A stretch of 64,000 nt of DNA from a virus: the IMG/VR virus record IMGVR_UViG_3300035685_000001, positions 1-64,000 of that record; one strand, 5' to 3'. The notes under the pieces are model-generated. The model was not told the DNA's origin, did not search any database, and was given only the letters and a program-made list of their open reading frames with translations. Of this stretch, positions 1-64,000 are shown in pieces. Position 1 is the stretch's first letter. Each line of letters begins with the position of its first letter. Position numbers and translations under genes: made by a program.

Positions 1-1
1 T

Positions 2-1093
2 AAGCTGCCAACTCTAACTAACGGTAAAGCTCAAGTAGTTTTAGACTTTCCCACTAACCAGACTGTTACTGTAAGCAATCAACCAACGCCCTTAGACATC
101 TCTGCACTCAGCAAAGACTCTACACTTGCGAGCATCTTAGTCAAGCTGCCTAGCCTTGTTAATGGTAAGACTCAGGTTGACTTCCCACAGAATCAGACAG
201 TTACAGTAAGTAATCCGTTAGACGTTAGTGCATTGGGGAAAGATACGACACTTACTTCTATTCTCAATCGGATGCCTGTTGCTCCTTCTTTAGGTGATTC
301 ACCTTTATGGACTGTTGCTCGCACTAAGAAAGTAGAGGGTCTAGATTCTTTCGCTATGACCTTTCTTGGTAGACGTTTAGCAACTTTTGCTACAGGCTTT
401 ACAGATATTGCAGAATTTGAACTTCAGACAGTAGGCAACAACTTAAGGAGTCCGACACTTACAGGCGCGCACACAGTTGAAATAATCTCATCTAATGCTG
501 CGGACTCTGCAACAGGTACAGGCATTAGAACGGTTGAAGTAATGTACCTAGATGAAGGATTCAACTTCAGAGCTACAAGCGTTACCCTTAACGGCACTAC
601 TGCTGTACAAGTTCAGAAGGATGGCGTAGCCATCAAGCCAACTTGCATCCTTAAAATGCAAACTACTAGCCATGGCACAAGTGCGGGTGCGGTAGGGACT
701 GTCACTTTACGGACACCTGCTGGTACGTTGCAAGCGGCTGTCACCCCTGTTGATCAGATTAGTGTCGGCTTTACTTCTAGCTTCTCTGCCAGGACTTGTG
801 TACCTGAAGGTTATCTGGGCTATGTAATAGACGTTACAGGAGCAGGAATTACAGCAAATCATGACTTTCACCTGCTCGCCACTGTTGCTCAGTCTGATAA
901 GCGGTTGCTTGATGGAGTGTTTAGCAGTCTAGACTTTTTTACAGCTAACGCTGGCACTATCCCTGTTAATCGTGATGAGAATTTTTACGAGCTGCCAAGT
1001 CGTTGTAGAGTAAGGCTCGCAAGTAGGGCTAGTGCTACTACTGCGAGCGCTACAGGTAGCTTTACGGTAGTGTTCGTTAAGAAGCCTGTTTAG
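2..1093 (+). CDS. Tail-fibre-like structural protein (5' end outside window) with tandem 42-47 aa repeats
   Basis: Frame 2 is open from nt 2; the track ORF 233..1093 starts at an internal TTG. nt 2-142 and 143-268 translate to two copies of KLP.L.NGK.QV.DFP.NQTVTVSN..LD.SAL.KD.TL.SIL. Function is guessed from the repeat architecture only. Confidence 0.55.
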   Translation, partial: KLPTLTNGKAQVVLDFPTNQTVTVSNQPTPLDISALSKDSTLASILVKLPSLVNGKTQVDFPQNQTVTVSNPLDVSALGKDTTLTSILNRMPVAPSLGDSPLWTVARTKKVEGLDSFAMTFLGRRLATFATGFTDIAEFELQTVGNNLRSPTLTGAHTVEIISSNAADSATGTGIRTVEVMYLDEGFNFRATSVTLNGTTAVQVQKDGVAIKPTCILKMQTTSHGTSAGAVGTVTLRTPAGTLQAAVTPVDQISVGFTSSFSARTCVPEGYLGYVIDVTGAGITANHDFHLLATVAQSDKRLLDGVFSSLDFFTANAGTIPVNRDENFYELPSRCRVRLASRASATTASATGSFTVVFVKKPV

Positions 1094-1103
1094 GGTTCTG
1101 AGA

Positions 1104-1131
1104 AGTCGCTTAAAGATGAGCGGCTTTTTTA
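1104..1131 (+). terminator. Rho-independent terminator
   Basis: 7-bp stem AGTCGCT/AGCGGCT (one G-U pair) followed by T6. Confidence 0.6.
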
Positions 1132-1160
1132 TTGACATTTAGTTGACGTTTAGCTAAATT
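1132..1160 (+). promoter_or_regulatory. Sigma70-type promoter with internal second TTGAC box
   Basis: TTGACA(1132-1137), 17-nt spacer containing TTGACGTTTAGC, then TAAATT(1155-1160). Confidence 0.55.
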
Positions 1161-1187
1161 CATAAATGTACAGATAAACTTAAAGGA

Positions 1188-1391
1188 ATGGGATTCACAA
1201 CAACTAAAGCCTTTGAGCGTCGTAGCAAGATAGACAATCAGCTACAAGTCTCAATTCCTGTTGGTACTCGCATTGAAGCTGAGCACTTATTCAACGATCA
1301 GTACGAAATTACAGCAGATAAGCCTATTACCAAAAACAACGACAACTCTATTTATGTTAGTAAACGAGAACTAGACTCAATGGAAAGTTGA
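1188..1391 (+). CDS. Hypothetical protein
   Basis: Track ORF framed by a terminator-promoter cassette (1104-1160) and a strong terminator (1411-1438). Confidence 0.5.
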   Translation: MGFTTTKAFERRSKIDNQLQVSIPVGTRIEAEHLFNDQYEITADKPITKNNDNSIYVSKRELDSMES

Positions 1392-1410
1392 AACTCAAGC
1401 CTCAAACTCA

Positions 1411-1438
1411 AAAGCCGACTGTAGTAGTCGGCTTTTTG
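1411..1438 (+). terminator. Rho-independent terminator
   Basis: Stem AGCCGACT/AGTCGGCT followed by T5. Confidence 0.75.
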
Positions 1439-1459
1439 CTGCTTATCATTCTCTTCTAG

Positions 1460-1488
1460 TTGCCTTCTAATACTGTTAGTGCTAAATT
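1460..1488 (+). promoter_or_regulatory. Candidate promoter with operator-like inverted repeat
   Basis: TTGCCT, 17-nt spacer, TAAATT. The -10 box sits inside the inverted repeat TTAGTGC (1476-1482) / GCACTAA (1499-1505). Confidence 0.4.
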
Positions 1489-1585
1489 AGCGATAATCGC
1501 ACTAAAGCGGATAGCTCACCTCTCCATAAGCTACCCGCTCGCGCCTAAGCGCTAACCCCTAACAACCATTTTTGAGGTTACAACA

Positions 1586-1861
1586 ATGAAATCATATCAA
1601 CTCCCGTCAGAGCTAGAGGCAATTGGCTTGTATTTACACCCACTAGAGCTTAAAGAAAAGTGGGGTTTAAGCTTTGAGGAACTAGCAGACGTTACAGGGG
1701 GAGACTTAACCACCCTAAAGCGTTATAGCTTTCCAGATTATGCAAAGACAAAGCGTACTCCTTACCGAAATAAAACCATTCTGAGAGTTGCCAAGGTGCT
1801 AGATGAACTTTGGACTATCAAAGGTTGCCCATTCTCACAGACACAAGGCAGGGCTGCATAG
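1586..1861 (+). CDS. Hypothetical protein (possible HTH)
   Basis: Track ORF with GAGG about 8 nt upstream of the ATG. Its stop abuts the ATG of the next gene. Confidence 0.5.
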   Translation: MKSYQLPSELEAIGLYLHPLELKEKWGLSFEELADVTGGDLTTLKRYSFPDYAKTKRTPYRNKTILRVAKVLDELWTIKGCPFSQTQGRAA

Positions 1862-2401
1862 ATGGAAAGCTTAGAAGACATCTTGCAATTGCCTTGTGTG
1901 GATTTTCGACTTAAAAGACTATTGCCTGACGCAAGAGGTATTTATTTTCTCGTGGTGCAGTCCTCAGAGTTGATTTATTTAGGTAAAACGTGTGTGTCTT
2001 TTAAGCAACGATGGCAACAGCATCATGTAGGAACGTTTGTTAGACGAATTTTAAGGAGAGCTTCTGAGTACGGATGGGAAGATGCTTGTTTTAAAATTCA
2101 TTATCTTGAACAGAATTATCTTACTGAGGTTCAGATGCATGAATTAGAGCAATGTCTGATTGCTGAGTTTTGTCCTATTTGGAACGGTATGAAGGGTGGG
2201 AAAGTATGTGAACCCATTTTGGACTTGTTTGGTTTTAAGAAGCCTGACAATATTCCACTTTCATCTTATGAGCTTGAAAAAATAGAAGCTCGCCAATTAA
2301 GACAAAAGGCAAGAGCTTGCGAGTTGTACTTAGAGTATGTAGAGAGGTGCAATGCAGAGGGCGTTAACTTTGCAAGAGACGAAGCTTTTAGATTTTGCTA
2401 G
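1862..2401 (+). CDS. GIY-YIG nuclease domain protein (homing-endonuclease-like)
   Basis: N-terminal GIYFLVVQSSELIYLGKT matches the GIY-x9-YLG motif spacing. A terminator follows at 2426-2453. Confidence 0.6.
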   Translation: MESLEDILQLPCVDFRLKRLLPDARGIYFLVVQSSELIYLGKTCVSFKQRWQQHHVGTFVRRILRRASEYGWEDACFKIHYLEQNYLTEVQMHELEQCLIAEFCPIWNGMKGGKVCEPILDLFGFKKPDNIPLSSYELEKIEARQLRQKARACELYLEYVERCNAEGVNFARDEAFRFC

Positions 2402-2425
2402 TCTCAGCAAGACGTTGAAATTTAA

Positions 2426-2453
2426 ACGCTTAGCAATTGCTAAGCGTTTTTTT
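2426..2453 (+). terminator. Rho-independent terminator
   Basis: Palindrome ACGCTTAGCAA/TTGCTAAGCGT followed by T7. Confidence 0.75.
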
Positions 2454-2537
2454 ATGCTTAAACACCCTCAAAACGCTTTAAATTTTCATCAAACTTTTTC
2501 TTGTCACAGAGTCGCAGAACCTTACGCTGCAAGCGTT

Positions 2538-2750
2538 TAGAACAAGTTGCAATAGATTTTTGAAGCTCAGGACACAAACAAGCATTTTTCTACGCATATA
2601 TAGATGTCTCATAGGAATATCTAAACGTCAATAGAACAAGTAATTTTCAGCACATATATAGATATCAAACAACAAACAAGCAAAGCACCTGTAGTCACAA
2701 ATACTATATATGCAAACAAGAAACTGATTGCGTAGGCTGTTCTTGTTCTA
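2538..2750. repeat. Iteron-like repeat cluster in a 300-nt non-coding region
   Basis: TAGAACAAG at 2538 and 2632, inverted at 2742. GCATATATAG at 2594, CATATATAG at 2653, inverted CTATATATGC at 2704. ACAAACAAGCA at 2574 and 2672. Confidence 0.6.
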
Positions 2751-2838
2751 TTAGTGCAATGTACTTGTGAGGCAATTGCACCTGACTTACAGGTGACTAG
2801 AGATTTATAGTTAATTCAGTGAACACAGTAAAAGACCG

Positions 2839-3333
2839 ATGGCAAACAAAACAGCGTTACGTCTCTTTTATGAGGAGGAGGTTAAACAAAAAGTCTGTGA
2901 CACAACATGGAGTCGGGTTAAGCGACGATTGCGGCTAAACGAAAACACTCTAGATAGCGAATCTAAAGTCAAAGCTGCCGAAAGAATCAAAGCTTACGCC
3001 TATCTCCATAGGGTTTATCCAAACAGGCGTATCACGGTCGATTCAGTTGAGCAGTTTCTAGTCATTAAGCAATTCCTTCTAACTAACTCTGCTGAACTTG
3101 AATGCACTGGTAAAGACATCTATGAGCTAGCAACCCGACTCGATCCACGTCCCTCTGATTCCACCATTTATAGATGGGGAGAAGAAATAGGTATCAAGTT
3201 CAGTAAGACTCAAACTTACAAAGGGCTAGAGGTTAATCAGTGGATCGAAAAGATTGCTAGCAACCCCAAGTACAAATACTTCACACAAAAACTAAGGAAA
3301 ATACAAGATGGACAGAATCAAAGAGTTGCTTGA
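2839..3333 (+). CDS. Hypothetical protein
   Basis: Track ORF; first gene after the repeat-rich non-coding region 2540-2838. Confidence 0.5.
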   Translation: MANKTALRLFYEEEVKQKVCDTTWSRVKRRLRLNENTLDSESKVKAAERIKAYAYLHRVYPNRRITVDSVEQFLVIKQFLLTNSAELECTGKDIYELATRLDPRPSDSTIYRWGEEIGIKFSKTQTYKGLEVNQWIEKIASNPKYKYFTQKLRKIQDGQNQRVA

Positions 3334-3799
3334 GTTTGAAGGCATCCAGGCAACAGACGAACAAATCAAAGCCCTTATCACTAGCCGCAACCTTAATCCG
3401 GAAGCGTTAAGTGATGAGCAAGCGGTTCAAATCGTAAGAGACATCAAAGTTGGCACAAAAGCGTTAGCCACAACCAATGGCAATGTAGCACCGGCTAACC
3501 AGAAACCTAAAGCACCTAGCAGAGGTCGCAAGAATGCCAAAGAAGTGAGTTTTAAAGACTCAATTGTTGCAGCGGCTAAAGAGACTGAAGGCGATATGGC
3601 TTCAATGGAAGCGGTTATTCGTCAGAACAAGCAACAGTATGTTGACTATCGTGCCAACAGCCTAGCTGATGAGATTGCTAACACTAGCACTGAAGTTGTA
3701 GAGGCACTTACTGAAAAGCTGTTGGAGGTGAAAGGTAGCCCTGAGACGTTTCACCAAATCGGCTCAGACATTAGTGCAGTCCTTTTCCCACTTAGCTAA
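3308..3799 (+). CDS. Hypothetical protein
   Basis: Track ORF, co-directional, with a short overlap with the previous ORF. Confidence 0.5.
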   Translation: MDRIKELLEFEGIQATDEQIKALITSRNLNPEALSDEQAVQIVRDIKVGTKALATTNGNVAPANQKPKAPSRGRKNAKEVSFKDSIVAAAKETEGDMASMEAVIRQNKQQYVDYRANSLADEIANTSTEVVEALTEKLLEVKGSPETFHQIGSDISAVLFPLS

Positions 3800-3882
3800 C
3801 AACCTAAGACCGCCTAACTACCTAGTGCTACTAGGCATCTTTCACTCACTACTACTGCTTACAACGTTAGGAGCAATTATCT

Positions 3883-4203
3883 GTGGACAACTACAAGAAG
3901 GAGGTAACGACAGACAGCAAGGTTCAATTCAGAGTCGGCAAGAATGGCGAGCTTGAGTTTCTATCCAATGGCTTAGACGAATGGCAACAGACAGAAGCAA
4001 TTAGTCAAGCTCGCACACTTGCCAACAGCAACGGCATACGCCAACAGAAGATTACGGAAATTCAAAGCACCACAGCTATTGCAAGTCACGTAATCATGGC
4101 TAGCTTCTTAACCCTTGTGGTGTTTGGGACAAGCTTTTCGTGTAGTCGGCTAGTCAGCACTCAATTCAATCAATCAACACAAACTATGGAGCAATCAAAA
4201 TAA
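3883..4203 (+). CDS. Hypothetical protein with C-terminal hydrophobic segment
   Basis: GTG start with AGGAG about 10 nt upstream. Hydrophobic stretch VIMASFLTLVVFGTSF. Confidence 0.45.
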   Translation: MDNYKKEVTTDSKVQFRVGKNGELEFLSNGLDEWQQTEAISQARTLANSNGIRQQKITEIQSTTAIASHVIMASFLTLVVFGTSFSCSRLVSTQFNQSTQTMEQSK

Positions 4204-4649
4204 TGGTATTAGGTCAAGCAATCAAGTTTTCAGGCGGTGGTATCGGATACGGGAAGGGTTTAGCATCCGGCTTAAACCCCGAAGACATGAGACAGGTGGA
4301 GGCTCGCGCTAAGAAAGTGATGACGCGAGCCGGAAAGATTCCAATGAAGTCTTCGGCTCAATCAGTACTAAATGCAGCTAAGGTAGCATCATTCATGGAG
4401 AATCAAAACGAACTCATCAAGCAAGAGCTAGACATGAAAGGCAGACAGATTAATGCTGCTCTAGACAACCGTGAGGCAGCTATTAACTTTGTCGGAGTCA
4501 AAATGAAAGCTGAACAGCGTTATCAACAGCAAGGCGCAAAACTTCAAGAGATGACCCTACGGCACCGTCTAGAAACTGGAGTCATTCAATCCGAGTCTGT
4601 AGGCACTCAGCAAGCCTACGTTAAGCAGTCACGAATTGACACATTGTAA
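4203..4649 (+). CDS. Hypothetical protein
   Basis: Track ORF; TAATG stop/start overlap with the upstream ORF. Confidence 0.5.
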   Translation: MVLGQAIKFSGGGIGYGKGLASGLNPEDMRQVEARAKKVMTRAGKIPMKSSAQSVLNAAKVASFMENQNELIKQELDMKGRQINAALDNREAAINFVGVKMKAEQRYQQQGAKLQEMTLRHRLETGVIQSESVGTQQAYVKQSRIDTL

Positions 4650-4661
4650 GGAGAACCCTAA

Positions 4662-4820
4662 ATGTTTAAAGTGACTTACGAAGACCAGCTAGTATCGACA
4701 GACCTAGATTTAAATGAGGCAACACAATTAGCAGAAGAGTTAAATTCTGAAGCATTACAAGACAATTGCGAACCTCTTTACCAAGTAGAACAGCAAGCAA
4801 GTTTTGAGGTGACACAATGA
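4662..4820 (+). CDS. Small hypothetical protein (52 aa, below track cutoff)
   Basis: ATG at 4662 preceded by AAGGAG (4648-4653). In-frame stop at 4818-4820 overlaps the next ATG (ATGA). Fills a gap otherwise covered only by an antisense ORF. Confidence 0.45.
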   Translation: MFKVTYEDQLVSTDLDLNEATQLAEELNSEALQDNCEPLYQVEQQASFEVTQ

Positions 4821-5089
4821 CACGGTTTATGATGTCGCTAATCACAACCATGCTCGCCTCAGCCTTATGGCTCGCACAACTTGCAACTAGCTTCGCAGTA
4901 ATCCGCTTCGGTTGTATCGTCCTACTGATTGGAATGTTCTTGGCTCTTGCAGTAGACGCTGCAATGGATTTTGCCAGGGTTCAAGCCGAAGGGCATGACG
5001 CTGAGTTAATTACTGTTATCACACCTCACATAGGATATGCATTAGGCTTATTGTTCTTAATTATTGTAGGAGTAATTGTAGGACTATGA
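4817..5089 (+). CDS. Small membrane protein (about 3 hydrophobic helices)
   Basis: Translation is dominated by hydrophobic stretches (LITTMLASALWLAQLA, CIVLLIGMFLALAV, ALGLLFLIIVGVIVGL). Confidence 0.5.
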   Translation: MTRFMMSLITTMLASALWLAQLATSFAVIRFGCIVLLIGMFLALAVDAAMDFARVQAEGHDAELITVITPHIGYALGLLFLIIVGVIVGL

Positions 5090-5289
5090 GCAGAGGAGGT
5101 GGACGCAACGGGATTGGGATTCAGGTAGCTAATAAACTCTTTGAAGATGTGGGTATAACATTCACAGACCTTAAAAAGACCGAGGGAGGCTACATTGCAA
5201 AACATCCAGATGGAACACAAACACTAAAGAGGGCAACAGTAACAGAACTATGTAGAACAATAATTAACTCTTGGTTCGTACTTAAATAA
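5086..5289 (+). CDS. Hypothetical protein
   Basis: ATGA overlap with the upstream ORF. Terminator at 5295-5320. Confidence 0.5.
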   Translation: MSRGGGRNGIGIQVANKLFEDVGITFTDLKKTEGGYIAKHPDGTQTLKRATVTELCRTIINSWFVLK

Positions 5290-5294
5290 CACAC

Positions 5295-5320
5295 AGCCCC
5301 GTAACAGGGGCTTTTATTTT
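5295..5320 (+). terminator. Rho-independent terminator
   Basis: Stem AGCCCC/GGGGCT followed by a T-rich tail. Confidence 0.7.
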
Positions 5321-5333
5321 AGGAGTAAAAACA

Positions 5334-6890
5334 ATGGTTTTATTTCAGACTGAAAGGGCAGCACTCAAGCCGACTAAAGTAATTGCTAACACTTACGATG
5401 CAATCTTCCTCAGCACAGCCGTTGTCACAATGGGCAGTGCATTAATGTTAAGTGGGTCGCTAGACAAGATTAGTAAAGCTCTGCTGACTACAACCTCTGT
5501 GGCATCCCTAGCTTGTTACACAATCAACTGCAAAGTCACAGAGAAAGCGAGAGCAGTAAACAAAGTATTTGAAGAAATACAATGGGATTCCATGAAGTAT
5601 TCCCTCAAGGAAGAAGAAGAGGTTTATGAACTTGCTGCACAGATTAATGGAGCTAGCCGCAAGGTAGAAGTAATCCTGAATAAGTCAAATCCTTGGGAGT
5701 GGCAACACTGGGCAAGGCAAGGCAAGGTAGTAGAAATATTTCCACCAGTAGGAGACTTAACAGGCGAGCAGATAGAACAACCGACAGTAGCTAATAATGT
5801 TGCTGTACCTCAGGCGCAAGTCAATACCTTTACTCAAGAGACTGTTAACAGTGTTGTTGCTCCTGATGAAATGGCACAACTTCAAACCTTAGCAGCAGCC
5901 TATCCTAATTTTGTTCGGATTGATTCAGATTGGTTAGATGAGCTTTGCAGAGATGCAAGCAACCCCAACATGAGTAAGCGTTTTAATCATCACTTTTGCA
6001 TTACAGGTGAAACACAATCAGGTAAGTCCACTATTGCAGGGGTGATAGTTAATAAGATTTCTGCTAACTCTGGAAAGCCATCTACTGTTATTGGTTCAGA
6101 CCCTAAAGACGGAGTTACTCGTTGGTTGTGCAAGTTTAGCTTTTTGTTTGAAGGCTACCAACAAGTAGACAACTGGATTCAATTTGCATTCAGACAAGCT
6201 GAAGAACAAAAGAAAGCTTACGCTAAGAACCCTGAAGAGACTGGTGAGCTATTCTTCATCCAAGATGAAGTTGATACTACTTTTGGCAATGGAAAGGGCT
6301 TCTTAGGCTTCCAAGGTGCCAACAAGAAGCTTGCAGCTTCACAGGCGCAGTCAGCACAGTCCTTGTGGAACTATCTTGTCAAGTTTACTGCTGGGATGAA
6401 AGGACATTATATCGGACTAGGGCAGTCTCCACTATCTCAAGATACTGGTTTAAGCCGTCCAGCTTACAAGTCGGTCTGTTTTATTGCACTTGGTTCAACA
6501 GTCGATTACATCTTTGAACATCCGGCTGATTTCTTGCGGGTCAATAAAGAAACTCAGGAAATCCTCAATGATGCTGCTGAGTTTATGAAAAATGCAGGTT
6601 TGCGTTTTGCCCTTGTAGTCCCGATGAGAGGCAACCCTTACATTGCTCTGATTCCTCAGTTCGATATTGAGTCAATGCAGGTCTCTACCAACGTTAAAGA
6701 AATTGCCGATAGTGACCCTAATCTTAAGACTCTGCCTCAGCTAGAAGCTGAAATGATGGAATGGGTACAAAACCTTGATGAGTTACCGTCACCCGTACAA
6801 GTTAAAGAGAAGTGGGAATCTATGAGCGGTAAACCACTAGAAGCTAATCAGCTTAAGGCAATCCTCAAAGGTCTAGGCTTAATGGAGTAA
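5334..6890 (+). CDS. Membrane-anchored P-loop NTPase (FtsK/HerA/coupling-protein-like)
   Basis: N-terminal hydrophobic helices, Walker A GETQSGKST and Walker B-like LFFIQDEVD. The family is not resolved by eye. Confidence 0.5.
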   Translation: MVLFQTERAALKPTKVIANTYDAIFLSTAVVTMGSALMLSGSLDKISKALLTTTSVASLACYTINCKVTEKARAVNKVFEEIQWDSMKYSLKEEEEVYELAAQINGASRKVEVILNKSNPWEWQHWARQGKVVEIFPPVGDLTGEQIEQPTVANNVAVPQAQVNTFTQETVNSVVAPDEMAQLQTLAAAYPNFVRIDSDWLDELCRDASNPNMSKRFNHHFCITGETQSGKSTIAGVIVNKISANSGKPSTVIGSDPKDGVTRWLCKFSFLFEGYQQVDNWIQFAFRQAEEQKKAYAKNPEETGELFFIQDEVDTTFGNGKGFLGFQGANKKLAASQAQSAQSLWNYLVKFTAGMKGHYIGLGQSPLSQDTGLSRPAYKSVCFIALGSTVDYIFEHPADFLRVNKETQEILNDAAEFMKNAGLRFALVVPMRGNPYIALIPQFDIESMQVSTNVKEIADSDPNLKTLPQLEAEMMEWVQNLDELPSPVQVKEKWESMSGKPLEANQLKAILKGLGLME

Positions 6891-6895
6891 TCAAC

Positions 6896-7153
6896 ATGAA
6901 CAAATATGAATTAATTCTCAGCTTTTCCCATCCTGGCAATTTTCATACAGCGGGTTTTATGAAACGTATGAAAAATAGTAATTGTCATGATGCTTTATTA
7001 GGAGAAGGGAATACTTGCCAAAAACGTATAGGACTATATTTCCTACGTGACGCTGAGTCATTGGAGAGCGCATTAAATAAAGCGCTTGCTGACACTAAAG
7101 AGTTCTCACCAGAGTTAACCCTTTTAGAGGTTAAAGCCAAGGTGATTAAATGA
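6896..7153 (+). CDS. Hypothetical protein
   Basis: Track ORF; ATGA overlap with the next gene. Confidence 0.45.
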   Translation: MNKYELILSFSHPGNFHTAGFMKRMKNSNCHDALLGEGNTCQKRIGLYFLRDAESLESALNKALADTKEFSPELTLLEVKAKVIK

Positions 7154-7488
7154 CAACTTACTTCTATCAAAATCTACGATGGGACGTGCGCTACCCTCCT
7201 AACTGGTCTGACATCAGGCGAGCAACCCATGAGGCTACAGGAGGGATTTGCTGCTGCTGCAAACAAAACTTAAGCACTGAAGTCCATCACAGTCGTTATC
7301 TGTGGAAGGGTGACACGCCAGGGGTTAATGCTTTCGGGCTTTGTAATGGGTGTCACATATTAAGTCACTCTAAGGCTAACTGGATTAAGCACAAAGGAAA
7401 CCCACTCTGGAAAAGTAGAAATACTCCAGAGTGGGAAGCAAAGCTTATAGCGGGGTTCAATACGTTGTCATACAAAACGCATATCTAA
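7150..7488 (+). CDS. HNH endonuclease-like protein (paralog 1)
   Basis: CCCC...EVHHSRY...NAFGLCNGCHILSHSKANW: Cys cluster plus an HH..N..H pattern. Paralog of 8629..9045. Confidence 0.6.
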   Translation: MTTYFYQNLRWDVRYPPNWSDIRRATHEATGGICCCCKQNLSTEVHHSRYLWKGDTPGVNAFGLCNGCHILSHSKANWIKHKGNPLWKSRNTPEWEAKLIAGFNTLSYKTHI

Positions 7489-8231
7489 GATATTTCTCTA
7501 TGTTTTTTAAACCATAAGCGTCTTTGAGGATGCAAAACGTTAAGCCAATATTCATAAATATCTCTTTTTCTTTTAAGACATGGGACTTCACTACTTGAGT
7601 AGATTAAACTTCCAAGCGTTTTGATACTGTCTGCCTTAAATATTTGAACTCTCCAGACACCATTCTCTTGTATGTAATATTTTGAATCAATGTCTATTGA
7701 TTCAAAATATTCTTGAATTCCTTTGTGCATTTTTGATTTGCCGCAAATGTATACGGATAATGTCCCGTTGAATTTTGATTTTGTCTTCATGAGTCTTATG
7801 GAGCCGTCTCCATCTATGCACCCTCTTATAAAACCTGGCATAAACTCATGAGGTATATTGGGCATCCCAATAGTTAGACTTTTACTTTCATATAGCCCTA
7901 TTTCTCTTAATCTATTGGCAATAATTTTATTACTACAGACCCAATCAGAAGCTATTTTATTCTTCCTCTCTTTTATTGGTCTTTTATTTTCGGTAAGAAC
8001 ATTTACAATTTCTAGCATCTCTACATCTTTAGAACAAATGCTGATTTGATTCCCGTTTATATTTCCATCTGTCCAAATTAAACCAAGAACCCAGGCAAGT
8101 TCATCACTCCACTCAAAAAAGAAATTTTCGTTTATTTCGTACTTTACGTACTCTTTTACTAACCCTAAGCGCTTCTTTTGTCTTGCTAGTGTTCGAGGGC
8201 TACCTGTTCCAATTGGCAAAAATGAAGGCAT
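7485..8231 (-). CDS. LAGLIDADG homing endonuclease (two-motif)
   Basis: Motifs LGLIWTDGNI and FIRGCIDGDGSI. Visibly AT-richer than its neighbours and opposite in strand to them. Confidence 0.75.
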   Translation of the reverse strand: MPSFLPIGTGSPRTLARQKKRLGLVKEYVKYEINENFFFEWSDELAWVLGLIWTDGNINGNQISICSKDVEMLEIVNVLTENKRPIKERKNKIASDWVCSNKIIANRLREIGLYESKSLTIGMPNIPHEFMPGFIRGCIDGDGSIRLMKTKSKFNGTLSVYICGKSKMHKGIQEYFESIDIDSKYYIQENGVWRVQIFKADSIKTLGSLIYSSSEVPCLKRKRDIYEYWLNVLHPQRRLWFKKHREIS

Positions 8232-8281
8232 GAGAATTAAATGTGATACAATACATTAATTATGTCATATCCTACATCCAA

Positions 8282-8497
8282 ATGAGATCAGCAAAAATAC
8301 TCACTTGTCGCGTCAGAATCCTAATGGCTGAAAAAATGCCTCCTATTACCCAAAAACAATTAATTGAAGAGACTGGGCTAAATAGTCACACCATTGGAAA
8401 ACTTTACAATAATAAGTTTTCACGAGTAGACAAGTTGACAATTGAAAAGCTTTGCAGCTATTTTAACTGTTCACTATCAGACCTATTTGAGCTATGA
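8282..8497 (+). CDS. XRE/Cro-type helix-turn-helix regulator
   Basis: RVRILMAEK..ITQKQLIEETGLNSHTIGKLYNN...LSDLFEL is a typical XRE HTH layout. I prefer the internal ATG at 8282 over the track start at 8243. Confidence 0.65.
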   Translation: MRSAKILTCRVRILMAEKMPPITQKQLIEETGLNSHTIGKLYNNKFSRVDKLTIEKLCSYFNCSLSDLFEL

Positions 8498-8628
8498 AGC
8501 ATTTCTTAATGCAATTATTTTTAGAATTACTGTTAATGGTTGTTTCTATAGACTCTTCTGTGGATTCAGCCATTTTTGTTAATATTGTCCATATTGAATT
8601 GACGGAGATTGTAAATGGTTAGCAACAA

Positions 8629-9045
8629 ATGAAAAAGCCAAGAAATCCAAAGAAGCGCAAACAAAAGTATGTGAAAACACCAGAGTTTAAACCCAAGCCT
8701 AAATATGATTGGACTGTACGTTATGGCAACTTAGACGACTACCGAAGACTCTGTGCTAGGACTCACTCTGCTACCCATGGACGCTGTTGTGTGTGCCTCA
8801 CAGAGAAGAGTGACGTTATCCACCACAGCAGATATTTAGGCGCGCATGATGAGCCTGGAAAAAACGTCTTCGGAACGTGCCACAGATGCCACCGCAAAAG
8901 GTGTCATTCTAAAGCGAATTGGATTTGGGATGACAAAGACCCTGTTTGGGGGAATCACAACACTGTTGGCTTTGAAAAGAGGTTACAAGGTGGTTTCAAA
9001 ATGCTGAGCGCGGGCAGAAGCTTGAGGATAACTCCAATAGTTTAG
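8629..9045 (+). CDS. HNH endonuclease-like protein (paralog 2)
   Basis: CCVC...VIHHSRY...NVFGTCHRCHRKRCHSKANW aligns with 7150..7488. Confidence 0.6.
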   Translation: MKKPRNPKKRKQKYVKTPEFKPKPKYDWTVRYGNLDDYRRLCARTHSATHGRCCVCLTEKSDVIHHSRYLGAHDEPGKNVFGTCHRCHRKRCHSKANWIWDDKDPVWGNHNTVGFEKRLQGGFKMLSAGRSLRITPIV

Positions 9046-9144
9046 GCTCATACTCAAAACTGACCTTTAAGCCTTACTGTGTAAGAGTTGTAGTAGACGG
9101 AACAAGCAAAAGTTTAACTAGAACCAAGAAGCTGTAGTTCCGTC
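9045..9144 (+). repeat. Structured intergenic repeat, copy A
   Basis: GGCTCATACTCAAAACTGACC...CTTACTGTGTAAG...GACGGAAC(N37)GTTCCGTC. Confidence 0.8.
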
Positions 9145-9250
9145 TATTTTCTGACCATTGTTTACGTCATATTGCGTTAAAGTGTGGTTGTGCTGCGAGC
9201 AAGTTTTAGACAGAACCTCCTCTAACAGCCAGATAACATCCTTCAACTGA

Positions 9251-9349
9251 GCCTCATCTTTAAACTGACTTCTAATGCTTACTGTGTATGAGGTGTAGCT
9301 AGCGGTACTAACGGGGGTATAGTTAAATCATAAGCTCAGTAGTTCCGTC
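9251..9349 (+). repeat. Structured intergenic repeat, copy B
   Basis: GCCTCATCTTTAAACTGAC...GCTTACTGTG...AGCGGTACTA...TAGTTCCGTC. Ends 13 nt before ATG 9363. Confidence 0.8.
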
Positions 9350-9362
9350 CAATGAAGACACC

Positions 9363-9596
9363 ATGACACAAGTTAAATACAGCGTTGAAGAGTATTGTGA
9401 AGCTCTTTGGTATCCTAGTCCTAAGTCATCTTCAGTGTTAGGTAAGCGAGTGGCAACAGCGTATCGTAATGCAGGGCTAGGCGAGCCTGAGACAGATGAA
9501 AGACTAGTTAGAGGCAGATTAATTCCTGTTAAGGTCTACGACTGCCCTAATCAAGTCGTAGAAAATGCCATTCACAAGTACTACGACGAGGTTTAA
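9363..9596 (+). CDS. Hypothetical protein
   Basis: Track ORF starting 13 nt after repeat copy B. Terminator at 9656-9676. Confidence 0.4.
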   Translation: MTQVKYSVEEYCEALWYPSPKSSSVLGKRVATAYRNAGLGEPETDERLVRGRLIPVKVYDCPNQVVENAIHKYYDEV

Positions 9597-9655
9597 GACT
9601 GCCGCTTAAAGTTTATGATTCTAGATTAAACCGTACTCATATGACTGCACATTTA

Positions 9656-9676
9656 GGCTCGTTGCGAGCCTTTTTT
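9656..9676 (+). terminator. Rho-independent terminator
   Basis: Stem GGCTC/GAGCC followed by T6. Confidence 0.55.
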
Positions 9677-9708
9677 AGTACTAACAGCCAGGGAACATAC
9701 CTCTATTC

Positions 9709-9807
9709 GGCTCATGCTAAGAATTAACCTCAACCTGTTGGTATATAAGGCATTTGGCAAACGGAACTAACAAGATATTAACTAGAGAATAAAGTAGTTC
9801 CTTCCGC
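9709..9807 (+). repeat. Structured intergenic repeat, copy C
   Basis: GGCTCATGCTAAG...AACGGAACTA...TAGTTCCTTCCGC. Ends 3 nt before TTGACA 9811. Confidence 0.7.
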
Positions 9808-9810
9808 TTA

Positions 9811-9840
9811 TTGACATTTAGGTAAAACGTCTATTAGCAT
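9811..9840 (+). promoter_or_regulatory. Phage promoter motif TTGACATTTAGGTAAAAC
   Basis: TTGACA at 9811-9816 with TAGCAT at 18-nt spacing. 27 nt upstream of ATG 9867. Confidence 0.5.
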
Positions 9841-9866
9841 TGAGGAAGTCAAGCGAGGTAAATCAG

Positions 9867-10260
9867 ATGGGCGTTAACACAGTTGGTTTTGTTGCAACAG
9901 ACAACAAAGACTTTTTTGAAGTCATGACACTGGTAGAAAAAAGTGCTGTTAGACCTAGTGATTGAAACACACCCGACACTTAAAGACAGGTTAGGCAAGT
10001 TTCCAAGCACAAAAGTTCATCCTTCCAGTAAAGCAGCACGTACTCATTTTGGGTTTAAAGATGAAGACAGAATGATATCAATCAATTTTGACTGTGACTG
10101 TGATTACTCAGACACTTATGAAGGCTCTAAAATCATCTTCAGCCTCGGCTGTAGTGGATGCGCTCAAGAAGTCATACTTAAGCTTTTAGAGGCGTTCAAG
10201 GTTTACGGAGATGTCTACTACTGCTCAAACGATGCAGAGGAGGATTTCGTCAAGCTCTAA
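9867..10260 (+). pseudogene. Hypothetical gene split at an A6 run (frameshift, recoding or homopolymer error)
   Basis: ATG 9867 follows promoter 9811-9840 and reads 32 codons to TGA 9963. The long ORF 9943..10260 lies in the +1 frame and has only a GTG inside the A-run region (A6 at 9937-9942). Removing one A gives a continuous ORF of about 130 aa. Confidence 0.45.
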
Positions 10261-10280
10261 ACACTAACACTGAATCACAA

Positions 10281-10304
10281 AGCGGGTTAACCACCCGCTT
10301 TTTT
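10281..10304 (+). terminator. Rho-independent terminator
   Basis: Stem AGCGGGT/ACCCGCT followed by T6. Confidence 0.7.
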
Positions 10305-10337
10305 AGTGCCCACTGCCAGATAGCCTACACCAAATTA

Positions 10338-10436
10338 GCTCCAAACTGAAACTGACCTCTAATGCTTACTGTCAAAGGTTTTCAGCTACCTACACTAGAC
10401 CTTATTGGATTAGAAAAGAACCAAGTTAGTGTAGGC
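10338..10436 (+). repeat. Structured intergenic repeat, copy D (stem-swapped)
   Basis: Conserved 5' half (ACTGACCTCTAATGCTTACTGT). The distal stem is CCTACACTA / TAGTGTAGG instead of ACGGAACTA / TAGTTCCGT. Confidence 0.8.
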
Positions 10437-10474
10437 AGCATCCGTTGATAGCAGCAAGGTAACTCACTTCAGTT

Positions 10475-10575
10475 GACCTCATGCTCAAAACTAGCCTCAA
10501 ACGCTTACTACTCAAGGTTTTCACTTACCGGAACTAGCAGAATGTAGATTAAAACAGAACCTCAGTAGTTCCGTC
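10475..10575 (+). repeat. Structured intergenic repeat, copy E
   Basis: GACCTCATGCTCAAAACTAGCC...GCTTACTAC...CGGAACTA(N29)TAGTTCCG, a perfect 8-bp stem. Confidence 0.8.
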
Positions 10576-10694
10576 TACTAAGTTTAGACTTCACATAGCA
10601 AAACGCCTTACTGTAAGTCATGGTTGCGAGCATCCCAAGTAATGAAAGTAGTCACAACACCGCAGCTCCAATCAGGGAACATACCTGGTTTTAC

Positions 10695-10792
10695 CTCTTG
10701 CTAGAAATCAACCTCAAATGCTTAGCCCGTAAGCATTACAGCTAACGGTACTACCGAAATCTAACTAATAACAGAAGCACAGTAGTTCCGTC
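10695..10792 (+). repeat. Structured intergenic repeat, copy F
   Basis: AACCTCAAATGCTTA-GCCCG-TAAGCATT (8-bp hairpin), then AGCTAACGGTACTA...TAGTTCCGTC. Confidence 0.8.
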
Positions 10793-10815
10793 TTAAGTCC
10801 TCACCTACACCGCTC

Positions 10816-10853
10816 TAAAAATGGCACCTCTAGAAAGCGTTTCTAGAGGTGCC
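10816..10853 (-). terminator. Rho-independent terminator (leftward)
   Basis: 12-bp stem GGCACCTCTAGA/TCTAGAGGTGCC with the T-run on the minus strand. Confidence 0.7.
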
Positions 10854-10885
10854 AAGTAGGCTAGTGATAGATAGAGCCTTAAGGT

Positions 10886-11266
10886 TTATTCGATCTGTCT
10901 GCTCGCCTCCTGAGTTGCGTCTGAAAGCTTTCTAATAGTCCACCCCTTGTAAGGTTTGCCCCAACGAATGTAGAGACTCACAGAAGGATAAGGCAAGTCT
11001 TGCTCTGCACACCATTCAGGAAGGTCTGTAATGGTAGTCTGCTCGCCTTCAGGACTCGTGGCAATGTAAGTCTTGAGGTGATAGCTTCTGACCTTATCTA
11101 GCATCTCTTGACGGTTGGATTCCCAGTGTCTCTTAAAGTAGCCTTTAGGATGTCCGTTTAAGGCTTGCTGTAGGGTCATTCCTTTCCGCAGTCGGGAATA
11201 GACAGTTTGAGGATTTAAGCCAGCTTGTAGGGCTAGCTGATAGACGTTAGGTGTTTGCTTAGGCAT
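10886..11266 (-). CDS. HTH DNA-binding protein (homing-endonuclease-associated type?)
   Basis: Internal ATG 11266 has GGAGG 9 nt upstream. NVYQLALQAGLNPQTVYSRLRKG looks like an HTH. The track N-terminal extension to 11428 is probably spurious. Terminator at 10816-10853. Confidence 0.5.
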   Translation of the reverse strand: MPKQTPNVYQLALQAGLNPQTVYSRLRKGMTLQQALNGHPKGYFKRHWESNRQEMLDKVRSYHLKTYIATSPEGEQTTITDLPEWCAEQDLPYPSVSLYIRWGKPYKGWTIRKLSDATQEASRQIE

Positions 11267-11413
11267 CCGCTGATACCTCCGTAGGGGCGATCGCTGTCGC
11301 TTTGCTCGGTTCTGTGACTTGCGAGCGGTAGTCTGGTAGTTTTTCCATCGATAATGTTGTTGAGTAGATTCCGATATGTTACAATCATAACAAGTAAATT
11401 GAGTAAATGCAAA

Positions 11414-12073
11414 ATGTACATAGAACACCTCAAAAGAATAAAATCAATTTCATACACATCAAGTACAGGATTAAGAGAGATTACGTCTGAAGTTTTAGCT
11501 TCTGAACTCGGATTATCTATTGAAGATTTTCAAGAATTCTTAAAAGCAAGTTTTGTAAAAGACGTTAAAGTCTTTAATTGCTTTACTATTTTGGCTTTGT
11601 CTCAAATCACGATTTATATAAAGTTTCCAAAACTTGAAGCAAGACTAAAAACTTTTTTTACGCTAGGTAATAATTTAGCTTTTTTATCTGGTGAAGATAC
11701 GGATGTTGTTTACAGAAGTTTAGAAAGGGCAGTCATAACAGAATTTGCATCAACATTAAGAGGTATTGATTCAGAAATTATAAGCGTCCATCCGTGGTTT
11801 GAAAAGAACTACTCTAATTTAATTTCAGGCTCAAAACTCATTCCAGTTAAAGCCATTAACCGCAAACGTCCAGACTTTCTGATTGAGCTTAATTCTTTAA
11901 TTATCCCCGTAGAATGCAAGAAAGTATTCTCAGTCAGATCATTAAGTCAATTGCAAGGCTATATGAAACTCTGGAAGGTTAATAAAGGAGTTGCTGTAGC
12001 AAATAAGTATACTTGCTCTTTGCCTAGCAATATCATTGCTTTGACTGTTTCTAAGGAGAGCGAAGTCTCATGA
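11414..12073 (+). CDS. PD-(D/E)xK nuclease-like protein
   Basis: C-terminal RPDFLIE...IPVECKK fits the D...ExK motif. AT-rich. I prefer the ATG at 11414 over the track start at 11354. Confidence 0.45.
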   Translation: MYIEHLKRIKSISYTSSTGLREITSEVLASELGLSIEDFQEFLKASFVKDVKVFNCFTILALSQITIYIKFPKLEARLKTFFTLGNNLAFLSGEDTDVVYRSLERAVITEFASTLRGIDSEIISVHPWFEKNYSNLISGSKLIPVKAINRKRPDFLIELNSLIIPVECKKVFSVRSLSQLQGYMKLWKVNKGVAVANKYTCSLPSNIIALTVSKESEVS

Positions 12074-12228
12074 GTAAGTCTGGACACAAGCATCCTACAG
12101 TTGCGTTTCATGCCCCCCAAGAGTTAATAGACAAGCTTAAAGAAAGGGCAGAACAGCAAAACGAGACTAGGACAGAGTTAATAATAGAGGCACTTTGGTA
12201 CTATCTCCTAAACGTACCTGCTAAATAA
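12070..12228 (+). CDS. Ribbon-helix-helix (CopG/Arc-like) protein, 52 aa
   Basis: ATGA overlap with the nuclease ORF. TVAFHAPQELIDKLKERAEQQNETRTELIIEALWYYL matches an RHH beta-alpha-alpha layout. Terminator at 12235-12262. Confidence 0.5.
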   Translation: MSKSGHKHPTVAFHAPQELIDKLKERAEQQNETRTELIIEALWYYLLNVPAK

Positions 12229-12234
12229 TTTATA

Positions 12235-12262
12235 AGCCGGCTACATTAGTCGGCTTTCTGCT
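12235..12262 (+). terminator. Rho-independent terminator
   Basis: 8-bp stem AGCCGGCT/AGTCGGCT (one G-U pair) followed by a T-rich tail. Confidence 0.6.
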
Positions 12263-12270
12263 TTAATAGT

Positions 12271-12299
12271 TTGACATTCAGGCAAAACAAGGTTACCTT
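12271..12299 (+). promoter_or_regulatory. Phage promoter motif TTGACATTCAGGCAAAAC
   Basis: TTGACA, 17-nt spacer, TACCTT. Follows terminator 12235-12262. Confidence 0.45.
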
Positions 12300-12329
12300 A
12301 TAGAAGTCAACAAAAAACACGAGGCTCAA

Positions 12330-12555
12330 ATGGCTGAAAAAAAGAATTGAGAAAGATGGTAGAACGATCAGAATCGGTAACGGCAATTATACAGAGTCAA
12401 TTACGGGCAACGGACACGTTATCGTAGCGGGTAGCACCATTAATGGCAACGCAGCAAGCACCCCTAGAGAGCGCAATGTAACAAGCGAGTCTGAAGTACG
12501 TGACGGGAACTACATTGAAAATGAAGGAGGAAAGAAGGTTAATCGCTGGTTCTAA
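12330..12555 (+). pseudogene. Hypothetical gene split at an A7 run (frameshift, recoding or homopolymer error)
   Basis: ATG 12330 reads MAEKKN then stops. The +1 frame is open for 84 codons (12304-12555) with no start codon. A7 lies at 12337-12343. Removing one A gives a 74-aa ORF. The unit is framed by promoter 12271 and terminator 12581. Confidence 0.45.
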
Positions 12556-12580
12556 AGCTTAATTTTCAATGCTCACTAAG

Positions 12581-12615
12581 AAAACCACTGTAACGTTACA
12601 GTGGTTTTCTGCTTT
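12581..12615 (+). terminator. Rho-independent terminator
   Basis: Stem CCACTGTAAC/GTTACAGTGG followed by TTTTCTGCTTT. Confidence 0.7.
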
Positions 12616-12636
12616 AAAACTAATCCCATTAAACCC

Positions 12637-12666
12637 TTGACAATACAATTGACGTTTAGCTAACAT
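12637..12666 (+). promoter_or_regulatory. Dual-TTGAC promoter
   Basis: TTGACA, 18-nt spacer containing TTGACGTTTAGC, then TAACAT. 8 nt before ATG 12674, so the leader would be very short. Confidence 0.5.
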
Positions 12667-12673
12667 AAGAGAC

Positions 12674-12880
12674 ATGAAAGCAAAGTACAGGAGGCGCACA
12701 AAACTTTATTTACTCGACCGTCTTAAGTTAGACATCACAGAGTCTTACAATTTAACTGATATCGAACAGACCTATTTGTTCTCGCATAGAGGAGGTGGAA
12801 CAGTCTACAAGCTTCAAAGAATTCTCGAAACTCGACTAATAACTTATCAACAGCAACAAAACTACAAGGATAGAAAGTAA
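12674..12880 (+). CDS. Hypothetical protein
   Basis: Track ORF directly after promoter 12637-12666. TAATG overlap with the next ORF. Confidence 0.5.
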   Translation: MKAKYRRRTKLYLLDRLKLDITESYNLTDIEQTYLFSHRGGGTVYKLQRILETRLITYQQQQNYKDRK

Positions 12881-13971
12881 TGCAGAATCAAGTAATGCAA
12901 GACCTAGCAGCAAAGCGAGCAGAATTAGAGGCTCGCCTTCTCCAACTCCAACAAGAGCAAGAAGCGGCTCAAAAAGAATTCGAGCTAATGAGTCAGGGTG
13001 GAGAGAAGGCTCAAGAGGCTTTACAAGTCTTAGAGCAGTTGCTTAACGAAACGCCAAACACAATGAAGTCAGCATTGTTCAAGAGCCTCTACAAGGCTCT
13101 AGAGCAAGAAGCCAAGCGCAATGGGATAAACTTACTTGCCGAGGCTACAGTAACTTCTAATGGCAATGGTAAAGCAGCAACTTCTGAGACTGGCGCTAAA
13201 AGAACTCGCAAGATAAAGGATGAAATCTTTGAGCCTATCAACTTTGCAGTATTTCCAAACAACAATCGTTTAGCAGTTAGGGGTTTTATTGAAGGCAGAG
13301 CCGTTAAGTTTGATGAAGTTTACATCAGTGTAGATGGCTTAAGAGTCTCACCAGCTTGTGAAGCTTCAGCAAATGCCTGGAAAGCTTGGCTGTTAGAACG
13401 CAACTATGCAGCATCTATTAAAGTAGGTGATCTGTTTAGTAAAGCCAAAGGAATTATGCCAGGACTTTACTTGATGGAATTGTCAGACGTTACACTGGCA
13501 GACCTGAGCAGACTAGTAGATATCGACTTCTCAAAGGCACCAGACTCAGAAGAGAATGAACAACGTATGAGTCGGGAGTATTTAGAGTTAACCTTACTGG
13601 AAGACGACAAAGAGCCAACTAGCGAGCCTCAAGAACCTTCTGAAGATGAGGCACCAATTCAGCATGAAGAGATTCGTGAAGCTGAACCTGTTGAGGTTGT
13701 GCCTAATGCACCTGTTCAAGACTTACTTCTCATTGGTACTAAGTTTCAGCTTCAAGGTCTAGATGGCTTTGAAGGCACTTATGGCGAAATTGTAGGCATT
13801 GAAGAAGGCTCTATGAAGCCTTATGAATGTGACCTTAAACCGACATTTCCTCAGCATTTGATGTTGGCTCATGAGCAAATTCAAGTTATTCCAGAAGATG
13901 ACACGGTACTCACTGAGTTTCAGGATAAAGACGAGACAGAAGAGGAGGAAGACTTAAACATTCCATTCTAA
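12880..13971 (+). CDS. Acidic protein with SSB-like C-terminal tip (EEEDLNIPF)
   Basis: Coiled-coil N-terminus, acidic C-terminal third, ending in DLNIPF (compare the bacterial SSB tip DDDIPF). Confidence 0.55.
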   Translation: MQNQVMQDLAAKRAELEARLLQLQQEQEAAQKEFELMSQGGEKAQEALQVLEQLLNETPNTMKSALFKSLYKALEQEAKRNGINLLAEATVTSNGNGKAATSETGAKRTRKIKDEIFEPINFAVFPNNNRLAVRGFIEGRAVKFDEVYISVDGLRVSPACEASANAWKAWLLERNYAASIKVGDLFSKAKGIMPGLYLMELSDVTLADLSRLVDIDFSKAPDSEENEQRMSREYLELTLLEDDKEPTSEPQEPSEDEAPIQHEEIREAEPVEVVPNAPVQDLLLIGTKFQLQGLDGFEGTYGEIVGIEEGSMKPYECDLKPTFPQHLMLAHEQIQVIPEDDTVLTEFQDKDETEEEEDLNIPF

Positions 13972-13995
13972 AAGCTGGTTCACAATCGTAAGCAA

Positions 13996-14025
13996 ATGCC
14001 CTCTAAAATCTAGAGGGCATTTTGT
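13996..14025 (+). terminator. Rho-independent terminator
   Basis: Stem ATGCCCTCTA/TAGAGGGCAT followed by T4. Confidence 0.7.
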
Positions 14026-14053
14026 TGACATTTAGGTAATAAACGGTTATCTT
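14025..14053 (+). promoter_or_regulatory. Phage promoter motif TTGACATTTAGGTAATAA
   Basis: TTGACA, 17-nt spacer, TATCTT. A second TTGACGTTTGAGC lies at 14061. Confidence 0.45.
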
Positions 14054-14081
14054 ATACATATTGACGTTTGAGCAATACTTA

Positions 14082-14303
14082 ATGAATAGCAGTCTGATAA
14101 AATGGTGCCTTGTCTCTATCATTGCTAGTATTATATCTATGGCATTGGGTTTAGCTGTAACTTTGTTTTTAATGTGGCTATTAAATAGTGCAATGCTAGC
14201 AATTACAGTGAAACAATCAGTAGTGGTTTGGGTAGGAATATCTATGTGTTTGAGTTTTGTGAGCGGTTATCTAACTATGAAAATAAAGGATAACAACAAA
14301 TAA
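14082..14303 (+). CDS. Small membrane protein
   Basis: Two hydrophobic helices. The track TTG start at 14061 is itself a TTGACG promoter box, so I prefer the ATG at 14082. Confidence 0.5.
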   Translation: MNSSLIKWCLVSIIASIISMALGLAVTLFLMWLLNSAMLAITVKQSVVVWVGISMCLSFVSGYLTMKIKDNNK

Positions 14304-14320
14304 AAAACTAAATACTGAAT

Positions 14321-14352
14321 AAAAAAAGAGGGCTAACGTTAGCCCTCTTTTG
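14321..14352. terminator. Bidirectional terminator between convergent genes
   Basis: A7, then AGAGGGCTA/TAGCCCTCT, then T4. Confidence 0.7.
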
Positions 14353-14353
14353 C

Positions 14354-14806
14354 TTATCTAGCCCTCTCCTGTAACCACAACCATCGTGCAATTAACAAAG
14401 CATCAGACCTTCCATCCTTCCGCTTACCTTTCTCTATCAGTGGCACATCAGGATACAACTTAACGCATTGCCCAATACTGTCATTACCTCTACTCTTCCC
14501 CGTCACACTAAATACCCGTTGCCAGTCTTGAGGCTTCACCATTAAGAAGGGAATACCAAGAGCCGCTAGAATGCCTCTCATCTCGCCTATACCCATCCCA
14601 AAACTCATACAGCTAGGCTTCCCCATCTTGCCACCTGGAAACGGCTGCTCAATAGCACCACGCTTTACTTTAGGCAATGATTGAATTAACTTTACTGTCT
14701 CAATAATGTTGGATGGCATATCATGAAGCGCGATGCACTCTCCGACTGGATTAAGTAAGGCGATCGCTCCGGTTTTACCAGGGTCTATTCCTAAGAAGTA
14801 TGTCAT
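14354..14806 (-). CDS. RuvC-like Holliday junction resolvase
   Basis: N-terminal YFLGIDPGKTGAIALL, internal AIEQ and C-terminal GRSDALLIARW match the RuvC acidic-residue layout. Confidence 0.7.
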   Translation of the reverse strand: MTYFLGIDPGKTGAIALLNPVGECIALHDMPSNIIETVKLIQSLPKVKRGAIEQPFPGGKMGKPSCMSFGMGIGEMRGILAALGIPFLMVKPQDWQRVFSVTGKSRGNDSIGQCVKLYPDVPLIEKGKRKDGRSDALLIARWLWLQERAR

Positions 14807-15093
14807 AGCACCTCATTCACTATTTTTAACCATTCGTCTTTGATTTGTTGCAACACAACTTCAAGGTCAGAGTTAACCTCAGTGCCAATAAAAGTAATGT
14901 CATAATTCATTCTCATTTCTCCGCTGTAGCCAGAAATGCACTGTGACACTTTAATGTCAAACCATCCATCAGATTCGCCACAATAATCTACCCATATATA
15001 AGCACTTGTTTTTCCTGATTCAATCTTCCACGTAAGCTTAGGAAAATATTGCTTACACAAATTAAGGTTTTCTTGATGATTAATATTCGTCAT
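14803..15093 (-). CDS. Hypothetical protein
   Basis: Track ORF; 4-nt overlap with the resolvase gene. Confidence 0.5.
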   Translation of the reverse strand: MTNINHQENLNLCKQYFPKLTWKIESGKTSAYIWVDYCGESDGWFDIKVSQCISGYSGEMRMNYDITFIGTEVNSDLEVVLQQIKDEWLKIVNEVL

Positions 15094-15097
15094 AATG

Positions 15098-15121
15098 CAA
15101 AAAGACGGTTTAAGCCGTCTT
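15098..15121 (-). terminator. Hairpin terminator (leftward)
   Basis: Stem AGACGG/CCGTCT with the T-run on the minus strand. Confidence 0.45.
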
Positions 15122-15145
15122 GCTAATGTTTACTGATTTGAAGAT

Positions 15146-15373
15146 TTAAAAGCTAGTTGCTAGCTGTTCAATTACCTCCTCTGCTATACCGAAGCTTGAA
15201 ACAACAACTCCCAACTGATGCTCTATGTCATGCACCCAAAAAGTAGACCTATCAAGCCTTAAAATTGCCCATCCTGGATATTGCTTGTAATAGGTATAGT
15301 TTTGAGTTCTGCCACTTACTAGTACTGCGTCTAAAGGTGTTAGGCGTATCTGCTGTAATGTTGCTGTAGGCAT
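15146..15373 (-). CDS. Hypothetical protein
   Basis: Track ORF, co-directional. Hairpin terminator at 15098-15121 downstream. Confidence 0.45.
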   Translation of the reverse strand: MPTATLQQIRLTPLDAVLVSGRTQNYTYYKQYPGWAILRLDRSTFWVHDIEHQLGVVVSSFGIAEEVIEQLATSF

Positions 15374-15453
15374 TTGCTGTACTCCGTTTGCTCGCTACAT
15401 ACTATCTTAAGTGGCTTTTACGCAATCGTCAACAACTAGACTAATTTACCTTT

Positions 15454-15735
15454 TCAATTTGAACTGGCGCAAGGTGGCATATCCTTATATTCGCCATATT
15501 CATTAATCAAACAGATATCTTCACCTTCTCTAGCCTCTAGCCACTCTAAAGGCTCATAGTTATACCCAAAAAAATCTACAGTGACATTAATATTAGAATT
15601 AAAGCCAAAGTCTATTATTTTTCGGATAAATTTACGTTCGTGATAGATTTCTGCTAGTTGTTTTTCACCGTGATTGTACCAAGTATCAGACTGCTCGCCT
15701 GTTGTCTTGCTAAAGTATCCCCAATAAGTTGACAT
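15454..15735 (-). CDS. Hypothetical protein
   Basis: Track ORF; first gene of the leftward unit, divergent from promoter 15749. Confidence 0.45.
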   Translation of the reverse strand: MSTYWGYFSKTTGEQSDTWYNHGEKQLAEIYHERKFIRKIIDFGFNSNINVTVDFFGYNYEPLEWLEAREGEDICLINEYGEYKDMPPCASSN

Positions 15736-15748
15736 AGTATCTCAATAA

Positions 15749-15776
15749 TTGACGTTCTACTAAAATATAATACAAT
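15749..15776 (+). promoter_or_regulatory. Promoter for the helicase unit
   Basis: TTGACG, 16-nt spacer, TACAAT. Lies in a divergent intergenic region. Confidence 0.5.
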
Positions 15777-15799
15777 AAAGTAGATACTTAAGGGAAGCA

Positions 15800-17710
15800 A
15801 TGCAACACCCCGCAATAGAACGCATAAAACGAGAACTAGAGACTAAAGATTATCTACAACAGTTGTATCCGCACCAGAAAAAGGCTTACTTGGAGATAGC
15901 AGAAGCTTTTGTCACTGGCAGTAAAGCACCAGTCTTCCAGGCTGTAACAGGCTACGGCAAGAGCCAATTGGCAAGAGCAATAGTGCGTTCTACTTACGAG
16001 CGTATGATGAAAAATGACCCTAACAATATCCGCAGCAAGATACTGTGGTTAGGGAAAAATGACCATATTCTGACAAATGCTTATGAGCATCTGTTAGGTG
16101 TAGGATTGCCAGCTAATGATATTGGCATTATTAAAGCCTACAAGAGCGCATCAAAGTACCCCTTTGAGCCAGCTAAAAGAATCCAGATAGCGAGCATTCA
16201 GACTCTACAGTCTTGCTGGAATGATTGGAAAGCTAGGGGGTTGCTGTACATGATGGATTTCCAATTTATTGTGATAGATGAGTGCCATAACTTCTGCAAC
16301 CGCTCTAAGCTTTACAGTGGCATCATTGAACACTATCCCAATGTTCGTAAATTAGGACTAACTGCAACGCCTTACCACAAAGCTGGACTTAATGAGAACT
16401 TTGACAGCTTAATCCTATCGCTCACCCAGAAAGAACTTGCACACATGGGCTATCAGCCGTTTTGGGAAGTGTTCGGTACTGAGTCACCTGTAGACCGCAA
16501 GAGTTTAGCGGTAGGTGCTGACGGCGAATACACACAAAAGGCAGCTAAGAAGGCTGCTGATGCCATTGCAACAAAGCATGGTGACATCGTTAAAAGTTGG
16601 TTACAACACGTTGGCGATCGCTACGGTCATGTACCGACAATATTATTTGCTGAAAGCATTCAGCACAGTAAAGACTATTGCCAGTACATTAATGATGCTC
16701 AGTTAGTAGTTAACGGCAAACCACTCAAGGCTGTTCATATTGATGGAACAATGAAGTCTTGGGAAATGGATAAAGTCTTTGAGGCTATCCTCACTCGTGA
16801 AGCAACAATACTCTGTAACTGTGCAAAGTTCTTAGAAGGACTAGACTTAGCTACTGTTGCAGAGTCTAGAGGATTTCCTAAACTTGCATTCGGAGTCGTA
16901 CAAGACTTAACATTTGTTAACAGTATTAACCGACACAAGCAAAAGGTAGGCAGAGCTAGAGGCTTCTACTGGGAGGGTAAACTCATTGCAATCTACCTTG
17001 ACCATGTTGGAGCAAGTGAAGAACATGGAGACCCTGATACAGTTTACGAATGGAGCCTAGATGGTACACCTAAGAAAGCACCAGGTGAAAAGCCTGTTAA
17101 GTTGTGTCCACCGGAAGATAGAGGATGCGGTAAATTTATTCCACGCTTTTTAATGCAGTGTCCACATTGTGGTTACAATGGCTTTCCTAAACAGCTAGAG
17201 GAAGAATTAAAGCCTGAAGACTTACATGACAAAGAGACAGAGTTAGTCAGGCTAGAACGTACTAATCTAGACCGCTTTATGTTTATGCACAAAACCCAAG
17301 AAACAAAAGGATGGGCGATAGGGGAATTTGTAAAGTATGCCCCAACTTATCAAGAAATGTTACAGGCTTGCAAGATAGCCGACTATGACTGCTCACTTGC
17401 TTTGCAACGATGGGTAGAAGGGCAGAGGATAGCCTTGCAGAGCTATGATTGGTTACCAGAGTTTGAGACGGTACTAGACATCCTGAGTAAACTTAGAGAA
17501 CTGAGTGAACAGAAGGCATGGAAGAAAGCAAAAAAAGCCAAGCCTCTACAAACTTATGAGACATGGCTAAAGTTGGTCAGATCTATTAAAGGACAATCTT
17601 GGAAACCATCCATGCAAGAATTGCTTGCAATAGAAAAAACGGCAAAGTTTAAAAACACATGGGCATGGTCTGAAAGTCAACAGTTATTAAAACCAAGGAA
17701 ATGGGCATGA
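15800..17710 (+). CDS. SF2 DEAD/DEAH-box helicase with C-terminal zinc ribbon
   Basis: Motif I AVTGYGKSQ, II VIDECHN, III LGLTATP, VI QKVGRARG. Zinc ribbon CPPEDRGC...CPHCG. Confidence 0.7.
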   Translation: MQHPAIERIKRELETKDYLQQLYPHQKKAYLEIAEAFVTGSKAPVFQAVTGYGKSQLARAIVRSTYERMMKNDPNNIRSKILWLGKNDHILTNAYEHLLGVGLPANDIGIIKAYKSASKYPFEPAKRIQIASIQTLQSCWNDWKARGLLYMMDFQFIVIDECHNFCNRSKLYSGIIEHYPNVRKLGLTATPYHKAGLNENFDSLILSLTQKELAHMGYQPFWEVFGTESPVDRKSLAVGADGEYTQKAAKKAADAIATKHGDIVKSWLQHVGDRYGHVPTILFAESIQHSKDYCQYINDAQLVVNGKPLKAVHIDGTMKSWEMDKVFEAILTREATILCNCAKFLEGLDLATVAESRGFPKLAFGVVQDLTFVNSINRHKQKVGRARGFYWEGKLIAIYLDHVGASEEHGDPDTVYEWSLDGTPKKAPGEKPVKLCPPEDRGCGKFIPRFLMQCPHCGYNGFPKQLEEELKPEDLHDKETELVRLERTNLDRFMFMHKTQETKGWAIGEFVKYAPTYQEMLQACKIADYDCSLALQRWVEGQRIALQSYDWLPEFETVLDILSKLRELSEQKAWKKAKKAKPLQTYETWLKLVRSIKGQSWKPSMQELLAIEKTAKFKNTWAWSESQQLLKPRKWA

Positions 17711-17711
17711 G

Positions 17712-17963
17712 ATGTTTCTACCAGGCGATCGCATTCAAATATACTACAACGATTGGCTGCTTAAACTTTATCCTCAGAGTTTCAGACATCCTAAAATAGG
17801 TGGCTACCATAAGGTATGGATTGAGGTTTTGAGGATTTATCTGGACACTATTGGTGATTATGCTTACGTCTGCAAACGTTGCGATTGCAAAAACGTAGAT
17901 AGGCATGAGTTTGTAATCAGGATGAGTGAATTGATGCTAGAGAAAGACTCAAATGATAAGTAA
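17712..17963 (+). CDS. Hypothetical protein
   Basis: Track ORF starting 2 nt after the helicase stop. Confidence 0.45.
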   Translation: MFLPGDRIQIYYNDWLLKLYPQSFRHPKIGGYHKVWIEVLRIYLDTIGDYAYVCKRCDCKNVDRHEFVIRMSELMLEKDSNDK

Positions 17964-18003
17964 TTCAGGAGAAGACGATAACAGAGGTTCTATGTAGAAG
18001 ATA

Positions 18004-18873
18004 TTATTTCAACAACAACTGTGGCTGATGATTGTAGGGCAACAGCTTAAACTCTATCCGCTTAGGCTTAAAACTTTTAGGCAATGCCAACTTAACCGAT
18101 GCTTGTAAGTATTTCATTGCGTCACGCTCACCTTGAGGTAAATCTAATAGCGTATTAGTTAGCACATTATGAGTGCAGAGATAGAGTCGCAACTCTTCCA
18201 CTGGAAAGTAATCACGGATTAACTCATCTGACTTCATCGGCTTTCCTCTTGCTGCACCTAACCGCTTCGTCATCTGCTGACTAGTCTCTGTTGTAAGAGC
18301 AACGTTCATGCCATCGAACAAGGCAGCAAAATACTTGCTAACTCTTGGCTTGTTGTCATACCAGCCGTGATACTCCATCCAGTCTTTGCAAACATCAGTT
18401 AGTGCAAGACGAGCATCATTCTTGAGCCTCAGTCTTTCTTCAAGCCGTTCTAGGTCGAAAGTAGGTTCTTGAGTCTGAATAGGGTTCTTGCCAGTAAGTA
18501 GCCATTGTTTAATCCAACGACTAACTTGAATAGCGAACCTTGCTGAACACCATTGAGCTAATGGCACTGCTAAGTCAGGGTGAACATAAGTTCCACCACC
18601 ATTCTTTGCTGATCCGCGCTTAACAATAATAAGAGATGGGTACAAGGTTGCCACCCTTGTCTTTATTGAATTCGGCTTCGCGTCCGGATTGATTTCTAGC
18701 CCTAAGTCTTCTGCTAGTGCCTCAAATAACTCTAGTGTAGGAGTCGTTTTTAGCCAGTCTGAGATGTCTTTGTTGTGAGAGGCACACATTGCTGTGCCAT
18801 TAATAAAACCATCTGTTGAGCGTTGCTCAATTGTAAACCCATTGAAAGAATGTGCAATAATAGTAGAAGTCAT
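18004..18873 (-). CDS. KilA-N domain DNA-binding protein
   Basis: N-terminal FNGFTIEQRSTDGFINGTAMCASHNKDISDWLKT resembles the KilA-N signature. Confidence 0.55.
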   Translation of the reverse strand: MTSTIIAHSFNGFTIEQRSTDGFINGTAMCASHNKDISDWLKTTPTLELFEALAEDLGLEINPDAKPNSIKTRVATLYPSLIIVKRGSAKNGGGTYVHPDLAVPLAQWCSARFAIQVSRWIKQWLLTGKNPIQTQEPTFDLERLEERLRLKNDARLALTDVCKDWMEYHGWYDNKPRVSKYFAALFDGMNVALTTETSQQMTKRLGAARGKPMKSDELIRDYFPVEELRLYLCTHNVLTNTLLDLPQGERDAMKYLQASVKLALPKSFKPKRIEFKLLPYNHQPQLLLK

Positions 18874-18895
18874 GTTTTTACCTTGGTAGATGTTG

Positions 18896-18937
18896 AACGC
18901 TTCCGGACGGCTGCTCTAACAGCTTGGAAGCGTTTTT
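18896..18937. terminator. Long hairpin with plus-strand T-run inside a minus-strand unit
   Basis: Stem AACGCTTCC (18896-18904) / GGAAGCGTT (18926-18934) followed by T5 on the plus strand. Confidence 0.35.
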
Positions 18938-18971
18938 AGTATTTTACTACACAAGTCAATTATTTAGATAG

Positions 18972-20732
18972 TCAAGTCCACCACTTAGGTGTTTGGATCA
19001 TAAAATTGTACAGCGCATTGTACTTTGCTGAACCCGCTGTAAACTGACCCATATTTTCCAATGCACCCCAGTAACCAGAGTTCGACCAGTTACCAGCATC
19101 TTGGAAATGGCAGAATATCTCCCCTCCTGCATCCTTCCAGTCGGCAAGATACTTTAAGTAAGCTGTGTACATTCTTGCGTCACGATTAGCAGCAATGAAT
19201 AAGTTTTTAACAGACTGTTGCCCAGTGTAGTCAACATAATGTTGACCCCCCTCGTAGGCAATTAGTCGCTTGCTGATTGAGTTGCAATATGTTTTGTATT
19301 GGCTAGCCCAGTTTTTAGACTCTGCCAACTGACCTTGAGGATAAGCACCAGGTAGCAAACCGCCAGTATTAACTTGTGTAAATAGGTTGTCTAAAGTCCA
19401 ACCTGACACAATGGTTCTGTTGGGTTCATTTGAAGTGCCAGCTTCACTTCCAGCGTTAAAGTAAGGTGCGATCGCAATTGCGTCTAGGTTAGTTCTAGCA
19501 GCACCTTCTAAGGGCGTAGAATAAGCTTCTGAGGCTGTGTAGGTATTTGCTGCTTGCGCGCCTAAGACAACTGTTAAGCGGTTCAACACTCCGGCAAAAG
19601 CCGTCTTAAGAATTGCGCCCATTGCATCAGCTTTAAAGCCGTAGTAATTCAACCTCTTAGTGAATGCAGAATCTGCTGAGGCATACTTTTCAACTCCTCT
19701 ATCTTCAAACCATTGACCCTGAGTAAAGAGTGGGTTCCATACTTCGTTTGAGTACTCAACGTAAGCTTTCAGTGAGGCGTTAAGGTTTGATCTAATGTAA
19801 GTCGCAAACTGAGTAATGTAATTGTCATCTGCAAGGTGTGGAACGTGGAACCATCCATCGGCTCCTAACTTATTGCAGAGTGCTACTTGTATCTCAATTG
19901 GCACTCCTTTGTTATCCAGTGCGTAAGAGAAGTGCGTTGCACTAGCGCGATCGCTCCAAGTAGCCAATGGTGAGAAATTAGTTCGTTGCCAATCCATAAA
20001 CCGCACACACTGAAACTTCTGAAGGATTGCTAAATAGTCTGGGTTGAATATCTCTCCAGAATTTAACAGTGCTTCTTGAGACTCTTTAACTATCACTAAG
20101 TCCCTGAAGTGATTGGCAGGGTCTATCGCTGTAAAGTTTAACCAGACTGTACTTCCTCCAGCAGCTACATTAATTACTTGACGATTAGCGGTACTCTCTA
20201 CAACGCTCGCACGTAACCAACTAAAAGTACCATTTCCTACCCACGTCACTACATACCTACCTTCTGGCAAGTTATCTTCCGTTGCTGCGACAATCAGTTT
20301 TATCTGATTGAATGTCGCCGTAGAACTAGGCACCATCGTTGTTGCCCAACCATTAGTATCACGCTGAATCTTGCTAGTTTCTCCAGTGTCAAAAGTGCTG
20401 TCACTTGACGTGACGTACTCTCTAGCCTGTTTAGCAATATTAAGAAATACTAAGTTGCCGCTAAAATCTGTAACTGTGTTTAGTCCTATGCCAAGTGAGC
20501 CTTTAGTGGATGGTGACGGGTCTGTAAGTCTTGCTGGAATGCTAGTTAGAGCTTTAGGTTTGACTGTGACTAATTTAGGTCTGCTTATCTTCTTTGTGCC
20601 ATCGTCCTGAAGTATTTCGTAAGTGACACTGTAATTGCCTCCACTGGAAGGTATCCATTGCACAGCGTAAGGTGGTTGAGTTACGGGAGAACCCAAGTTA
20701 ATGCCATTGATTTTGAACTGAACTGAAGGCAT
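18972..20732 (-). CDS. Putative virion-associated glycoside hydrolase (clan GH-A-like TIM barrel) with N-terminal Ig-like region
   Basis: YVEYSNEVWN contains the NE acid/base motif typical of clan A glycosidases. Its start abuts the stop of the tail-tube paralog. Confidence 0.4.
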   Translation of the reverse strand: MPSVQFKINGINLGSPVTQPPYAVQWIPSSGGNYSVTYEILQDDGTKKISRPKLVTVKPKALTSIPARLTDPSPSTKGSLGIGLNTVTDFSGNLVFLNIAKQAREYVTSSDSTFDTGETSKIQRDTNGWATTMVPSSTATFNQIKLIVAATEDNLPEGRYVVTWVGNGTFSWLRASVVESTANRQVINVAAGGSTVWLNFTAIDPANHFRDLVIVKESQEALLNSGEIFNPDYLAILQKFQCVRFMDWQRTNFSPLATWSDRASATHFSYALDNKGVPIEIQVALCNKLGADGWFHVPHLADDNYITQFATYIRSNLNASLKAYVEYSNEVWNPLFTQGQWFEDRGVEKYASADSAFTKRLNYYGFKADAMGAILKTAFAGVLNRLTVVLGAQAANTYTASEAYSTPLEGAARTNLDAIAIAPYFNAGSEAGTSNEPNRTIVSGWTLDNLFTQVNTGGLLPGAYPQGQLAESKNWASQYKTYCNSISKRLIAYEGGQHYVDYTGQQSVKNLFIAANRDARMYTAYLKYLADWKDAGGEIFCHFQDAGNWSNSGYWGALENMGQFTAGSAKYNALYNFMIQTPKWWT

Positions 20733-21383
20733 TTACTCGACTCCTGTTGCTGTAAGGGTAATGGGTTCACCTTCTACGGGTTCAACGCCACTAGGTGTAA
20801 CTGTAGGTTCTGGCTCAAGGCTAGGTTGTCCACCATCTACTGCTAAACCTGTCTCTATCCCTGTTGCACTTAAGTCACCCCGTACTATTTTCATCCCTGT
20901 TACAGGGTCAGGATAGCCAACAATTACCATATTGTATGCAGACTGAGTGGTCTTACCAAATGCAAGACTGGCTTCAGTTTCAATTCCACCGTTAAGAATT
21001 GTAAACCAATCGTCTTTAGCTTCCGTAGGGAGAAAACCTTCATAAGGTTTAAGTAGAATCTTACGCTTAGGCACTCGCAACCCAGTAAGATCTCCGTACT
21101 CTAGCTTGCGCTTTGTTGGGTCTGCATTAATTGTGTACCTACTGGGATTAGTAGCTTGCCTAAAGAAATTTAAGCCTATCTCGCTAAGGCTTAACTCTAG
21201 GCGCACTTCTAGACCTGTAAAGCTTTTATCTGCTGGACTCTCACTTTGCTGAGTTTGATGCTCAGCCATCATGTCACTAATCGTTAGCGTGGCATCTTCT
21301 AGCTGATGTTCCCTCGCTATTATGAATTGCCCCGATTCACCAGGGGCAACAGTAACTTGAATGGGTCCGATGTGAGTACGCAC
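20733..21383 (-). CDS. Tail-tube-protein paralog with Pro/Glu/Thr-rich C-terminal extension
   Basis: Aligns along most of its length with 56091..56654 (RTHIGPI...REHQLEDAT...ADKSFTGLEV...YGDLTGLRVPKR...DDWFTIL...GYPDPVTGMK). Confidence 0.55.
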   Translation of the reverse strand: MRTHIGPIQVTVAPGESGQFIIAREHQLEDATLTISDMMAEHQTQQSESPADKSFTGLEVRLELSLSEIGLNFFRQATNPSRYTINADPTKRKLEYGDLTGLRVPKRKILLKPYEGFLPTEAKDDWFTILNGGIETEASLAFGKTTQSAYNMVIVGYPDPVTGMKIVRGDLSATGIETGLAVDGGQPSLEPEPTVTPSGVEPVEGEPITLTATGVE

Positions 21384-21564
21384 ATTTAATGCCTTACAAC
21401 TTATTTAAGATTAACCCTTGACGTAGTTAACCTACATTGAGTAAACATTCAGAAACTATGCCATAATCAATTCAGCGGTAACTGTTCTAATCCTGACAGT
21501 TCAACCGCTCGCCTACTGGTAATAGGGGTTTTGCTCACCTCTTGTAGGCGAAATATTCTCGCTC

Positions 21565-21594
21565 TTAAGCCCTCTAGAATTCTAGAGGGCTTAA
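21565..21594. other. 30-nt perfect palindrome between divergent units
   Basis: TTAAGCCCTCTAGAATTCTAGAGGGCTTAA. Confidence 0.6.
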
Positions 21595-21609
21595 AAATAT
21601 GTCTAGAGG

Positions 21610-21637
21610 TTGACGTTTAGGCAATAAACATTATTAT
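21610..21637 (+). promoter_or_regulatory. Phage promoter motif TTGACGTTTAGGCAATAA
   Basis: TTGACG, 16-nt spacer, TATTAT. Confidence 0.45.
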
Positions 21638-21815
21638 GGATGAAGAAACCTACTGTTTACTTATGAGCGCAACAAAATCGCTAAACAATCTAGCAACTGC
21701 AATAAAGCTGTACTACACCTTGAAAAGTAAACCAGCAGAGCAATTAACGGCTCATGAAAAAGTACATCTAGACAACATGGAGGCATACGCAACGTGGAAA
21801 AGCATAGACCTTTAA
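21636..21815 (+). CDS. Small hypothetical protein (59 aa; start uncertain)
   Basis: ATG 21636 overlaps the predicted -10 box, so ATG 21663 is an alternative start. In-frame stop at 21813-21815. Confidence 0.3.
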   Translation: MDEETYCLLMSATKSLNNLATAIKLYYTLKSKPAEQLTAHEKVHLDNMEAYATWKSIDL

Positions 21816-22306
21816 CCAAGAGAGATGATCAACTACTAGCATTCATTAGGCAGGGTTGGATTCCTTATCTTGTAGTTGAGCTTAATCAATCCAAGGGCGT
21901 TTACAGTGTTAACTCTGGTTCTAAAATGGGTTGTTATCACATTGTAAAACACAACGAACTTCTTGGTGCAACGTGCGACCATGAGTACGGTTCTTACAAT
22001 GACTATCACCCATGCAATCATATTAAGGCTGTGCAAGAGTACTTGTTGTCGTCCGATGGCTATGTGACATTCGATCAGGAAGTCCACGGAAGATGCTACT
22101 CTAAGAGCCTCAGAGCCACTAAGACTAAGAAGTCTTTGGAATGGCTGATTACAGACATTAGAGGGCAGTCAATAGGCTGTATGGGCGTTACGGTGTCACC
22201 TGACAAACCTATCCAGTGGTGGACAACCTATGAAGGTAATCACCAGGCCACTTGGGACAACTGCAATCAAGCCTTAGAATATCTACTTGCTGTTGTCAGC
22301 TTCTAA
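21794..22306 (+). CDS. SWIM-like zinc-finger protein
   Basis: GTG start with GGAGG 10 nt upstream. CDHEYGSYNDYHPCNHIKAV resembles a SWIM finger. Terminator at 22331-22354. Confidence 0.5.
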   Translation: MEKHRPLTKRDDQLLAFIRQGWIPYLVVELNQSKGVYSVNSGSKMGCYHIVKHNELLGATCDHEYGSYNDYHPCNHIKAVQEYLLSSDGYVTFDQEVHGRCYSKSLRATKTKKSLEWLITDIRGQSIGCMGVTVSPDKPIQWWTTYEGNHQATWDNCNQALEYLLAVVSF

Positions 22307-22330
22307 AATAGAATAATTGCTTAGAAGTCT

Positions 22331-22354
22331 ACCCGCTCACAAAGCGGGTTTTTT
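22331..22354 (+). terminator. Rho-independent terminator
   Basis: Stem ACCCGCT/AGCGGGT followed by T6. Confidence 0.7.
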
Positions 22355-22409
22355 AGTGCCTGTTTCTAGGCGGAAGGCGAGCTAATAGAAGACCAACTCC
22401 TGTCTAATC

Positions 22410-22509
22410 TGTCTTCTCTAAAAATACACCTCTAATGCTTATGGGGCAAGGTATTGAGCTAACGGGAGTAGCTAGATCTCAGTAATAAGAAGACCCTTGT
22501 AGTTCCGTC
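22410..22509 (+). repeat. Structured intergenic repeat, copy G
   Basis: ACACCTCTAATGCTTA...GAGCTAACGGGAG...CTAGATCTCAGTAATAAGAAGAC...GTAGTTCCGTC. The 3' half is nearly identical to copy K. Confidence 0.8.
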
Positions 22510-22604
22510 TATTTTCTTGCCTGGGTTCACCTCATGAGGTGCGATCGCGCTGGTCTTGATTACCCCAAGCTGCGAGCAACAGTGAAGTAACTACCTTACT
22601 GTAG

Positions 22605-22705
22605 GTTGCCCCACAAGAATTGCCCTCAAGTACTTACTGTATAAGGTGTTTAGCTAACGGGACTAGCGGAATATTTACTAGAGAATAGAGTAGGTTCTCC
22701 CGTCC
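22605..22705 (+). repeat. Structured intergenic repeat, copy H
   Basis: ...ACTTACTGTATAAGGTGTTTAGCTAACGGGAC...TTCTCCCGTCC, with stem ACGGGA/TCCCGT. Ends 11 nt before TTGACG 22717. Confidence 0.75.
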
Positions 22706-22716
22706 CAATAAATCCA

Positions 22717-22745
22717 TTGACGTTCTAATAAAAGTCTATTAAGAT
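22717..22745 (+). promoter_or_regulatory. Promoter
   Basis: TTGACG, 17-nt spacer, TAAGAT. Follows repeat copy H. Confidence 0.45.
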
Positions 22746-22799
22746 GATTACAGACGCAACGAACAAACTCTAGAACAAACTCTAAGGAATATCTAAACC

Positions 22800-24050
22800 A
22801 TGTCTAACTTGTTGCAATTCAGCGCTGATACATTCTCAAGCCTATCTACCCTGGAATATGCAAGCCAGTGGGAGCAAGTCGGGTTTGACCAACTTTGGGA
22901 AGATGAGCAGCTCATTATCACTGAGTTTTTAAGGCTCGCCAAAGGTGACACTGATATTGAGCTAAATTTCAAGAATGTTCTGCTAGTCAAGACTAATGAT
23001 GACCGGATGCTTCAGAACGTCTATGGACCTTCTATCTTCCGTGAATCAGAGAATGGTGACGGGTTAGTACTTAAAGCTGGTGCTAATGCATTCCCAGTAA
23101 TTCTTCAAAACGGGAAGCTGACAGTCGGTAATTTTACTGGCAAGTTTCATTGGGTTACTAAGAAGCGTCTTGATGAATCTACCTATGATGTCTTGGTTGC
23201 TCGCTTGTACGACAGCACCTCTGAAGACGACGATCCCCTCATGTATGAGTTTGGCTGTTCGTTGGCTGCTACAGACTCGACTATCGACGTTAACGGACGC
23301 ATTGAGAAGAATCCCCTATATCTGAGTCAACCAAAGCTAGACAAGCTGCTAGATGCCAATGCCGGATTGGGGCAATTCTTCTCAGCACCTAAGTCTGGTG
23401 GTGGCAGTATCTTCAAGATGCAAGAGATGTCTGCCAACACAGAGTATGAAGTAATTGACGTTGATGCTACCGAACCTCATCCAGAGTACGGAGTCTCTTA
23501 CATCTTGCGTTTAGCAGGGGGGGCAAGCTGTTTTGCTCGCGGCAACAGCGCAACGCTTCTAAAGAAAAACTTCAAGGGTATAAAAGACCAGCTTAAGTCC
23601 GGTAAAACTTGGACTCTTAAAATTGGTGCAATCACAGAAGAACGCGACAAAGATGGCAAAGTCAAGAAAACTTACGTTAACAATGCTCTCGTAGCACGTC
23701 AAGCGGCAATGAGTGGCAATGCCCCTAAGCCTATTCAACAAGCTCAGAAAGCGATCGCACCCGTAGCTGCTACTCCTAATAAGCCATCTTCAGTGGATGA
23801 CCTTATCAAATGGGCAACCGCTAAAGGTGTTAAAAAGGATGTGATTAACGGCTTGTTTGAAGATATCAACGCTGTAGCCGCTACAAGAGCAGCAGAAGGC
23901 TCACCAATGAGTAGCGAAGATAAACGAGATAGTTTTATGGCTTCTGTTGAGGCAGGTCTTAAAGCTCAAGCCACTCAGACATTAGACACTGTTGCAGTAG
24001 CAGTTGGTGACGATACTGAAACAGGAGGTGTTGATAATATCCCATTTTAA
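22800..24050 (+). CDS. Hypothetical protein with SSB-like C-terminal tip (GGVDNIPF)
   Basis: Ala/Lys-rich flexible C-terminal third ending in DNIPF. Terminator at 24081-24106. Confidence 0.5.
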   Translation: MSNLLQFSADTFSSLSTLEYASQWEQVGFDQLWEDEQLIITEFLRLAKGDTDIELNFKNVLLVKTNDDRMLQNVYGPSIFRESENGDGLVLKAGANAFPVILQNGKLTVGNFTGKFHWVTKKRLDESTYDVLVARLYDSTSEDDDPLMYEFGCSLAATDSTIDVNGRIEKNPLYLSQPKLDKLLDANAGLGQFFSAPKSGGGSIFKMQEMSANTEYEVIDVDATEPHPEYGVSYILRLAGGASCFARGNSATLLKKNFKGIKDQLKSGKTWTLKIGAITEERDKDGKVKKTYVNNALVARQAAMSGNAPKPIQQAQKAIAPVAATPNKPSSVDDLIKWATAKGVKKDVINGLFEDINAVAATRAAEGSPMSSEDKRDSFMASVEAGLKAQATQTLDTVAVAVGDDTETGGVDNIPF

Positions 24051-24080
24051 CTTTCATCCTCAATAGTTTGACTCGCTCCA

Positions 24081-24106
24081 AGCCTCCGAAAGGGGGCTTT
24101 GTTTTT
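24081..24106 (+). terminator. Rho-independent terminator
   Basis: Stem AGCCTCC/GGGGGCT followed by a T-rich tail. Confidence 0.65.
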
Positions 24107-24133
24107 GACATTGTACTAACACTCAGCTAAACT
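24105..24133 (+). promoter_or_regulatory. Promoter
   Basis: TTGACA, 17-nt spacer, TAAACT. Merges with the T-run of the preceding terminator. Confidence 0.5.
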
Positions 24134-24154
24134 TGATTTATCTAAACGTCAATA

Positions 24155-25684
24155 ATGATTATGCAAGAAATACCACTGATAGGGCAAGATAACTGGGATG
24201 CAATCGACTACGCAAGTATTGAGCAAGGCTTGTATGGCATTACAACACCGGACGGGAAAGTGTTGAATGAGCAGCAGGTGTGTGCAGTGTTGTTGATGGA
24301 ATGCTGGTACTTTGAAATTACAGATTTCTTTGATACTCCAATAGGGTTTCATTTACTAAAAGAAGTCGTATCTTCTGCTGACTTAACTCAATATAAGGAT
24401 TGTCAGGATATTAGAAATAATTACGCCGATCAATGGTTCGAGTCTGACTTTACTCTTATTGGGTTCGCTGGCACAGGGAAAACTGCGAGCTTACAAGCAT
24501 TTTTGAATCGTGCTAAACAGCGAACGCACTTACTGATCACTGCCACTACTCCCACAAACAAGGCTTTGAAAGTTCTTAAAGCTTTTGGTAAGTCTTCTAA
24601 AATCACTGGCATTGAGTATCAGACTATCTACCAGTCCCTAGGCATGAAGTTAGAGACTGATGACGATGGTAAAGAGGTAGCCGTAGGAGATAAAGACGGT
24701 AAACAGAATTTACAAGACTTTGACCTTGCGATCCTTGATGAAGCATCAATGCTGAATGCTTCAATGCACTCTCGAATAGTCGGCTTAAGTAAGCGTCCTA
24801 AGTTCATCTTCATGGGTGACAGCAAACAACTTAAGCCAGTTAACGACAAGACTATCTCCCCAGTCTTCACAAACGTTACTGCCTCGTACACCCTCTCTAA
24901 GGTGATGAGATACCCTGAAGGCTCAGCCATTGCGAGCCTAGTAACCGCTGTAAGAGACAACGTAGGGTCTAGTGAGTGGATTGACCCTAGGGATTATGCA
25001 AACAGCGAAGACGTTATTGTAACCGACTCTGAAGACTTCTTAGACCGTCTTGTAGAAGACCTACAGAGCGATCGCTATTTGGATAATCCAGACTCAGTAA
25101 AAGCAATCTGTTACACGAATAAGGTTGTTGACTGGATTAACAACTTTTGTCATGAGAAGCTTTACGGTAAGAAAGCTGATGCTTTTGTACCTGGTGAACG
25201 GTTAGTAAGCACTAAGCCTGTTACCCGTTGGAAACCTGGAAGTGGAACAGAAGTAATTCTTAAGAACCGCTTTGAAGTGGATGTATTGAGCGTCGTAGAG
25301 GATGAGGTAGAAGGCTACAAAGCATGGCAAGTGCGAGCCAGTGTAGTTGATGAAGATAGACGAGTGAGACTGGTTATTGTTGACCCTTCAGAGCGTAAAA
25401 GATTAAATGCAGAGTTAGACGACTTACGACAGATGGCGCTTAAATTACCAAAAGGCAGTACAGAACGTAAAGTTGCTTGGAGAGAAATGTATAAGCTTAG
25501 AGACTCCTTCGACAGTGTTGTACACAGCTTCTGCATCACTACGCATGGCTCTCAGGGAAGTAGCTTTAACAATGTTTATGTGGCTGAACGCGATCTATTA
25601 CGTTGCAAAGAGCCTTTAGAACGCTCTCAGCTTAAGTATGTGGCTTACTCACGTGCAATGGAACGGCTCATTATCTCAGTATGA
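24155..25684 (+). CDS. SF1 Dda/RecD-like DNA helicase
   Basis: GFAGTGKT (I), AILDEASM (II), GDSKQLKPV (III), TTHGSQGSSF (V), YVAYSRAMERL (VI). Confidence 0.75.
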   Translation: MIMQEIPLIGQDNWDAIDYASIEQGLYGITTPDGKVLNEQQVCAVLLMECWYFEITDFFDTPIGFHLLKEVVSSADLTQYKDCQDIRNNYADQWFESDFTLIGFAGTGKTASLQAFLNRAKQRTHLLITATTPTNKALKVLKAFGKSSKITGIEYQTIYQSLGMKLETDDDGKEVAVGDKDGKQNLQDFDLAILDEASMLNASMHSRIVGLSKRPKFIFMGDSKQLKPVNDKTISPVFTNVTASYTLSKVMRYPEGSAIASLVTAVRDNVGSSEWIDPRDYANSEDVIVTDSEDFLDRLVEDLQSDRYLDNPDSVKAICYTNKVVDWINNFCHEKLYGKKADAFVPGERLVSTKPVTRWKPGSGTEVILKNRFEVDVLSVVEDEVEGYKAWQVRASVVDEDRRVRLVIVDPSERKRLNAELDDLRQMALKLPKGSTERKVAWREMYKLRDSFDSVVHSFCITTHGSQGSSFNNVYVAERDLLRCKEPLERSQLKYVAYSRAMERLIISV

Positions 25685-25703
25685 TGCGAACAGGTAGATT
25701 AAA

Positions 25704-25731
25704 AGGCTAGCGTTAGGACTAGCCTTTTTTA
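25704..25731 (+). terminator. Rho-independent terminator
   Basis: Stem AGGCTAG/CTAGCCT followed by T6. Confidence 0.7.
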
Positions 25732-25742
25732 TTGACATTACA

Positions 25743-25771
25743 TTGACATTACGTTGACAATTAGCTAATAT
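25743..25771 (+). promoter_or_regulatory. Triple-TTGACA promoter
   Basis: TTGACA at 25732, 25743 and 25754. The box at 25743 has a 17-nt spacer to TAATAT (25766-25771). Confidence 0.55.
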
Positions 25772-25794
25772 TAAGCATTGAATTAAACGAAAGA

Positions 25795-26238
25795 ATGAAT
25801 CTTAAAGACCCGTTCACAAGAATAGGCATAACTATTGCAATAGGGCTACTGAGCTTTATCTATAATCAAGCATTCGAGGAACAATACAAGAGCCTGCAAA
25901 TCTACTGGATTATTGGGGGAATAATAAGGCTGCTGTTTTGGGTTGTTGCAATCTATCCCAACTACAGATGGAGGTCTTTAAATTTATTTAGGCGAGCTAT
26001 TGTAGTTGCAATTAGTATCGACTTCTGCTTAGTGTTCTTACCTGTTGACTTGCTGCTGTCTCCATTGGTTGACAGAATTCGTAATTCAATTAACTGGATA
26101 GTTTTAGCAGCTATTCTCTTAGATGATAGAGGTGATGGTGACGGAGGCAAAGGCAAGAAAGTAGAAGACACTGGAGAGGAAGTAGATAAGCATCGGCTCG
26201 CAATAAGTTACGCGATACTCACTCAGCAGAAGACTTAA
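25795..26238 (+). CDS. Membrane protein
   Basis: Four hydrophobic segments followed by an acidic/Gly tail. Framed by a promoter and a terminator. Confidence 0.5.
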   Translation: MNLKDPFTRIGITIAIGLLSFIYNQAFEEQYKSLQIYWIIGGIIRLLFWVVAIYPNYRWRSLNLFRRAIVVAISIDFCLVFLPVDLLLSPLVDRIRNSINWIVLAAILLDDRGDGDGGKGKKVEDTGEEVDKHRLAISYAILTQQKT

Positions 26239-26344
26239 AGAAAATAGAGTATCACGAAAATTACGCAATGAGGCTTATAGATAAGTTCGATTGCGAACCT
26301 CTTAAGGCAATGAAAGAAGCAATAGCCTTCTACGAATAAACCAT

Positions 26345-26377
26345 AAAAAGCGGCTAAGATTTTTAGCCGCTTTTTTT
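26345..26377 (+). terminator. Rho-independent terminator
   Basis: Stem GCGGCTAA/TTAGCCGC followed by T7. Confidence 0.75.
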
Positions 26378-26378
26378 A

Positions 26379-26407
26379 TTGACATTAGATTGACGATTAG
26401 ATAATAT
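26379..26407 (+). promoter_or_regulatory. Dual-TTGAC promoter
   Basis: TTGACA, 17-nt spacer containing TTGACGATTAGA, then TAATAT. Confidence 0.55.
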
Positions 26408-26434
26408 AGACTCATTCACTCAAAGCTACAAGCC

Positions 26435-26779
26435 ATGTACCAAGCTCTACTTTTTATAAACAACACAGAAGTTACTCAAAACTGTCACACTATCTCCGAA
26501 GCTATTACCTATCTATCTTCTCAGTTTGACGCTGACAAGGGGCATCTTGGAGAGGTCTTAAAGAATGACTTAATTCTGGCTACCGTTAGACGTTTAAATG
26601 GCATTACCAAGATTAAAGCCAATCACCCATCTGTAACAAACAATCTAAACCTTAAGCTGTCTACTCCTATCGAGTTTGAAGGTAGCATTACTCAGTCTGG
26701 GAACTCCCACCAATCAATAGGAACTAACCTTAAAGTAGGTGGTTCTATCAGCTTCGGCAATATTACCCAGGAAAACTAA
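26435..26779 (+). CDS. Hypothetical protein
   Basis: Track ORF after promoter 26379-26407. Confidence 0.5.
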   Translation: MYQALLFINNTEVTQNCHTISEAITYLSSQFDADKGHLGEVLKNDLILATVRRLNGITKIKANHPSVTNNLNLKLSTPIEFEGSITQSGNSHQSIGTNLKVGGSISFGNITQEN

Positions 26780-27003
26780 TGGCTAAAACGCTTGCAGCTA
26801 GTCCAGTCTACAAATACAAAGGTTGGGACGTTTACCAAACTTACAATGACGATGGCACTCTTAGCAATCAGATTGTAATCAAGCATGAATCTAAAAACTT
26901 TGTGTTCATGGTTCCAACAACTGAATCAATCTACGACACAGTAATGCAAGTAGAGGGAATGATTGACAGAGAAATAGAGAATCCAGGAAAGTATACAAGT
27001 TGA
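26779..27003 (+). CDS. Hypothetical protein
   Basis: TAATG overlap with the previous ORF. Terminator at 27025-27054. Confidence 0.5.
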   Translation: MAKTLAASPVYKYKGWDVYQTYNDDGTLSNQIVIKHESKNFVFMVPTTESIYDTVMQVEGMIDREIENPGKYTS

Positions 27004-27024
27004 TTCTTTTCATAATATTCTAAA

Positions 27025-27054
27025 GCGACAATGTACAGGCATTGCCGCTTTTTT
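27025..27054 (+). terminator. Rho-independent terminator
   Basis: Stem GCGACAATG/CATTGCCGC (one mismatch) followed by T6. Confidence 0.65.
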
Positions 27055-27055
27055 A

Positions 27056-27084
27056 TTGACAGTGTATTGACATTTAAATAAAAT
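27056..27084 (+). promoter_or_regulatory. Dual-TTGAC promoter
   Basis: TTGACA, 17-nt spacer containing TTGACATTTAAA, then TAAAAT. Confidence 0.55.
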
Positions 27085-27108
27085 ATTACTATCACTCTAC
27101 AATTAACT

Positions 27109-27642
27109 ATGAAGACACAAGCCACCTACACATTTAAAGAAAAAGCATTATTGGTGTTTCACGAAACCAACTTAACGCTAATTTCTGCAATATTGTCTGA
27201 TTTGTCTTTACGCTATTTAATCAGTCTTTTAAATGCACCTCTAAAAAGTGGGAATGCCAGTGTAGGTACTACCAGAACAGTCAGTTGTGACAATTACAGG
27301 CTTGTTATGGATTTAATTGAGTCTGTTCTGATAATGCCAGTAATTGAGGAAGTAATCTTCAGGCTCGTCCCGTTAGTCTTTATGAGGTTAGTACTCAAGC
27401 AAAAAAAATCATTAATCCTAAATGTTATTAGCTCTGCTGTGTTTGCTTTCTGCCACAACTTTACTTGGAACATAAGCAATATTCTAGCTAGTCGTTATCA
27501 TTCGGGGTGGATACCTTTGCCGCAGTTTATTTGCGGTTTATTCTTATGGCATATTGCTAGGAAGTATGGTGTTATTTGGGCTATCGCTTCTCATGGTGCG
27601 ATTAATTTAGTGCTAACCCTAGTAAAAGCTTCCAACTGTTAA
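27109..27642 (+). CDS. CPBP (CAAX/Abi) family intramembrane metalloprotease
   Basis: Motif 1 EEVIFRLVP (EExxxR), motif 2 FAFCH (FxxxH), motif 3 HGAINL (HxxxN), set in hydrophobic helices. Confidence 0.7.
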   Translation: MKTQATYTFKEKALLVFHETNLTLISAILSDLSLRYLISLLNAPLKSGNASVGTTRTVSCDNYRLVMDLIESVLIMPVIEEVIFRLVPLVFMRLVLKQKKSLILNVISSAVFAFCHNFTWNISNILASRYHSGWIPLPQFICGLFLWHIARKYGVIWAIASHGAINLVLTLVKASNC

Positions 27643-27673
27643 TTGCTCTCACAGCAATTAAATAACTTAATCT

Positions 27674-27703
27674 CCTGTGTGCTGCATCGTACACAGGATT
27701 TTT
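27674..27703 (+). terminator. Rho-independent terminator
   Basis: Stem CCTGTGT/ACACAGG followed by T5. Separates the CPBP gene from the kinase gene. Confidence 0.65.
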
Positions 27704-27741
27704 AGTATAGGACGGTACAATGGGCATTTACGGTAATTTAG

Positions 27742-29145
27742 ATGGCAGCCGTAAGATTAACCCAACAGCGCTGGAGTTTAATAGCCCTACTTGGTTTAAG
27801 TATCACAAGTGGTGTAGTTGCACTTGCTGTTATTTCTCAGAACTATTCCACTGCTGCTAGTAGCAGTATGAGAGCAAAGAATGCCATACTCGCTCTGAGC
27901 GAGCTAGAAGGCTCTCTAAAGGATGCTGAAACGGGTCAAAGGGGATTCCTCCTAACTGGAGACGATGATTACCTAGACCCTTACATAGAAGGAGCAGGGA
28001 TAGCACAAGCTAATGTCGCGAAGCTTGAAAGTCTACTTAAGACCTCAGACACTGTAAGTGCAAAAAGCCTTGAAGATATTAAACACTTCACGGCTCTTAA
28101 GCTTGCTGAACTGGAAGAGACGATTGCCTTAAGACGCTTCAGAAGTCTAGAGGCTGCTTTGCCCGTAGTCAAGTCTGGTGAAGGCAAAGGCTACATGGAT
28201 ATCATTCGAGCTAGGTCTAACCGCATCCGTTACGCTCAAGAGTCCATCCTTGGCACCAACCTTGCAATCCTTGACCAACTCAACACAGTACGCAATAGCA
28301 TAATCCTAATCATTAGCATGGCTTCTGCTGGTATCTTCTGGCTACTCTTCCAGAGTTTTAAAGAAGAGACGGCACTACGCAAGCAAATAGTAGCCAATCA
28401 AGAAGCTGAAATAGAAAAGAATGAAGCTGATGTTAAAGCTCTTAAGGAAGCTGCAGACCTTAAAGAACGTGAGCTAAGCTTCCGTATTCATGATTGGAAG
28501 AATCCAGTAACAGCGATTCAAAGTAGTATCGACCTAATAAACTACTATTACAAAAAACAACAACTTACAAACAGTCATTTTGAAAAACATTACGAGCGCA
28601 TCATTGTAAATGTTGCAACATTGCTGGATGGCTTTAACGATGCTTTGGTAGTAGCGCGTGCAGAAGCAGGAAGACTAGACGTGATTAAGCAATCTACAGA
28701 CCTTGGAATAGTCATCCGAAATAGCATTAATGCCGTAGAGTCAAAAGCTATTAATCACACTATTAGACTGTACCAAAGTGAACTTGAGTACCAGGTAATG
28801 TGTGATGCCAGTTTGGTGCAAAGGGCAATAGTGAATCTACTAGAGAATGCTATTAAACACACTCCAAGTGGTGAGATAGGGGTGTGCCTTCACAAGGTGG
28901 CTACAAAGACGCTCATCCAGGTAGCAGACCAAGGTGAGGGCATACCACCTGAAGACTTACAACGCCTGTTCAGTGCCTTCGAGAGAGGCAATACAACAGC
29001 TAAGGGAACTGGACTAGGTTTAGCTGTTGTGAAGTCGTGTGCAGAGGCTCACGAAGGGTCTGTCAGGGTGGAGTCAAGGGAGGGCTTAAGACTCGCTCAT
29101 CCTGATGGACTGACTTATAGGACTATGTTTACTCTTTCGATTTGA
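27742..29145 (+). CDS. CHASE3-domain sensor histidine kinase
   Basis: TM1, then a periplasmic ETGQRGFLLTGDDDYLDPY (CHASE3 signature), TM2, coiled coil, H-box IHDWKNPVTAI, N-box LENAIKHTP, G1 DQGEGIP, F LFSAFERG, G2 GTGLGLAVV. Confidence 0.8.
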   Translation: MAAVRLTQQRWSLIALLGLSITSGVVALAVISQNYSTAASSSMRAKNAILALSELEGSLKDAETGQRGFLLTGDDDYLDPYIEGAGIAQANVAKLESLLKTSDTVSAKSLEDIKHFTALKLAELEETIALRRFRSLEAALPVVKSGEGKGYMDIIRARSNRIRYAQESILGTNLAILDQLNTVRNSIILIISMASAGIFWLLFQSFKEETALRKQIVANQEAEIEKNEADVKALKEAADLKERELSFRIHDWKNPVTAIQSSIDLINYYYKKQQLTNSHFEKHYERIIVNVATLLDGFNDALVVARAEAGRLDVIKQSTDLGIVIRNSINAVESKAINHTIRLYQSELEYQVMCDASLVQRAIVNLLENAIKHTPSGEIGVCLHKVATKTLIQVADQGEGIPPEDLQRLFSAFERGNTTAKGTGLGLAVVKSCAEAHEGSVRVESREGLRLAHPDGLTYRTMFTLSI

Positions 29146-29240
29146 GGCGGAACTTGTAGAGGTGTTATTAAGTATTAGATCTACTAGTTCTGTTTGTTGG
29201 GATGCTTGCAGGGTAAGATTTTAAGGTTGATTTTGGGGAT
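29145..29240 (-). repeat. Structured intergenic repeat, copy N (only minus-strand copy)
   Basis: The reverse complement reads CCCCAAAATCAACCTTAAAATCTTACCCTGCAAGCATCCCAACAAACAGAACTAG...ATCTAATACTTAATAACACCTCTACAAGTTCCGCCTC. The last 37 nt differ from copy J at one position. Confidence 0.75.
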
Positions 29241-29496
29241 GGAGTGGATGGAGGTGAGTTGCTTGAGAGTTGTTCGCTGGTTTGAGAAAAATGTAGACAA
29301 GCTGATAGGTGAGCAGCCGTTGAGTAATGTGGACTTGGTTATTCTTCAGAAGCTTTTTGATGTTGCTGACAACAATCCAATGTGTGATTGCTATCCGATT
29401 AAGACGGTTGAGCAAATTAAGTATATTAAAGATGTTGCACATATTGTGATAACAAAACAAGATTATGATTATTTTCTGGAATGTGATGCAACTTAG
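29239..29496 (+). CDS. Hypothetical protein
   Basis: The plus-frame translation has normal composition, whereas the overlapping minus ORF is I/L/N low complexity. The start is uncertain (ATG 29239 or later). Confidence 0.35.
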   Translation: MEWMEVSCLRVVRWFEKNVDKLIGEQPLSNVDLVILQKLFDVADNNPMCDCYPIKTVEQIKYIKDVAHIVITKQDYDYFLECDAT

Positions 29497-29554
29497 ATAC
29501 ACAAAAGTATTTTAAAAGGCAACTTAATAGAGGTTAATGGCTTTTGTCTTCCAA

Positions 29555-29585
29555 TAAAAAAACGGGTTAATTAACCCGCCTTTGT
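29555..29585. terminator. Bidirectional terminator
   Basis: A8, then the palindrome CGGGTTAATTAACCCG, then CCTTTG. Lies between convergent ORFs. Confidence 0.6.
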
Positions 29586-29603
29586 TGCAACATTGTAAAT
29601 GTA

Positions 29604-29849
29604 TTATGTGTGTTTTTCGTAACTGTAAGACAAGACGTTATCTGAGGCGTTAACATTACCTTGGCAGATAACCTCCCACAAGTCGGTTATATTCTCCCAC
29701 CCTCCATAGACTATAACTTGATTGCCTTCGTGCCTAATGTTGCACCAGTAAGACTCTAACCAACGGTCTTGTAGTGCCTCTACAAAGCTGATAACGTCTT
29801 CTGTGTTGTTAAACACTATGGTTGTTTTGCCTTCATCTTGCTGGTTCAT
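29604..29849 (-). CDS. Hypothetical protein
   Basis: Track ORF convergent on the bidirectional terminator 29555-29585. Confidence 0.45.
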   Translation of the reverse strand: MNQQDEGKTTIVFNNTEDVISFVEALQDRWLESYWCNIRHEGNQVIVYGGWENITDLWEVICQGNVNASDNVLSYSYEKHT

Positions 29850-29882
29850 CTGCGTTGTCTGTAAAGTACTCTTTTATTATAG

Positions 29883-29911
29883 TTGACGTTTGCATAAAAC
29901 AAGACGATACT
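29883..29911 (+). promoter_or_regulatory. Promoter
   Basis: TTGACGTTTGCATAAAAC with GATACT at 17-nt spacing. Confidence 0.4.
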
Positions 29912-29945
29912 GGTAAATGTAAGCGAGCAATAAAGGATTAATCAA

Positions 29946-30338
29946 GTGACTCAGCACAACAACGAAGTACAGCTTGGTGATGAAGAGGTTTTTATTCTAA
30001 AAACAGCTTTAGAGTACTACATTCAAAAACCTGATGGCTGTTGTTTATTTCGACCTTACGCTAAATCTGCTCTCAATAAAATCAAACTTGTAGATAAAGA
30101 AAGTAGTGTTTCCGGACGTTACTTTAGTCTCGGTCTTGGAGAGTATACACCAATCTTTACTGAGGGTTACGGAACTAGAGAGAACGGTATTCGATGGGCA
30201 GTGCGGAAAGGACTAAGCCCCACTCAAGCAAACAAGCTTTACGACAAAGTTCAAGCGTATGGAGCAACACATGTCATGGATGTAACCGAGCGTCGCAAGA
30301 TGTTCATAGATGAAGTTGAGTTCTATCTCGACTTCTAA
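29946..30338 (+). CDS. Hypothetical protein
   Basis: GTG start downstream of promoter 29883-29911. Terminator at 30366-30388. Confidence 0.45.
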   Translation: MTQHNNEVQLGDEEVFILKTALEYYIQKPDGCCLFRPYAKSALNKIKLVDKESSVSGRYFSLGLGEYTPIFTEGYGTRENGIRWAVRKGLSPTQANKLYDKVQAYGATHVMDVTERRKMFIDEVEFYLDF

Positions 30339-30365
30339 TCAACTCACTAACTTCTGTTAATCGCT

Positions 30366-30388
30366 AGCCCTCTGATGAGGGCTTTTTT
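30366..30388 (+). terminator. Rho-independent terminator
   Basis: Stem AGCCCTC/GAGGGCT followed by T6. Confidence 0.75.
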
Positions 30389-30629
30389 ATTTCCTAAAAA
30401 GGCGATCGCCTTGCGAAGCTCCAACAAAAAAGCCAGCAGAGCTAACTACTGACTTTTTTGCAACTAAATAAGGAATACAACGATAAGCAGATTCAAACTT
30501 ACAGGGTCGATGCTGCAAGTCAGCGCCGTAATCTGCTAATCATCACTTTTCTATTCTATCTCAAAATGCGATCGCACCTCCTGAACTGCCAGCAACAAGA
30601 CCGGACTGGAGACTAACTACCCTCTGTTG

Positions 30630-30730
30630 AGTTCATACTCTAAACAGACCACTATTGCTTACTACATATACGTTACAGCTAACGGCAGTAGCAGAGTTTA
30701 ATAACTAATAACACCTGTTGTACTTCCGCC
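30630..30730 (+). repeat. Structured intergenic repeat, copy I
   Basis: GTTCATACTCTAAACAGACC...GCTTACTACAT...CAGCTAACGGCAGTAGC...TAATAACACCTGTTGTACTTCCGCC. Confidence 0.7.
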
Positions 30731-30747
30731 TATTAACCTTACACCAC

Positions 30748-30776
30748 TTGTCACCTACTTGACATTCAGCTAATAT
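30748..30776 (+). promoter_or_regulatory. Dual-box promoter
   Basis: TTGTCA, 17-nt spacer containing TTGACATTCAGC, then TAATAT. Confidence 0.5.
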
Positions 30777-30813
30777 GTAGTAATCCTTTATACATTTAAT
30801 TCTTGTGATAACA

Positions 30814-31245
30814 ATGGCAACGACAAGTACCGAGAGAATGCGAGCATTAGTTGCTCGTCGCAAAGCTGGCATTAAGATTCCTAAGTGCAACTGTGGGTCA
30901 AAACTGACCTCACCTGAGAGTGTCAGGACTAAACGCTGTTCTACGTGTCGTAGGGAGAATCCAACCTCTGAAGAGCGCCAGAGGGCAATCGCCAATGCTT
31001 ATAAGTCAATGAATAGGCGAGCAAAGTTGTATGAGCTAGAGACTCCGCTAGAGGGCTTCAAGTGGGAATGGCAAGAGGTAGAGGTTGCATTGCCTAGCCA
31101 TACTGATGGAGTGTTGGTTGAAACCGTAAGAGGTGCTAAGACTATAGGCATTTACTACCCTCTACAAGGATGGGTAGATAGTATTGATGGACTAACTGTC
31201 AAGGCTAAAAGATGGGCTGAGATACCAAAGCGGGAGGCGAGCTAA
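30814..31245 (+). CDS. Zinc-ribbon plus DUF551-like domain protein
   Basis: CNCG...CSTC ribbon. The C-terminus W.WQEV...VLVE...GIYYPLQGW...VKAKRWAEIP is paralogous to the next two ORFs. Confidence 0.5.
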   Translation: MATTSTERMRALVARRKAGIKIPKCNCGSKLTSPESVRTKRCSTCRRENPTSEERQRAIANAYKSMNRRAKLYELETPLEGFKWEWQEVEVALPSHTDGVLVETVRGAKTIGIYYPLQGWVDSIDGLTVKAKRWAEIPKREAS

Positions 31246-31251
31246 GAGCTA

Positions 31252-31455
31252 ATGGTTACTGATTTTATTTGGCAGAATGCCGACATCGTAAAGCCTGATG
31301 AAGGCACAGAAGTATTAATCCAGGATGAATCGAAAAACTATTGGTTGGGCTTCTACAATTACAGACTAGGTGAGTATTCTGACTCAGTAGATAGTCTTAA
31401 GGTTACTGCTAAGTGGTGGACTTATATTTCACCCGCACCAAGTGAGGCAAGTTAA
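31252..31455 (+). CDS. DUF551-like protein (paralog 2)
   Basis: FIWQNADIVKPDEGTEVLI...WLGFYNY...VTAKWWTYISP. Confidence 0.5.
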   Translation: MVTDFIWQNADIVKPDEGTEVLIQDESKNYWLGFYNYRLGEYSDSVDSLKVTAKWWTYISPAPSEAS

Positions 31456-31685
31456 TGAGCAGCAATATTGAGTGGCAAGATGCAAGTAAAGTTAAACCTT
31501 CTACAAATCCCCATGACTCAATTGAGACTGTAGAAGTTTTGATAGAAAGTACTGATGATATTTGGTATTTAGGCATTTATAACTATAAGAGTCAACAATG
31601 GGAAGAAACAACGGATTATCAACCCATCAAAGCTAAATGGTGGTCATACATCCCTGACACACCTGACTCAAAAACGGGAGATTAG
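31455..31685 (+). CDS. DUF551-like protein (paralog 3)
   Basis: IEWQDASKVKP...VEVLI...YLGIYNY...IKAKWWSYIP. TAATG overlap with the previous ORF. Confidence 0.5.
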   Translation: MSSNIEWQDASKVKPSTNPHDSIETVEVLIESTDDIWYLGIYNYKSQQWEETTDYQPIKAKWWSYIPDTPDSKTGD

Positions 31686-31791
31686 TCTCTCTGTTATTAT
31701 CTACACTCTACTAGTGTCGCTAGCTATAAACCTTATAGGTTAAGCATTACAGTTCACTTTTAATCCTGAACATCCTACAACCAAGTTCCTC

Positions 31792-32025
31792 ATGAAGTAC
31801 CGTCAAATGGCATGGCTTGAAACTCATTCCACTGCAACCAACAAAGTTCTCCACCTCAAAGCTGACGATGGCAATTGGCATCCCTACAGTGCCTTCTCTC
31901 ATCTCAGGAAGCCTGATAGTACTCTGCCAGGTGCTAGCAAAGGTTATGCCACCATGCAACACTTACTCAAGGCTGGATGGCAGTTAGTGCCCTCTGAAGA
32001 GGCGAGCAAAGTCATGGTAATCTAA
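31792..32025 (+). CDS. Hypothetical protein
   Basis: I prefer the plus ORF over the overlapping minus ORF because a plus-oriented terminator follows at 32056-32081. Confidence 0.4.
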   Translation: MKYRQMAWLETHSTATNKVLHLKADDGNWHPYSAFSHLRKPDSTLPGASKGYATMQHLLKAGWQLVPSEEASKVMVI

Positions 32026-32055
32026 ACTCAGTTGATACTGATAGGCTTCTTTTTG

Positions 32056-32081
32056 CCCAGGCAGCAATGCTTGGGATTTTT
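32056..32081 (+). terminator. Rho-independent terminator
   Basis: Stem CCCAGG/CTTGGG followed by ATTTTT. Confidence 0.55.
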
Positions 32082-32082
32082 A

Positions 32083-32111
32083 TTGACAACGCGCTGACGA
32101 TTAGGTAAAAT
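32083..32111 (+). promoter_or_regulatory. Dual-box promoter
   Basis: TTGACA, 17-nt spacer containing CTGACGATTAGG, then TAAAAT. Confidence 0.55.
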
Positions 32112-32134
32112 AATGGAAGTATATCACGAAAACT

Positions 32135-32344
32135 ATGACACCTTTACAAGCAATCAAAGCAGCATTTGAAGTGAGAGGCGTACCCACAGCCCTCTACGAA
32201 ATTGATGAGGCGAGCAAGGAGCTTAAGGTAGATGAGTCGTTCTTACGGATGCTCAGAGACTCTACGGAGGTGTGGCAACCTCTAGAAGATGCGTTGATTG
32301 CAGATGGCGGCAAGGTTATCCCAGAATATCAGTTAGGAGTTTAG
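32135..32344 (+). CDS. Hypothetical protein (twin 1)
   Basis: MTPLQAIKAAFE...WQPLEDAL...IPEY. Paralog of the next ORF. Confidence 0.5.
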   Translation: MTPLQAIKAAFEVRGVPTALYEIDEASKELKVDESFLRMLRDSTEVWQPLEDALIADGGKVIPEYQLGV

Positions 32345-32348
32345 ACAA

Positions 32349-32567
32349 ATGACACCACTAGAAAAAGTAAAAGCAGCACTTAAAGAAAAGGAAGTCCCAC
32401 CACATTTTTATCAGATTGATGAAGAAGGGAAAAAAATAAAGCTTAACAACTCGTTTTTATACATGGTGGGAAAATCTTCAACGGGGTGGCAAGCTCTGGA
32501 AGATGCACTTGACGCTTTTAGGGCAGAAGGTGGCACGGTGTTCCCTGAATACTCTGAATGTTGGTAA
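32349..32567 (+). CDS. Hypothetical protein (twin 2)
   Basis: MTPLEKVKAALK...WQALEDAL...FPEY. Confidence 0.5.
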   Translation: MTPLEKVKAALKEKEVPPHFYQIDEEGKKIKLNNSFLYMVGKSSTGWQALEDALDAFRAEGGTVFPEYSECW

Positions 32568-32689
32568 CTTGCCTCAAACAAAGAAGCGTTGTACACTAGA
32601 CAGCAATTGCAACAACCACTGAATTGAGTAAACACATACAAAAAGGGCGTGGTTAGCGCCACGCCCTTAGTCGTTAGGTTTAAAAATAT

Positions 32690-35600
32690 ATGACTAACTG
32701 TAACACGCCCGGCTCCGATAAGTCAAATGTCAATCCCACAATGCTCTCATTGGACGCTAAGAGAGCAGAATTACAGACAAGGCTGGCTACTTTACAGCAA
32801 TTTCCTCAAGAGCCTGAGCAAGACTCACTAGAGGCAGCAAGAGCAACGTCACCTCTATTACAGTATTTAGACAGCACAAAAGACTTAGAAGCATTAACGC
32901 TACCGGATGCTAAGATGCCACCTTTGCCACAATCTCAACAACGTGGCAACCTTGGAACAAGAGACGAATGGAACGAAAAACTAGATTTAGCGATTGCTCA
33001 GATTAAGGCAACAGGATTCAAAGAAGGTGATACGGTAGCGATTCGTTGTCTACCACCAAAGGGCTTAGCAGAAAAATATTTCACTAATTTCTCCTTTAGA
33101 AGAGGGATAAATTACGACTTAGATATTTTGCCTAACGATGAATACAGGTTAGTTCCTTACAAGAAAGTAAAAGTCGGAGTTGATAGCAAAGGCGAACCAG
33201 TCACAGAGTGGGTTAGAGATGAAGCTAATGCTACTCTGAAATGGTGGAGAGTGTTGCTTAAGGACAATGCTCATGGTTATGGGATGTACTTACTCCCAAA
33301 CAAGGGAGGGCATAAAGACGGTGACATCACCCACACCATGAATGCCTTCTATGAGACGGATGACACTTCTTTTAAGCAACAGCAAGCTAAGCTAAACGAC
33401 TTCATCTCCAAGACAGGTCTTAAGCCGTCTGTGGTTGTCAGAACCCGTAAGAGTTTACATGTCTACTTCCGTTTCAAAGAGTCAGAGTGGCAGATACCCA
33501 ATTGGAAGGATGAGGTACAGAAGCCGACTACTCTTGCTTTGCAGTCAGATGTGAGTATTACTAACCTTGCTAGACCGATGCGTTTAGCTGGTTTCTTTCA
33601 CGTCAAGTATGACAAGTACGCCGATAGCTTTGATTATCTGAAGTGTGACTTATTGGTGTGTGAGCCTCAGAATCAATACACCAGACGTGAATACCGTCAA
33701 GCGCTAGCAGTTTATTCTGGTATGGAGTATTCAGCTAAGCGGCTAGATGCTTACAACAAAGTAAACAGGGTTTTAAACAGTCAGTGGGGAAGTCAGGATG
33801 AAGACTACAAGCTTCTACCATCTGTGCAACAGGTTCTTAACTGTCCTGCTGAGTTAGTTGCAGAACTTTATCGACGCACAGAAGTCTATTCGGACTTGCT
33901 CCAGAAAGAATACAACGCGCAAGATGTAGACCCTGTTGACGCTTGGGTTAAACCACTGGATGAGCTTAAAAAGCATCAGGTTGTCAACTTAGATGGTGTT
34001 GACACTGGCAGAGAAAGCGACATTCTACGATGGGCGCAATACCTTTTTGGATACCGTGAGAATGGCAGACCTGGTTGGATTACTGGACAAGATCCAACAG
34101 TGCCAGAGAGTGAGAGTGATAGTCATTCTCTAGACTCTCTCCACATCAATATGGAGACAGGTGCTTTTATCTCACACAAAGGTACTTGCACAAAGGAAAT
34201 CTTCAGAGCATTAAAAGAACTGGCATTCAGAAGCAATCCTGAAGAGGAGAGGCTTTTCAAAGAGAAGTGGGCAACTATTTTACGGAATGCCAAGAAAGAG
34301 CAGGGGCAAATATCGGCTGAGGAGTACAAAGCTCGGAAGCTCAAACCAGCTAAGACAGAAGATGACGAGAACGAGCTAGCAAAAGCAAGGCAGGCTAAGT
34401 TTGAGGCAGAAGAACGCGAGTTTGCAGAGTATCAGGCTCGGATGGCAATAGACCGCAGCAAGGTCAAAACCTACTACAAATGCAATGAGCGGTACTTGAG
34501 TGATGAGACTGTCTCTTACATTCCATCTCTTGAGCAGTGCAAACAACAAGGACAAATTCTAGCTCTGAAAGCTCCTAAAGGTACGGGCAAAAGCTACCGA
34601 GTTAGAGACAAAATCAAGGAAGTTGCCAAGGATTGCTGGTTAACCGTAAGTGTTACTCTCAGACGAAATTTAGGTTTAGCTCAATCTAATGATTGGGGTA
34701 TCAAGTGGGTGGATGAAGATGGCATGGAGTCATTCTTCCAGGGGCAATCAAACACGATGTCTTGCTGTTGGGATAGCCTACACAAGTTCCATAAAGCCGA
34801 CTATCGCAATAAACAGATTCTACTCATTATTGATGAAGTTGAGAGCGGTTTAGACCATCTTTGCACTGCCAAGACAATCGGGAGACGTGGTAATCGCGCT
34901 GATATTCACGCTGAACTCAGAAGAATTGTAGACCACATCAGAGACAATGGTGGACTGATTGTAATTGCTGACGCTGATTTGAGTGAGCCGTCTGTAGATT
35001 TCTTCAGAACGATTAGCAGAGGCTTGCCAATTACAGTAATTGACAATTCTTACGTTGACAAGAAAAAAACTATCCCTGTTTTTCACACCAAAGACGGTGA
35101 AGTTAAAAATGCAATCAAGGCAGGGATAGAGATGAATATGCCTTTCTTGGTTGCAACAGACAGCCTCAAGACAGCAAAAACAATGCATCGTTTTGCAGAA
35201 AAGTATCTTAAGTCAATTAATCATGAAGACTTGGCAGATAAGCTATGGCTTATTGACAGCGAGACAAGTCACACGGAAGCTAACAAAGCTCGCCTCAAGG
35301 ACATTAACAAGGCAATTAAGGAACAGAACCCCATTGCTATTTTTTACACTCCTACAATCAACGTGGGAGTATCCATCAACGTTGATTACTTTGATGAGGG
35401 TTATGGAGTATTCAAGGGGGCTATTATTTCAGATCAAGCCCGTCAGATGGTTGCTCGCAACCGTAAGACAATTCCTTGGACTATCTTTGCAGATAACCTC
35501 GTAGACCCTGCTAAAAAAGGCAAGGACACCCTCATTACTCCAAAACCAATCAAAGACAGGCTTATCAATAAAGTAGAGGCTCAGTCATTCATTACAGCTA

Positions 35601-36688
35601 AGGTTGCTCAGAAGCTACTTGAAGAAGGTAAAGACCCTGACCACAGCGTTAGTGTTGCAAAGGCAACACTTGAGTTAATGGAGAAACTTGAGAATGATAA
35701 GCCAAGCTTTGATACTGCTGAGTTTCATTTGCTCGCAAACATCGAAGCCAAGAAAAACTTTCAGATGAAGCATTATCACAAATGCTTTGTAGATGGTATG
35801 AAGGCTGAAGGATGGGACGTTGTGAGCAAAAAAGGCAATAAAACAGCGTTGTGTGATGAAATCAAAGAACTTCAGCAGCAAATGATGAAGGAAGAGGCAA
35901 AGGCGATCGCTGAAGCTGACGCAAGCCAGATATTAGACTATGAACAAGCTAGACACATCCTATCTACTGTTGATGACAGAGAACAACGCAATGCTGCTCA
36001 CAAGTTCTCTGTTGCCCACTGGACAAAGTTGGAGTTAGACAAGGTGGACGCTGCACTGGTAGAACTGGTCAAGTTTAATCCTCGGTGGCTATCAGCAGTA
36101 AAACTCCAAGTATACCTACAGAACCCTGAAATCATTGAGACTATTGACGCTTACCGAACTAACAAAATGGCAAAGCAATATGAAAAGCATGGCTTTATAA
36201 CCCCTCAAGATGTACCAGGGAAGGTTCAGGAAGTTAGAGAGATTCTAAACTTTGGACTGCTTAAGGTAATTGACTTGAATGATGACGAGCAGAAGTTCGA
36301 GAAGAAAGACTTTGATCCACTGTTTAAGAAAATGAAACAATGGAAAACTGCGAAGTTAATTCAATGGGGTCTTGATTGCGGCATTCCAATCCACAGTCGG
36401 GAGATGTTTAACAATCCTATCAGACTTGTAGTTAAACCAATGTTAGCCAAGTTGGGTTATAGCGTCACAAAAGCGACCAAGAAACAGAAGCAGTCTTACA
36501 AGATCCCAGCAGAGGAAATAAACTGCATCCACAGAGCTAATGTGATCGAGGCTATTCTCAAAGATTGGACTGAAAGCCAAGTACAGAAAGAAATTCAGGA
36601 ACCGATAGCAGACGGTATTAACCTAAAAAGAACAGAGTTTACTGTAGGTAAAGAGCAAGTAGTAGAAGCTCAGTTGGAAGCTTGCTAG
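32690..36688 (+). CDS. Primase-polymerase (AEP-like) / P-loop helicase fusion, replicative
   Basis: N-terminal FYETDD, SLHVYFRF and RLAGFFH resemble AEP prim-pol motifs. Central Walker A APKGTGKS and Walker B LLIIDEVE. Confidence 0.6.
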   Translation: MTNCNTPGSDKSNVNPTMLSLDAKRAELQTRLATLQQFPQEPEQDSLEAARATSPLLQYLDSTKDLEALTLPDAKMPPLPQSQQRGNLGTRDEWNEKLDLAIAQIKATGFKEGDTVAIRCLPPKGLAEKYFTNFSFRRGINYDLDILPNDEYRLVPYKKVKVGVDSKGEPVTEWVRDEANATLKWWRVLLKDNAHGYGMYLLPNKGGHKDGDITHTMNAFYETDDTSFKQQQAKLNDFISKTGLKPSVVVRTRKSLHVYFRFKESEWQIPNWKDEVQKPTTLALQSDVSITNLARPMRLAGFFHVKYDKYADSFDYLKCDLLVCEPQNQYTRREYRQALAVYSGMEYSAKRLDAYNKVNRVLNSQWGSQDEDYKLLPSVQQVLNCPAELVAELYRRTEVYSDLLQKEYNAQDVDPVDAWVKPLDELKKHQVVNLDGVDTGRESDILRWAQYLFGYRENGRPGWITGQDPTVPESESDSHSLDSLHINMETGAFISHKGTCTKEIFRALKELAFRSNPEEERLFKEKWATILRNAKKEQGQISAEEYKARKLKPAKTEDDENELAKARQAKFEAEEREFAEYQARMAIDRSKVKTYYKCNERYLSDETVSYIPSLEQCKQQGQILALKAPKGTGKSYRVRDKIKEVAKDCWLTVSVTLRRNLGLAQSNDWGIKWVDEDGMESFFQGQSNTMSCCWDSLHKFHKADYRNKQILLIIDEVESGLDHLCTAKTIGRRGNRADIHAELRRIVDHIRDNGGLIVIADADLSEPSVDFFRTISRGLPITVIDNSYVDKKKTIPVFHTKDGEVKNAIKAGIEMNMPFLVATDSLKTAKTMHRFAEKYLKSINHEDLADKLWLIDSETSHTEANKARLKDINKAIKEQNPIAIFYTPTINVGVSINVDYFDEGYGVFKGAIISDQARQMVARNRKTIPWTIFADNLVDPAKKGKDTLITPKPIKDRLINKVEAQSFITAKVAQKLLEEGKDPDHSVSVAKATLELMEKLENDKPSFDTAEFHLLANIEAKKNFQMKHYHKCFVDGMKAEGWDVVSKKGNKTALCDEIKELQQQMMKEEAKAIAEADASQILDYEQARHILSTVDDREQRNAAHKFSVAHWTKLELDKVDAALVELVKFNPRWLSAVKLQVYLQNPEIIETIDAYRTNKMAKQYEKHGFITPQDVPGKVQEVREILNFGLLKVIDLNDDEQKFEKKDFDPLFKKMKQWKTAKLIQWGLDCGIPIHSREMFNNPIRLVVKPMLAKLGYSVTKATKKQKQSYKIPAEEINCIHRANVIEAILKDWTESQVQKEIQEPIADGINLKRTEFTVGKEQVVEAQLEAC

Positions 36689-36696
36689 GAGTCATG

Positions 36697-36726
36697 TTGA
36701 CGTGGTGCGGTAAACAAGTCTATGAT
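36697..36726 (+). promoter_or_regulatory. Candidate internal promoter for dam-thyX-dcd
   Basis: TTGACG, 18-nt spacer, TATGAT, in the 60-nt gap after the primase-helicase stop. Confidence 0.4.
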
Positions 36727-36747
36727 GGGTGCATCGACTTTATCTGG

Positions 36748-37572
36748 ATGTCAATGAGCTTAAAGCCATTCTTGAAATGGGCAGGAGGCAAGACACAGTT
36801 ATTGCCTGTACTGTCTGAACATGTCCCTTTTAAATACGGTTGTTACTATGAGCCGTTCTTAGGTGGCGGTGCTTTATTGTTTCACTTGTTGCCTCCAAAA
36901 GCGTTTGTATCAGACATCAATGCAGAGTTGATTAATTGCTATCAATGCCTTCAAAGTCTCCCTGAAAAGGTAACAAAGCATTTAGACTCATTTCCAATCA
37001 ATCAAGACTTCTTTCATGAGTTGCGAGCAGCCGATAGAGCAGAAGATTGGCAAAACAGAGAGTCTAGTTGGAAAGCAGCAAGAGTAATTTACCTCAATAA
37101 AACCTGTTATAACGGGTTATATCGAGTCAATAGAAAAGGTGAAGTAAATAGTCCTTGGGGATACTATGACAATCCTACTATTTATGAACCTGAGAGCCTT
37201 GACGGAATTAGAAACTACTTATCGGATTTTGGAAAACGGCTAGTTGCAGAAGACTTTCAAATAGCCCTAACTAAGCCAGTAGCGGGGGATTTCGTCTATC
37301 TAGACCCACCCTATGACATCCTGAGTGATACGGCAAGCTTTACGGGCTATTCAGCAGGAGGCTTTCATAAAGAACATCATGTCATTCTTAAAAAGCTTGT
37401 AGATGAACTCACTGCAAAAGATGTTAAAGTCCTTCAGAGTAATGCTGATACGCCGTTTATTCGCAACCTCTACAAGGATTACAAGGTCATAGAGGTACAA
37501 GCAAAGCGAAGCATTAACAGCAAGGGTAACAAGAGAGGTAATGTTACAGAATTACTCATTAAGAATTACTAA
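36748..37572 (+). CDS. dam: N6-adenine DNA methyltransferase (Dam-like)
   Basis: PFLKWAGGK, FLGGGA (SAM motif I) and DPPY (motif IV). The track start at 36682 overlaps the promoter, so ATG 36748 or 36754 is preferred. Confidence 0.8.
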   Translation: MSMSLKPFLKWAGGKTQLLPVLSEHVPFKYGCYYEPFLGGGALLFHLLPPKAFVSDINAELINCYQCLQSLPEKVTKHLDSFPINQDFFHELRAADRAEDWQNRESSWKAARVIYLNKTCYNGLYRVNRKGEVNSPWGYYDNPTIYEPESLDGIRNYLSDFGKRLVAEDFQIALTKPVAGDFVYLDPPYDILSDTASFTGYSAGGFHKEHHVILKKLVDELTAKDVKVLQSNADTPFIRNLYKDYKVIEVQAKRSINSKGNKRGNVTELLIKNY

Positions 37573-37574
37573 AC

Positions 37575-38294
37575 ATGGACAAATATTTTAGAGTAGAGTT
37601 ATTGCGAGCAACCCCTAACCCACAGCAATTATGCTGGCTCGCAATGCATCAAGATTATAGTCCTCATGCTGTAGTAGACAGACTTGATAAATGTCCTAGT
37701 GAAGTTCAAGCAGGTGAGTACATCGTTAAGCATTGCCTAAAGCATCTCCACTGGGGCGTTCTCGAACACAGTCAAATTACATTTAACTGTGTCGGTTTTC
37801 CTCATCATGTTGTGATGCACTTAAGAACTCACAGGGTGGGAATTTCTTTTGACGTACAGAGTTTACGTTACTGCTCAGAGCATATTCTAGACGTTGCAAA
37901 TCATAAGCGATCGCCTGAAGAGCTGTTCTTTATCAGACCTCCAGGACATTACACCGATAGAGACGGTGCCAAATATGACTTCACAGAGGAAGACTATACA
38001 GAGCGGTTAGGTATCCTATACAACCTTGCAAAAGAGTATGCAAGGGCAATCGCTAAAGGACAATCGGAGGAACACGCTAGAGAGTTGATGGCAATGAGTA
38101 TTAGACAGAATTTTGTCTTGAGTGTAAATGCTCGTAGTCTGTTGCATCTTCTAGACGTAAGAAGTACAAAAGATGTCCAGCTAGAAACTCAGCAATTCTC
38201 GCAGCTGCTTTTCAAGCAGTTTGCTATTTGGATGCCTCAAGTGGCTGAGTGGTATGCAGAAAACCGATTAGGTAAAAACAAATTAGCCCCCTAA
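37575..38294 (+). CDS. thyX: Flavin-dependent thymidylate synthase
   Basis: LRTHRVGISFDVQSLRY matches the ThyX RHR...S..RY signature region. Size is typical. Confidence 0.8.
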   Translation: MDKYFRVELLRATPNPQQLCWLAMHQDYSPHAVVDRLDKCPSEVQAGEYIVKHCLKHLHWGVLEHSQITFNCVGFPHHVVMHLRTHRVGISFDVQSLRYCSEHILDVANHKRSPEELFFIRPPGHYTDRDGAKYDFTEEDYTERLGILYNLAKEYARAIAKGQSEEHARELMAMSIRQNFVLSVNARSLLHLLDVRSTKDVQLETQQFSQLLFKQFAIWMPQVAEWYAENRLGKNKLAP

Positions 38295-38299
38295 CTATC

Positions 38300-38881
38300 A
38301 TGCTTAAAAATGACAGATGGATACATTTAGCAGCAAGTAATGGACTTATCACACCATTTGAGCCTAATCAAGTTCGTAAAGTAGACGATCGCAAAGTCAT
38401 CAGTTACGGATGCTCATCTTCGGGTTATGACATCTGCCTATCGCCTAAAGACTTCAGGATATTCAAACACGTACCTGGTAGCATAGTAGACCCCAAGAAC
38501 TTCTCTGAGAAGCATCTAGAACAAGCCACACTGCATTCTGATGAAACAGGGGAGTATTTTGTCATCCCTGGCAATACTTACGGTCTTGGAGTCGCCTTAG
38601 AGCGACTGAAGATACCTAGGAATATCACAGTGTTGTGTATCGGCAAGAGTACTTATTGCAGAGTGGGTCTGATTGCTAATCTTTCTCCTGCTGAGCCTGG
38701 ATGGGAAGGTCACCTTACGTTAGAGTTTTCCAACTCAAGCAATGCAGACATCAAGCTTTATGCAAATGAGGGTGTAGTGCAGTTATTGTTTTTTGACTGC
38801 GAGCCGTGCATGATTTCCTACAGCGACAGAAAAGGGAAATATCAGGCTCAAGAGGAAAGTGTTACTTTAGCCAGAGTCTAG
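38300..38881 (+). CDS. dcd: dCTP deaminase
   Basis: MLKNDRWI...LITPFE...ISYGCSSSGYDICLS and the ~190 aa size are typical of Dcd. Confidence 0.8.
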   Translation: MLKNDRWIHLAASNGLITPFEPNQVRKVDDRKVISYGCSSSGYDICLSPKDFRIFKHVPGSIVDPKNFSEKHLEQATLHSDETGEYFVIPGNTYGLGVALERLKIPRNITVLCIGKSTYCRVGLIANLSPAEPGWEGHLTLEFSNSSNADIKLYANEGVVQLLFFDCEPCMISYSDRKGKYQAQEESVTLARV

Positions 38882-38938
38882 GGAATATAGCAAATAAGGT
38901 CTAAGATGGGGAGATGCTTGTGTCTCCCCTCTTGTTGT

Positions 38939-41900
38939 ATGTCTATAGACATTGCGTCAGTTTCTATTCCTACGGAGATTAATTTATCGGGATTTAATTC
39001 AGGACTTGCAGCGCTTGAGCGTACCAAAATAAAAAGCCTAGAGGTAGACGTAAAGCTCAACACACAGAGCTTAGAGCGTGACAGAAAGCAGTTAGAGGCA
39101 ACGTTAGCAAAGCCACTAACTCTGAACTTAGAGGTAGATGACACAGCACTACTGACACTTAGAAGACGATTACAGAAGCAAGCACCTTACAAAGTTAAAG
39201 TCACAACAGAAGTAGACACTAGAGGTGTTATTAACGCACGTCAGCAGATTAACAAGTCAATTGGCAATATCCCAGAAGTAAAAATCTGTGTTGACGACTC
39301 AGAGCTTTATGAACTGAACAAGCACATTGAGCTTAAGCGTACTCACGTCAAAGACATCAATAAGTGGATGGCAGCTAATCCTATTACTGTCCATGCGGAC
39401 ACCAGTAGGGTTGATGCTTTTGAAAAGCGCACCATAAAGGGCAAGAAAGTTAGAGTTGAAGTTGAGTATGATGACCCTGGCTATAAGTCAACTGCATTAG
39501 CCACTCATTCAGTTTCATCAACAAAGTCCACGTTGAATTTCACAAAGCCTCTAGAAGCTCAGACAAAGGCTCTTGATTCTGCAATCGACTCAGCAGCCGA
39601 CAAGATAGCCGATGCGCTTGAGAAAGGCTTTAAGAGCCAAAAGAAAGGACTCTTAGGAGAGATAGGTTCAGGCTTGCTACTTGGAGCAACCTTTAAGGGA
39701 GGCTCAGCCTTATTTGATAAAGCTACAGGTAAAGCCAAACAAACCGTTACTCAACAAAAAGAACAACGTCAAGCCTTTACTCAACTTAATTATAAAAGTC
39801 AAGTTGCTGTAACTAAAAAGCAGGTAGTTGTTCAAAATAAAGAAACTGATAAGTTACGCCAAGAGATGCTGCAAATGAATAACAGGGATGTTATTCAGCC
39901 TCTAGCAAAGAAAGCAGGTGTCAAAGCATCTACTAAAGTTCAAGCCGTAGAAGGCTTATTAAGCGGACAGTCTCCACAACAACTTAAAACTCAATTACCT
40001 TACATTGATAATATTCGTCAAGAGGCTGTTAAAACCTCTGAACAATTATCAAAGCTTACAGCAGTTCAGCTTAAAACTCAGTTATCAGATACTACTAAAC
40101 GACTTAGCACCAGTCTCAAAGGGATTAAAGGTACTGCCAATATTTCTGCACTGTCTGACCTTGGCAATCAAATAGAAAAAGAATATCAAGCCGTTATTGC
40201 CACATTATCAGAAGCTACTGAAGAGGATGCAAAAAACATTTTACAGTCGGCAAAGCTTCAGATAGCTAAGATTCGCAAAGCAACCTCAACAGAAGCTCAG
40301 AAAGTTTCTTTAGAAAGCATTCAAAATCAAGGCAATCAACAAGGGCAACAGCAGTTTTTAAGACGCGCCAAGCAACCTAAGTTTAATGCACTCCAACAGC
40401 GTCGCATTAAAGAAATGCAATACAACGCTCGCATTGTAGAAGAGCGAGCAGAGCAAATCTATCAGACTCTTCCAGACCTTCCTAAAGACACTAAACGTAT
40501 TGCACTTGTGTCAGGTGGTTTTGCAAGTAAGCATGGCAAGTCAAGCCATTCTGTTGCTGAAAGAATGAAGCCATTCTTAGGAGAAGGTACTCATGTACAG
40601 CCTGTAGAAAATCCTGATACGGATTGGGGTGACTATGATGCAACAGTTGAGAAAGACCCTATCTCATGGGCAAAAAATGCTGTCAAAGTAGTTGCAAAGC
40701 ATAATTTAGGCAAAGGTTACAAAGAAGACTCTATACAAGCTGCTGCCTACGCTAAAGCTTACGCCAAGAAAGCTAAAGAACAAGGCTTAAACATTCCAAA
40801 CATTGAAGGTTATGGCTACTCAGCAGGAGGTTTTGTAATGCAAGAAGCGGCTGAGTTAAGCCGTGAAACTAGAACACCATTTAAAGGTGTAGGAATAGGT
40901 ACACCTCACTATGGAATCTCCAACACTGCCTCTCAAGAAGATTACATTAGCGTATTAGGTGGACAAGACCCGCTCTCTAAACTTCAACCTGTCAAGTCAC
41001 CTAACCTTAGAACTTATGCTAAAGCAGGTCGAAAACACCTTTTAGAAGAGTACACAAACAATCCGGATGTGCAGCGTGACATTTTCTCCCACATGGGGAG
41101 AGAAGCCCCTTTTGCACTCGGTCAGGACTTTGAAGAGAACATGATGTCGGCAATGAATGCCGCACAAGAAAGTCTTAGCATTAACCCTCGAATGCGTCCT
41201 ACTCTTGCTGCAAGTGGAGCAATTGACCCTGTATTAGACGAACTCACAAAGCATCGTGAAACAATAGCCGATCAAATAGACAACATCCCCTTGGAAATTT
41301 TAGAAGACGTTAAAGCAGCGGATGAAGTATTACAAGGTCTTCAGAATCAACTAATCAAAGGATTTGGACTAAAGGGTAAATCTGTTGCCCCTTTAGCGCA
41401 AGCTGGAAAGAAAGTTATAAAAACACCTGCTCAGCAAATTGTAGGGAATGGAGATAAAGAGCAGCAAATACTTAAAAATTATCATGCCATTCTTAAAGAA
41501 ATGGCAGACGTAGCAGGGGTTACGGTAAATCAAACTCAAGTCCCAAAATTAACTGTAGACCCTGCTAAGCTTAAACGTTTAGATGCAAATGCTTATTACG
41601 AGTCTGGTTCAAAAAATGAAATAACAATTCAACCACGATTGGCAGAATTGCTTGCTCTTCCTACAGAAGAATTAAAAAACTATAGTAAAGAACTAACTTC
41701 TTTGACTCATGAGTTATTTCATAGTATTGATTTAGCTTTTGGCGAAAAGACCATAGGAGGGTTGGCAAGAGGAACAGATCAGATTGAAACTCCCTTATCT
41801 CCATCTGTCACTGTTAACGGTGACAGAATGGCAAGGATAGCAATGGCTGACACTAAGCGAAGTCAGCCACGAGCAAACAATGATTATTTAAAGACCATAG

Positions 41901-44900
41901 GGCAGTTAGAGCAAAGAGCCTATAGCTTCCAGGCATCAACAGGAAAGATTCTAGAACGTGTTTCTGAAAACCCCCAACAAGTTGATCAAATACGAACAGC
42001 AACAGAACGCGCTGAACAATTAGGTAAAGACATTGGCAAGGTTATAAAGCCACCAAATCTGCAACCAATAATTAACAATGGCTTACGGGCTTATAAGGGG
42101 CTTACAGCAAAACAAGCAAAACAATTAGAACAGAATTATAAAAATTTCTTTAAAGAGGTAGCAACCTTATCAGACTTTGACTTAGGTGGTCGCAATCTTC
42201 CTGGATTAAAGGTAGATGAAAAGCTATTAGAACAACAGTCAGCAGATGCTCTTTATGATATTGCAAATAATCAAATAATTATTTCTAAAGAACTTCAGCA
42301 GGCACTAGCTGAAACCCCCGAAGGATTGCAACAATACGCTGAACAGATGGCGGCATTGGTGCATGAGGCTCGCCATGCTATGCAGTTTGACCTTGGCACA
42401 TTGTCAATGGAAGACTTGCAGCTAGGTCTAAAACCAGGTACTAATCTAAAAGCCTTTAATGAGACTTCCTCTGATGCTCAAAAAGCAGCACTTGAATCTG
42501 TAGACTTTGCTGCTCAACAAAATCCAGCAATGAGCGATCGTGCCAAAGCTGTACTTGGAACAGTTGAAGCTGATGCTTCAGACTTTGAACAGAACACACA
42601 AGGTATCTTAGAAAACCTTGCTGCAACAGAAGTCTTTGAGAATGCTTTCGGTGACTTCAAGCAGGAAAAAGCAGCATTCAGAAAAGCCTTAGACGATATC
42701 GAAGCCTACCTAAGCGAAGGTTTAAACCATCTAACAAAAGTTATTACCGACTTTGGTAAGAACTTAGCAGCAAAAGCTCAAAGTATTATCAGTGGATTTT
42801 TAACAGGCAACAGAACGTCAAAAGAATCCTCAAGAGCTTATGGCGGCTTCCAATACGTCAGACGTGGAAAAGGCACTCCTACTCAGTTATCTAACGATAT
42901 ACCCGATCCTTGGGAACAAGAATCTGAAGCGGAATACAGGCGAGCAACACCAGTGCAAGGCACTACACCTCAACTCCCAAGGCTTGACCCTAGAGGCTTA
43001 GGACAGCGCGTAAGAGTTCGCATAAGAAAACCTATTCAACAGACTATTAAGGGTACTCAGCAAGTCACAGAGAAGGCAGTAGAGAGCTTCAATAATCGTC
43101 TAGCAGATTACGTAGAAGGCAATTATAAGGAAGTCCTTAAAGAAGTATCAAGTCTAGCTGGTGCTAGCTTTGATGAAAACAGCTTACCAGAACTAACAGT
43201 CAATGAATCTGCATTAGCTAAAGCTGGCAAAGAAGCTCTTTACGATGCAGAGAAGAATCAAATTATTATTTCTCGACAAATGCGAGAAATGCTTAAGGCT
43301 AACCCCAGAGCATTAGCACAATATTCCAAAAAACTCAAGCCATTAATTGAAGCAGCAAGAGAGTCTATTGAAGGCACTACTGAAGCGGAAGCTCAAGAAT
43401 TTAGCAAACGCTCAGGAGAAGTATTAGCACGTGTAAGCACCAGAGCTAAAGGCAAGCGTTCTAACTACGCCACTCCCATTAAAGGTATCGCTGAGAACCT
43501 AGAGGCTTCAATAGATGCGTTGGCACTTGGCGCGCAAGAGTCAGAAAAACTTAAGAAACGCGCAAGGCTTTTTCTTAATAGTCTCAAGCAAGCTGCTAAA
43601 ACTCCCGACAACATGAATCCTGTGGTACCCGCTACAGAAAAAGCTAAGCCTTACCGCTTAGGAGCTGGAAAGTCTATGCAAAGCATGAGGCGAGCCTACA
43701 GGGAGATACGGAACCCCACACCTTTCTTGCCAGAAGGCAACACCGCTCAAAGGGTATTTACACGTGTTGTTCCTAGACCTGTCAGAAAAGCAGTTCAACA
43801 ACAAGCTGAAAGAGCAAAACAGGTATCAGGTGTTGACCTAAGCAATCCTACAAGCGCATTTCAAGCACTAGACAAAGCTGTTCAATCTGTCAATAAGCGC
43901 TTTAAAGTTCCTATTGAACTCTATGCAAAACTTAACATCAAGGGAATGGCTGATGTTGTTCAAGATTTGCAAAAGATAGTAGGCAAGGAACTAGATAAGC
44001 TAGAAAAGAAGGCTCAGACATTACCTTACTTTGGAGACTTGGCAGGCAAAGCTGTAGGAAGCTTAAAGTCTTTTGCAATGGCGGGTTCTGGAGCTGGAAT
44101 AGTTGCCTTAAGATTCTTGAGTGTACTTGGTCGTTTTACCGGACTTGCCACACTTGCCGCTCAGATTCAGTTAGTAGCAGTTCAATTTGATGGACTTAAG
44201 AAAAGCTTCATTCAAGTCTCAAACGAAGCTAACCGAGGTGCTGAAACGTTTGATAGAGTAATGCAATCTGCCAGTGAGCTAGGAGTAGATAAAGCTACAG
44301 CCGCTCAAGGTGCAACTCAAATCTTTGGTAATGTTAACCCTAAGATGGGTAGCCGAATGGCTGAGCAGACAAACAGGGCTGCTCAAGAAGCGTCGTTAAT
44401 CTACTCAAGTACTCCTCAGCAATCAGAGCAGATATTCTCAGCATTTGCCAACTTGACTGATGAATCTACCTTAAGTATGGGTAGCTTTCAACAAATGATG
44501 AAAGCCATCCCAGGTAGTCTTGATACGGCTGCTCGCTCTATGGGTATGACCAATGCTGAGTTTCAAAACTTCATTCAGAGCAACAGCATACTTGTAGATG
44601 ATTTCTTGCCTAGATTCATTCAACAAATGAATGTTGACAATCAACCTAAGATCGCTGGTGCAATGGATACTCTCTCCACAGCAACAAATCGTTATAACAA
44701 CGCACTAGTAGATGTGCAGTTAGAAATAGGTAAGACAATCACACCAATTGAGAAGTTAAGAGTACAGTCAGCGGCTTGGATGGCTGAAAATCCATTGAAG
44801 TACATGGCTGCTGTCTTTGCCAAGTGGTCTACTTCAATGGCTGTATTGTCACTCGTTAAGTTTATGGTGGCAAGTAAGAATGTTTTGGCTACTGTAATCC

Positions 44901-47900
44901 CTATAGTTGCAAAGCTACCATTGTTCCAAGCTGGCATACTTGCGCTTACTGTTGCATTTAAGGCTGTTTTGCCAATTATTGCAAAGATGAGCTTAGAGTT
45001 TATCTTGTTCCAACTTCTAATTGATGCTGTATTTGCAGCATTTAAGGCTGGAAGTAATGCGGGTGGACAATTCAATACATGGGCAGAAGAATCAGTAGAT
45101 AGGGTTAATAATTTAGCCCTAGCATTTGATAAAGCTAAGGAATCTGCTGAGGGGATGGGTAAATCCTTGCCTACTGATGAAACTGAGTTAAAGAGTCAAG
45201 GCAGTCGCTTTGAAGATAGCATTATTGGTTCTATCTTTGGAAAGAAAAACATGAGATGGGCAGAAAACCAGATGGATAAAGGTCTACAAAAAATAGATCC
45301 TACCTGGAAATCTTACGCCCAAAAAGAAATGTATGACAAAGCTGAGGCGGTACAAACTCTAAGCCAATCAGGAGGTGCGATATCACAGCGCGTTCTCGAT
45401 ATGCGTATTGGTAAGGACAATTCCCTCAAAGAATTTACCGCCATTGAGAAAAAGTTAGAAGACATCAGAATGCAGCGTAGAGCATTAGCTTCTACAGACT
45501 CAGGTGATACAGAAGGATTACGCAAGCTTAGAGAACAAGAACGCGAACTGCTGAAGACTCGTGATGTAACAGCCGCTCCTATTCAGCAATTACAAAGCGA
45601 TGTTGCTGCACAAATTAAGGTGTATGAGGATGCTTTAGCGAAGATTGATGAAGAAGCTTCTCAGGATTCATGGACTCAAGAAGAGTATGACAGAGCAACA
45701 CAAACTCTTAAAATGAGTCTTTCTGAGGCTGAGAAAGAGCAAAAATATCTCAATAGCCAGATTAAAGATAGTACTACAGCATTACTTGCCCTACAGCGTC
45801 AATTTGCTTCTCTAAATGCTCAGTTAGCCGATAATGCAACGACACTTCAAAAGCAATACAACGAGACATTAAAGGGCATCTTTGCAAATGATTCTTTAAG
45901 TTCTGCACAAAAAGGCTTTAAACAGCAATCAGCAGAGCAGGATATGCTTGCTCAAAAGTTACAAGCTAACAAGCGTACTGCCCTAGAGATGCGTGAAAGT
46001 CTAGCCGCTCAAGGCGGTGAAGACATATTGACAAATTACAAAGTAGACGTTAGCACTACTGATGCTCAAGGCTTTAATTTGCTGGCTCAAAAGGCAGAAG
46101 CGCAAGGTAATGCTAAAGAACAAGAAGTCTTTACCCAATACGCTCGCATTAAAGAGCTAGAGTTAGAAACTTCTGAAATGGAGGCGCAAGCCATCCAAAG
46201 ACAATCAGAAGCTCAACAACAACTTAAAGACCTTAACAAACAAGTAGAAGAGTACTACAGAGGCATTGCCAGACAAGCTGCTGAAAGTGAGATTCAACTC
46301 GCTAAGCAAGTATCAGAAATCCAAACTCAACAGCATACCAATACGATCAATGCTGCTCTGTTGGGAGCAAATGACAATATTATCAGTCAGTTTGTAGGTG
46401 GCATTTTAGACGCTGTAACTCAGATAGCAAGTGCTGCTGATGGTTCGTTTGATGCTCAAAGTCAAATACTACAAGCTCAAAATGCCTTTGAAGATACTTT
46501 CAGAAGTGGTGAAGAGTTACGCAAGCAGTTGCCAGCATTAGAACTTAAGGGTTCTGACCTGCCTACCATCCCAGTAGAAATAGACGTTAATTCCGTTGGG
46601 GCTAATGATGACATCCAAAAACTAGGTGATGCAATTGGAGCATCTGTAGATGAGACTGATGATTTAGCTGCTGCTACTGCTGGTGTGAATGCCATGTTTG
46701 CAGAGTCAAGCGGATTAGTAACGCAGACATCAGACGATGTTAGCTACTTGCAGAGTGGGCTAGAGGGTGTAGCAGGGGCAATAGATACGGGTGCTATGGC
46801 ATCAGATAGCCTCAATCAATCAGTAGGCTCTACAACCGATTCAGCCTCTTATCTCCAAAGTCAGATAGATATCAATACGATGGCTATTGATGGCAGTAAT
46901 GCTGCTATGCAAGGAGTAGGAGCAAGCATAGATGCAAATACTCAGAAAACCGGATTAACGGCTGAGCAGTCAGCTAAGTGGTGGGCAGAATTAGGCACTG
47001 TAGAGAAGATAACCATATCAGTGCAAGCTGTCTTTACTGCCATTGGTCAAGGGATTATGGGTGTAATCTCAAATACTGTTGATTGGTTCAAGACGTTTGC
47101 AAATAATATTCCAATTCTTAATACTATTGGTCAAACTCTAAGTAGTTGGGGGCAAAGTATTGCCAATAGTGGTATCGGTCAAGCCGTAGGGGGAGCCGTA
47201 CAGAGTGCGGGTGATGCAATAGGGCATCAATGGGATCGCTTTACTAATTGGGCGCAAGGTGGTGGCAAAGTTACAGAACGTTATCGCACTGGTACTCTTG
47301 CTGCTCAAGAGTATGGTGCATCTAGAGATGGGGGTAGCAGGAGACACGCAGGACAAGATTTAGATGTTAGTGGCAACCAAGAAGCTCAATCTTTTATCGG
47401 TGGAAAAATCACTAAAGTAGGATATGACCAAGGTGGTTATGGTCATTATGTAGATGTTTATAATCCTACTTTGAAGGTGGTTGAACGCATTGCAGAAGTT
47501 GCACAAGTATTAGTAAAAGTGGGTCAAGAAATAAAACCAGGTCAAGCAATAGGCAAAGGTGAAACAAATACAGGTGTATTTCACTACGAAATTAGAACAG
47601 ATGCTAATGCTCAAGGACAAGGTGGCTCTGGTCATACAGGAACAGTAGACCCTATAAAGTTTTATGAAAAGCTTGGCATTGTAGAGCGTCAAGGACAAAA
47701 CATTGTAATTAAAAAAGGAATGCAAGCGGGTCAAACTGTAACTCAACAAGAGCATCATTTAGGAGATGGTCATAATCATTATGGTGAAGAGGATGCTAGG
47801 AAAGCCAACCAGCAAGCAGCAGTAGCCACTTCTGAACAACTAGCGCAAGCTGGACGCAATGCAACAGCTAGACGTGGCGGGGCTAATGGTAATGCCGTAA

Positions 47901-50900
47901 TAACAAACGCTGGTGACTACACAAAACGCTCCAAAGAAGACAACATTCAAACAATTGTTAATGAAGCAATTCGTTTAGGAGTCACAGACAAAGCTCAGAT
48001 TAGCTATATTGTTGCAACAGCACTACATGAGTCAGGCAACTTCAAGTATTTTGAAGAACAAGGACCCGATAGCCGCTTTGCTCATTATGGGGGGGGTGCC
48101 AGATACAAAGGGCGCGGGATGGTACAACTGACTCACAAGCAAAACTACCAGAAGCAAGGTGAGCGTCTAGGTTTAGATTTGGTTAATAATCCTGAATTAA
48201 TTCGTGATGCTAATGTTGCTGCAAATATATTGGTTCACGGGATGATAACAGGAGGTTTTACAGGGCGCAGATTAGATCAATATGTAGGCAATGGCAAAAA
48301 CGACATTAATAATGCAAGACGCACTGTAAACGGTTACGTGCAAGCTCAGGTGAATCAAGTTAATAGTAAATACAACAGCATTGCCCCAAATATTGACCAA
48401 TATATTGCAAGAGCCGGACAAGGTGGAGCGGCTCCTACAGTTTCAGCTCCTCAACAGGCTGCCTATACTCCTGTTGCAAAACCTGAAGTATGGGCACCTG
48501 AAAGCTTAAGTCAAGTTGGCAATAATCGCATTACTCAAACTCAAAACTCAGCCGCTCAACAACGTGACGCACAACAAGCAGCCGCAGCCCAACAGACTTA
48601 CGCAAGAGCAGAAAGTGAAACTATTAGCGGTCTTCAAAAATCCCAACAGACTTTAATCCAAGTACAAAAACAACTAAGACAAGCTGGCTATGAGTCTAGA
48701 GACATTGGTGAAGATATCACCAATATGAACCTAGAAAATCTTGGCCCCCTTACCCTGCCTCAGCAACGAGAGAAAGCATTAGCTGATCAGCGTAGACAAT
48801 ATCGGGATCAAGGCGAAAAAGTTAACGAACTCATCATTGACAGAGAGAATCGTAAGCAAGCTGCTCAAGCTATCTTAGACTTACCTGAAGGTATAATTAC
48901 ACCAGCAGTCAGAGAAAAATTTGACAAGATTCTGGCAATGCCAATCAGTGAAGACCTAAAAGAGCGTCTTCGTACCGAACTTACTACAGGTTCACTTGGT
49001 GAAGGACTCAAGAATACTCTACAACAATCCGTCACTCAAGCCGATCAAGAATTGGCAGTATTGCGTAAAGCTCAAGCTGACCTCCAAAAAGGTGAACAAG
49101 AATCACTAAAGGCTGCTGAGGAAAAATGGGCATTTGAGATTAAAGCCCGTGAGCAAGCCGCTAAGTTTGAACAAGAAAGCTTAAATATCAGTACTCTACA
49201 GGCTCGTTTAGAACAACTCAAGGGGCAAGCTGACAGAGAAGGGGCAACTAGTGAAGCTCTAAAGCAGATTCCAGCAATGGAAGCGCTTATAGCCCTCCGT
49301 CAGCAACAGCTAGACTACGATAAGCAGATTCAGGAAATAGAAGAGAAAGTCAGAGCTAAGACTGGCATCAATGAAGAAGAGGCTAAGGCACAAATAGCGA
49401 GCCTTAAAGAGCGTAAAGCTATAGTTGACCAGACTGTTAAGGAAAACCAAGCTTATCAGGAGTTGGTCAACACAAGGGCATTGGATGCTCGCAACAGAGA
49501 AGCAAGCCTGGAACAAGCTCGTCAAGAGTTAGCTGTCAGCAAACAACAAATAGAGGCACTTAAGGCGCTACCAGAATCAGACGCTCGCCGCAATGATATC
49601 CCTCTGCTTGAGTATCAAGTAGAGTTACAAGAGTTGCAGCTTAAGCTACAAGAGGATATTGCCGCTGTTAATGATGCAGTCTTTAAAGGCGATCGCACCA
49701 AGGCGGAAGGCGATAAAAAGATAGCTGACCTTCAGAAGGAATACGAACTTAATCAGGCTAACCTAGGAGTCAGACTTAAACAGCAATCAGTAGAACAAGA
49801 ACTAGCCCAACAGCGAGCGGTCTTAGGCATTCGAGAACAGGAACTAGGCTTTGCAGAGCAGCTACTAGAGGCTCAAAGCAGAAGTATTGAACTAGGGCGT
49901 TCTACAGGCGATAAGTTAGGCGATCGGTATGCCCTACAGACTGAACAACAGAAGCTCAGTTTTGAAAAGCAAATTCTAGACGTTAAGGAATTGGGTTTAC
50001 AGTCTAATAAATCCGCTGAAGAAATTGCCGCAACAGAGGCTTTGCTAAGAAAGGTTAATGATATAACCCTGGACAACATTACTGCTGAGATGGAAAAAGC
50101 TTTTTCTGACAGAGCTTTTAACGTTAATCAACGCATTGGAGAAAGCAACAACGCAGTATTGAGCGCTCAGCAATCCTTGATGAGTACTTATGGATTTACT
50201 CAAGAGGCTAACCGACTTGGTAAAGAAATAGCTATTAATCAGCAAGTTCAAGATTTTACTAATGAATCAAGAAGTTTAGAAGAATTTATCAAAACTGAAT
50301 CAGTAGCAGCCGATAAAGCAGCCTTGCTACGAGACAGCCTAAAGAGTGTTAACGAGATTAAGTTCCGTGAGATAGAGGCTCAATTTAATCCGCTGAAAGG
50401 TCTGATTGATAGCTCAGTAGGGGCGCTTAAGGGAGCATTCAAGAGTCTGATTAAGGATGGCAAAGTAGACTTTGACTCGTTCTTTGATGGCATTCTGGAC
50501 AGTATTGCTGAATTCCTTAGCAATATGCTTGTAGAAGAGTTGATGGGGTTCTTAACTCCTGGTGGGGATAAGAAAAAAGGTGGTGAAATATTCCCAAACG
50601 CTACAGCAGACCCTAACAGCACTGACCCATTCAACGGTGTTGCAGACCCACTGGGATTAATCACGGGGCAGAGGGACAGCATCTTTGGTGGAAGTGAAGC
50701 TACTAGTTTATTAGGCACTAGTGCAATGCAACCGATGTTTGTCAGCGTTACAAATGCTAATCAATTTGGCTTTGGAGCAGGAGCAGCAAACAACATTGTG
50801 CCATTCTCTAGTAATAGTGTTGTTGGTAGCGGTTTAGGTGACTTTGGTGCGAGCCTATTTGGTGGAAAGACTGATTTAATTAGCCCTCTAACTAGTAGTT

Positions 50901-51565
50901 TTGGTGATTTAAGTAGCTTCATGACTCCTACTTTCTCAGGCATCACTGCCCAGAACCCGCTAGCGGTCAACGTGACACAAGCTAAGCCTGATTTGTTCAG
51001 TAGTATTCTAGGTGGACTTGGCGGGGGGGCAGGGGGCATTGGAGGGGCTGTAGGTGGCATAGCCTCAGCATTAGGCGGTGGAGGTGGCTTTGGTGGAATT
51101 ATTAGCGCAATACTGCCTATATTTGGTAGCTTATTTGGTTTTGCAAAAGGCGGCGTAATTGGCACTGGTAGAGGCGAAAAAGATGACCAGCTTATCTTGG
51201 CTCAAAGAGGCGAAGGTATTCTTACTCATGAGGGCATGAAAGCTATCGGCGGGGCTGCTGTATTAAATAGTCTTAATCATGCTAAGAAGTATCGAGTACC
51301 TAAGTTTGCAATGGGTGGACAGATAGGCGGTGAATATGGTGGTAGAGGAAGTGCTGATAGAGTGAGTGAAGGAAGGGAAGAAAGACGTAACGAGACTCTA
51401 AAAGTAGAAAGTGAAGTTATTAATAATGTCGAGTACGTGACTTTTGCACAAGCTCAGCAAATGGCACAAAAAGCCCGCCAAATGGGCGCTTCAGACGGTG
51501 CAAAGTATGTTTCTGAAAAAATGCAAAACTCGCCTTCTTATCGCAATAGGCATGGTATTAGATAA
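38939..51565 (+). CDS. Giant tape-measure-like multi-enzyme virion protein (about 4200 aa)
   Basis: Single 12.6-kb ORF. Contains GYSAGG serine-hydrolase motif (40814-40828), HELFH (41708-41722), HEARH (42362-42376), hydrophobic helices (~44790-45060), long coiled coils, M23 peptidase HAGQDL...HYEIR (~47345-47596), GH19-like HESG...YKGRGMVQLTHKQNY (~48026-48160) and a Gly-rich C-terminus. I prefer ATG 38939 because 38906-38938 forms a hairpin. Confidence 0.7.
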   Translation: MSIDIASVSIPTEINLSGFNSGLAALERTKIKSLEVDVKLNTQSLERDRKQLEATLAKPLTLNLEVDDTALLTLRRRLQKQAPYKVKVTTEVDTRGVINARQQINKSIGNIPEVKICVDDSELYELNKHIELKRTHVKDINKWMAANPITVHADTSRVDAFEKRTIKGKKVRVEVEYDDPGYKSTALATHSVSSTKSTLNFTKPLEAQTKALDSAIDSAADKIADALEKGFKSQKKGLLGEIGSGLLLGATFKGGSALFDKATGKAKQTVTQQKEQRQAFTQLNYKSQVAVTKKQVVVQNKETDKLRQEMLQMNNRDVIQPLAKKAGVKASTKVQAVEGLLSGQSPQQLKTQLPYIDNIRQEAVKTSEQLSKLTAVQLKTQLSDTTKRLSTSLKGIKGTANISALSDLGNQIEKEYQAVIATLSEATEEDAKNILQSAKLQIAKIRKATSTEAQKVSLESIQNQGNQQGQQQFLRRAKQPKFNALQQRRIKEMQYNARIVEERAEQIYQTLPDLPKDTKRIALVSGGFASKHGKSSHSVAERMKPFLGEGTHVQPVENPDTDWGDYDATVEKDPISWAKNAVKVVAKHNLGKGYKEDSIQAAAYAKAYAKKAKEQGLNIPNIEGYGYSAGGFVMQEAAELSRETRTPFKGVGIGTPHYGISNTASQEDYISVLGGQDPLSKLQPVKSPNLRTYAKAGRKHLLEEYTNNPDVQRDIFSHMGREAPFALGQDFEENMMSAMNAAQESLSINPRMRPTLAASGAIDPVLDELTKHRETIADQIDNIPLEILEDVKAADEVLQGLQNQLIKGFGLKGKSVAPLAQAGKKVIKTPAQQIVGNGDKEQQILKNYHAILKEMADVAGVTVNQTQVPKLTVDPAKLKRLDANAYYESGSKNEITIQPRLAELLALPTEELKNYSKELTSLTHELFHSIDLAFGEKTIGGLARGTDQIETPLSPSVTVNGDRMARIAMADTKRSQPRANNDYLKTIGQLEQRAYSFQASTGKILERVSENPQQVDQIRTATERAEQLGKDIGKVIKPPNLQPIINNGLRAYKGLTAKQAKQLEQNYKNFFKEVATLSDFDLGGRNLPGLKVDEKLLEQQSADALYDIANNQIIISKELQQALAETPEGLQQYAEQMAALVHEARHAMQFDLGTLSMEDLQLGLKPGTNLKAFNETSSDAQKAALESVDFAAQQNPAMSDRAKAVLGTVEADASDFEQNTQGILENLAATEVFENAFGDFKQEKAAFRKALDDIEAYLSEGLNHLTKVITDFGKNLAAKAQSIISGFLTGNRTSKESSRAYGGFQYVRRGKGTPTQLSNDIPDPWEQESEAEYRRATPVQGTTPQLPRLDPRGLGQRVRVRIRKPIQQTIKGTQQVTEKAVESFNNRLADYVEGNYKEVLKEVSSLAGASFDENSLPELTVNESALAKAGKEALYDAEKNQIIISRQMREMLKANPRALAQYSKKLKPLIEAARESIEGTTEAEAQEFSKRSGEVLARVSTRAKGKRSNYATPIKGIAENLEASIDALALGAQESEKLKKRARLFLNSLKQAAKTPDNMNPVVPATEKAKPYRLGAGKSMQSMRRAYREIRNPTPFLPEGNTAQRVFTRVVPRPVRKAVQQQAERAKQVSGVDLSNPTSAFQALDKAVQSVNKRFKVPIELYAKLNIKGMADVVQDLQKIVGKELDKLEKKAQTLPYFGDLAGKAVGSLKSFAMAGSGAGIVALRFLSVLGRFTGLATLAAQIQLVAVQFDGLKKSFIQVSNEANRGAETFDRVMQSASELGVDKATAAQGATQIFGNVNPKMGSRMAEQTNRAAQEASLIYSSTPQQSEQIFSAFANLTDESTLSMGSFQQMMKAIPGSLDTAARSMGMTNAEFQNFIQSNSILVDDFLPRFIQQMNVDNQPKIAGAMDTLSTATNRYNNALVDVQLEIGKTITPIEKLRVQSAAWMAENPLKYMAAVFAKWSTSMAVLSLVKFMVASKNVLATVIPIVAKLPLFQAGILALTVAFKAVLPIIAKMSLEFILFQLLIDAVFAAFKAGSNAGGQFNTWAEESVDRVNNLALAFDKAKESAEGMGKSLPTDETELKSQGSRFEDSIIGSIFGKKNMRWAENQMDKGLQKIDPTWKSYAQKEMYDKAEAVQTLSQSGGAISQRVLDMRIGKDNSLKEFTAIEKKLEDIRMQRRALASTDSGDTEGLRKLREQERELLKTRDVTAAPIQQLQSDVAAQIKVYEDALAKIDEEASQDSWTQEEYDRATQTLKMSLSEAEKEQKYLNSQIKDSTTALLALQRQFASLNAQLADNATTLQKQYNETLKGIFANDSLSSAQKGFKQQSAEQDMLAQKLQANKRTALEMRESLAAQGGEDILTNYKVDVSTTDAQGFNLLAQKAEAQGNAKEQEVFTQYARIKELELETSEMEAQAIQRQSEAQQQLKDLNKQVEEYYRGIARQAAESEIQLAKQVSEIQTQQHTNTINAALLGANDNIISQFVGGILDAVTQIASAADGSFDAQSQILQAQNAFEDTFRSGEELRKQLPALELKGSDLPTIPVEIDVNSVGANDDIQKLGDAIGASVDETDDLAAATAGVNAMFAESSGLVTQTSDDVSYLQSGLEGVAGAIDTGAMASDSLNQSVGSTTDSASYLQSQIDINTMAIDGSNAAMQGVGASIDANTQKTGLTAEQSAKWWAELGTVEKITISVQAVFTAIGQGIMGVISNTVDWFKTFANNIPILNTIGQTLSSWGQSIANSGIGQAVGGAVQSAGDAIGHQWDRFTNWAQGGGKVTERYRTGTLAAQEYGASRDGGSRRHAGQDLDVSGNQEAQSFIGGKITKVGYDQGGYGHYVDVYNPTLKVVERIAEVAQVLVKVGQEIKPGQAIGKGETNTGVFHYEIRTDANAQGQGGSGHTGTVDPIKFYEKLGIVERQGQNIVIKKGMQAGQTVTQQEHHLGDGHNHYGEEDARKANQQAAVATSEQLAQAGRNATARRGGANGNAVITNAGDYTKRSKEDNIQTIVNEAIRLGVTDKAQISYIVATALHESGNFKYFEEQGPDSRFAHYGGGARYKGRGMVQLTHKQNYQKQGERLGLDLVNNPELIRDANVAANILVHGMITGGFTGRRLDQYVGNGKNDINNARRTVNGYVQAQVNQVNSKYNSIAPNIDQYIARAGQGGAAPTVSAPQQAAYTPVAKPEVWAPESLSQVGNNRITQTQNSAAQQRDAQQAAAAQQTYARAESETISGLQKSQQTLIQVQKQLRQAGYESRDIGEDITNMNLENLGPLTLPQQREKALADQRRQYRDQGEKVNELIIDRENRKQAAQAILDLPEGIITPAVREKFDKILAMPISEDLKERLRTELTTGSLGEGLKNTLQQSVTQADQELAVLRKAQADLQKGEQESLKAAEEKWAFEIKAREQAAKFEQESLNISTLQARLEQLKGQADREGATSEALKQIPAMEALIALRQQQLDYDKQIQEIEEKVRAKTGINEEEAKAQIASLKERKAIVDQTVKENQAYQELVNTRALDARNREASLEQARQELAVSKQQIEALKALPESDARRNDIPLLEYQVELQELQLKLQEDIAAVNDAVFKGDRTKAEGDKKIADLQKEYELNQANLGVRLKQQSVEQELAQQRAVLGIREQELGFAEQLLEAQSRSIELGRSTGDKLGDRYALQTEQQKLSFEKQILDVKELGLQSNKSAEEIAATEALLRKVNDITLDNITAEMEKAFSDRAFNVNQRIGESNNAVLSAQQSLMSTYGFTQEANRLGKEIAINQQVQDFTNESRSLEEFIKTESVAADKAALLRDSLKSVNEIKFREIEAQFNPLKGLIDSSVGALKGAFKSLIKDGKVDFDSFFDGILDSIAEFLSNMLVEELMGFLTPGGDKKKGGEIFPNATADPNSTDPFNGVADPLGLITGQRDSIFGGSEATSLLGTSAMQPMFVSVTNANQFGFGAGAANNIVPFSSNSVVGSGLGDFGASLFGGKTDLISPLTSSFGDLSSFMTPTFSGITAQNPLAVNVTQAKPDLFSSILGGLGGGAGGIGGAVGGIASALGGGGGFGGIISAILPIFGSLFGFAKGGVIGTGRGEKDDQLILAQRGEGILTHEGMKAIGGAAVLNSLNHAKKYRVPKFAMGGQIGGEYGGRGSADRVSEGREERRNETLKVESEVINNVEYVTFAQAQQMAQKARQMGASDGAKYVSEKMQNSPSYRNRHGIR

Positions 51566-51707
51566 ACTTTATATATTGCACTAGACAGGCGGTGTCTGAG
51601 GCAGTGCTTGCTAAGAGGAAGCATAGGGTTTACTGTTGAGTCGTACCTATGCCCAATTGGAGTAAGACTGATACACAAAATACTCAAACATTGTGTATGT
51701 ACCTCAA

Positions 51708-51732
51708 CTCGGTTCGACTCCGAGATAGTGCC
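51708..51732 (+). other. tRNA-like T-arm plus acceptor 3' strand fragment
   Basis: CTCGG-TTCGACT-CCGAG (5-bp stem with a canonical 7-nt T-loop), followed by ATAGTGC-C. No canonical D or anticodon arms lie within 75-90 nt upstream. Confidence 0.35.
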
Positions 51733-51750
51733 TAAGCTCAAGTTTAATTT

Positions 51751-52155
51751 ATGGCTATCCTTTCTTTTCCTGCAATCCCACCTAACTACGTTAGAAGCGT
51801 CCAATTTTCTGATTACAACACCTTAATCCGCGAATTCGAGAGCGGTGGAGAAATTCGCCGTAGCGCTCAACATACTGGTGTAGGTACAACCCTTAGCCTT
51901 TCCTACCTGCTTATGTCAGAAGATGATACGGCTGTCTTTATGAATTTTTGGAAAGCATCTGGAGGGACTTGGCTTAGCTTTACGTTGCCCTCTGCAATAA
52001 TCAAGCATCCTGACAATATAAAAATGGGGTTGGCTAATTTTGACTCAACTACCTATTTCCGTTTTACTGAAGGACTTAATTTTAAGACTGATTGGGCAAC
52101 AAAAAAGCGTGGTTTATACTCATTTGACGTAAATATACAGTCGGTGGTTAGCTAA
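51751..52155 (+). CDS. Minor tail protein (lambda gpM-like)
   Basis: Lies immediately after the tape-measure-like gene. FP..P...V.F.D.....E.ESGGEIRR...L.L.Y.......FW...GG.W.SF.LP resembles the gpM-family layout. Confidence 0.4.
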   Translation: MAILSFPAIPPNYVRSVQFSDYNTLIREFESGGEIRRSAQHTGVGTTLSLSYLLMSEDDTAVFMNFWKASGGTWLSFTLPSAIIKHPDNIKMGLANFDSTTYFRFTEGLNFKTDWATKKRGLYSFDVNIQSVVS

Positions 52156-52186
52156 AAATAAAGCCCTCTTATAAGAGGGCTTTATT
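52155..52186. terminator. Bidirectional terminator between the gpM-like gene and parB-like gene
   Basis: A-run, then AAGCCCTCTTA/TAAGAGGGCTT, then a T-rich tail. Confidence 0.7.
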
Positions 52187-52206
52187 ACTTGTGACGGTTT
52201 TAGAGC

Positions 52207-53169
52207 CTAGTCGAAGTTAGGCAAAGGATAAAGCTCTGTCTCTTTTTCCTTCACAAAACGGACATTTTTGTTATCCATAAAATTAGACAATGCACTGATT
52301 GTCTTCTTGTAGACTACTTTCATGTAGTTGGCACCTGAAACCCGCTTTTCAGCCTTCATGGTAATTAGAGCATTCCGTAGGGCTACAGCAGCTTCGTCAT
52401 AAGCTGTAACTACAAAGCCAGTGTTAACGACTTCGATAAACTCATTAAGTCTGTCATGATTCTGAGAGTAGTAGGCGCGTGCTACAACTGCTTTAACTGA
52501 GGCTGTAGCGGGATTTTTAAGGCGATCGGCAAAATCAATTGCCTCCTTGTGATTAACATAAAGGTCGATTAGCTTATTGGGGCTGAAAGTCGTTCTTGTA
52601 GCTCCTATTTTTGCTAGCCCTAAAGCCTCTTTTTCAGCAGACTTGTTTTTAGGCTTTAGACTTTGACCGATAAACATGGCTTTTGTCGTAGCAAGCTTAG
52701 TGTTTAAGCTGCCCCCTAAACCCATAATTTCTGCAATTTGATAAACTTTGCGAGTTTGACCAATATCAACATAAAGCCGAGTTTCACTCGGCAAGCCACG
52801 CAAGACCAGGAAGTCACAAGTAACGCCTGACTCTATGACTGCCATCAGCCTGTGCTGACCATCGAATAAGTCACCATCTTCGCTGAACATGATGGGTTGA
52901 CTGATGTGCCATTCACCACGCTTCATACGATCAGCATAGTCTTTAACACGATAGTTAGTCGGAGCACGATTGATCTTTTGAGTAGCTAGGTATTGTTCTG
53001 CTAGCTCTGGTGTAATTGATTCGATAGTGGGTACAGGTGGAGTCTCAATGACTTTTGGTTGAGAGACTGTCTCTTCTGTAACTTCTTGAGGCTCAACTGA
53101 CTGGTGATTGTCTGTGTTGCTTTCAGAAGATGGGAAAGCAACACCATTGATTGGAACTAGTTCGTTCAT
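52207..53169 (-). CDS. ParB N-terminal domain (DGQHR) protein
   Basis: GEWHISQPIMFSEDGDLFDGQHRLMAV matches the ParB/Srx-fold motif. Confidence 0.65.
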   Translation of the reverse strand: MNELVPINGVAFPSSESNTDNHQSVEPQEVTEETVSQPKVIETPPVPTIESITPELAEQYLATQKINRAPTNYRVKDYADRMKRGEWHISQPIMFSEDGDLFDGQHRLMAVIESGVTCDFLVLRGLPSETRLYVDIGQTRKVYQIAEIMGLGGSLNTKLATTKAMFIGQSLKPKNKSAEKEALGLAKIGATRTTFSPNKLIDLYVNHKEAIDFADRLKNPATASVKAVVARAYYSQNHDRLNEFIEVVNTGFVVTAYDEAAVALRNALITMKAEKRVSGANYMKVVYKKTISALSNFMDNKNVRFVKEKETELYPLPNFD

Positions 53170-53284
53170 GATTTAAGTGGTAATTGGGTCTAAGTAAGGG
53201 TGAGGCTTCACCCTTTTCTTTTTCAATAGTAATCCTAATTTGCCCAATTGTCAAACGAACACAGCAGCAACACACCTGTAATCA

Positions 53285-53384
53285 GTCCACTCAAAAAGTA
53301 AACCTCTAATGGTTACTGCATATAGGTTTCAGCCAACAGAACATACAGTATCTAATACTTAATAACACCTTTACAAGTTCCGCC
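53285..53384 (+). repeat. Structured intergenic repeat, copy J
   Basis: CCACTCAAAAAGTAAACCTCTAATGGTTACTGC...ATCTAATACTTAATAACACCTTTACAAGTTCCGCC. Ends 2 nt before ATG 53387. Confidence 0.75.
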
Positions 53385-53386
53385 TC

Positions 53387-54040
53387 ATGAAATACTTTCT
53401 AGACACAGAGTTTATTGAATACCCTGGTATCATAGACCTAATTAGCATCGGTCTGGTTAGCGAAGACAATAGGCATTATTACGCAATCAACAAAGATTGC
53501 AACTTCAAGAAGGCTAACGACTGGGTAAGACAGAATGTGTTGGCTACTTTGCCGCCTTACAACCCTATGCCAACAGAATGTAGTCCTAGTACATGGGAGG
53601 CGAGCAAAGCTTGGAAATCTAGAGAAGACATAAAAATAGAGTTATCTGATTTTATGGGTGTAACTTATGATTTTGACCCTTATATCAGGGAAGGGTGGAT
53701 GGGACTTTATGATGTTGTCTTTAGAAGAAAAGTAATTTATGAGAATTTTAGATTGAAAATTCACGTAAAGTCACCTGAGATATGGGGGGAATGGTGTTCT
53801 TACGACTGGGTATGTTTTGCTCAACTATTCGGCACCATGTCAGACCTGCCTCAAGGCTTCCCTATGCGCTGTAGAGACATCATTCAGCTAGCAGAAGACC
53901 AATTAGGCATACCAGCTATTCAACTACCTCCTAGCCTCGAAACAGAGGGCAACCATAATGCCCTACTTGGAGCTAAGACCGTCAAAATGCGTTATGAGTG
54001 GCTGATAAATAAGGCAAAGCAGACGGGAGAACAGAAGTAA
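53387..54040 (+). CDS. DEDDh-type 3'-5' exonuclease
   Basis: N-terminal FLDTEF (Exo I) and C-terminal GNHNALLGAK (Exo III-like). The start lies 2 nt after repeat copy J. Confidence 0.5.
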   Translation: MKYFLDTEFIEYPGIIDLISIGLVSEDNRHYYAINKDCNFKKANDWVRQNVLATLPPYNPMPTECSPSTWEASKAWKSREDIKIELSDFMGVTYDFDPYIREGWMGLYDVVFRRKVIYENFRLKIHVKSPEIWGEWCSYDWVCFAQLFGTMSDLPQGFPMRCRDIIQLAEDQLGIPAIQLPPSLETEGNHNALLGAKTVKMRYEWLINKAKQTGEQK

Positions 54041-54054
54041 CTGACTGGTGAAGT

Positions 54055-54153
54055 GCCGTCTATCAAAACATGTGTGTGTTGCTTACTGCATATAGCGTTG
54101 AGCTAACGGGAGCACCTAGATCTCAGTAATAAGAAGACGGTTGTAGTTCCGTC
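54055..54153 (+). repeat. Structured intergenic repeat, copy K
   Basis: ...GCTTACTGCATATAGCGTTGAGCTAACGGGAGCACCTAGATCTCAGTAATAAGAAGACGGTTGTAGTTCCGTC. Confidence 0.8.
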
Positions 54154-54291
54154 CAATTAGACTAGGTACAAGACAGAGTTGATATCTCAGTCTTGTCTTA
54201 CATCGGGATTTTTCTGCGAGCAATGGGCGCTATCTGTTGCTCACTTTTTAATGGCTTTGAGACAGCATCACAAAAATAACCACTTTACTTC

Positions 54292-54391
54292 GGCTTCATG
54301 TTTTAAACAGACCTTAAAGCCTTATGTAGAGAGGCTTTGAGTTAACGGTACTAGCAGCAGTCTAATTAAAACAAAAGCTCAGTCCTTCCGT
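54292..54391 (+). repeat. Structured intergenic repeat, copy L
   Basis: GGCTTCATGTTTTAAACAGACCTTAAAGCCTTATGTAG...GAGTTAACGGTACTAGC...CAGTCCTTCCGT. Confidence 0.75.
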
Positions 54392-54540
54392 TATTTCTTG
54401 GTCAACAGAAAGTCACTCATTCCACTGCTCTCCTCATGTGATAACAAAGTCTCACTTGTTGATTGCAACAAAATTTTATCTTACGACTCGCAGATTGATG
54501 GACTAAAAGCATGAACACAGGAGTAACTAGTCTCAAGGAT

Positions 54541-54640
54541 GCCCTATCTCAAAACTCACCTATGATGTTTACTCTATAAGGGTTGTAGCTAACGGTAGAA
54601 GTAAAGGGTAATACTTAATCAGAAGGTCAGTACTTCCGTT
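54541..54640 (+). repeat. Structured intergenic repeat, copy M
   Basis: CTATCTCAAAACTCACC...GTTTACTCTATAAGGGTTGTAGCTAACGGTAG...CAGTACTTCCGT. Ends 3 nt before ATG 54644. Confidence 0.75.
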
Positions 54641-54739
54641 TTTATGAAGCCACTCACAGTCATACCGTTTGCTTCTGTATTTGCTACTTATCCCCTTAGT
54701 GAGGTATATTACCGTTATCACACTTACCTATATGTCAAA

Positions 54740-55087
54740 ATGCCAAAAACTGATACCCCATCTGCGGAGTCGATCGCGTTCCATGTTCCAGCACCCTTGC
54801 TCAAAGAAGCTGAGGAAATGGCTCAATTAGAGGGCTGGAAGTTAGCAGAGTTCCATAGACTGTGTTGGGAGGCGGGACTTGCCATTCAGGCTGAGAAGAG
54901 TAACAAGAGGCTAGTCAACAAAGGATTGCGAGCAAAGCAGACAAATATAGAGGTTACAGGAGTAAGTATTAATCAGAATGATTACATTACAGCAGAGCAG
55001 TTTAAAGAAGGATTAAGGCGAGCAGGTAGAACCTCGCTAATCGACATTACCCCTACCCCTGATTCTTCTGAGCCTCAGCAACCATAG
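54740..55087 (+). CDS. Ribbon-helix-helix protein
   Basis: SIAFHVPAPLLKEAEEMAQLEGWKLAEFHRLCWEAGL parallels the RHH at 12070..12228. The track start 54644 (3 nt after repeat M) is an alternative. Confidence 0.45.
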   Translation: MPKTDTPSAESIAFHVPAPLLKEAEEMAQLEGWKLAEFHRLCWEAGLAIQAEKSNKRLVNKGLRAKQTNIEVTGVSINQNDYITAEQFKEGLRRAGRTSLIDITPTPDSSEPQQP

Positions 55088-55496
55088 TCTGATACTGAGC
55101 AGCAGTCATAATCCCAGGCATATTGCCAAAGCTCTCACCTAAACTTAAAGGCTTTTTACGTTGTTCTTTGCGTTCTGTCTCTTTAGCGCCCGAAGCCTTT
55201 CTTAATGAGCCTACATATTGCTTAACATCTTTTTCCTTGCCACCAAAAGCCATTCCAACAGCTTGATAGAGTGAGAGCGTATCTCTAGCCTTCTGCTGGC
55301 TAAATGCAACTACAAGCTGTTGGAATTCCCAATGAGGGAGTTCTAGTGCTTCGGAACGACTAAGCCCGTAGACGGCTCTTAGAAGTGGTAATGAGTCCTT
55401 TACGTTGACGCAGTACTCGTAAGCTGCTTCACGTTGTTCTCTAACGGTAAGTTGTCTACTGTTGCCTCCACCGTAAAAGTCTCCTCTTCCAAAGGG
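55053..55496 (-). CDS. gpT-like -1 frame extension, expressed as a G-T fusion
   Basis: The -1 frame relative to 55400..56059 is open from the stop at 55509-55511 down to 55053. The slippery heptamer lies at 55490-55496. Confidence 0.55.
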   Translation of the reverse strand, partial: PFGRGDFYGGGNSRQLTVREQREAAYEYCVNVKDSLPLLRAVYGLSRSEALELPHWEFQQLVVAFSQQKARDTLSLYQAVGMAFGGKEKDVKQYVGSLRKASGAKETERKEQRKKPLSLGESFGNMPGIMTAAQYQTMVAEAQKNQG

Positions 55497-56059
55497 TCTT
55501 GTTCTTCGTCATCCTCTGAGGCTTCTAATGCTTTTTCCTCTTCAGGGTCTGTAGCTTTACGGACGTAAGAGGCTAAGTCGTTAATGAACTTAGCAATGGG
55601 GATTTGCTTGCGTAAGTTCCGTCTTGTTAGTTCGGCTTCAATCAAGCTCATGAGTTCACCTGGTTCAAGCTCTGCAAGTGCCTCAAGCCATTGGCAATTA
55701 AGAGGCATTAGCTCCTCTGACTTTTCAGCAAACTTGCGACTAAGTACAGGTATTTCTTCTCTTTCTTCCTCACTAATCTCTGGAAGGTCACTAAGGTAGT
55801 TCAATCGATTCAGCAGAGCTTGATACTGTCTTGCCGCTACCATCTGTTCAACCTGAATGGCAACGTAGCGTAAGTGATGTTTTTCTGTGATGTGGTCAGC
55901 TTTCCACCACTCAATAATCTTTTCTCCTACCTTGTAAGTGGCAACAGGTTCAACGTCGCCTAAAACTTCATCAATAAGGTCTTTAACGGGCTTTAACTTA
56001 AGAGGACTGTCAGCCATAAAAATAACAATGAGTAAACAATATAGGGGCAAGTATAACAC
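55400..56059 (-). CDS. Tail assembly chaperone (gpG-like)
   Basis: Lies directly downstream of the tail tube gene and has an acidic C-terminus. An overlapping -1 frame stays open to 55053. Confidence 0.6.
   Translation of the reverse strand: MLYLPLYCLLIVIFMADSPLKLKPVKDLIDEVLGDVEPVATYKVGEKIIEWWKADHITEKHHLRYVAIQVEQMVAARQYQALLNRLNYLSDLPEISEEEREEIPVLSRKFAEKSEELMPLNCQWLEALAELEPGELMSLIEAELTRRNLRKQIPIAKFINDLASYVRKATDPEEEKALEASEDDEEQDPLEEETFTVEATVDNLPLENNVKQLTSTAST
55490..55496 (-). other. -1 programmed ribosomal frameshift slippery site C CCU UUG
   Basis: The minus-strand sequence gaC CCT TTG is in X XXY YYZ register in the gpG frame, just after the -1 frame opens. Confidence 0.5.
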
Positions 56060-56090
56060 TTTACCCCTAGAGTTTTTGTTGCAACAAAAG

Positions 56091-56654
56091 TTATGCGGCT
56101 ACTGCTAAACCTGTTGCTGTGCCAGTTGCAGTAATATCGCCACGAACTAGCTTCATACCTGTAACGGGGTCTGGGTAGCCTACACCACGCATGGTGTAAG
56201 CACTTTGAGTGGTTTTCCCGAAGCTTAGAGCGGCTTCTGTCTCAATTCCACAGTAAAGGATTGTGAACCAGTCATCCTTGTCTGTTGTTGGCAAGAAGCC
56301 GTCATAAGGTTTGATTAGCACAAGTCGCTTTGGAACACGTAATCCAGTCAAGTCACCATATTCAAGCTTTCTTAAAGATGGTGTAGTACCGTTTACTGTG
56401 TAGCGAGAAGGGTTAGTTGCTCGCCTAAAGAAGTCAAAACCAATCTCAGCAAGACTAATTTCAAAACTTACCTCTAAACCAGTAAAACTCTTGTCGGCAG
56501 GGGCTTCTGATTGCTGAGTCATATGCTCAGCAAACATATCAGTCAGAGTAATAGTGGCATCTTCTAATTGATGCTCACGACCGATTTTAAACTCAGTAGG
56601 AAGAGTGGGGTCAAAGGTTAATTCAATGGGTCCGATGTGGGTGCGTAATGCCAT
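56091..56654 (-). CDS. Major tail (tube) protein
   Basis: Position between the head-tail joining genes and the G/G-T chaperones. Paralog at 20733..21383. Confidence 0.55.
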   Translation of the reverse strand: MALRTHIGPIELTFDPTLPTEFKIGREHQLEDATITLTDMFAEHMTQQSEAPADKSFTGLEVSFEISLAEIGFDFFRRATNPSRYTVNGTTPSLRKLEYGDLTGLRVPKRLVLIKPYDGFLPTTDKDDWFTILYCGIETEAALSFGKTTQSAYTMRGVGYPDPVTGMKLVRGDITATGTATGLAVAA

Positions 56655-56745
56655 TTTGTTTAATTCTCATGGGTTACAATTACGACATCAACACTCATTG
56701 ATATTTGCAGTCTATCTTTTCTCCACTTTAGATAGGCTGCTTTTC

Positions 56746-57183
56746 TTATCGACTTAAATAAAACTTGTAAAGTACACTAGCAAAGTGTAGGTTAATAGCA
56801 TCGTTAAATAGACTATCTATTTTCTGGTCAGCATCCAGAAAGTTTAAACGTTGGTCAATCATTAAGAAGTCAGAACTAGTCCAACTTTCTAAGACATTCA
56901 TCAACTGCTGTAAGGCATTGTCACAAGTAGAACCTTTTGTACTATAAGCAGTGAATCTAATTGTGGGACTGGCTAGACTACGAGTAACATAGCGTCCTAC
57001 ATCTGGATTGCTGCCAGTAGAAAGAACTATTCTAGACTTACCGTTCTGAATGTCACTAGATGCCTTTGGATGGTCTTCTGATAGGTTCACAATAGGCGAT
57101 AAGACGGTGCTAGTCTTCAGGTAATCCCACAAGGCTTTCTTAAATATCCGTGTGTCAGGATACATTAAAGCAGTGTCTATCAC
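56746..57183 (-). CDS. Head-tail joining / tail terminator-like protein
   Basis: Called by position and size only. Confidence 0.35.
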   Translation of the reverse strand: MIDTALMYPDTRIFKKALWDYLKTSTVLSPIVNLSEDHPKASSDIQNGKSRIVLSTGSNPDVGRYVTRSLASPTIRFTAYSTKGSTCDNALQQLMNVLESWTSSDFLMIDQRLNFLDADQKIDSLFNDAINLHFASVLYKFYLSR

Positions 57184-57521
57184 TCGCCTAATCGCCTCTC
57201 AATAGCATCCACAATTTGAGGAATACATTCTTCAATATAACCAGTCCGGTTGTTAACGTAGATTGCGTAAACAACAACCTTGTTGATGTTTTGTTCTCTA
57301 GTAATACCTGGCAGTGTTACGCCTCCTGCAACAACACCTGATCTGATAGCATCCTTAGTTACAGTAATGCCAATAGGTCTAGTAGACTTCCAGAGTCTTT
57401 TAGTGTCAATTGGAGTGTTGTTTCGCAAGATTGCCGCAGCATCATTACAGCCTTCATAGAGCTTTAAGCCTAGATTTATTTTTAATGCGTCAATATTCTT
57501 GTGATTGAGCTTGACTGACAC
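57180..57521 (-). CDS. Head-tail joining protein (HK97 gp10-like?)
   Basis: Called by position and size. 4-nt overlap with the next gene. Confidence 0.35.
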   Translation of the reverse strand: MSVKLNHKNIDALKINLGLKLYEGCNDAAAILRNNTPIDTKRLWKSTRPIGITVTKDAIRSGVVAGGVTLPGITREQNINKVVVYAIYVNNRTGYIEECIPQIVDAIERRLGE

Positions 57522-57999
57522 TTTCCAATGCCTCCTGCTTTTCCTGAAAAATTGCCTCTTGAGTTATTTCAATCTTATTGTCTATCACCTCAAAAGGCAC
57601 GTTTTGAGCGGTGTCTATTGTGAGCCGATAACGATTGCTATGCTTACGATCAACTTGGTCTAGAATGCCCTTTATGACTTGATTATTCCACTTGTCAATT
57701 ACAGCGTAAGCACCTAACCTTAGCTTTTCTGGTTCTATCTGACCATCAACACTACACTTCCAAAAGCTGTAATTTACCAGACCTGAAGATTCTCTATCCC
57801 CTGCTATACCACGAGTCTGTAACTTAATGCTTACGCACTCTGTAGTTAGTAGCAAAGTAGGAGTGATTACTTCTGGCAAGTCATAAGGGTTATCGCTGTC
57901 AAGTTCAGGCAGTATAAACACTCTTAAGCGTCCACTGGCACCACTACCAGCAAACGTCTTGAATATTTCAATAGTGTTTATCTTACCGAGGTCAAGCAT
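57490..57999 (-). CDS. Head-tail joining protein
   Basis: I prefer the internal ATG at 57999, which forms a TAATG overlap with the upstream ORF, over the track start at 58059. Confidence 0.4.
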   Translation of the reverse strand: MLDLGKINTIEIFKTFAGSGASGRLRVFILPELDSDNPYDLPEVITPTLLLTTECVSIKLQTRGIAGDRESSGLVNYSFWKCSVDGQIEPEKLRLGAYAVIDKWNNQVIKGILDQVDRKHSNRYRLTIDTAQNVPFEVIDNKIEITQEAIFQEKQEALESVSQAQSQEY

Positions 58000-58199
58000 T
58001 ATTCGTCGTTGTACTCTTCTATAAGTTCGTTTTTGATTGCTTGAGCAGCAGCCACCCAATAAGTTTTAATATTTTCTGGCAAAGCGTCCCATGTTGGCAT
58101 GGGATTGCCTTGGTAATTTTTCCATTCTGCTTTATCGCCGTAGGCTTGATAGCCTATTTTTGCCAATTCTAAAAAGTAATCTTTTCCTGAGTCCACCAT
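57999..58199 (-). CDS. Small hypothetical protein
   Basis: Track ORF within the morphogenesis operon. Confidence 0.4.
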   Translation of the reverse strand: MVDSGKDYFLELAKIGYQAYGDKAEWKNYQGNPMPTWDALPENIKTYWVAAAQAIKNELIEEYNDE

Positions 58200-58360
58200 G
58201 TTCTTTTTGATTCCCTGAATTTTGTAATTAGAGCTTGACGCATAGGTTCTGTTAAATCATCCCACGCCTTACCTGATTTAGAATCTTTTGTGCGTTGAGA
58301 TTCATATAAATATTTTGTTTCTCGTCTAAAGTATTCTTCAGTAGATTCCATATTAAGCAA
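58169..58360 (-). CDS. Small hypothetical protein
   Basis: Track ORF within the morphogenesis operon. Confidence 0.4.
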   Translation of the reverse strand: MLNMESTEEYFRRETKYLYESQRTKDSKSGKAWDDLTEPMRQALITKFRESKRTWWTQEKITF

Positions 58361-58745
58361 AGGTAAAAGGAATAATAAGCGATCGCCTCAAAACCTCTAA
58401 CTGTTGCCCATAGCTTGTAGCGTCCAGTCCACTACTAGATGAAGACTGAACTGCTGAGCCTTGTTTGGCTATCGGATTAAACTCAACAATAATGTCATCT
58501 GTAATTTCTATCTTTTTGACATCTTCCGGCTTAAATCCTAATGCAGCAACAGCCGCAGAATTAGCAGACTTAGAAGGATTAAGAGTAAGCAGATGAGCAG
58601 TGTATAAGCCTATGGCTTGCTCAGTGTGAATCCCATAAATATCGGGGTCAATATGATTGGTAGCAAGACTCAGATAGTATTGAACCTTCTGAATCTTTAC
58701 GTCTTCAAATTCATCGTAAATGGCTATGAAAGTCTGAGAGTCCAT
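58353..58745 (-). CDS. Head-tail adaptor (DUF4054-like)
   Basis: FIAIYDEFEDV...YLSLA...AIGLYTAHLLTL resembles the DUF4054 connector pattern. Confidence 0.45.
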   Translation of the reverse strand: MDSQTFIAIYDEFEDVKIQKVQYYLSLATNHIDPDIYGIHTEQAIGLYTAHLLTLNPSKSANSAAVAALGFKPEDVKKIEITDDIIVEFNPIAKQGSAVQSSSSSGLDATSYGQQLEVLRRSLIIPFTFA

Positions 58746-59281
58746 TAGCTTACACGCTTAGCTAGTTCAGTCTCTAGAGTAGCTTTGCGCTCATTTGCCG
58801 CTCTAATAACTTCAGGTCTTACCTCATCAACCATCCATTCATCAATCCAGGCAACAGCAGTTGTCTCTTTAACTAGACGAATTGCTTCAGTAGAGACAAA
58901 ATGTCTATAACCCGGTATTTCATCCTGAATAGACGAATAAGCTACAGCTTCAATGCTTAGACCAATCAGAGGCTTTACAGTTTTTAATTTTAAAGCCTCT
59001 TGCCATTGACTGTACAAAACGTTCAGGTTTGAACCTGGCTTAAGTTCAATCCAATCAAAAGCGGGTCCACCTCCATTGGTGCCATTGTCTTGTGGAGGCA
59101 ACATTATTTGTCTAATGTAAGAAGGCATGGGTCGCATATTATCGTTATCATCTACTGAATCGAGAGATTTAAACTCTTTCGATTCTTTTTTGGGTTTGTA
59201 GATAATGGCAACCCAGTAAGGAGTTTTGCTAGTCGATACCGTATCTGTGACTTTATCTTGTAATGTCGTTTGTGCTGGCAT
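58745..59281 (-). CDS. Hypothetical structural protein
   Basis: Track ORF between the capsid gene and the adaptor. Confidence 0.4.
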   Translation of the reverse strand: MPAQTTLQDKVTDTVSTSKTPYWVAIIYKPKKESKEFKSLDSVDDNDNMRPMPSYIRQIMLPPQDNGTNGGGPAFDWIELKPGSNLNVLYSQWQEALKLKTVKPLIGLSIEAVAYSSIQDEIPGYRHFVSTEAIRLVKETTAVAWIDEWMVDEVRPEVIRAANERKATLETELAKRVS

Positions 59282-59285
59282 AATT

Positions 59286-60272
59286 CTAAATTCCTTCTAC
59301 CATTGCGATTTCCATGGGGCGCATACAGTGAACACCACCAAAACGGCTTACCGTATGGATGACTATCTCCATATTCATGGTATGTTCAGGCAGAATAGTG
59401 TAAGGAATTGGAATACTAATGTGAATTGCATCTGGGTCATCAGGCAGAATAAGCATCACGTCTGAGCCGCCTGTACCTTTACCTTTTAAATTATTATCGC
59501 TAATAATTTGAGTAATATACCCCATCTCCCTCTGCCCCGATAGCCAGGTTTCAGCGATAGACATATCTGTATTCGCCCGTGGGTTAAACAGATAGTTGCG
59601 TTGAGTAGAAGGCAACACGATCTTGCGTGGCATTGCTAGCTCATTAGTTGTATCAATGAGCCTACTAACAAAGCCGTTTAATGCCCCTACAATCTGTACA
59701 TCACTAAAGTTGTTGTCAATAGTGATAGGACTGTTAAACCGCTGAATGGGAATATTGAAAATACCAGGTAAGCCTACGGTATCATCACCTAGATAAGATG
59801 TGATATTTACGTACTTATCGTTTGCCTCTCTTGTAGCGGTCAAGCGTTGTTGTTGTAGAGGTTTGCGAGCAGCCCTAGCCTTATTGATTTCTTCCCAGGA
59901 ATAACCTGTATGGTTACCAATGGTTTTAACGGGGTATCTAGCTCGTCTTGTGAGAGTTCCTACTCGTGGGCCACCTTTTGTGTAGTCCGAGATTAGAGCA
60001 GAAATGCCTACTGTGTCATATTCCTCTACTTCTACAAAATCTGCCCAAGCTAAAGCAGTGTCAATTACGATAGGCAGAATTTGACCGCTCGCCATCTTCA
60101 ATGGGGCATACCTCTTTTTGTAGGCGTTCGCCTTCTGCACTACAAGGTCTTTCCCTACAAACGCCAAGGTATCCGCGTCGAAGTGACCTTGACTAATCCC
60201 ACTATCGGTATGAGCAGGTAAGTTGAGCAGTTTATTTAGCTCGTCAGTATGTTCTAGTACAGCCGTAGTCAT
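59286..60272 (-). CDS. Major capsid protein (candidate)
   Basis: 328 aa, downstream of the scaffold-like gene and upstream of the connectors. No motif was recognised by eye. Confidence 0.5.
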   Translation of the reverse strand: MTTAVLEHTDELNKLLNLPAHTDSGISQGHFDADTLAFVGKDLVVQKANAYKKRYAPLKMASGQILPIVIDTALAWADFVEVEEYDTVGISALISDYTKGGPRVGTLTRRARYPVKTIGNHTGYSWEEINKARAARKPLQQQRLTATREANDKYVNITSYLGDDTVGLPGIFNIPIQRFNSPITIDNNFSDVQIVGALNGFVSRLIDTTNELAMPRKIVLPSTQRNYLFNPRANTDMSIAETWLSGQREMGYITQIISDNNLKGKGTGGSDVMLILPDDPDAIHISIPIPYTILPEHTMNMEIVIHTVSRFGGVHCMRPMEIAMVEGI

Positions 60273-60288
60273 TAATTTAGTCCTTCAA

Positions 60289-61095
60289 TTAAAAATTAAC
60301 TGCAACAACACCTAAGTCCATAGCGTTACCGCTACTATCAAATCTTGCCCCTGTAAGCTGTTGGAAGCCTGTAGCAGCACCCGCTCGCACCATACCAGCT
60401 TCAGTGCCACCAACTTTGTAAAAGACAGTATCAGTAGGCTTAAACGGTGTAAGTACCCGCATCCACACACGTCCACGATTAAACGAGTTAATCATCTCGT
60501 AAGGTTCAACCCCATCGTCATCAGTGAGAAGTGTTCCCTCAGCATTTGCGTGAGCATCTGTACGTGTTGCAACACAACGTGGAATGTCAGTAGAAGCTTG
60601 AGGAAGTTTGCCGACTCCAGATGGATCACTAATTCCAGTAGCAATTACTCTGCCAAAGGGGATTTTCTTAGAATCTAAGGCATCTTGTAGTTTGGTTACT
60701 GTGTAACCTGTACCTCCACCTAACACGGTTACAACAATGTTGCCTTTAGTGCCAGGAAACTTAGCTGCAACAGTAATATCTGTACCTACTGTCGCTGTTG
60801 CAACGCCTGATAACTGAGGATTGTTTGTTAACTCGGTGATTAAGCCTGTACGAATATCAGCAACCGTATCACTTGCACCACTGGTGTAAGTCACAGTCAT
60901 ACCGCTTACATTTACCGAGTAAGCAGTATTAGGCGTAGCAGTTCCAATTGCGATCGCATAGATAGCGTTCTGGATGCCCGAACCGTTCCGCAGGTTTGGA
61001 GTTACAAAGTCATGAGGGAATGAGTCTACAATCATGCCCTCGATGGCATTAGGGCTGTAGAGTTCTGAAGGGGTAACAAAGTAAGAAGCGTACAT
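60289..61095 (-). CDS. Capsid-associated protein (decoration/cement?)
   Basis: Position between the scaffold and capsid genes. Thr/Gly/Val-rich, beta-rich sequence. Confidence 0.35.
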   Translation of the reverse strand: MYASYFVTPSELYSPNAIEGMIVDSFPHDFVTPNLRNGSGIQNAIYAIAIGTATPNTAYSVNVSGMTVTYTSGASDTVADIRTGLITELTNNPQLSGVATATVGTDITVAAKFPGTKGNIVVTVLGGGTGYTVTKLQDALDSKKIPFGRVIATGISDPSGVGKLPQASTDIPRCVATRTDAHANAEGTLLTDDDGVEPYEMINSFNRGRVWMRVLTPFKPTDTVFYKVGGTEAGMVRAGAATGFQQLTGARFDSSGNAMDLGVVAVNF

Positions 61096-61109
61096 TTTAA
61101 CCTCGTTAT

Positions 61110-62441
61110 TTAACTAGCTGTTGCAGCCGTGGGATTAGTCATAGCCTGAACCATTTCTAACCATGCTGTTGTATCTGCTCGCTGTTCAGTCTTTGGTGGA
61201 GTGCTAGCAGCTTGACGGGCTGATGCTGCAAGAGGAGCAGTGGTGTCACGGTTCTCATGAGCTTCAACGATCGCATCAAAGCGCGCCTCTACATAGGCAT
61301 CATTGCGACCGTCTAAAGTAGTAAGGCTGCTCTTATTGAGGATTACGGCTTCTCTTAAAGTGCGATCGTTTGCCTCATCAATATTGAAGTCCTTTGGCAA
61401 CAGTCCGTCACACTTACGCTCTAGCTCTCTGCGAGCCTTTACTAAAGTCATAAGTTCAGCACTGTCTAAGGCTGGCTTAGCAGGTGTCTCCTTAAGTTGT
61501 TTGACTTCATCAGCTAGCTGATCGGCTCTCGCTGCTTGAGTGTCTTTCTCTTTAGCTAATGCTTCAATAGAGTCAAAACCCGTAGCCTTAAGAGCAGCCT
61601 GTAAGGAGTCAAGTTGACTGATTGAATCAGTCTTATCTTTTGTCATATCTGCTAAGTCAGCTTTAGCTTTTGTAAGCTCAGCCTCAAGGCTGGCAATCTT
61701 AGCCTTTGCAGACCCTACAGCGTCAGCATCACGCTTGAATTTATCGCTGATTGGTTTGGCATAAGCCAGAGGTACGTTGATACTCTCGAACTCATCAAGT
61801 TTAAGAGTTAACGTTTCCAAAGTTGGGGCTGTGGGATTAATTGTAGTAGTTGTCATATCTAATTCATCATTATGTATAGGTTCACTAACGAAAACTTCTA
61901 GCTGCTCACCTTCTACAGAGTCAACATTTACTCTGACATCTGCTCCGGCTCTACCTTGTTCGCAAATTGTGACGTGATTGCCAAGACGATAAACCTGGTC
62001 AAACTTTCCGTCAGAGCGTTGCCGGGTTCCTGCCATATAACCACAACTAACCTGCTTAGTCCTTCCGCTCTTAATGCCTCGGATAGTTTCAGAGTCAGTA
62101 ACAGTTGCAACGATGCCTAAAAAATCACCATCAATGGTGACTAAATTGCCTGTCATACCCTTAGAGTAAGCTCCTGCATTATCAGCATTAAGCATTACTG
62201 GGGGATGATTTGGCGACGTTATGGGTTTCATTTTGAAGCTATCAATACTTTTTGAGTCAAATAAAACTTCAGGTGTTACAACTTCGAGGCGATCGCTTCC
62301 GTCTTTATTGAAGTATTTAAGCTCTCCTACTTTTGCAATCGTCATGTGAAGACGTAAGAATCCTTCAGGGGTGTCCTCATGTTTAAAGATCGTTCCCCTG
62401 TCAAAATGCAAAGATTCAGTTACGTTTTCAGCAATAGTCAT
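61110..62441 (-). CDS. Scaffold / prohead-protease-like protein (DUF2213-like N-terminus plus coiled coil)
   Basis: The N-terminal third resembles the DUF2213 family. The centre is Ala/Lys/Glu-rich coiled coil, typical of scaffolds. Confidence 0.45.
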   Translation of the reverse strand: MTIAENVTESLHFDRGTIFKHEDTPEGFLRLHMTIAKVGELKYFNKDGSDRLEVVTPEVLFDSKSIDSFKMKPITSPNHPPVMLNADNAGAYSKGMTGNLVTIDGDFLGIVATVTDSETIRGIKSGRTKQVSCGYMAGTRQRSDGKFDQVYRLGNHVTICEQGRAGADVRVNVDSVEGEQLEVFVSEPIHNDELDMTTTTINPTAPTLETLTLKLDEFESINVPLAYAKPISDKFKRDADAVGSAKAKIASLEAELTKAKADLADMTKDKTDSISQLDSLQAALKATGFDSIEALAKEKDTQAARADQLADEVKQLKETPAKPALDSAELMTLVKARRELERKCDGLLPKDFNIDEANDRTLREAVILNKSSLTTLDGRNDAYVEARFDAIVEAHENRDTTAPLAASARQAASTPPKTEQRADTTAWLEMVQAMTNPTAATAS

Positions 62442-62533
62442 TGCTAGGCTTTATGTAGCGAATAAATGCAAGCCTAGCATAGAGTTTATTGGTGTGACAC
62501 TTTTCAGAACGCCTAACAGTAAAATACTTTTGT

Positions 62534-62812
62534 TTATGTTAAGTCAGTAAACAATACATTTTCAGCAGCATTTTCTTCAATATCTTTATTAGCTAGCTGA
62601 TTCCTTACGGCTACAACATTGATAGAGTCTTCATCAACAGAAGCTAAACCTACAGCATTAGCGTTACCAATAGCTTCTGCAAACATGGCTAAAACATCTA
62701 TCATTTCTGGCAATTGATTAGATTCATTCTTGCTTGCTAAGTCTTGATGCTTGGCAACTAAATAGACTTGATATAGGTAGCTAGAAATTAATGAATTGTT
62801 AATATTGCTCAT
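62534..62812 (-). CDS. Hypothetical protein
   Basis: Track ORF in the operon. Confidence 0.4.
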   Translation of the reverse strand: MSNINNSLISSYLYQVYLVAKHQDLASKNESNQLPEMIDVLAMFAEAIGNANAVGLASVDEDSINVVAVRNQLANKDIEENAAENVLFTDLT

Positions 62813-62815
62813 ACA

Positions 62816-64000
62816 TTAGTGATTGACTTCTAAGGGTACTTTATCAAAACCTGCTCGCCTAATAGCGTTGATCGCATCTTCTATTTCCTTCCATGTGGCA
62901 TTACTTAACGCAACTATACACCCTGCACTACCAGGGCTGTACAGCCTGTTGCCATCATTGTGAATCATTAGCTCAGACCTCCATACACCATTGATAAGTA
63001 TCGGGTCTGGAAGAATATGAAACGCATTGCCAGCTATCCCCTTGACGTGCTTAAGGTTGTATGGGCTTGTGTTCACCCAGTAGTGCTTGATAGGATTGCC
63101 GTTCTTATCTTTAACATACTTATGCCCTGGCAATGCTCCCTTGCCCTTCATGTCAGTAGCACCTGAGTACTGATAGCGAGGTTGCCCACTGGTGCAGTCC
63201 CACTCTGATACTGAGTCAAGATTGGGGAATCCTTTAAGCCTCAAGGTGCCTACTACAATATTCTGACTAGGCTTATCCTTGAGTGGCATATCAAACACAA
63301 AGTAAGGTTGAGGCTTAGCAATTGGCAAAGATGCTTTTACAGTCTCCCCTGGCAATACCCGATACATTGTTCCGAATGTTGCTCGCTGGCTTGTGGAAAG
63401 CTGAGCGTCTAGCCACTTAAACGCCTCTTGTTGATGGGGTTTGCCATCGTAGTATTGTGCAGCGTTTACAAGGCTAATAGGGCTAGCCGGAGTAGTAGCT
63501 TGAAAGGGTTGAATACCTGCCTTTAGATAGTCCTGGATTCTATACCAATTATCGAGTATAGCTACATCTGTTATAACAATGCCTTTTGCCCACAAGATAG
63601 CCTCTGATCGCCTTCTACGGGTTAAACCTAAAAGGGGTGACTTGACACCATCAACTATTGCCTTATCCCAATCTAAAAGTCTGGTAGGCACTTCCTCTAA
63701 GTTGTTTCTGATGGCATTACCAAATGAGGGAGCATCTAGCGCCCCGTAGCCAACGTTGTAGAGGAAAGATAGCAAGGCTGCTCTCTGATGGGTTTGAAGC
63801 TTAGCCCAGATGCTATCGGGTATTGAGTTGGCAAGAGTTAGGAGAGCTTCTTGTAAATAGATGTCGGCTTGCTGTTGAGTAATGCGTTGATTTGAACGTA
63901 TCCAGGCTGCAACAAGTCCATACCCGATTGTGAGGTGCCCTGCTGGACAACGATAAGCTTCTAGGCGGCAACCTTCAAAGTGTTTGATGAGTTCGTAAGT
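62816..64000 (-). CDS. Endolysin: lysozyme domain fused to YkuD-like L,D-transpeptidase-fold domain (5' end outside window)
   Basis: The frame stays open upstream of the track start to the window edge. It gives HFEGCRLEAYRCPAGHLTIGYG (the lysozyme E-x8-C-x5-T triad) ...AALLSFLYNVG...GLTRRRRSE. C-terminal HNDGNRLYSPGSAGCIV matches the H...S.GC YkuD motif. Confidence 0.65.
   Translation of the reverse strand, partial: TYELIKHFEGCRLEAYRCPAGHLTIGYGLVAAWIRSNQRITQQQADIYLQEALLTLANSIPDSIWAKLQTHQRAALLSFLYNVGYGALDAPSFGNAIRNNLEEVPTRLLDWDKAIVDGVKSPLLGLTRRRRSEAILWAKGIVITDVAILDNWYRIQDYLKAGIQPFQATTPASPISLVNAAQYYDGKPHQQEAFKWLDAQLSTSQRATFGTMYRVLPGETVKASLPIAKPQPYFVFDMPLKDKPSQNIVVGTLRLKGFPNLDSVSEWDCTSGQPRYQYSGATDMKGKGALPGHKYVKDKNGNPIKHYWVNTSPYNLKHVKGIAGNAFHILPDPILINGVWRSELMIHNDGNRLYSPGSAGCIVALSNATWKEIEDAINAIRRAGFDKVPLEVNH

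Follow-up and report, generated by a model that had tools for sequence, protein, structure and literature searches.

An orphan CHASE3 sensor histidine kinase kept in the replication module of a clade of large phages

RsfS of Mycobacterium smegmatis, a sensor of the TM–CHASE3–TM–kinase type, responds to conditions that inhibit respiration and to high ionic strength (PMC10950880). RsfS and other cellular CHASE3 kinases, including CfcA of P. putida, KipF of Sphingomonas melonis and RsbK of B. cereus, have their genes beside those of receiver-domain partners and feed into the stress response of the cell itself. The structural archetype of the HisKA kinases, HK853 of Thermotoga maritima (PDB 2C2A, 3DGE), works with a cognate regulator, RR468, and has a different sensor region.

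Histidine kinases have also been found on viral DNA. Soil viral contigs carry 'auxiliary' phoR genes in which ATP-binding residues are conserved and dN/dS is below 1, and their products are proposed to act on host PhoB (Nat Commun 2024, PMC10987575). In the BFVD structure collection, proteins of EsV-1, FirrV-1, Klosneuvirinae, Marseilleviridae and a few 'uncultured Caudovirales' share the DHp–CA fold; the giant virus and phaeovirus kinases are mostly larger (up to ~1,190 aa), belong to eukaryotic viruses and are in some cases annotated 'sensory box ... response regulator'. Phage-carried receptors that read small-molecule signals include VqmA of Vibrio phage VP882 and the arbitrium receptor AimR, both cytoplasmic transcription factors that control the lysis–lysogeny decision directly.

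This study describes a partnerless kinase gene in a 64,000-nt stretch of viral DNA, positions 1 to 64,000 of IMG/VR record IMGVR_UViG_3300035685_000001, hereafter the window. The encoded protein resembles RsfS in its TM–CHASE3–TM–DHp–CA order and in carrying no extra PAS, GAF or receiver modules (PMC10950880). In contrast to the cellular CHASE3 kinases, it lies without a partner in a replication module and shares at most 36% identity with proteins found outside its clade. Like 'auxiliary' phoR, it is a histidine kinase on viral contigs, but it falls under the PhoR cut-off, has CHASE3 as its sensor, makes up a separate lineage and stays at one place in the gene order throughout a diverged phage clade. 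It shares with VqmA and AimR the idea of a phage-carried sensor of the surroundings; unlike them, it is a membrane kinase with a predicted extracytoplasmic domain and no DNA-binding output, and would therefore need a host partner.

The phage clade and its probable host

The window encodes a major head protein, a head protease and a 4219-aa M23/lysozyme protein, and its flanks together with one relative add cement protein, lysozyme, portal and tail genes. The source phage genome is 121.6 kb long, and its contig closes on itself with a 141-bp overlap, as judged from the coordinates. The kinase lineage was seen only on large phage contigs of up to ~122 kb, phages of the clade being roughly 120 kb in size. 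Plasmid-type Rep and ParB-like genes are present, and no integrase was seen in the annotated regions. Megablast of 20 kb of the window against 50,697 phage records returned no match, and tblastn of the major head protein and RepA gave at best only ~25% identity, to enterobacterial phages; the clade thus has no cultured relative among them. A search of the region between 20 and 34 kb of the window found no Rfam families.

Three features point to a cyanobacterial host. The HIP1 motif (GCGATCGC) occurs 17 times against 0.15 expected and is spread throughout the window; the replication protein scores above the CyRepA1 cut-off (NCBIfam NF042913, 215.6 bits vs 200); and the top NCBIfam match of the transmitter half of the kinase is a cyanobacterial kinase model. 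On these grounds, the window is phage DNA of a clade that probably infects cyanobacteria.

Architecture and relatives of the kinase

The features of the locus are collected in Table 1. An earlier note on this DNA, made from the letters alone, had described a complete CHASE3/HisKA/HATPase membrane kinase in a phage setting, and that description was borne out by Pfam matches at either end, by alignment with HK853 in between and by the phage genes around it. The CHASE3 match scores 102.6 bits (cut-off 28) and covers profile positions 3–132 of 138, and a profile of the kinase clade matched the solved CHASE3 structure 3VA9 (E 2e-8). The placing of this domain outside the cytoplasm is a prediction from the hydropathy of the two flanking TM helices. 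The HATPase_c match scores 85 bits (cut-off 26.4) over aa 355–448.

Table 1 Features of the kinase locus, in coordinates of the window
Feature	Position	Strand	Basis
SF1 helicase (AAA_30/UvrD_C_2), upstream synteny anchor	24155..25684	+	Pfam; 5' of the kinase in 7/7 contexts
Predicted double-TTGACA sigma-70-like promoter of the protease gene (TTGACA-17-TAAAAT, 11/12)	27049..27085	+	Promoter scan
CPBP/Rce1-like glutamic intramembrane protease gene, 177 aa	27109..27642	+	Pfam PF02517, 39.3 bits (cut-off 22.4)
Hairpin (27673-27698) and T-run (27699-27703) upstream of the kinase	27673..27703	+	Terminator scan, folding energy, compensatory changes
-10-like hexamer TACAAT, 20 nt before ATG; candidate kinase promoter element	27716..27721	+	Conserved position
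Orphan sensor histidine kinase gene, 467 aa, TM1-CHASE3-TM2-coiled-coil linker-DHp-CA	27742..29145	+	ORF, Pfam, homologues, model
TM helix 1, aa 10-33	27769..27840	+	Kyte-Doolittle 19-residue window peak 2.49; helical in model
CHASE3 predicted extracytoplasmic sensor domain, aa 40-170	27859..28251	+	Pfam PF05227, E 2.1e-29
TM helix 2, aa 183-206, running on into the linker helix to DHp	28288..28359	+	Hydropathy peak 1.99
DHp (HisKA-type) dimerisation/phosphotransfer domain, H-box RIHDWKNP	28456..28656	+	H250 alignment to HK853
Predicted phospho-accepting H250 codon	28489-28491	+	Alignment with HK853 phospho-histidine
CA (HATPase_c) ATP-binding domain with N, G1, F and G2 boxes	28804..29085	+	Pfam PF02518, E 6.4e-24
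32-nt reversed end fragment of dispersed intergenic repeat, abutting the kinase stop codon	29146..29177	-	Repeat families D6, D9
RepA-like replication protein (CyRepA1 family), downstream anchor	32690..36688	+	NF042913; PHROG 'replication'

No Pfam HisKA match to the window kinase reached E 0.01, and two clade members (P0009 and P0011) have a weak precomputed one. The DHp domain is recognised instead through HK853, which aligns with residues 230–448 at only 25% identity and whose phospho-histidine falls on H250. The AlphaFold model (pLDDT 82), with one long helix at aa 147–250 and further helices at aa 253–271 and 277–308, matches the DHp–CA part of HK853 in Foldseek with a target-normalised TM-score (TMt) of 0.78–0.80. 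BFVD returned 25 structure matches to the kinase at E ≤ 0.001, with identities of 13–23% and no close relative among them. Across 11 clade members compared, H250, D251, W252, K253 and P255 are invariant, giving an H-box of the form H-D-W-K-N/S-P, and the CA boxes NLLENAxKHT, DQGxGIP, FxAFERG and GTGLGLAVV are conserved or invariant. Judged from its sequence, the ORF is a TM–CHASE3–TM–DHp–CA histidine kinase with its catalytic motifs all intact, among them the residues required for autophosphorylation and the H-D-x-x-N motif. In HisKA kinases, this motif (E/D-x-x-T/N) is associated with phosphatase activity.

The protein belongs to none of the named kinase families for which models were available. 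It misses the PhoR equivalog (TIGR02966) with 98.2 bits against a cut-off of 334.2, and all other named NCBIfam kinase equivalogs are far under their cut-offs, the best being the scytonemin kinase model (120.9 vs 865). HATPase_c_2, an anti-sigma kinase-like model, reaches 24.2 bits in the window kinase, under the Pfam cut-off of 27.4, and is likewise weak in several clade members.

Identity to the window kinase is 54–100% within the clade (54–81% in ten clade homologues), and the next match beyond the clade stands at 31%. An exhaustive phmmer search over 1.84 billion protein cluster representatives recovered one clade representative (576 bits); outside the clade it found a 2017-aa multidomain protein (241 bits over four stretches, 29% identity), all remaining matches having at most 189 bits and at most 36% identity. 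The top matches in 185,579 species genomes show 25–29% identity over the full length, and neither of these two collections yielded a protein outside the clade above 36%. Among the matches listed by a JGI metagenome scan were distant cellular kinases only (≤32% identity), reached via the generic CHASE3 motif LKDAETGQ, and tblastn of the CHASE3 part against the 50,697 phage records gave a single marginal match (E = 8e-3). These comparisons place the kinase in a small isolated lineage that has no close cellular relative. Prediction of a host partner from DHp similarity was rejected, the top cellular matches having only 33–36% identity.

Phrase searches of the literature brought up no specific report of histidine kinases encoded by phages, prophages or viruses, those linking CHASE3 with phage found unrelated papers only, and a 2026 Anabaena cyanophage preprint names histidine kinases as host genes only. 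Histidine-kinase matches in the deposited 'phage' collection were mostly evident host-contaminated records, such as MW462191.1, which carries aminopeptidase N and glutamine synthetase adenylyltransferase genes. The suggestion that no phage CHASE3 kinase had been described held in the collections searched, although viral and phage histidine kinases in general had already been annotated.

Genomic setting and the missing receiver

The order helicase–kinase–RepA–Dam recurs in all seven contexts, which are contigs from NCBI, JGI/IMG-VR, ENA and Logan assemblies of different samples. A RepA-like gene lies 3' of the kinase in every context reaching that far, and beyond Dam, where the locus is long enough, follow a thymidylate synthase (ThyX, or ThyA in contig L087), a dCTP/dCMP deaminase and a giant protein. 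In contigs L003, L085, L087 and L088, respectively, identity to the window is 83, 65, 61 and 59% for the kinase, 86, 58, 57 and 57% for the SNF2 helicase, 84, 72, 76 and 77% for the SF1 helicase, and 71, 44, 42 and 44% for RepA. Because the position is fixed in all seven contigs and the divergence of the kinase (83–54%) tracks that of the replication genes, the gene was inherited with the core rather than captured recently; it is a conserved syntenic gene, passed on vertically with the replication module of the phage clade. Between the window and L003, dN/dS is 0.096 for the whole kinase, 0.082 for CA and 0.062 for CHASE3, the lowest of the segments, compared with 0.078 for the SF1 helicase, all values being approximate because dS is near saturation (~1.2). 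By this measure, the kinase is under strong purifying selection, strongest on the CHASE3 domain. Patterns made from the kinase and the helicase did not retrieve two further IMG/VR contigs, ...000018 and ...000021, that are related in their structural and DnaE genes, so that the kinase may be core only to a sub-clade; a scan of IMG/VR with the SF1 helicase alignment retrieved no contig beyond one already known.

The absence of a partner was examined with a receiver HMM built for this analysis and run with filters off on six-frame ORFs; a model of this type picked up 202 receiver domains in 80 cellular loci used as a control, and would overlook a receiver of strongly diverged sequence or a phosphoacceptor of another kind. 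As the earlier note had stated, the 64-kb window contains no receiver gene (best match E = 3.4). Nor did the scan give a match better than E = 1 over 17 kb flanking the window in its phage, over 93,197 nt of a 119,213-nt relative (kinase identity 83%) or, in five further contigs of the clade, up to 10 kb from the kinase. For ~40 kb of the 121.6-kb genome, coverage comes from that relative alone; of the relative's 26 kb outside the scan, ~24 kb is presumed equivalent to the window, and positions 1–1993 have no window counterpart. Among 51 cellular loci with a CHASE3 kinase, by comparison, a receiver domain lies no more than 3 kb away in 37 and no more than 10 kb away in 43, and the nearest out-of-clade homologues, P0012 and P0013, directly adjoin Response_reg genes. 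The regions scanned thus hold no receiver gene that would make the kinase part of a paired two-component system, and a regulator just outside the window, raised earlier as a ground for doubt, was not encountered in the flanks or the scanned part of the relative. The other such ground, a contig chimeric with host DNA, failed against the shared helicase–kinase–RepA order in seven contigs, the presence of HIP1 throughout and the absence of a GC break at the kinase (~0.39–0.41 vs 0.38–0.45 over the window).

The gene immediately upstream does encode a CPBP protease, as had been noticed, with the motifs EExxxR, FxxxH and HxxxN present as IEEVIFR, FAFCH and HGAIN. Bacteriocin immunity and abortive infection are among the functions associated with members of the CPBP family. 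None of the six related contexts carries the protease gene, no related locus gave a tblastn match to it, and a collection of 5.8 billion proteins yielded no homologue besides the protease itself; the functional link to the kinase that the earlier note implied finds no footing here. PADLOC defence models gave no match to the protease or six neighbours, and for the kinase only a weak generic ATPase-domain match (PDC-M43B, 23.8 bits). The protease gene looks like a strain-specific insertion or accessory gene with its own predicted promoter, an element that belongs to a six-copy repeat family. The recurrent double-TTGACA motif lies 5' of neighbouring genes including the protease and, as previously remarked, is absent 5' of the kinase. 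When the window, L003, L085 and L087 are aligned, TACAAT or TATAAT hexamers coincide ahead of the kinase, which suggests a candidate promoter element for it.

The hairpin ahead of the kinase has a folding energy of -16.2 kcal/mol (z = -5.2), and six of its eight stem pairs show compensatory changes across four phages. Its description as a terminator proved partly apt: hairpin and T-run are both there, but the hairpin is conserved ahead of the kinase even where a phage has no protease gene, and a clean T-run follows it only in the window copy. It may therefore terminate the upstream unit, form part of the 5' control region of the kinase, or both. An NtcA-type operator was considered for this element: the window has a GTG-N8-TAC 23 nt ahead of the -10-like box, and the geometry in L003 is similar. 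This arrangement is missing from L085 and L087, and the stem shows co-variation, which makes an RNA hairpin the simpler reading. The repeat copy reported to abut the kinase stop codon is indeed there, as the 32-nt fragment of Table 1; a 20-mer of it recurs on the minus strand at 53365–53384 with one mismatch (0 expected).

Proposed role and alternative explanations

We consider it probable, with considerable room for doubt, that the protein is a functional class I (HisKA-type) kinase of an isolated phage-clade lineage that sets the phosphorylation of one or more host response regulators, a host regulator most likely being phosphorylated or dephosphorylated by it. During infection or a carrier state, the kinase dimer would insert into the host membrane, where the CHASE3 domain would respond to a cue that is extracytoplasmic or linked to the membrane; for the cellular CHASE3 kinases that have been characterised, the cue relates to ionic strength or the state of the respiratory chain. 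The signal would run along the continuous TM2–linker helix to the DHp domain, which would set the phosphorylation state of the host regulators and thereby tie host gene expression or physiology to conditions relevant to phage replication, the neighbouring CPBP protease presumably being an unrelated strain-specific insertion. The broader proposition, that a large-cyanophage lineage has kept its own extracytoplasmic sensor kinase, plugged into the host response-regulator network, since before its members diverged, is put forward tentatively, at slightly less than even chances.

Host contamination is common enough among deposited 'phage' histidine kinases for one to ask whether the gene is host DNA from a chimeric assembly, or a very recent 'auxiliary' phoR-like capture with no phage-specific role. 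Identical synteny in independent assemblies of different samples, the self-closing source contig, divergence that tracks the core genes, the lack of a cellular homologue above 36% identity and the wide margins by which PhoR and other named equivalog cut-offs are missed make this extremely unlikely. Scarcely more credible is a two-gene module for exclusion, immunity or the lysis decision formed by the kinase and the protease. The genes are neighbours on one strand and the CPBP family has the associations with immunity and abortive infection described above; against this, the protease is missing beside the kinase in the six other contexts and has no homologue in related loci or in the protein collection, no PADLOC defence family appears beyond the generic ATPase-domain match, and the protease has its own predicted promoter and is separated from the kinase by the hairpin. 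An ordinary phage two-component pair whose regulator lies elsewhere in the 121.6-kb genome is improbable. Room for it is left by the ~40 kb seen only via the relative and by the relative's positions 1–1993, and phage genomes with regulator genes such as phoB and narL have been reported (PMC10987575), but the scans of the window, flanks, relative and five further contigs returned no receiver, and cellular CHASE3 kinases mostly have their regulator within 3 kb.

A similarly small chance attaches to a kinase that targets a receiver-less phage protein, or acts as an anti-sigma-type kinase, to regulate the phage's own programme. The weak HATPase_c_2 matches and the small conserved phage ORFs downstream, such as a 146-aa zinc-ribbon-like ORF at 30805–31245 (42–65% conserved), are compatible with it, but those matches stay under the Pfam cut-off, and the DHp H-box and fold are those of canonical HisKA kinases paired with receiver domains. 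The most serious contender, still unlikely, is that the protein works mainly as a phosphatase or phosphate sink that silences a host stress, envelope or abortive-infection response, CHASE3 being only an anchor or modulator. Its H-box fits the phosphatase-linked HisKA motif. General stress responses are what the CHASE3 kinases known from cells act on (PMC10950880), and phages are known to disarm host defences with kinases, the T7 Ser/Thr kinase being an example (PMC13645617). The invariant N, G1, F and G2 boxes and the constraint on CA argue instead that kinase activity is kept, and the still stronger constraint on CHASE3 argues that real sensing is kept. This alternative is in any case a variant of the preferred reading, a kinase acting on host response regulators, and not exclusive of it.

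Eavesdropping by phages is known for signals in the cytoplasm, such as quorum-sensing autoinducers and arbitrium peptides, and kinases on viral contigs have so far been treated mostly as sporadic host-derived passengers. The sensor kinase described here behaves like a core phage gene, with a fixed position, co-divergence, purifying selection and no close cellular relative. Since it does so with no partner regulator, it makes testable the idea that a virus senses the outside world through a two-component kinase and rewires host signalling. If true, the kinase would be a virus-owned 'sense organ' for ionic strength, redox or electron-transport state, or a cell-surface signal, by which the phage would reprogramme its host or time its own development with no phage-encoded output protein, and it would be the first two-component-type counterpart of the phage quorum-sensing receptors. 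The clade also supplies a compact, intact CHASE3 kinase family for the study of CHASE3 sensing. Should the host be a filamentous or mat-forming cyanobacterium, as the enrichment of HIP1 and the CyRepA1 protein suggest, the cue could tie infection to light, redox or nutrients, which would bear on bloom and mat ecology.

Architecture and lineage of the kinase

Both ORFs named in the earlier note, a sensor kinase and a CPBP/Rce1-like protease, are present at the positions it gave. The kinase contains a CHASE3 domain (aa 40-170; 102.6 bits versus a Pfam cut-off of 28) and a HATPase_c domain (aa 355-448; 85 bits versus 26.4). HisKA gave no significant Pfam score on the protein itself; a DHp domain is present, with aa 230-448 alignable to the cytoplasmic domain of HK853, the structural archetype of HisKA kinases. 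In this alignment, H250 of the H-box RIHDWKNP coincides with the phospho-accepting histidine. A profile of the clade, comprising related phage contigs with the kinase at the same locus, found many HisKA kinases of solved structure; over its N-terminal part it matched 3VA9, a solved CHASE3 domain. The AlphaFold model built from the clade alignment (mean pLDDT 82) displays an all-helical sensor, a single continuous helix that starts at aa 147, takes in TM2 and the linker and reaches H250, and a DHp-CA unit that superimposes on HK853 with a target-normalized TM-score of 0.78-0.80. Hydropathy places transmembrane helices at aa 10-33 and aa 183-206, and the CHASE3 domain is therefore predicted to be extracytoplasmic. 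Across 11 clade sequences there is no variation in any of the catalytic boxes or in the CHASE3 signature LKDAETGQ. Sequence and fold place the protein in both the HisKA kinase and CHASE3 families, and the complete membrane sensor kinase described earlier is confirmed, with CHASE3, DHp and HATPase_c present and the catalytic boxes intact. It belongs to none of the named equivalogs such as PhoR and does not classify as part of a 'paired two-component system'.

A protein search identified ten full-length homologs of ~465 aa each at 54-81% identity, the next match being at 31%. This gap was upheld by phmmer against 1.84 billion cluster representatives: one clade representative scored 576 bits, the clade being followed by a 2017-aa multidomain protein (241 bits over four stretches, 29% identity), and all remaining matches reached at most 189 bits and 36% identity. 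In a set of 185,579 species genomes of bacteria and archaea, identity over the full length peaked at 25-29%. The gene order SF1 helicase, kinase, RepA-like protein was found in 7/7 clade contexts compared, drawn from independent assemblies (NCBI, IMG/VR, ENA, two Logan runs and two JGI samples). Further downstream, where the locus extends, follow a Dam methylase, a thymidylate synthase (ThyX; ThyA in the relative L087), a dCTP or dCMP deaminase and the giant protein. A 147-aa membrane protein with 2-3 predicted transmembrane helices and a Gly/Asp-rich tail, encoded between helicase and kinase, is kept in L003, the closest relative, and L085, and is missing from the other relatives.

Identities to the window in L003, L085, L087 and L088 are 83, 65, 61 and 59% for the kinase, 86, 58, 57 and 57% for the SNF2 helicase, 84, 72, 76 and 77% for the SF1 helicase, and 71, 44, 42 and 44% for RepA; judged by these values, the kinase diverges together with its neighbors. 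When the window is compared with its closest relative, the kinase has a dN/dS of 0.096 and the SF1 helicase one of 0.078; by kinase segment, the values are 0.062 (CHASE3), 0.082 (CA), 0.137 (DHp) and 0.186 (linker), all approximate at a dS of ~1.2. GC content at the kinase (~0.39-0.41 versus 0.38-0.45 over the window) shows no break. On sequence comparison, the kinase is thus a conserved gene of this phage clade. The identity gap, shared synteny, co-divergence, selection and even GC together indicate that it is no product of chimeric assembly; a contig chimeric with host DNA, an objection anticipated in the earlier note, is ruled out by synteny in independent assemblies, co-divergence and GC. 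A recently acquired passenger gene of host origin is likewise disfavored by the identity gap, fixed synteny, co-divergence and low dN/dS.

Orphan status, transcription and the adjoining protease

Receiver domains were sought with an HMM built from 186 domains in 80 cellular CHASE3-kinase loci; a CheY-seeded first-round model of 111 domains had recovered 202 domains in the same 80 loci as a positive control. With filters off and six-frame ORFs, nothing better than E = 1 was obtained in any phage locus, covering the 64-kb window, 17 kb of flanks, 93,197 of 119,213 nt of the closest relative and 10-kb kinase flanks in other clade contigs (~40 kb of the window's own genome was covered solely via the relative, of which ~2 kb lay outside the scan). 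Response_reg was also absent from the Pfam annotations of every phage contig locus looked up. Near cellular CHASE3 kinases, a receiver lies within 3 kb in 37 of 51 loci and within 10 kb in 43, and the two nearest out-of-clade homologs directly adjoin Response_reg genes. In the regions scanned, the kinase is an orphan without a phage-encoded receiver. This agrees with the earlier reading of the 64 kb, and the regulator that might have lain just outside it was not found in the flanks.

The terminator previously proposed upstream of the kinase corresponds to a real hairpin (-16.2 kcal/mol, z = -5.2) followed by TTTTT. The kinase genes of L003, L085 and L087 also have a hairpin at this place, and 6/8 pairs show compensatory changes. 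A conserved TACAAT/TATAAT hexamer follows ~17-23 nt downstream of the hairpin; its window copy is 20 nt from the ATG. Upstream of the kinase there is no double-TTGACA promoter, as the first reading had it. The kinase is probably transcribed from its own promoter, comprising a -10-type element only, and would be regulated unlike its neighbors. Several + strand replication-block genes are preceded by a recurrent promoter-like motif, TTTTTTATTGACAnnnnATTGACAnTTAnnTAAnATA, with a double -35 and a near-consensus -10. GTA-N8-TAC is the consensus at NtcA-activated cyanobacterial promoters. The hairpin contains a GTG-N8-TAC, separated by 23 nt from the -10-like TACAAT downstream, which resembles the geometry of such promoters; L003 carries GTA-N8-CAC at the same spacing, L085 and L087 carry no such site, and the match may be due to chance.

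The repeat noted as abutting the kinase stop codon is indeed there: it comprises 32 nt from the end of a dispersed intergenic repeat (unit ~100 nt), in reversed orientation. For several copies, the distance from their end to the next + strand start codon is between a few and ~80 nt (30805, 53387, 54644), which points to a common promoter or 5' leader element or else to a small mobile element.

The protease (Pfam Rce1-like/CPBP, 39.3 bits versus a cut-off of 22.4) keeps the EExxxR, FxxxH and HxxxN motifs in its translation. No homolog occurs in any related locus, a search of 5.8 billion proteins returned only the protease itself, and in the closest relative its position is taken by an unrelated 222-aa ORF. 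Because it has its own strong sigma-70-like promoter of the double-TTGACA type, is followed by a hairpin that separates it from the kinase, and lacks a counterpart in relatives, it looks like an independently acquired accessory gene. On the same grounds, the proposed kinase-protease module fails; what survives of the earlier interpretation is the orphan phage sensor kinase. PADLOC assigned neither gene, nor their neighbors, to a defense system.

Coordinates of features in the window and related loci
Feature	Position	Strand	Length or detail
Kinase	27742-29145	+	467 aa
Protease	27109-27642	+	177 aa
Membrane protein	25795-26238	+	147 aa
Replication protein	32690-36688	+	1332 aa
Giant protein	38906-51565	+	4219 aa
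LAGLIDADG_3-like ORF	7485-8231	-	weak Pfam match
Paralog-like ORF, replication block	20733-21383	-	
Paralog-like ORF, structural block	56091-56654	-	
Similar segments	20837-21107, 56099-56369; also 940-967		271 nt, 70% identical
Hairpin	27673-27698		
GTG-N8-TAC	27679-27692		
-10-like TACAAT	27716-27721		
TTTTTTATTGACAnnnnATTGACAnTTAnnTAAnATA-type motif	1126-1170, 24098-24134, 25725-25772, 26372-26408, 27049-27085 (protease), 32076-32112		
Dispersed repeat	9268-9349, 10355-10394, 10494-10575, 10693-10797, 22410-22514, 22615-22702, 30648-30728, 53264-53382, 54054-54158, 54311-54392, 54558-54640		
Repeat fragment	29146-29177		32 nt, reversed
HIP1 sites (examples)	11287, 23751, 30568, 62289		17 in all
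T5orf172/MUG113-like ORF	L091 4503-4778		
ParB-like genes	L099 3690-4623, L105 11233-12456		relative
L004 kinase	9881-11722		613 aa

Phage genome and probable host

The phage context claimed earlier is borne out by head, portal and tail genes in the window, its flanks and the relative. The window encodes a head maturation protease and a major head protein, together with the giant protein, whose 4219 aa include M23 peptidase and lysozyme-like domains. Found in the flanks and the relative are genes for a cement protein, a lysozyme, portal, tail and tail-fiber proteins, DnaE, ribonucleotide reductase and methyltransferases. Relatives' versions of the giant protein (3192-3855 aa) carry the tape-measure domain TMP_3, and it is an unusually large tape-measure or ejection protein. 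The window spans the two ends of the 121,788-bp NCBI contig JAXMMZ011226602.1, which share a 141-bp terminal overlap, so that the assembled genome is circular or circularly permuted, at ~121.6 kb (121,647 bp). No close relatives were found among 50,697 deposited phage records.

The HIP1 octamer, a palindrome (GCGATCGC), is a mark of cyanobacterial genomes. It occurs 17 times in the window versus 0.15 expected from shuffles, and in most related contigs. The replication protein scored 215.6 versus a cut-off of 200 bits for CyRepA1 (NCBIfam), a cyanobacterial plasmid replication protein family. From HIP1 enrichment and the CyRepA1 match, the host is likely a cyanobacterium and the phage probably a cyanophage. 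Given the plasmid-type Rep, ParB-like genes in the relative (a ParB-HTH protein and a ParB_N-methyltransferase fusion) and no integrase seen in the annotated regions, a phage-plasmid lifestyle is possible.

Homing-endonuclease-like ORFs occur in the window (LAGLIDADG_3) and ~5.5 kb upstream of its position 1 (T5orf172/MUG113, locus L091), and in L191, another clade locus, the equivalent region is interrupted by a T5orf172 gene. A 271-nt similarity links two ORFs, one in the replication and one in the structural block, which look like paralogous genes in two modules.

Relation to known kinases and proposed role

Annotated histidine kinases are already on record for viral sequences: several PHROGs families match the transmitter half of the kinase, 25 viral models in BFVD match it (mostly giant viruses and phaeoviruses, with a few uncultured Caudovirales), and phoR has been reported as an auxiliary gene on soil viral contigs (PMC10987575). 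Most kinase matches in the deposited phage collection are host-contaminated records, and against the 50,697 records the CHASE3 part gave one marginal match only (E = 8e-3). A further, unrelated phage-like contig, L004 (IMGVR_UViG_3300035696_002971; 61 kb, GC 59%), encodes a CHASE3-PAS-HisKA-HATPase kinase that has tail-like genes on one side and an HNH endonuclease on the other. No receiver domain was found up to 10 kb from this kinase either, and phages may have acquired CHASE3 kinases on more than one occasion. Full-text literature searches turned up no published account of a CHASE3 kinase in a phage, nor of a conserved sensor kinase in phages. The present protein is well supported as an orphan CHASE3 kinase that is specific to one phage lineage, fixed in its synteny and under strong constraint.

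HisKA kinases are dimers that autophosphorylate the H-box histidine and transfer phosphate to, or remove it from, receiver aspartates. The kinase is intact, conserved and predicted to span the membrane, with an extracytoplasmic CHASE3 domain and no phage-encoded receiver; its partner would be a host response regulator, and we lean towards action on such a regulator. The H-D-x-x-N motif is tied to phosphatase activity in HisKA kinases, and this arrangement is present here. In a less likely variant of this reading, the kinase would work mainly as a phosphatase, silencing a host stress or defense regulator. Cellular CHASE3 kinases that have been characterized (RsfS, CfcA, KipF and RsbK) are responsive to high ionic strength or to conditions that inhibit respiration, and their output goes to general stress pathways (PMC10950880); for the phage kinase, both are candidate cues only. 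Acting on a host regulator, the kinase would enable the phage to link host physiology, or its own development, to a cue that is external or comes from the membrane.
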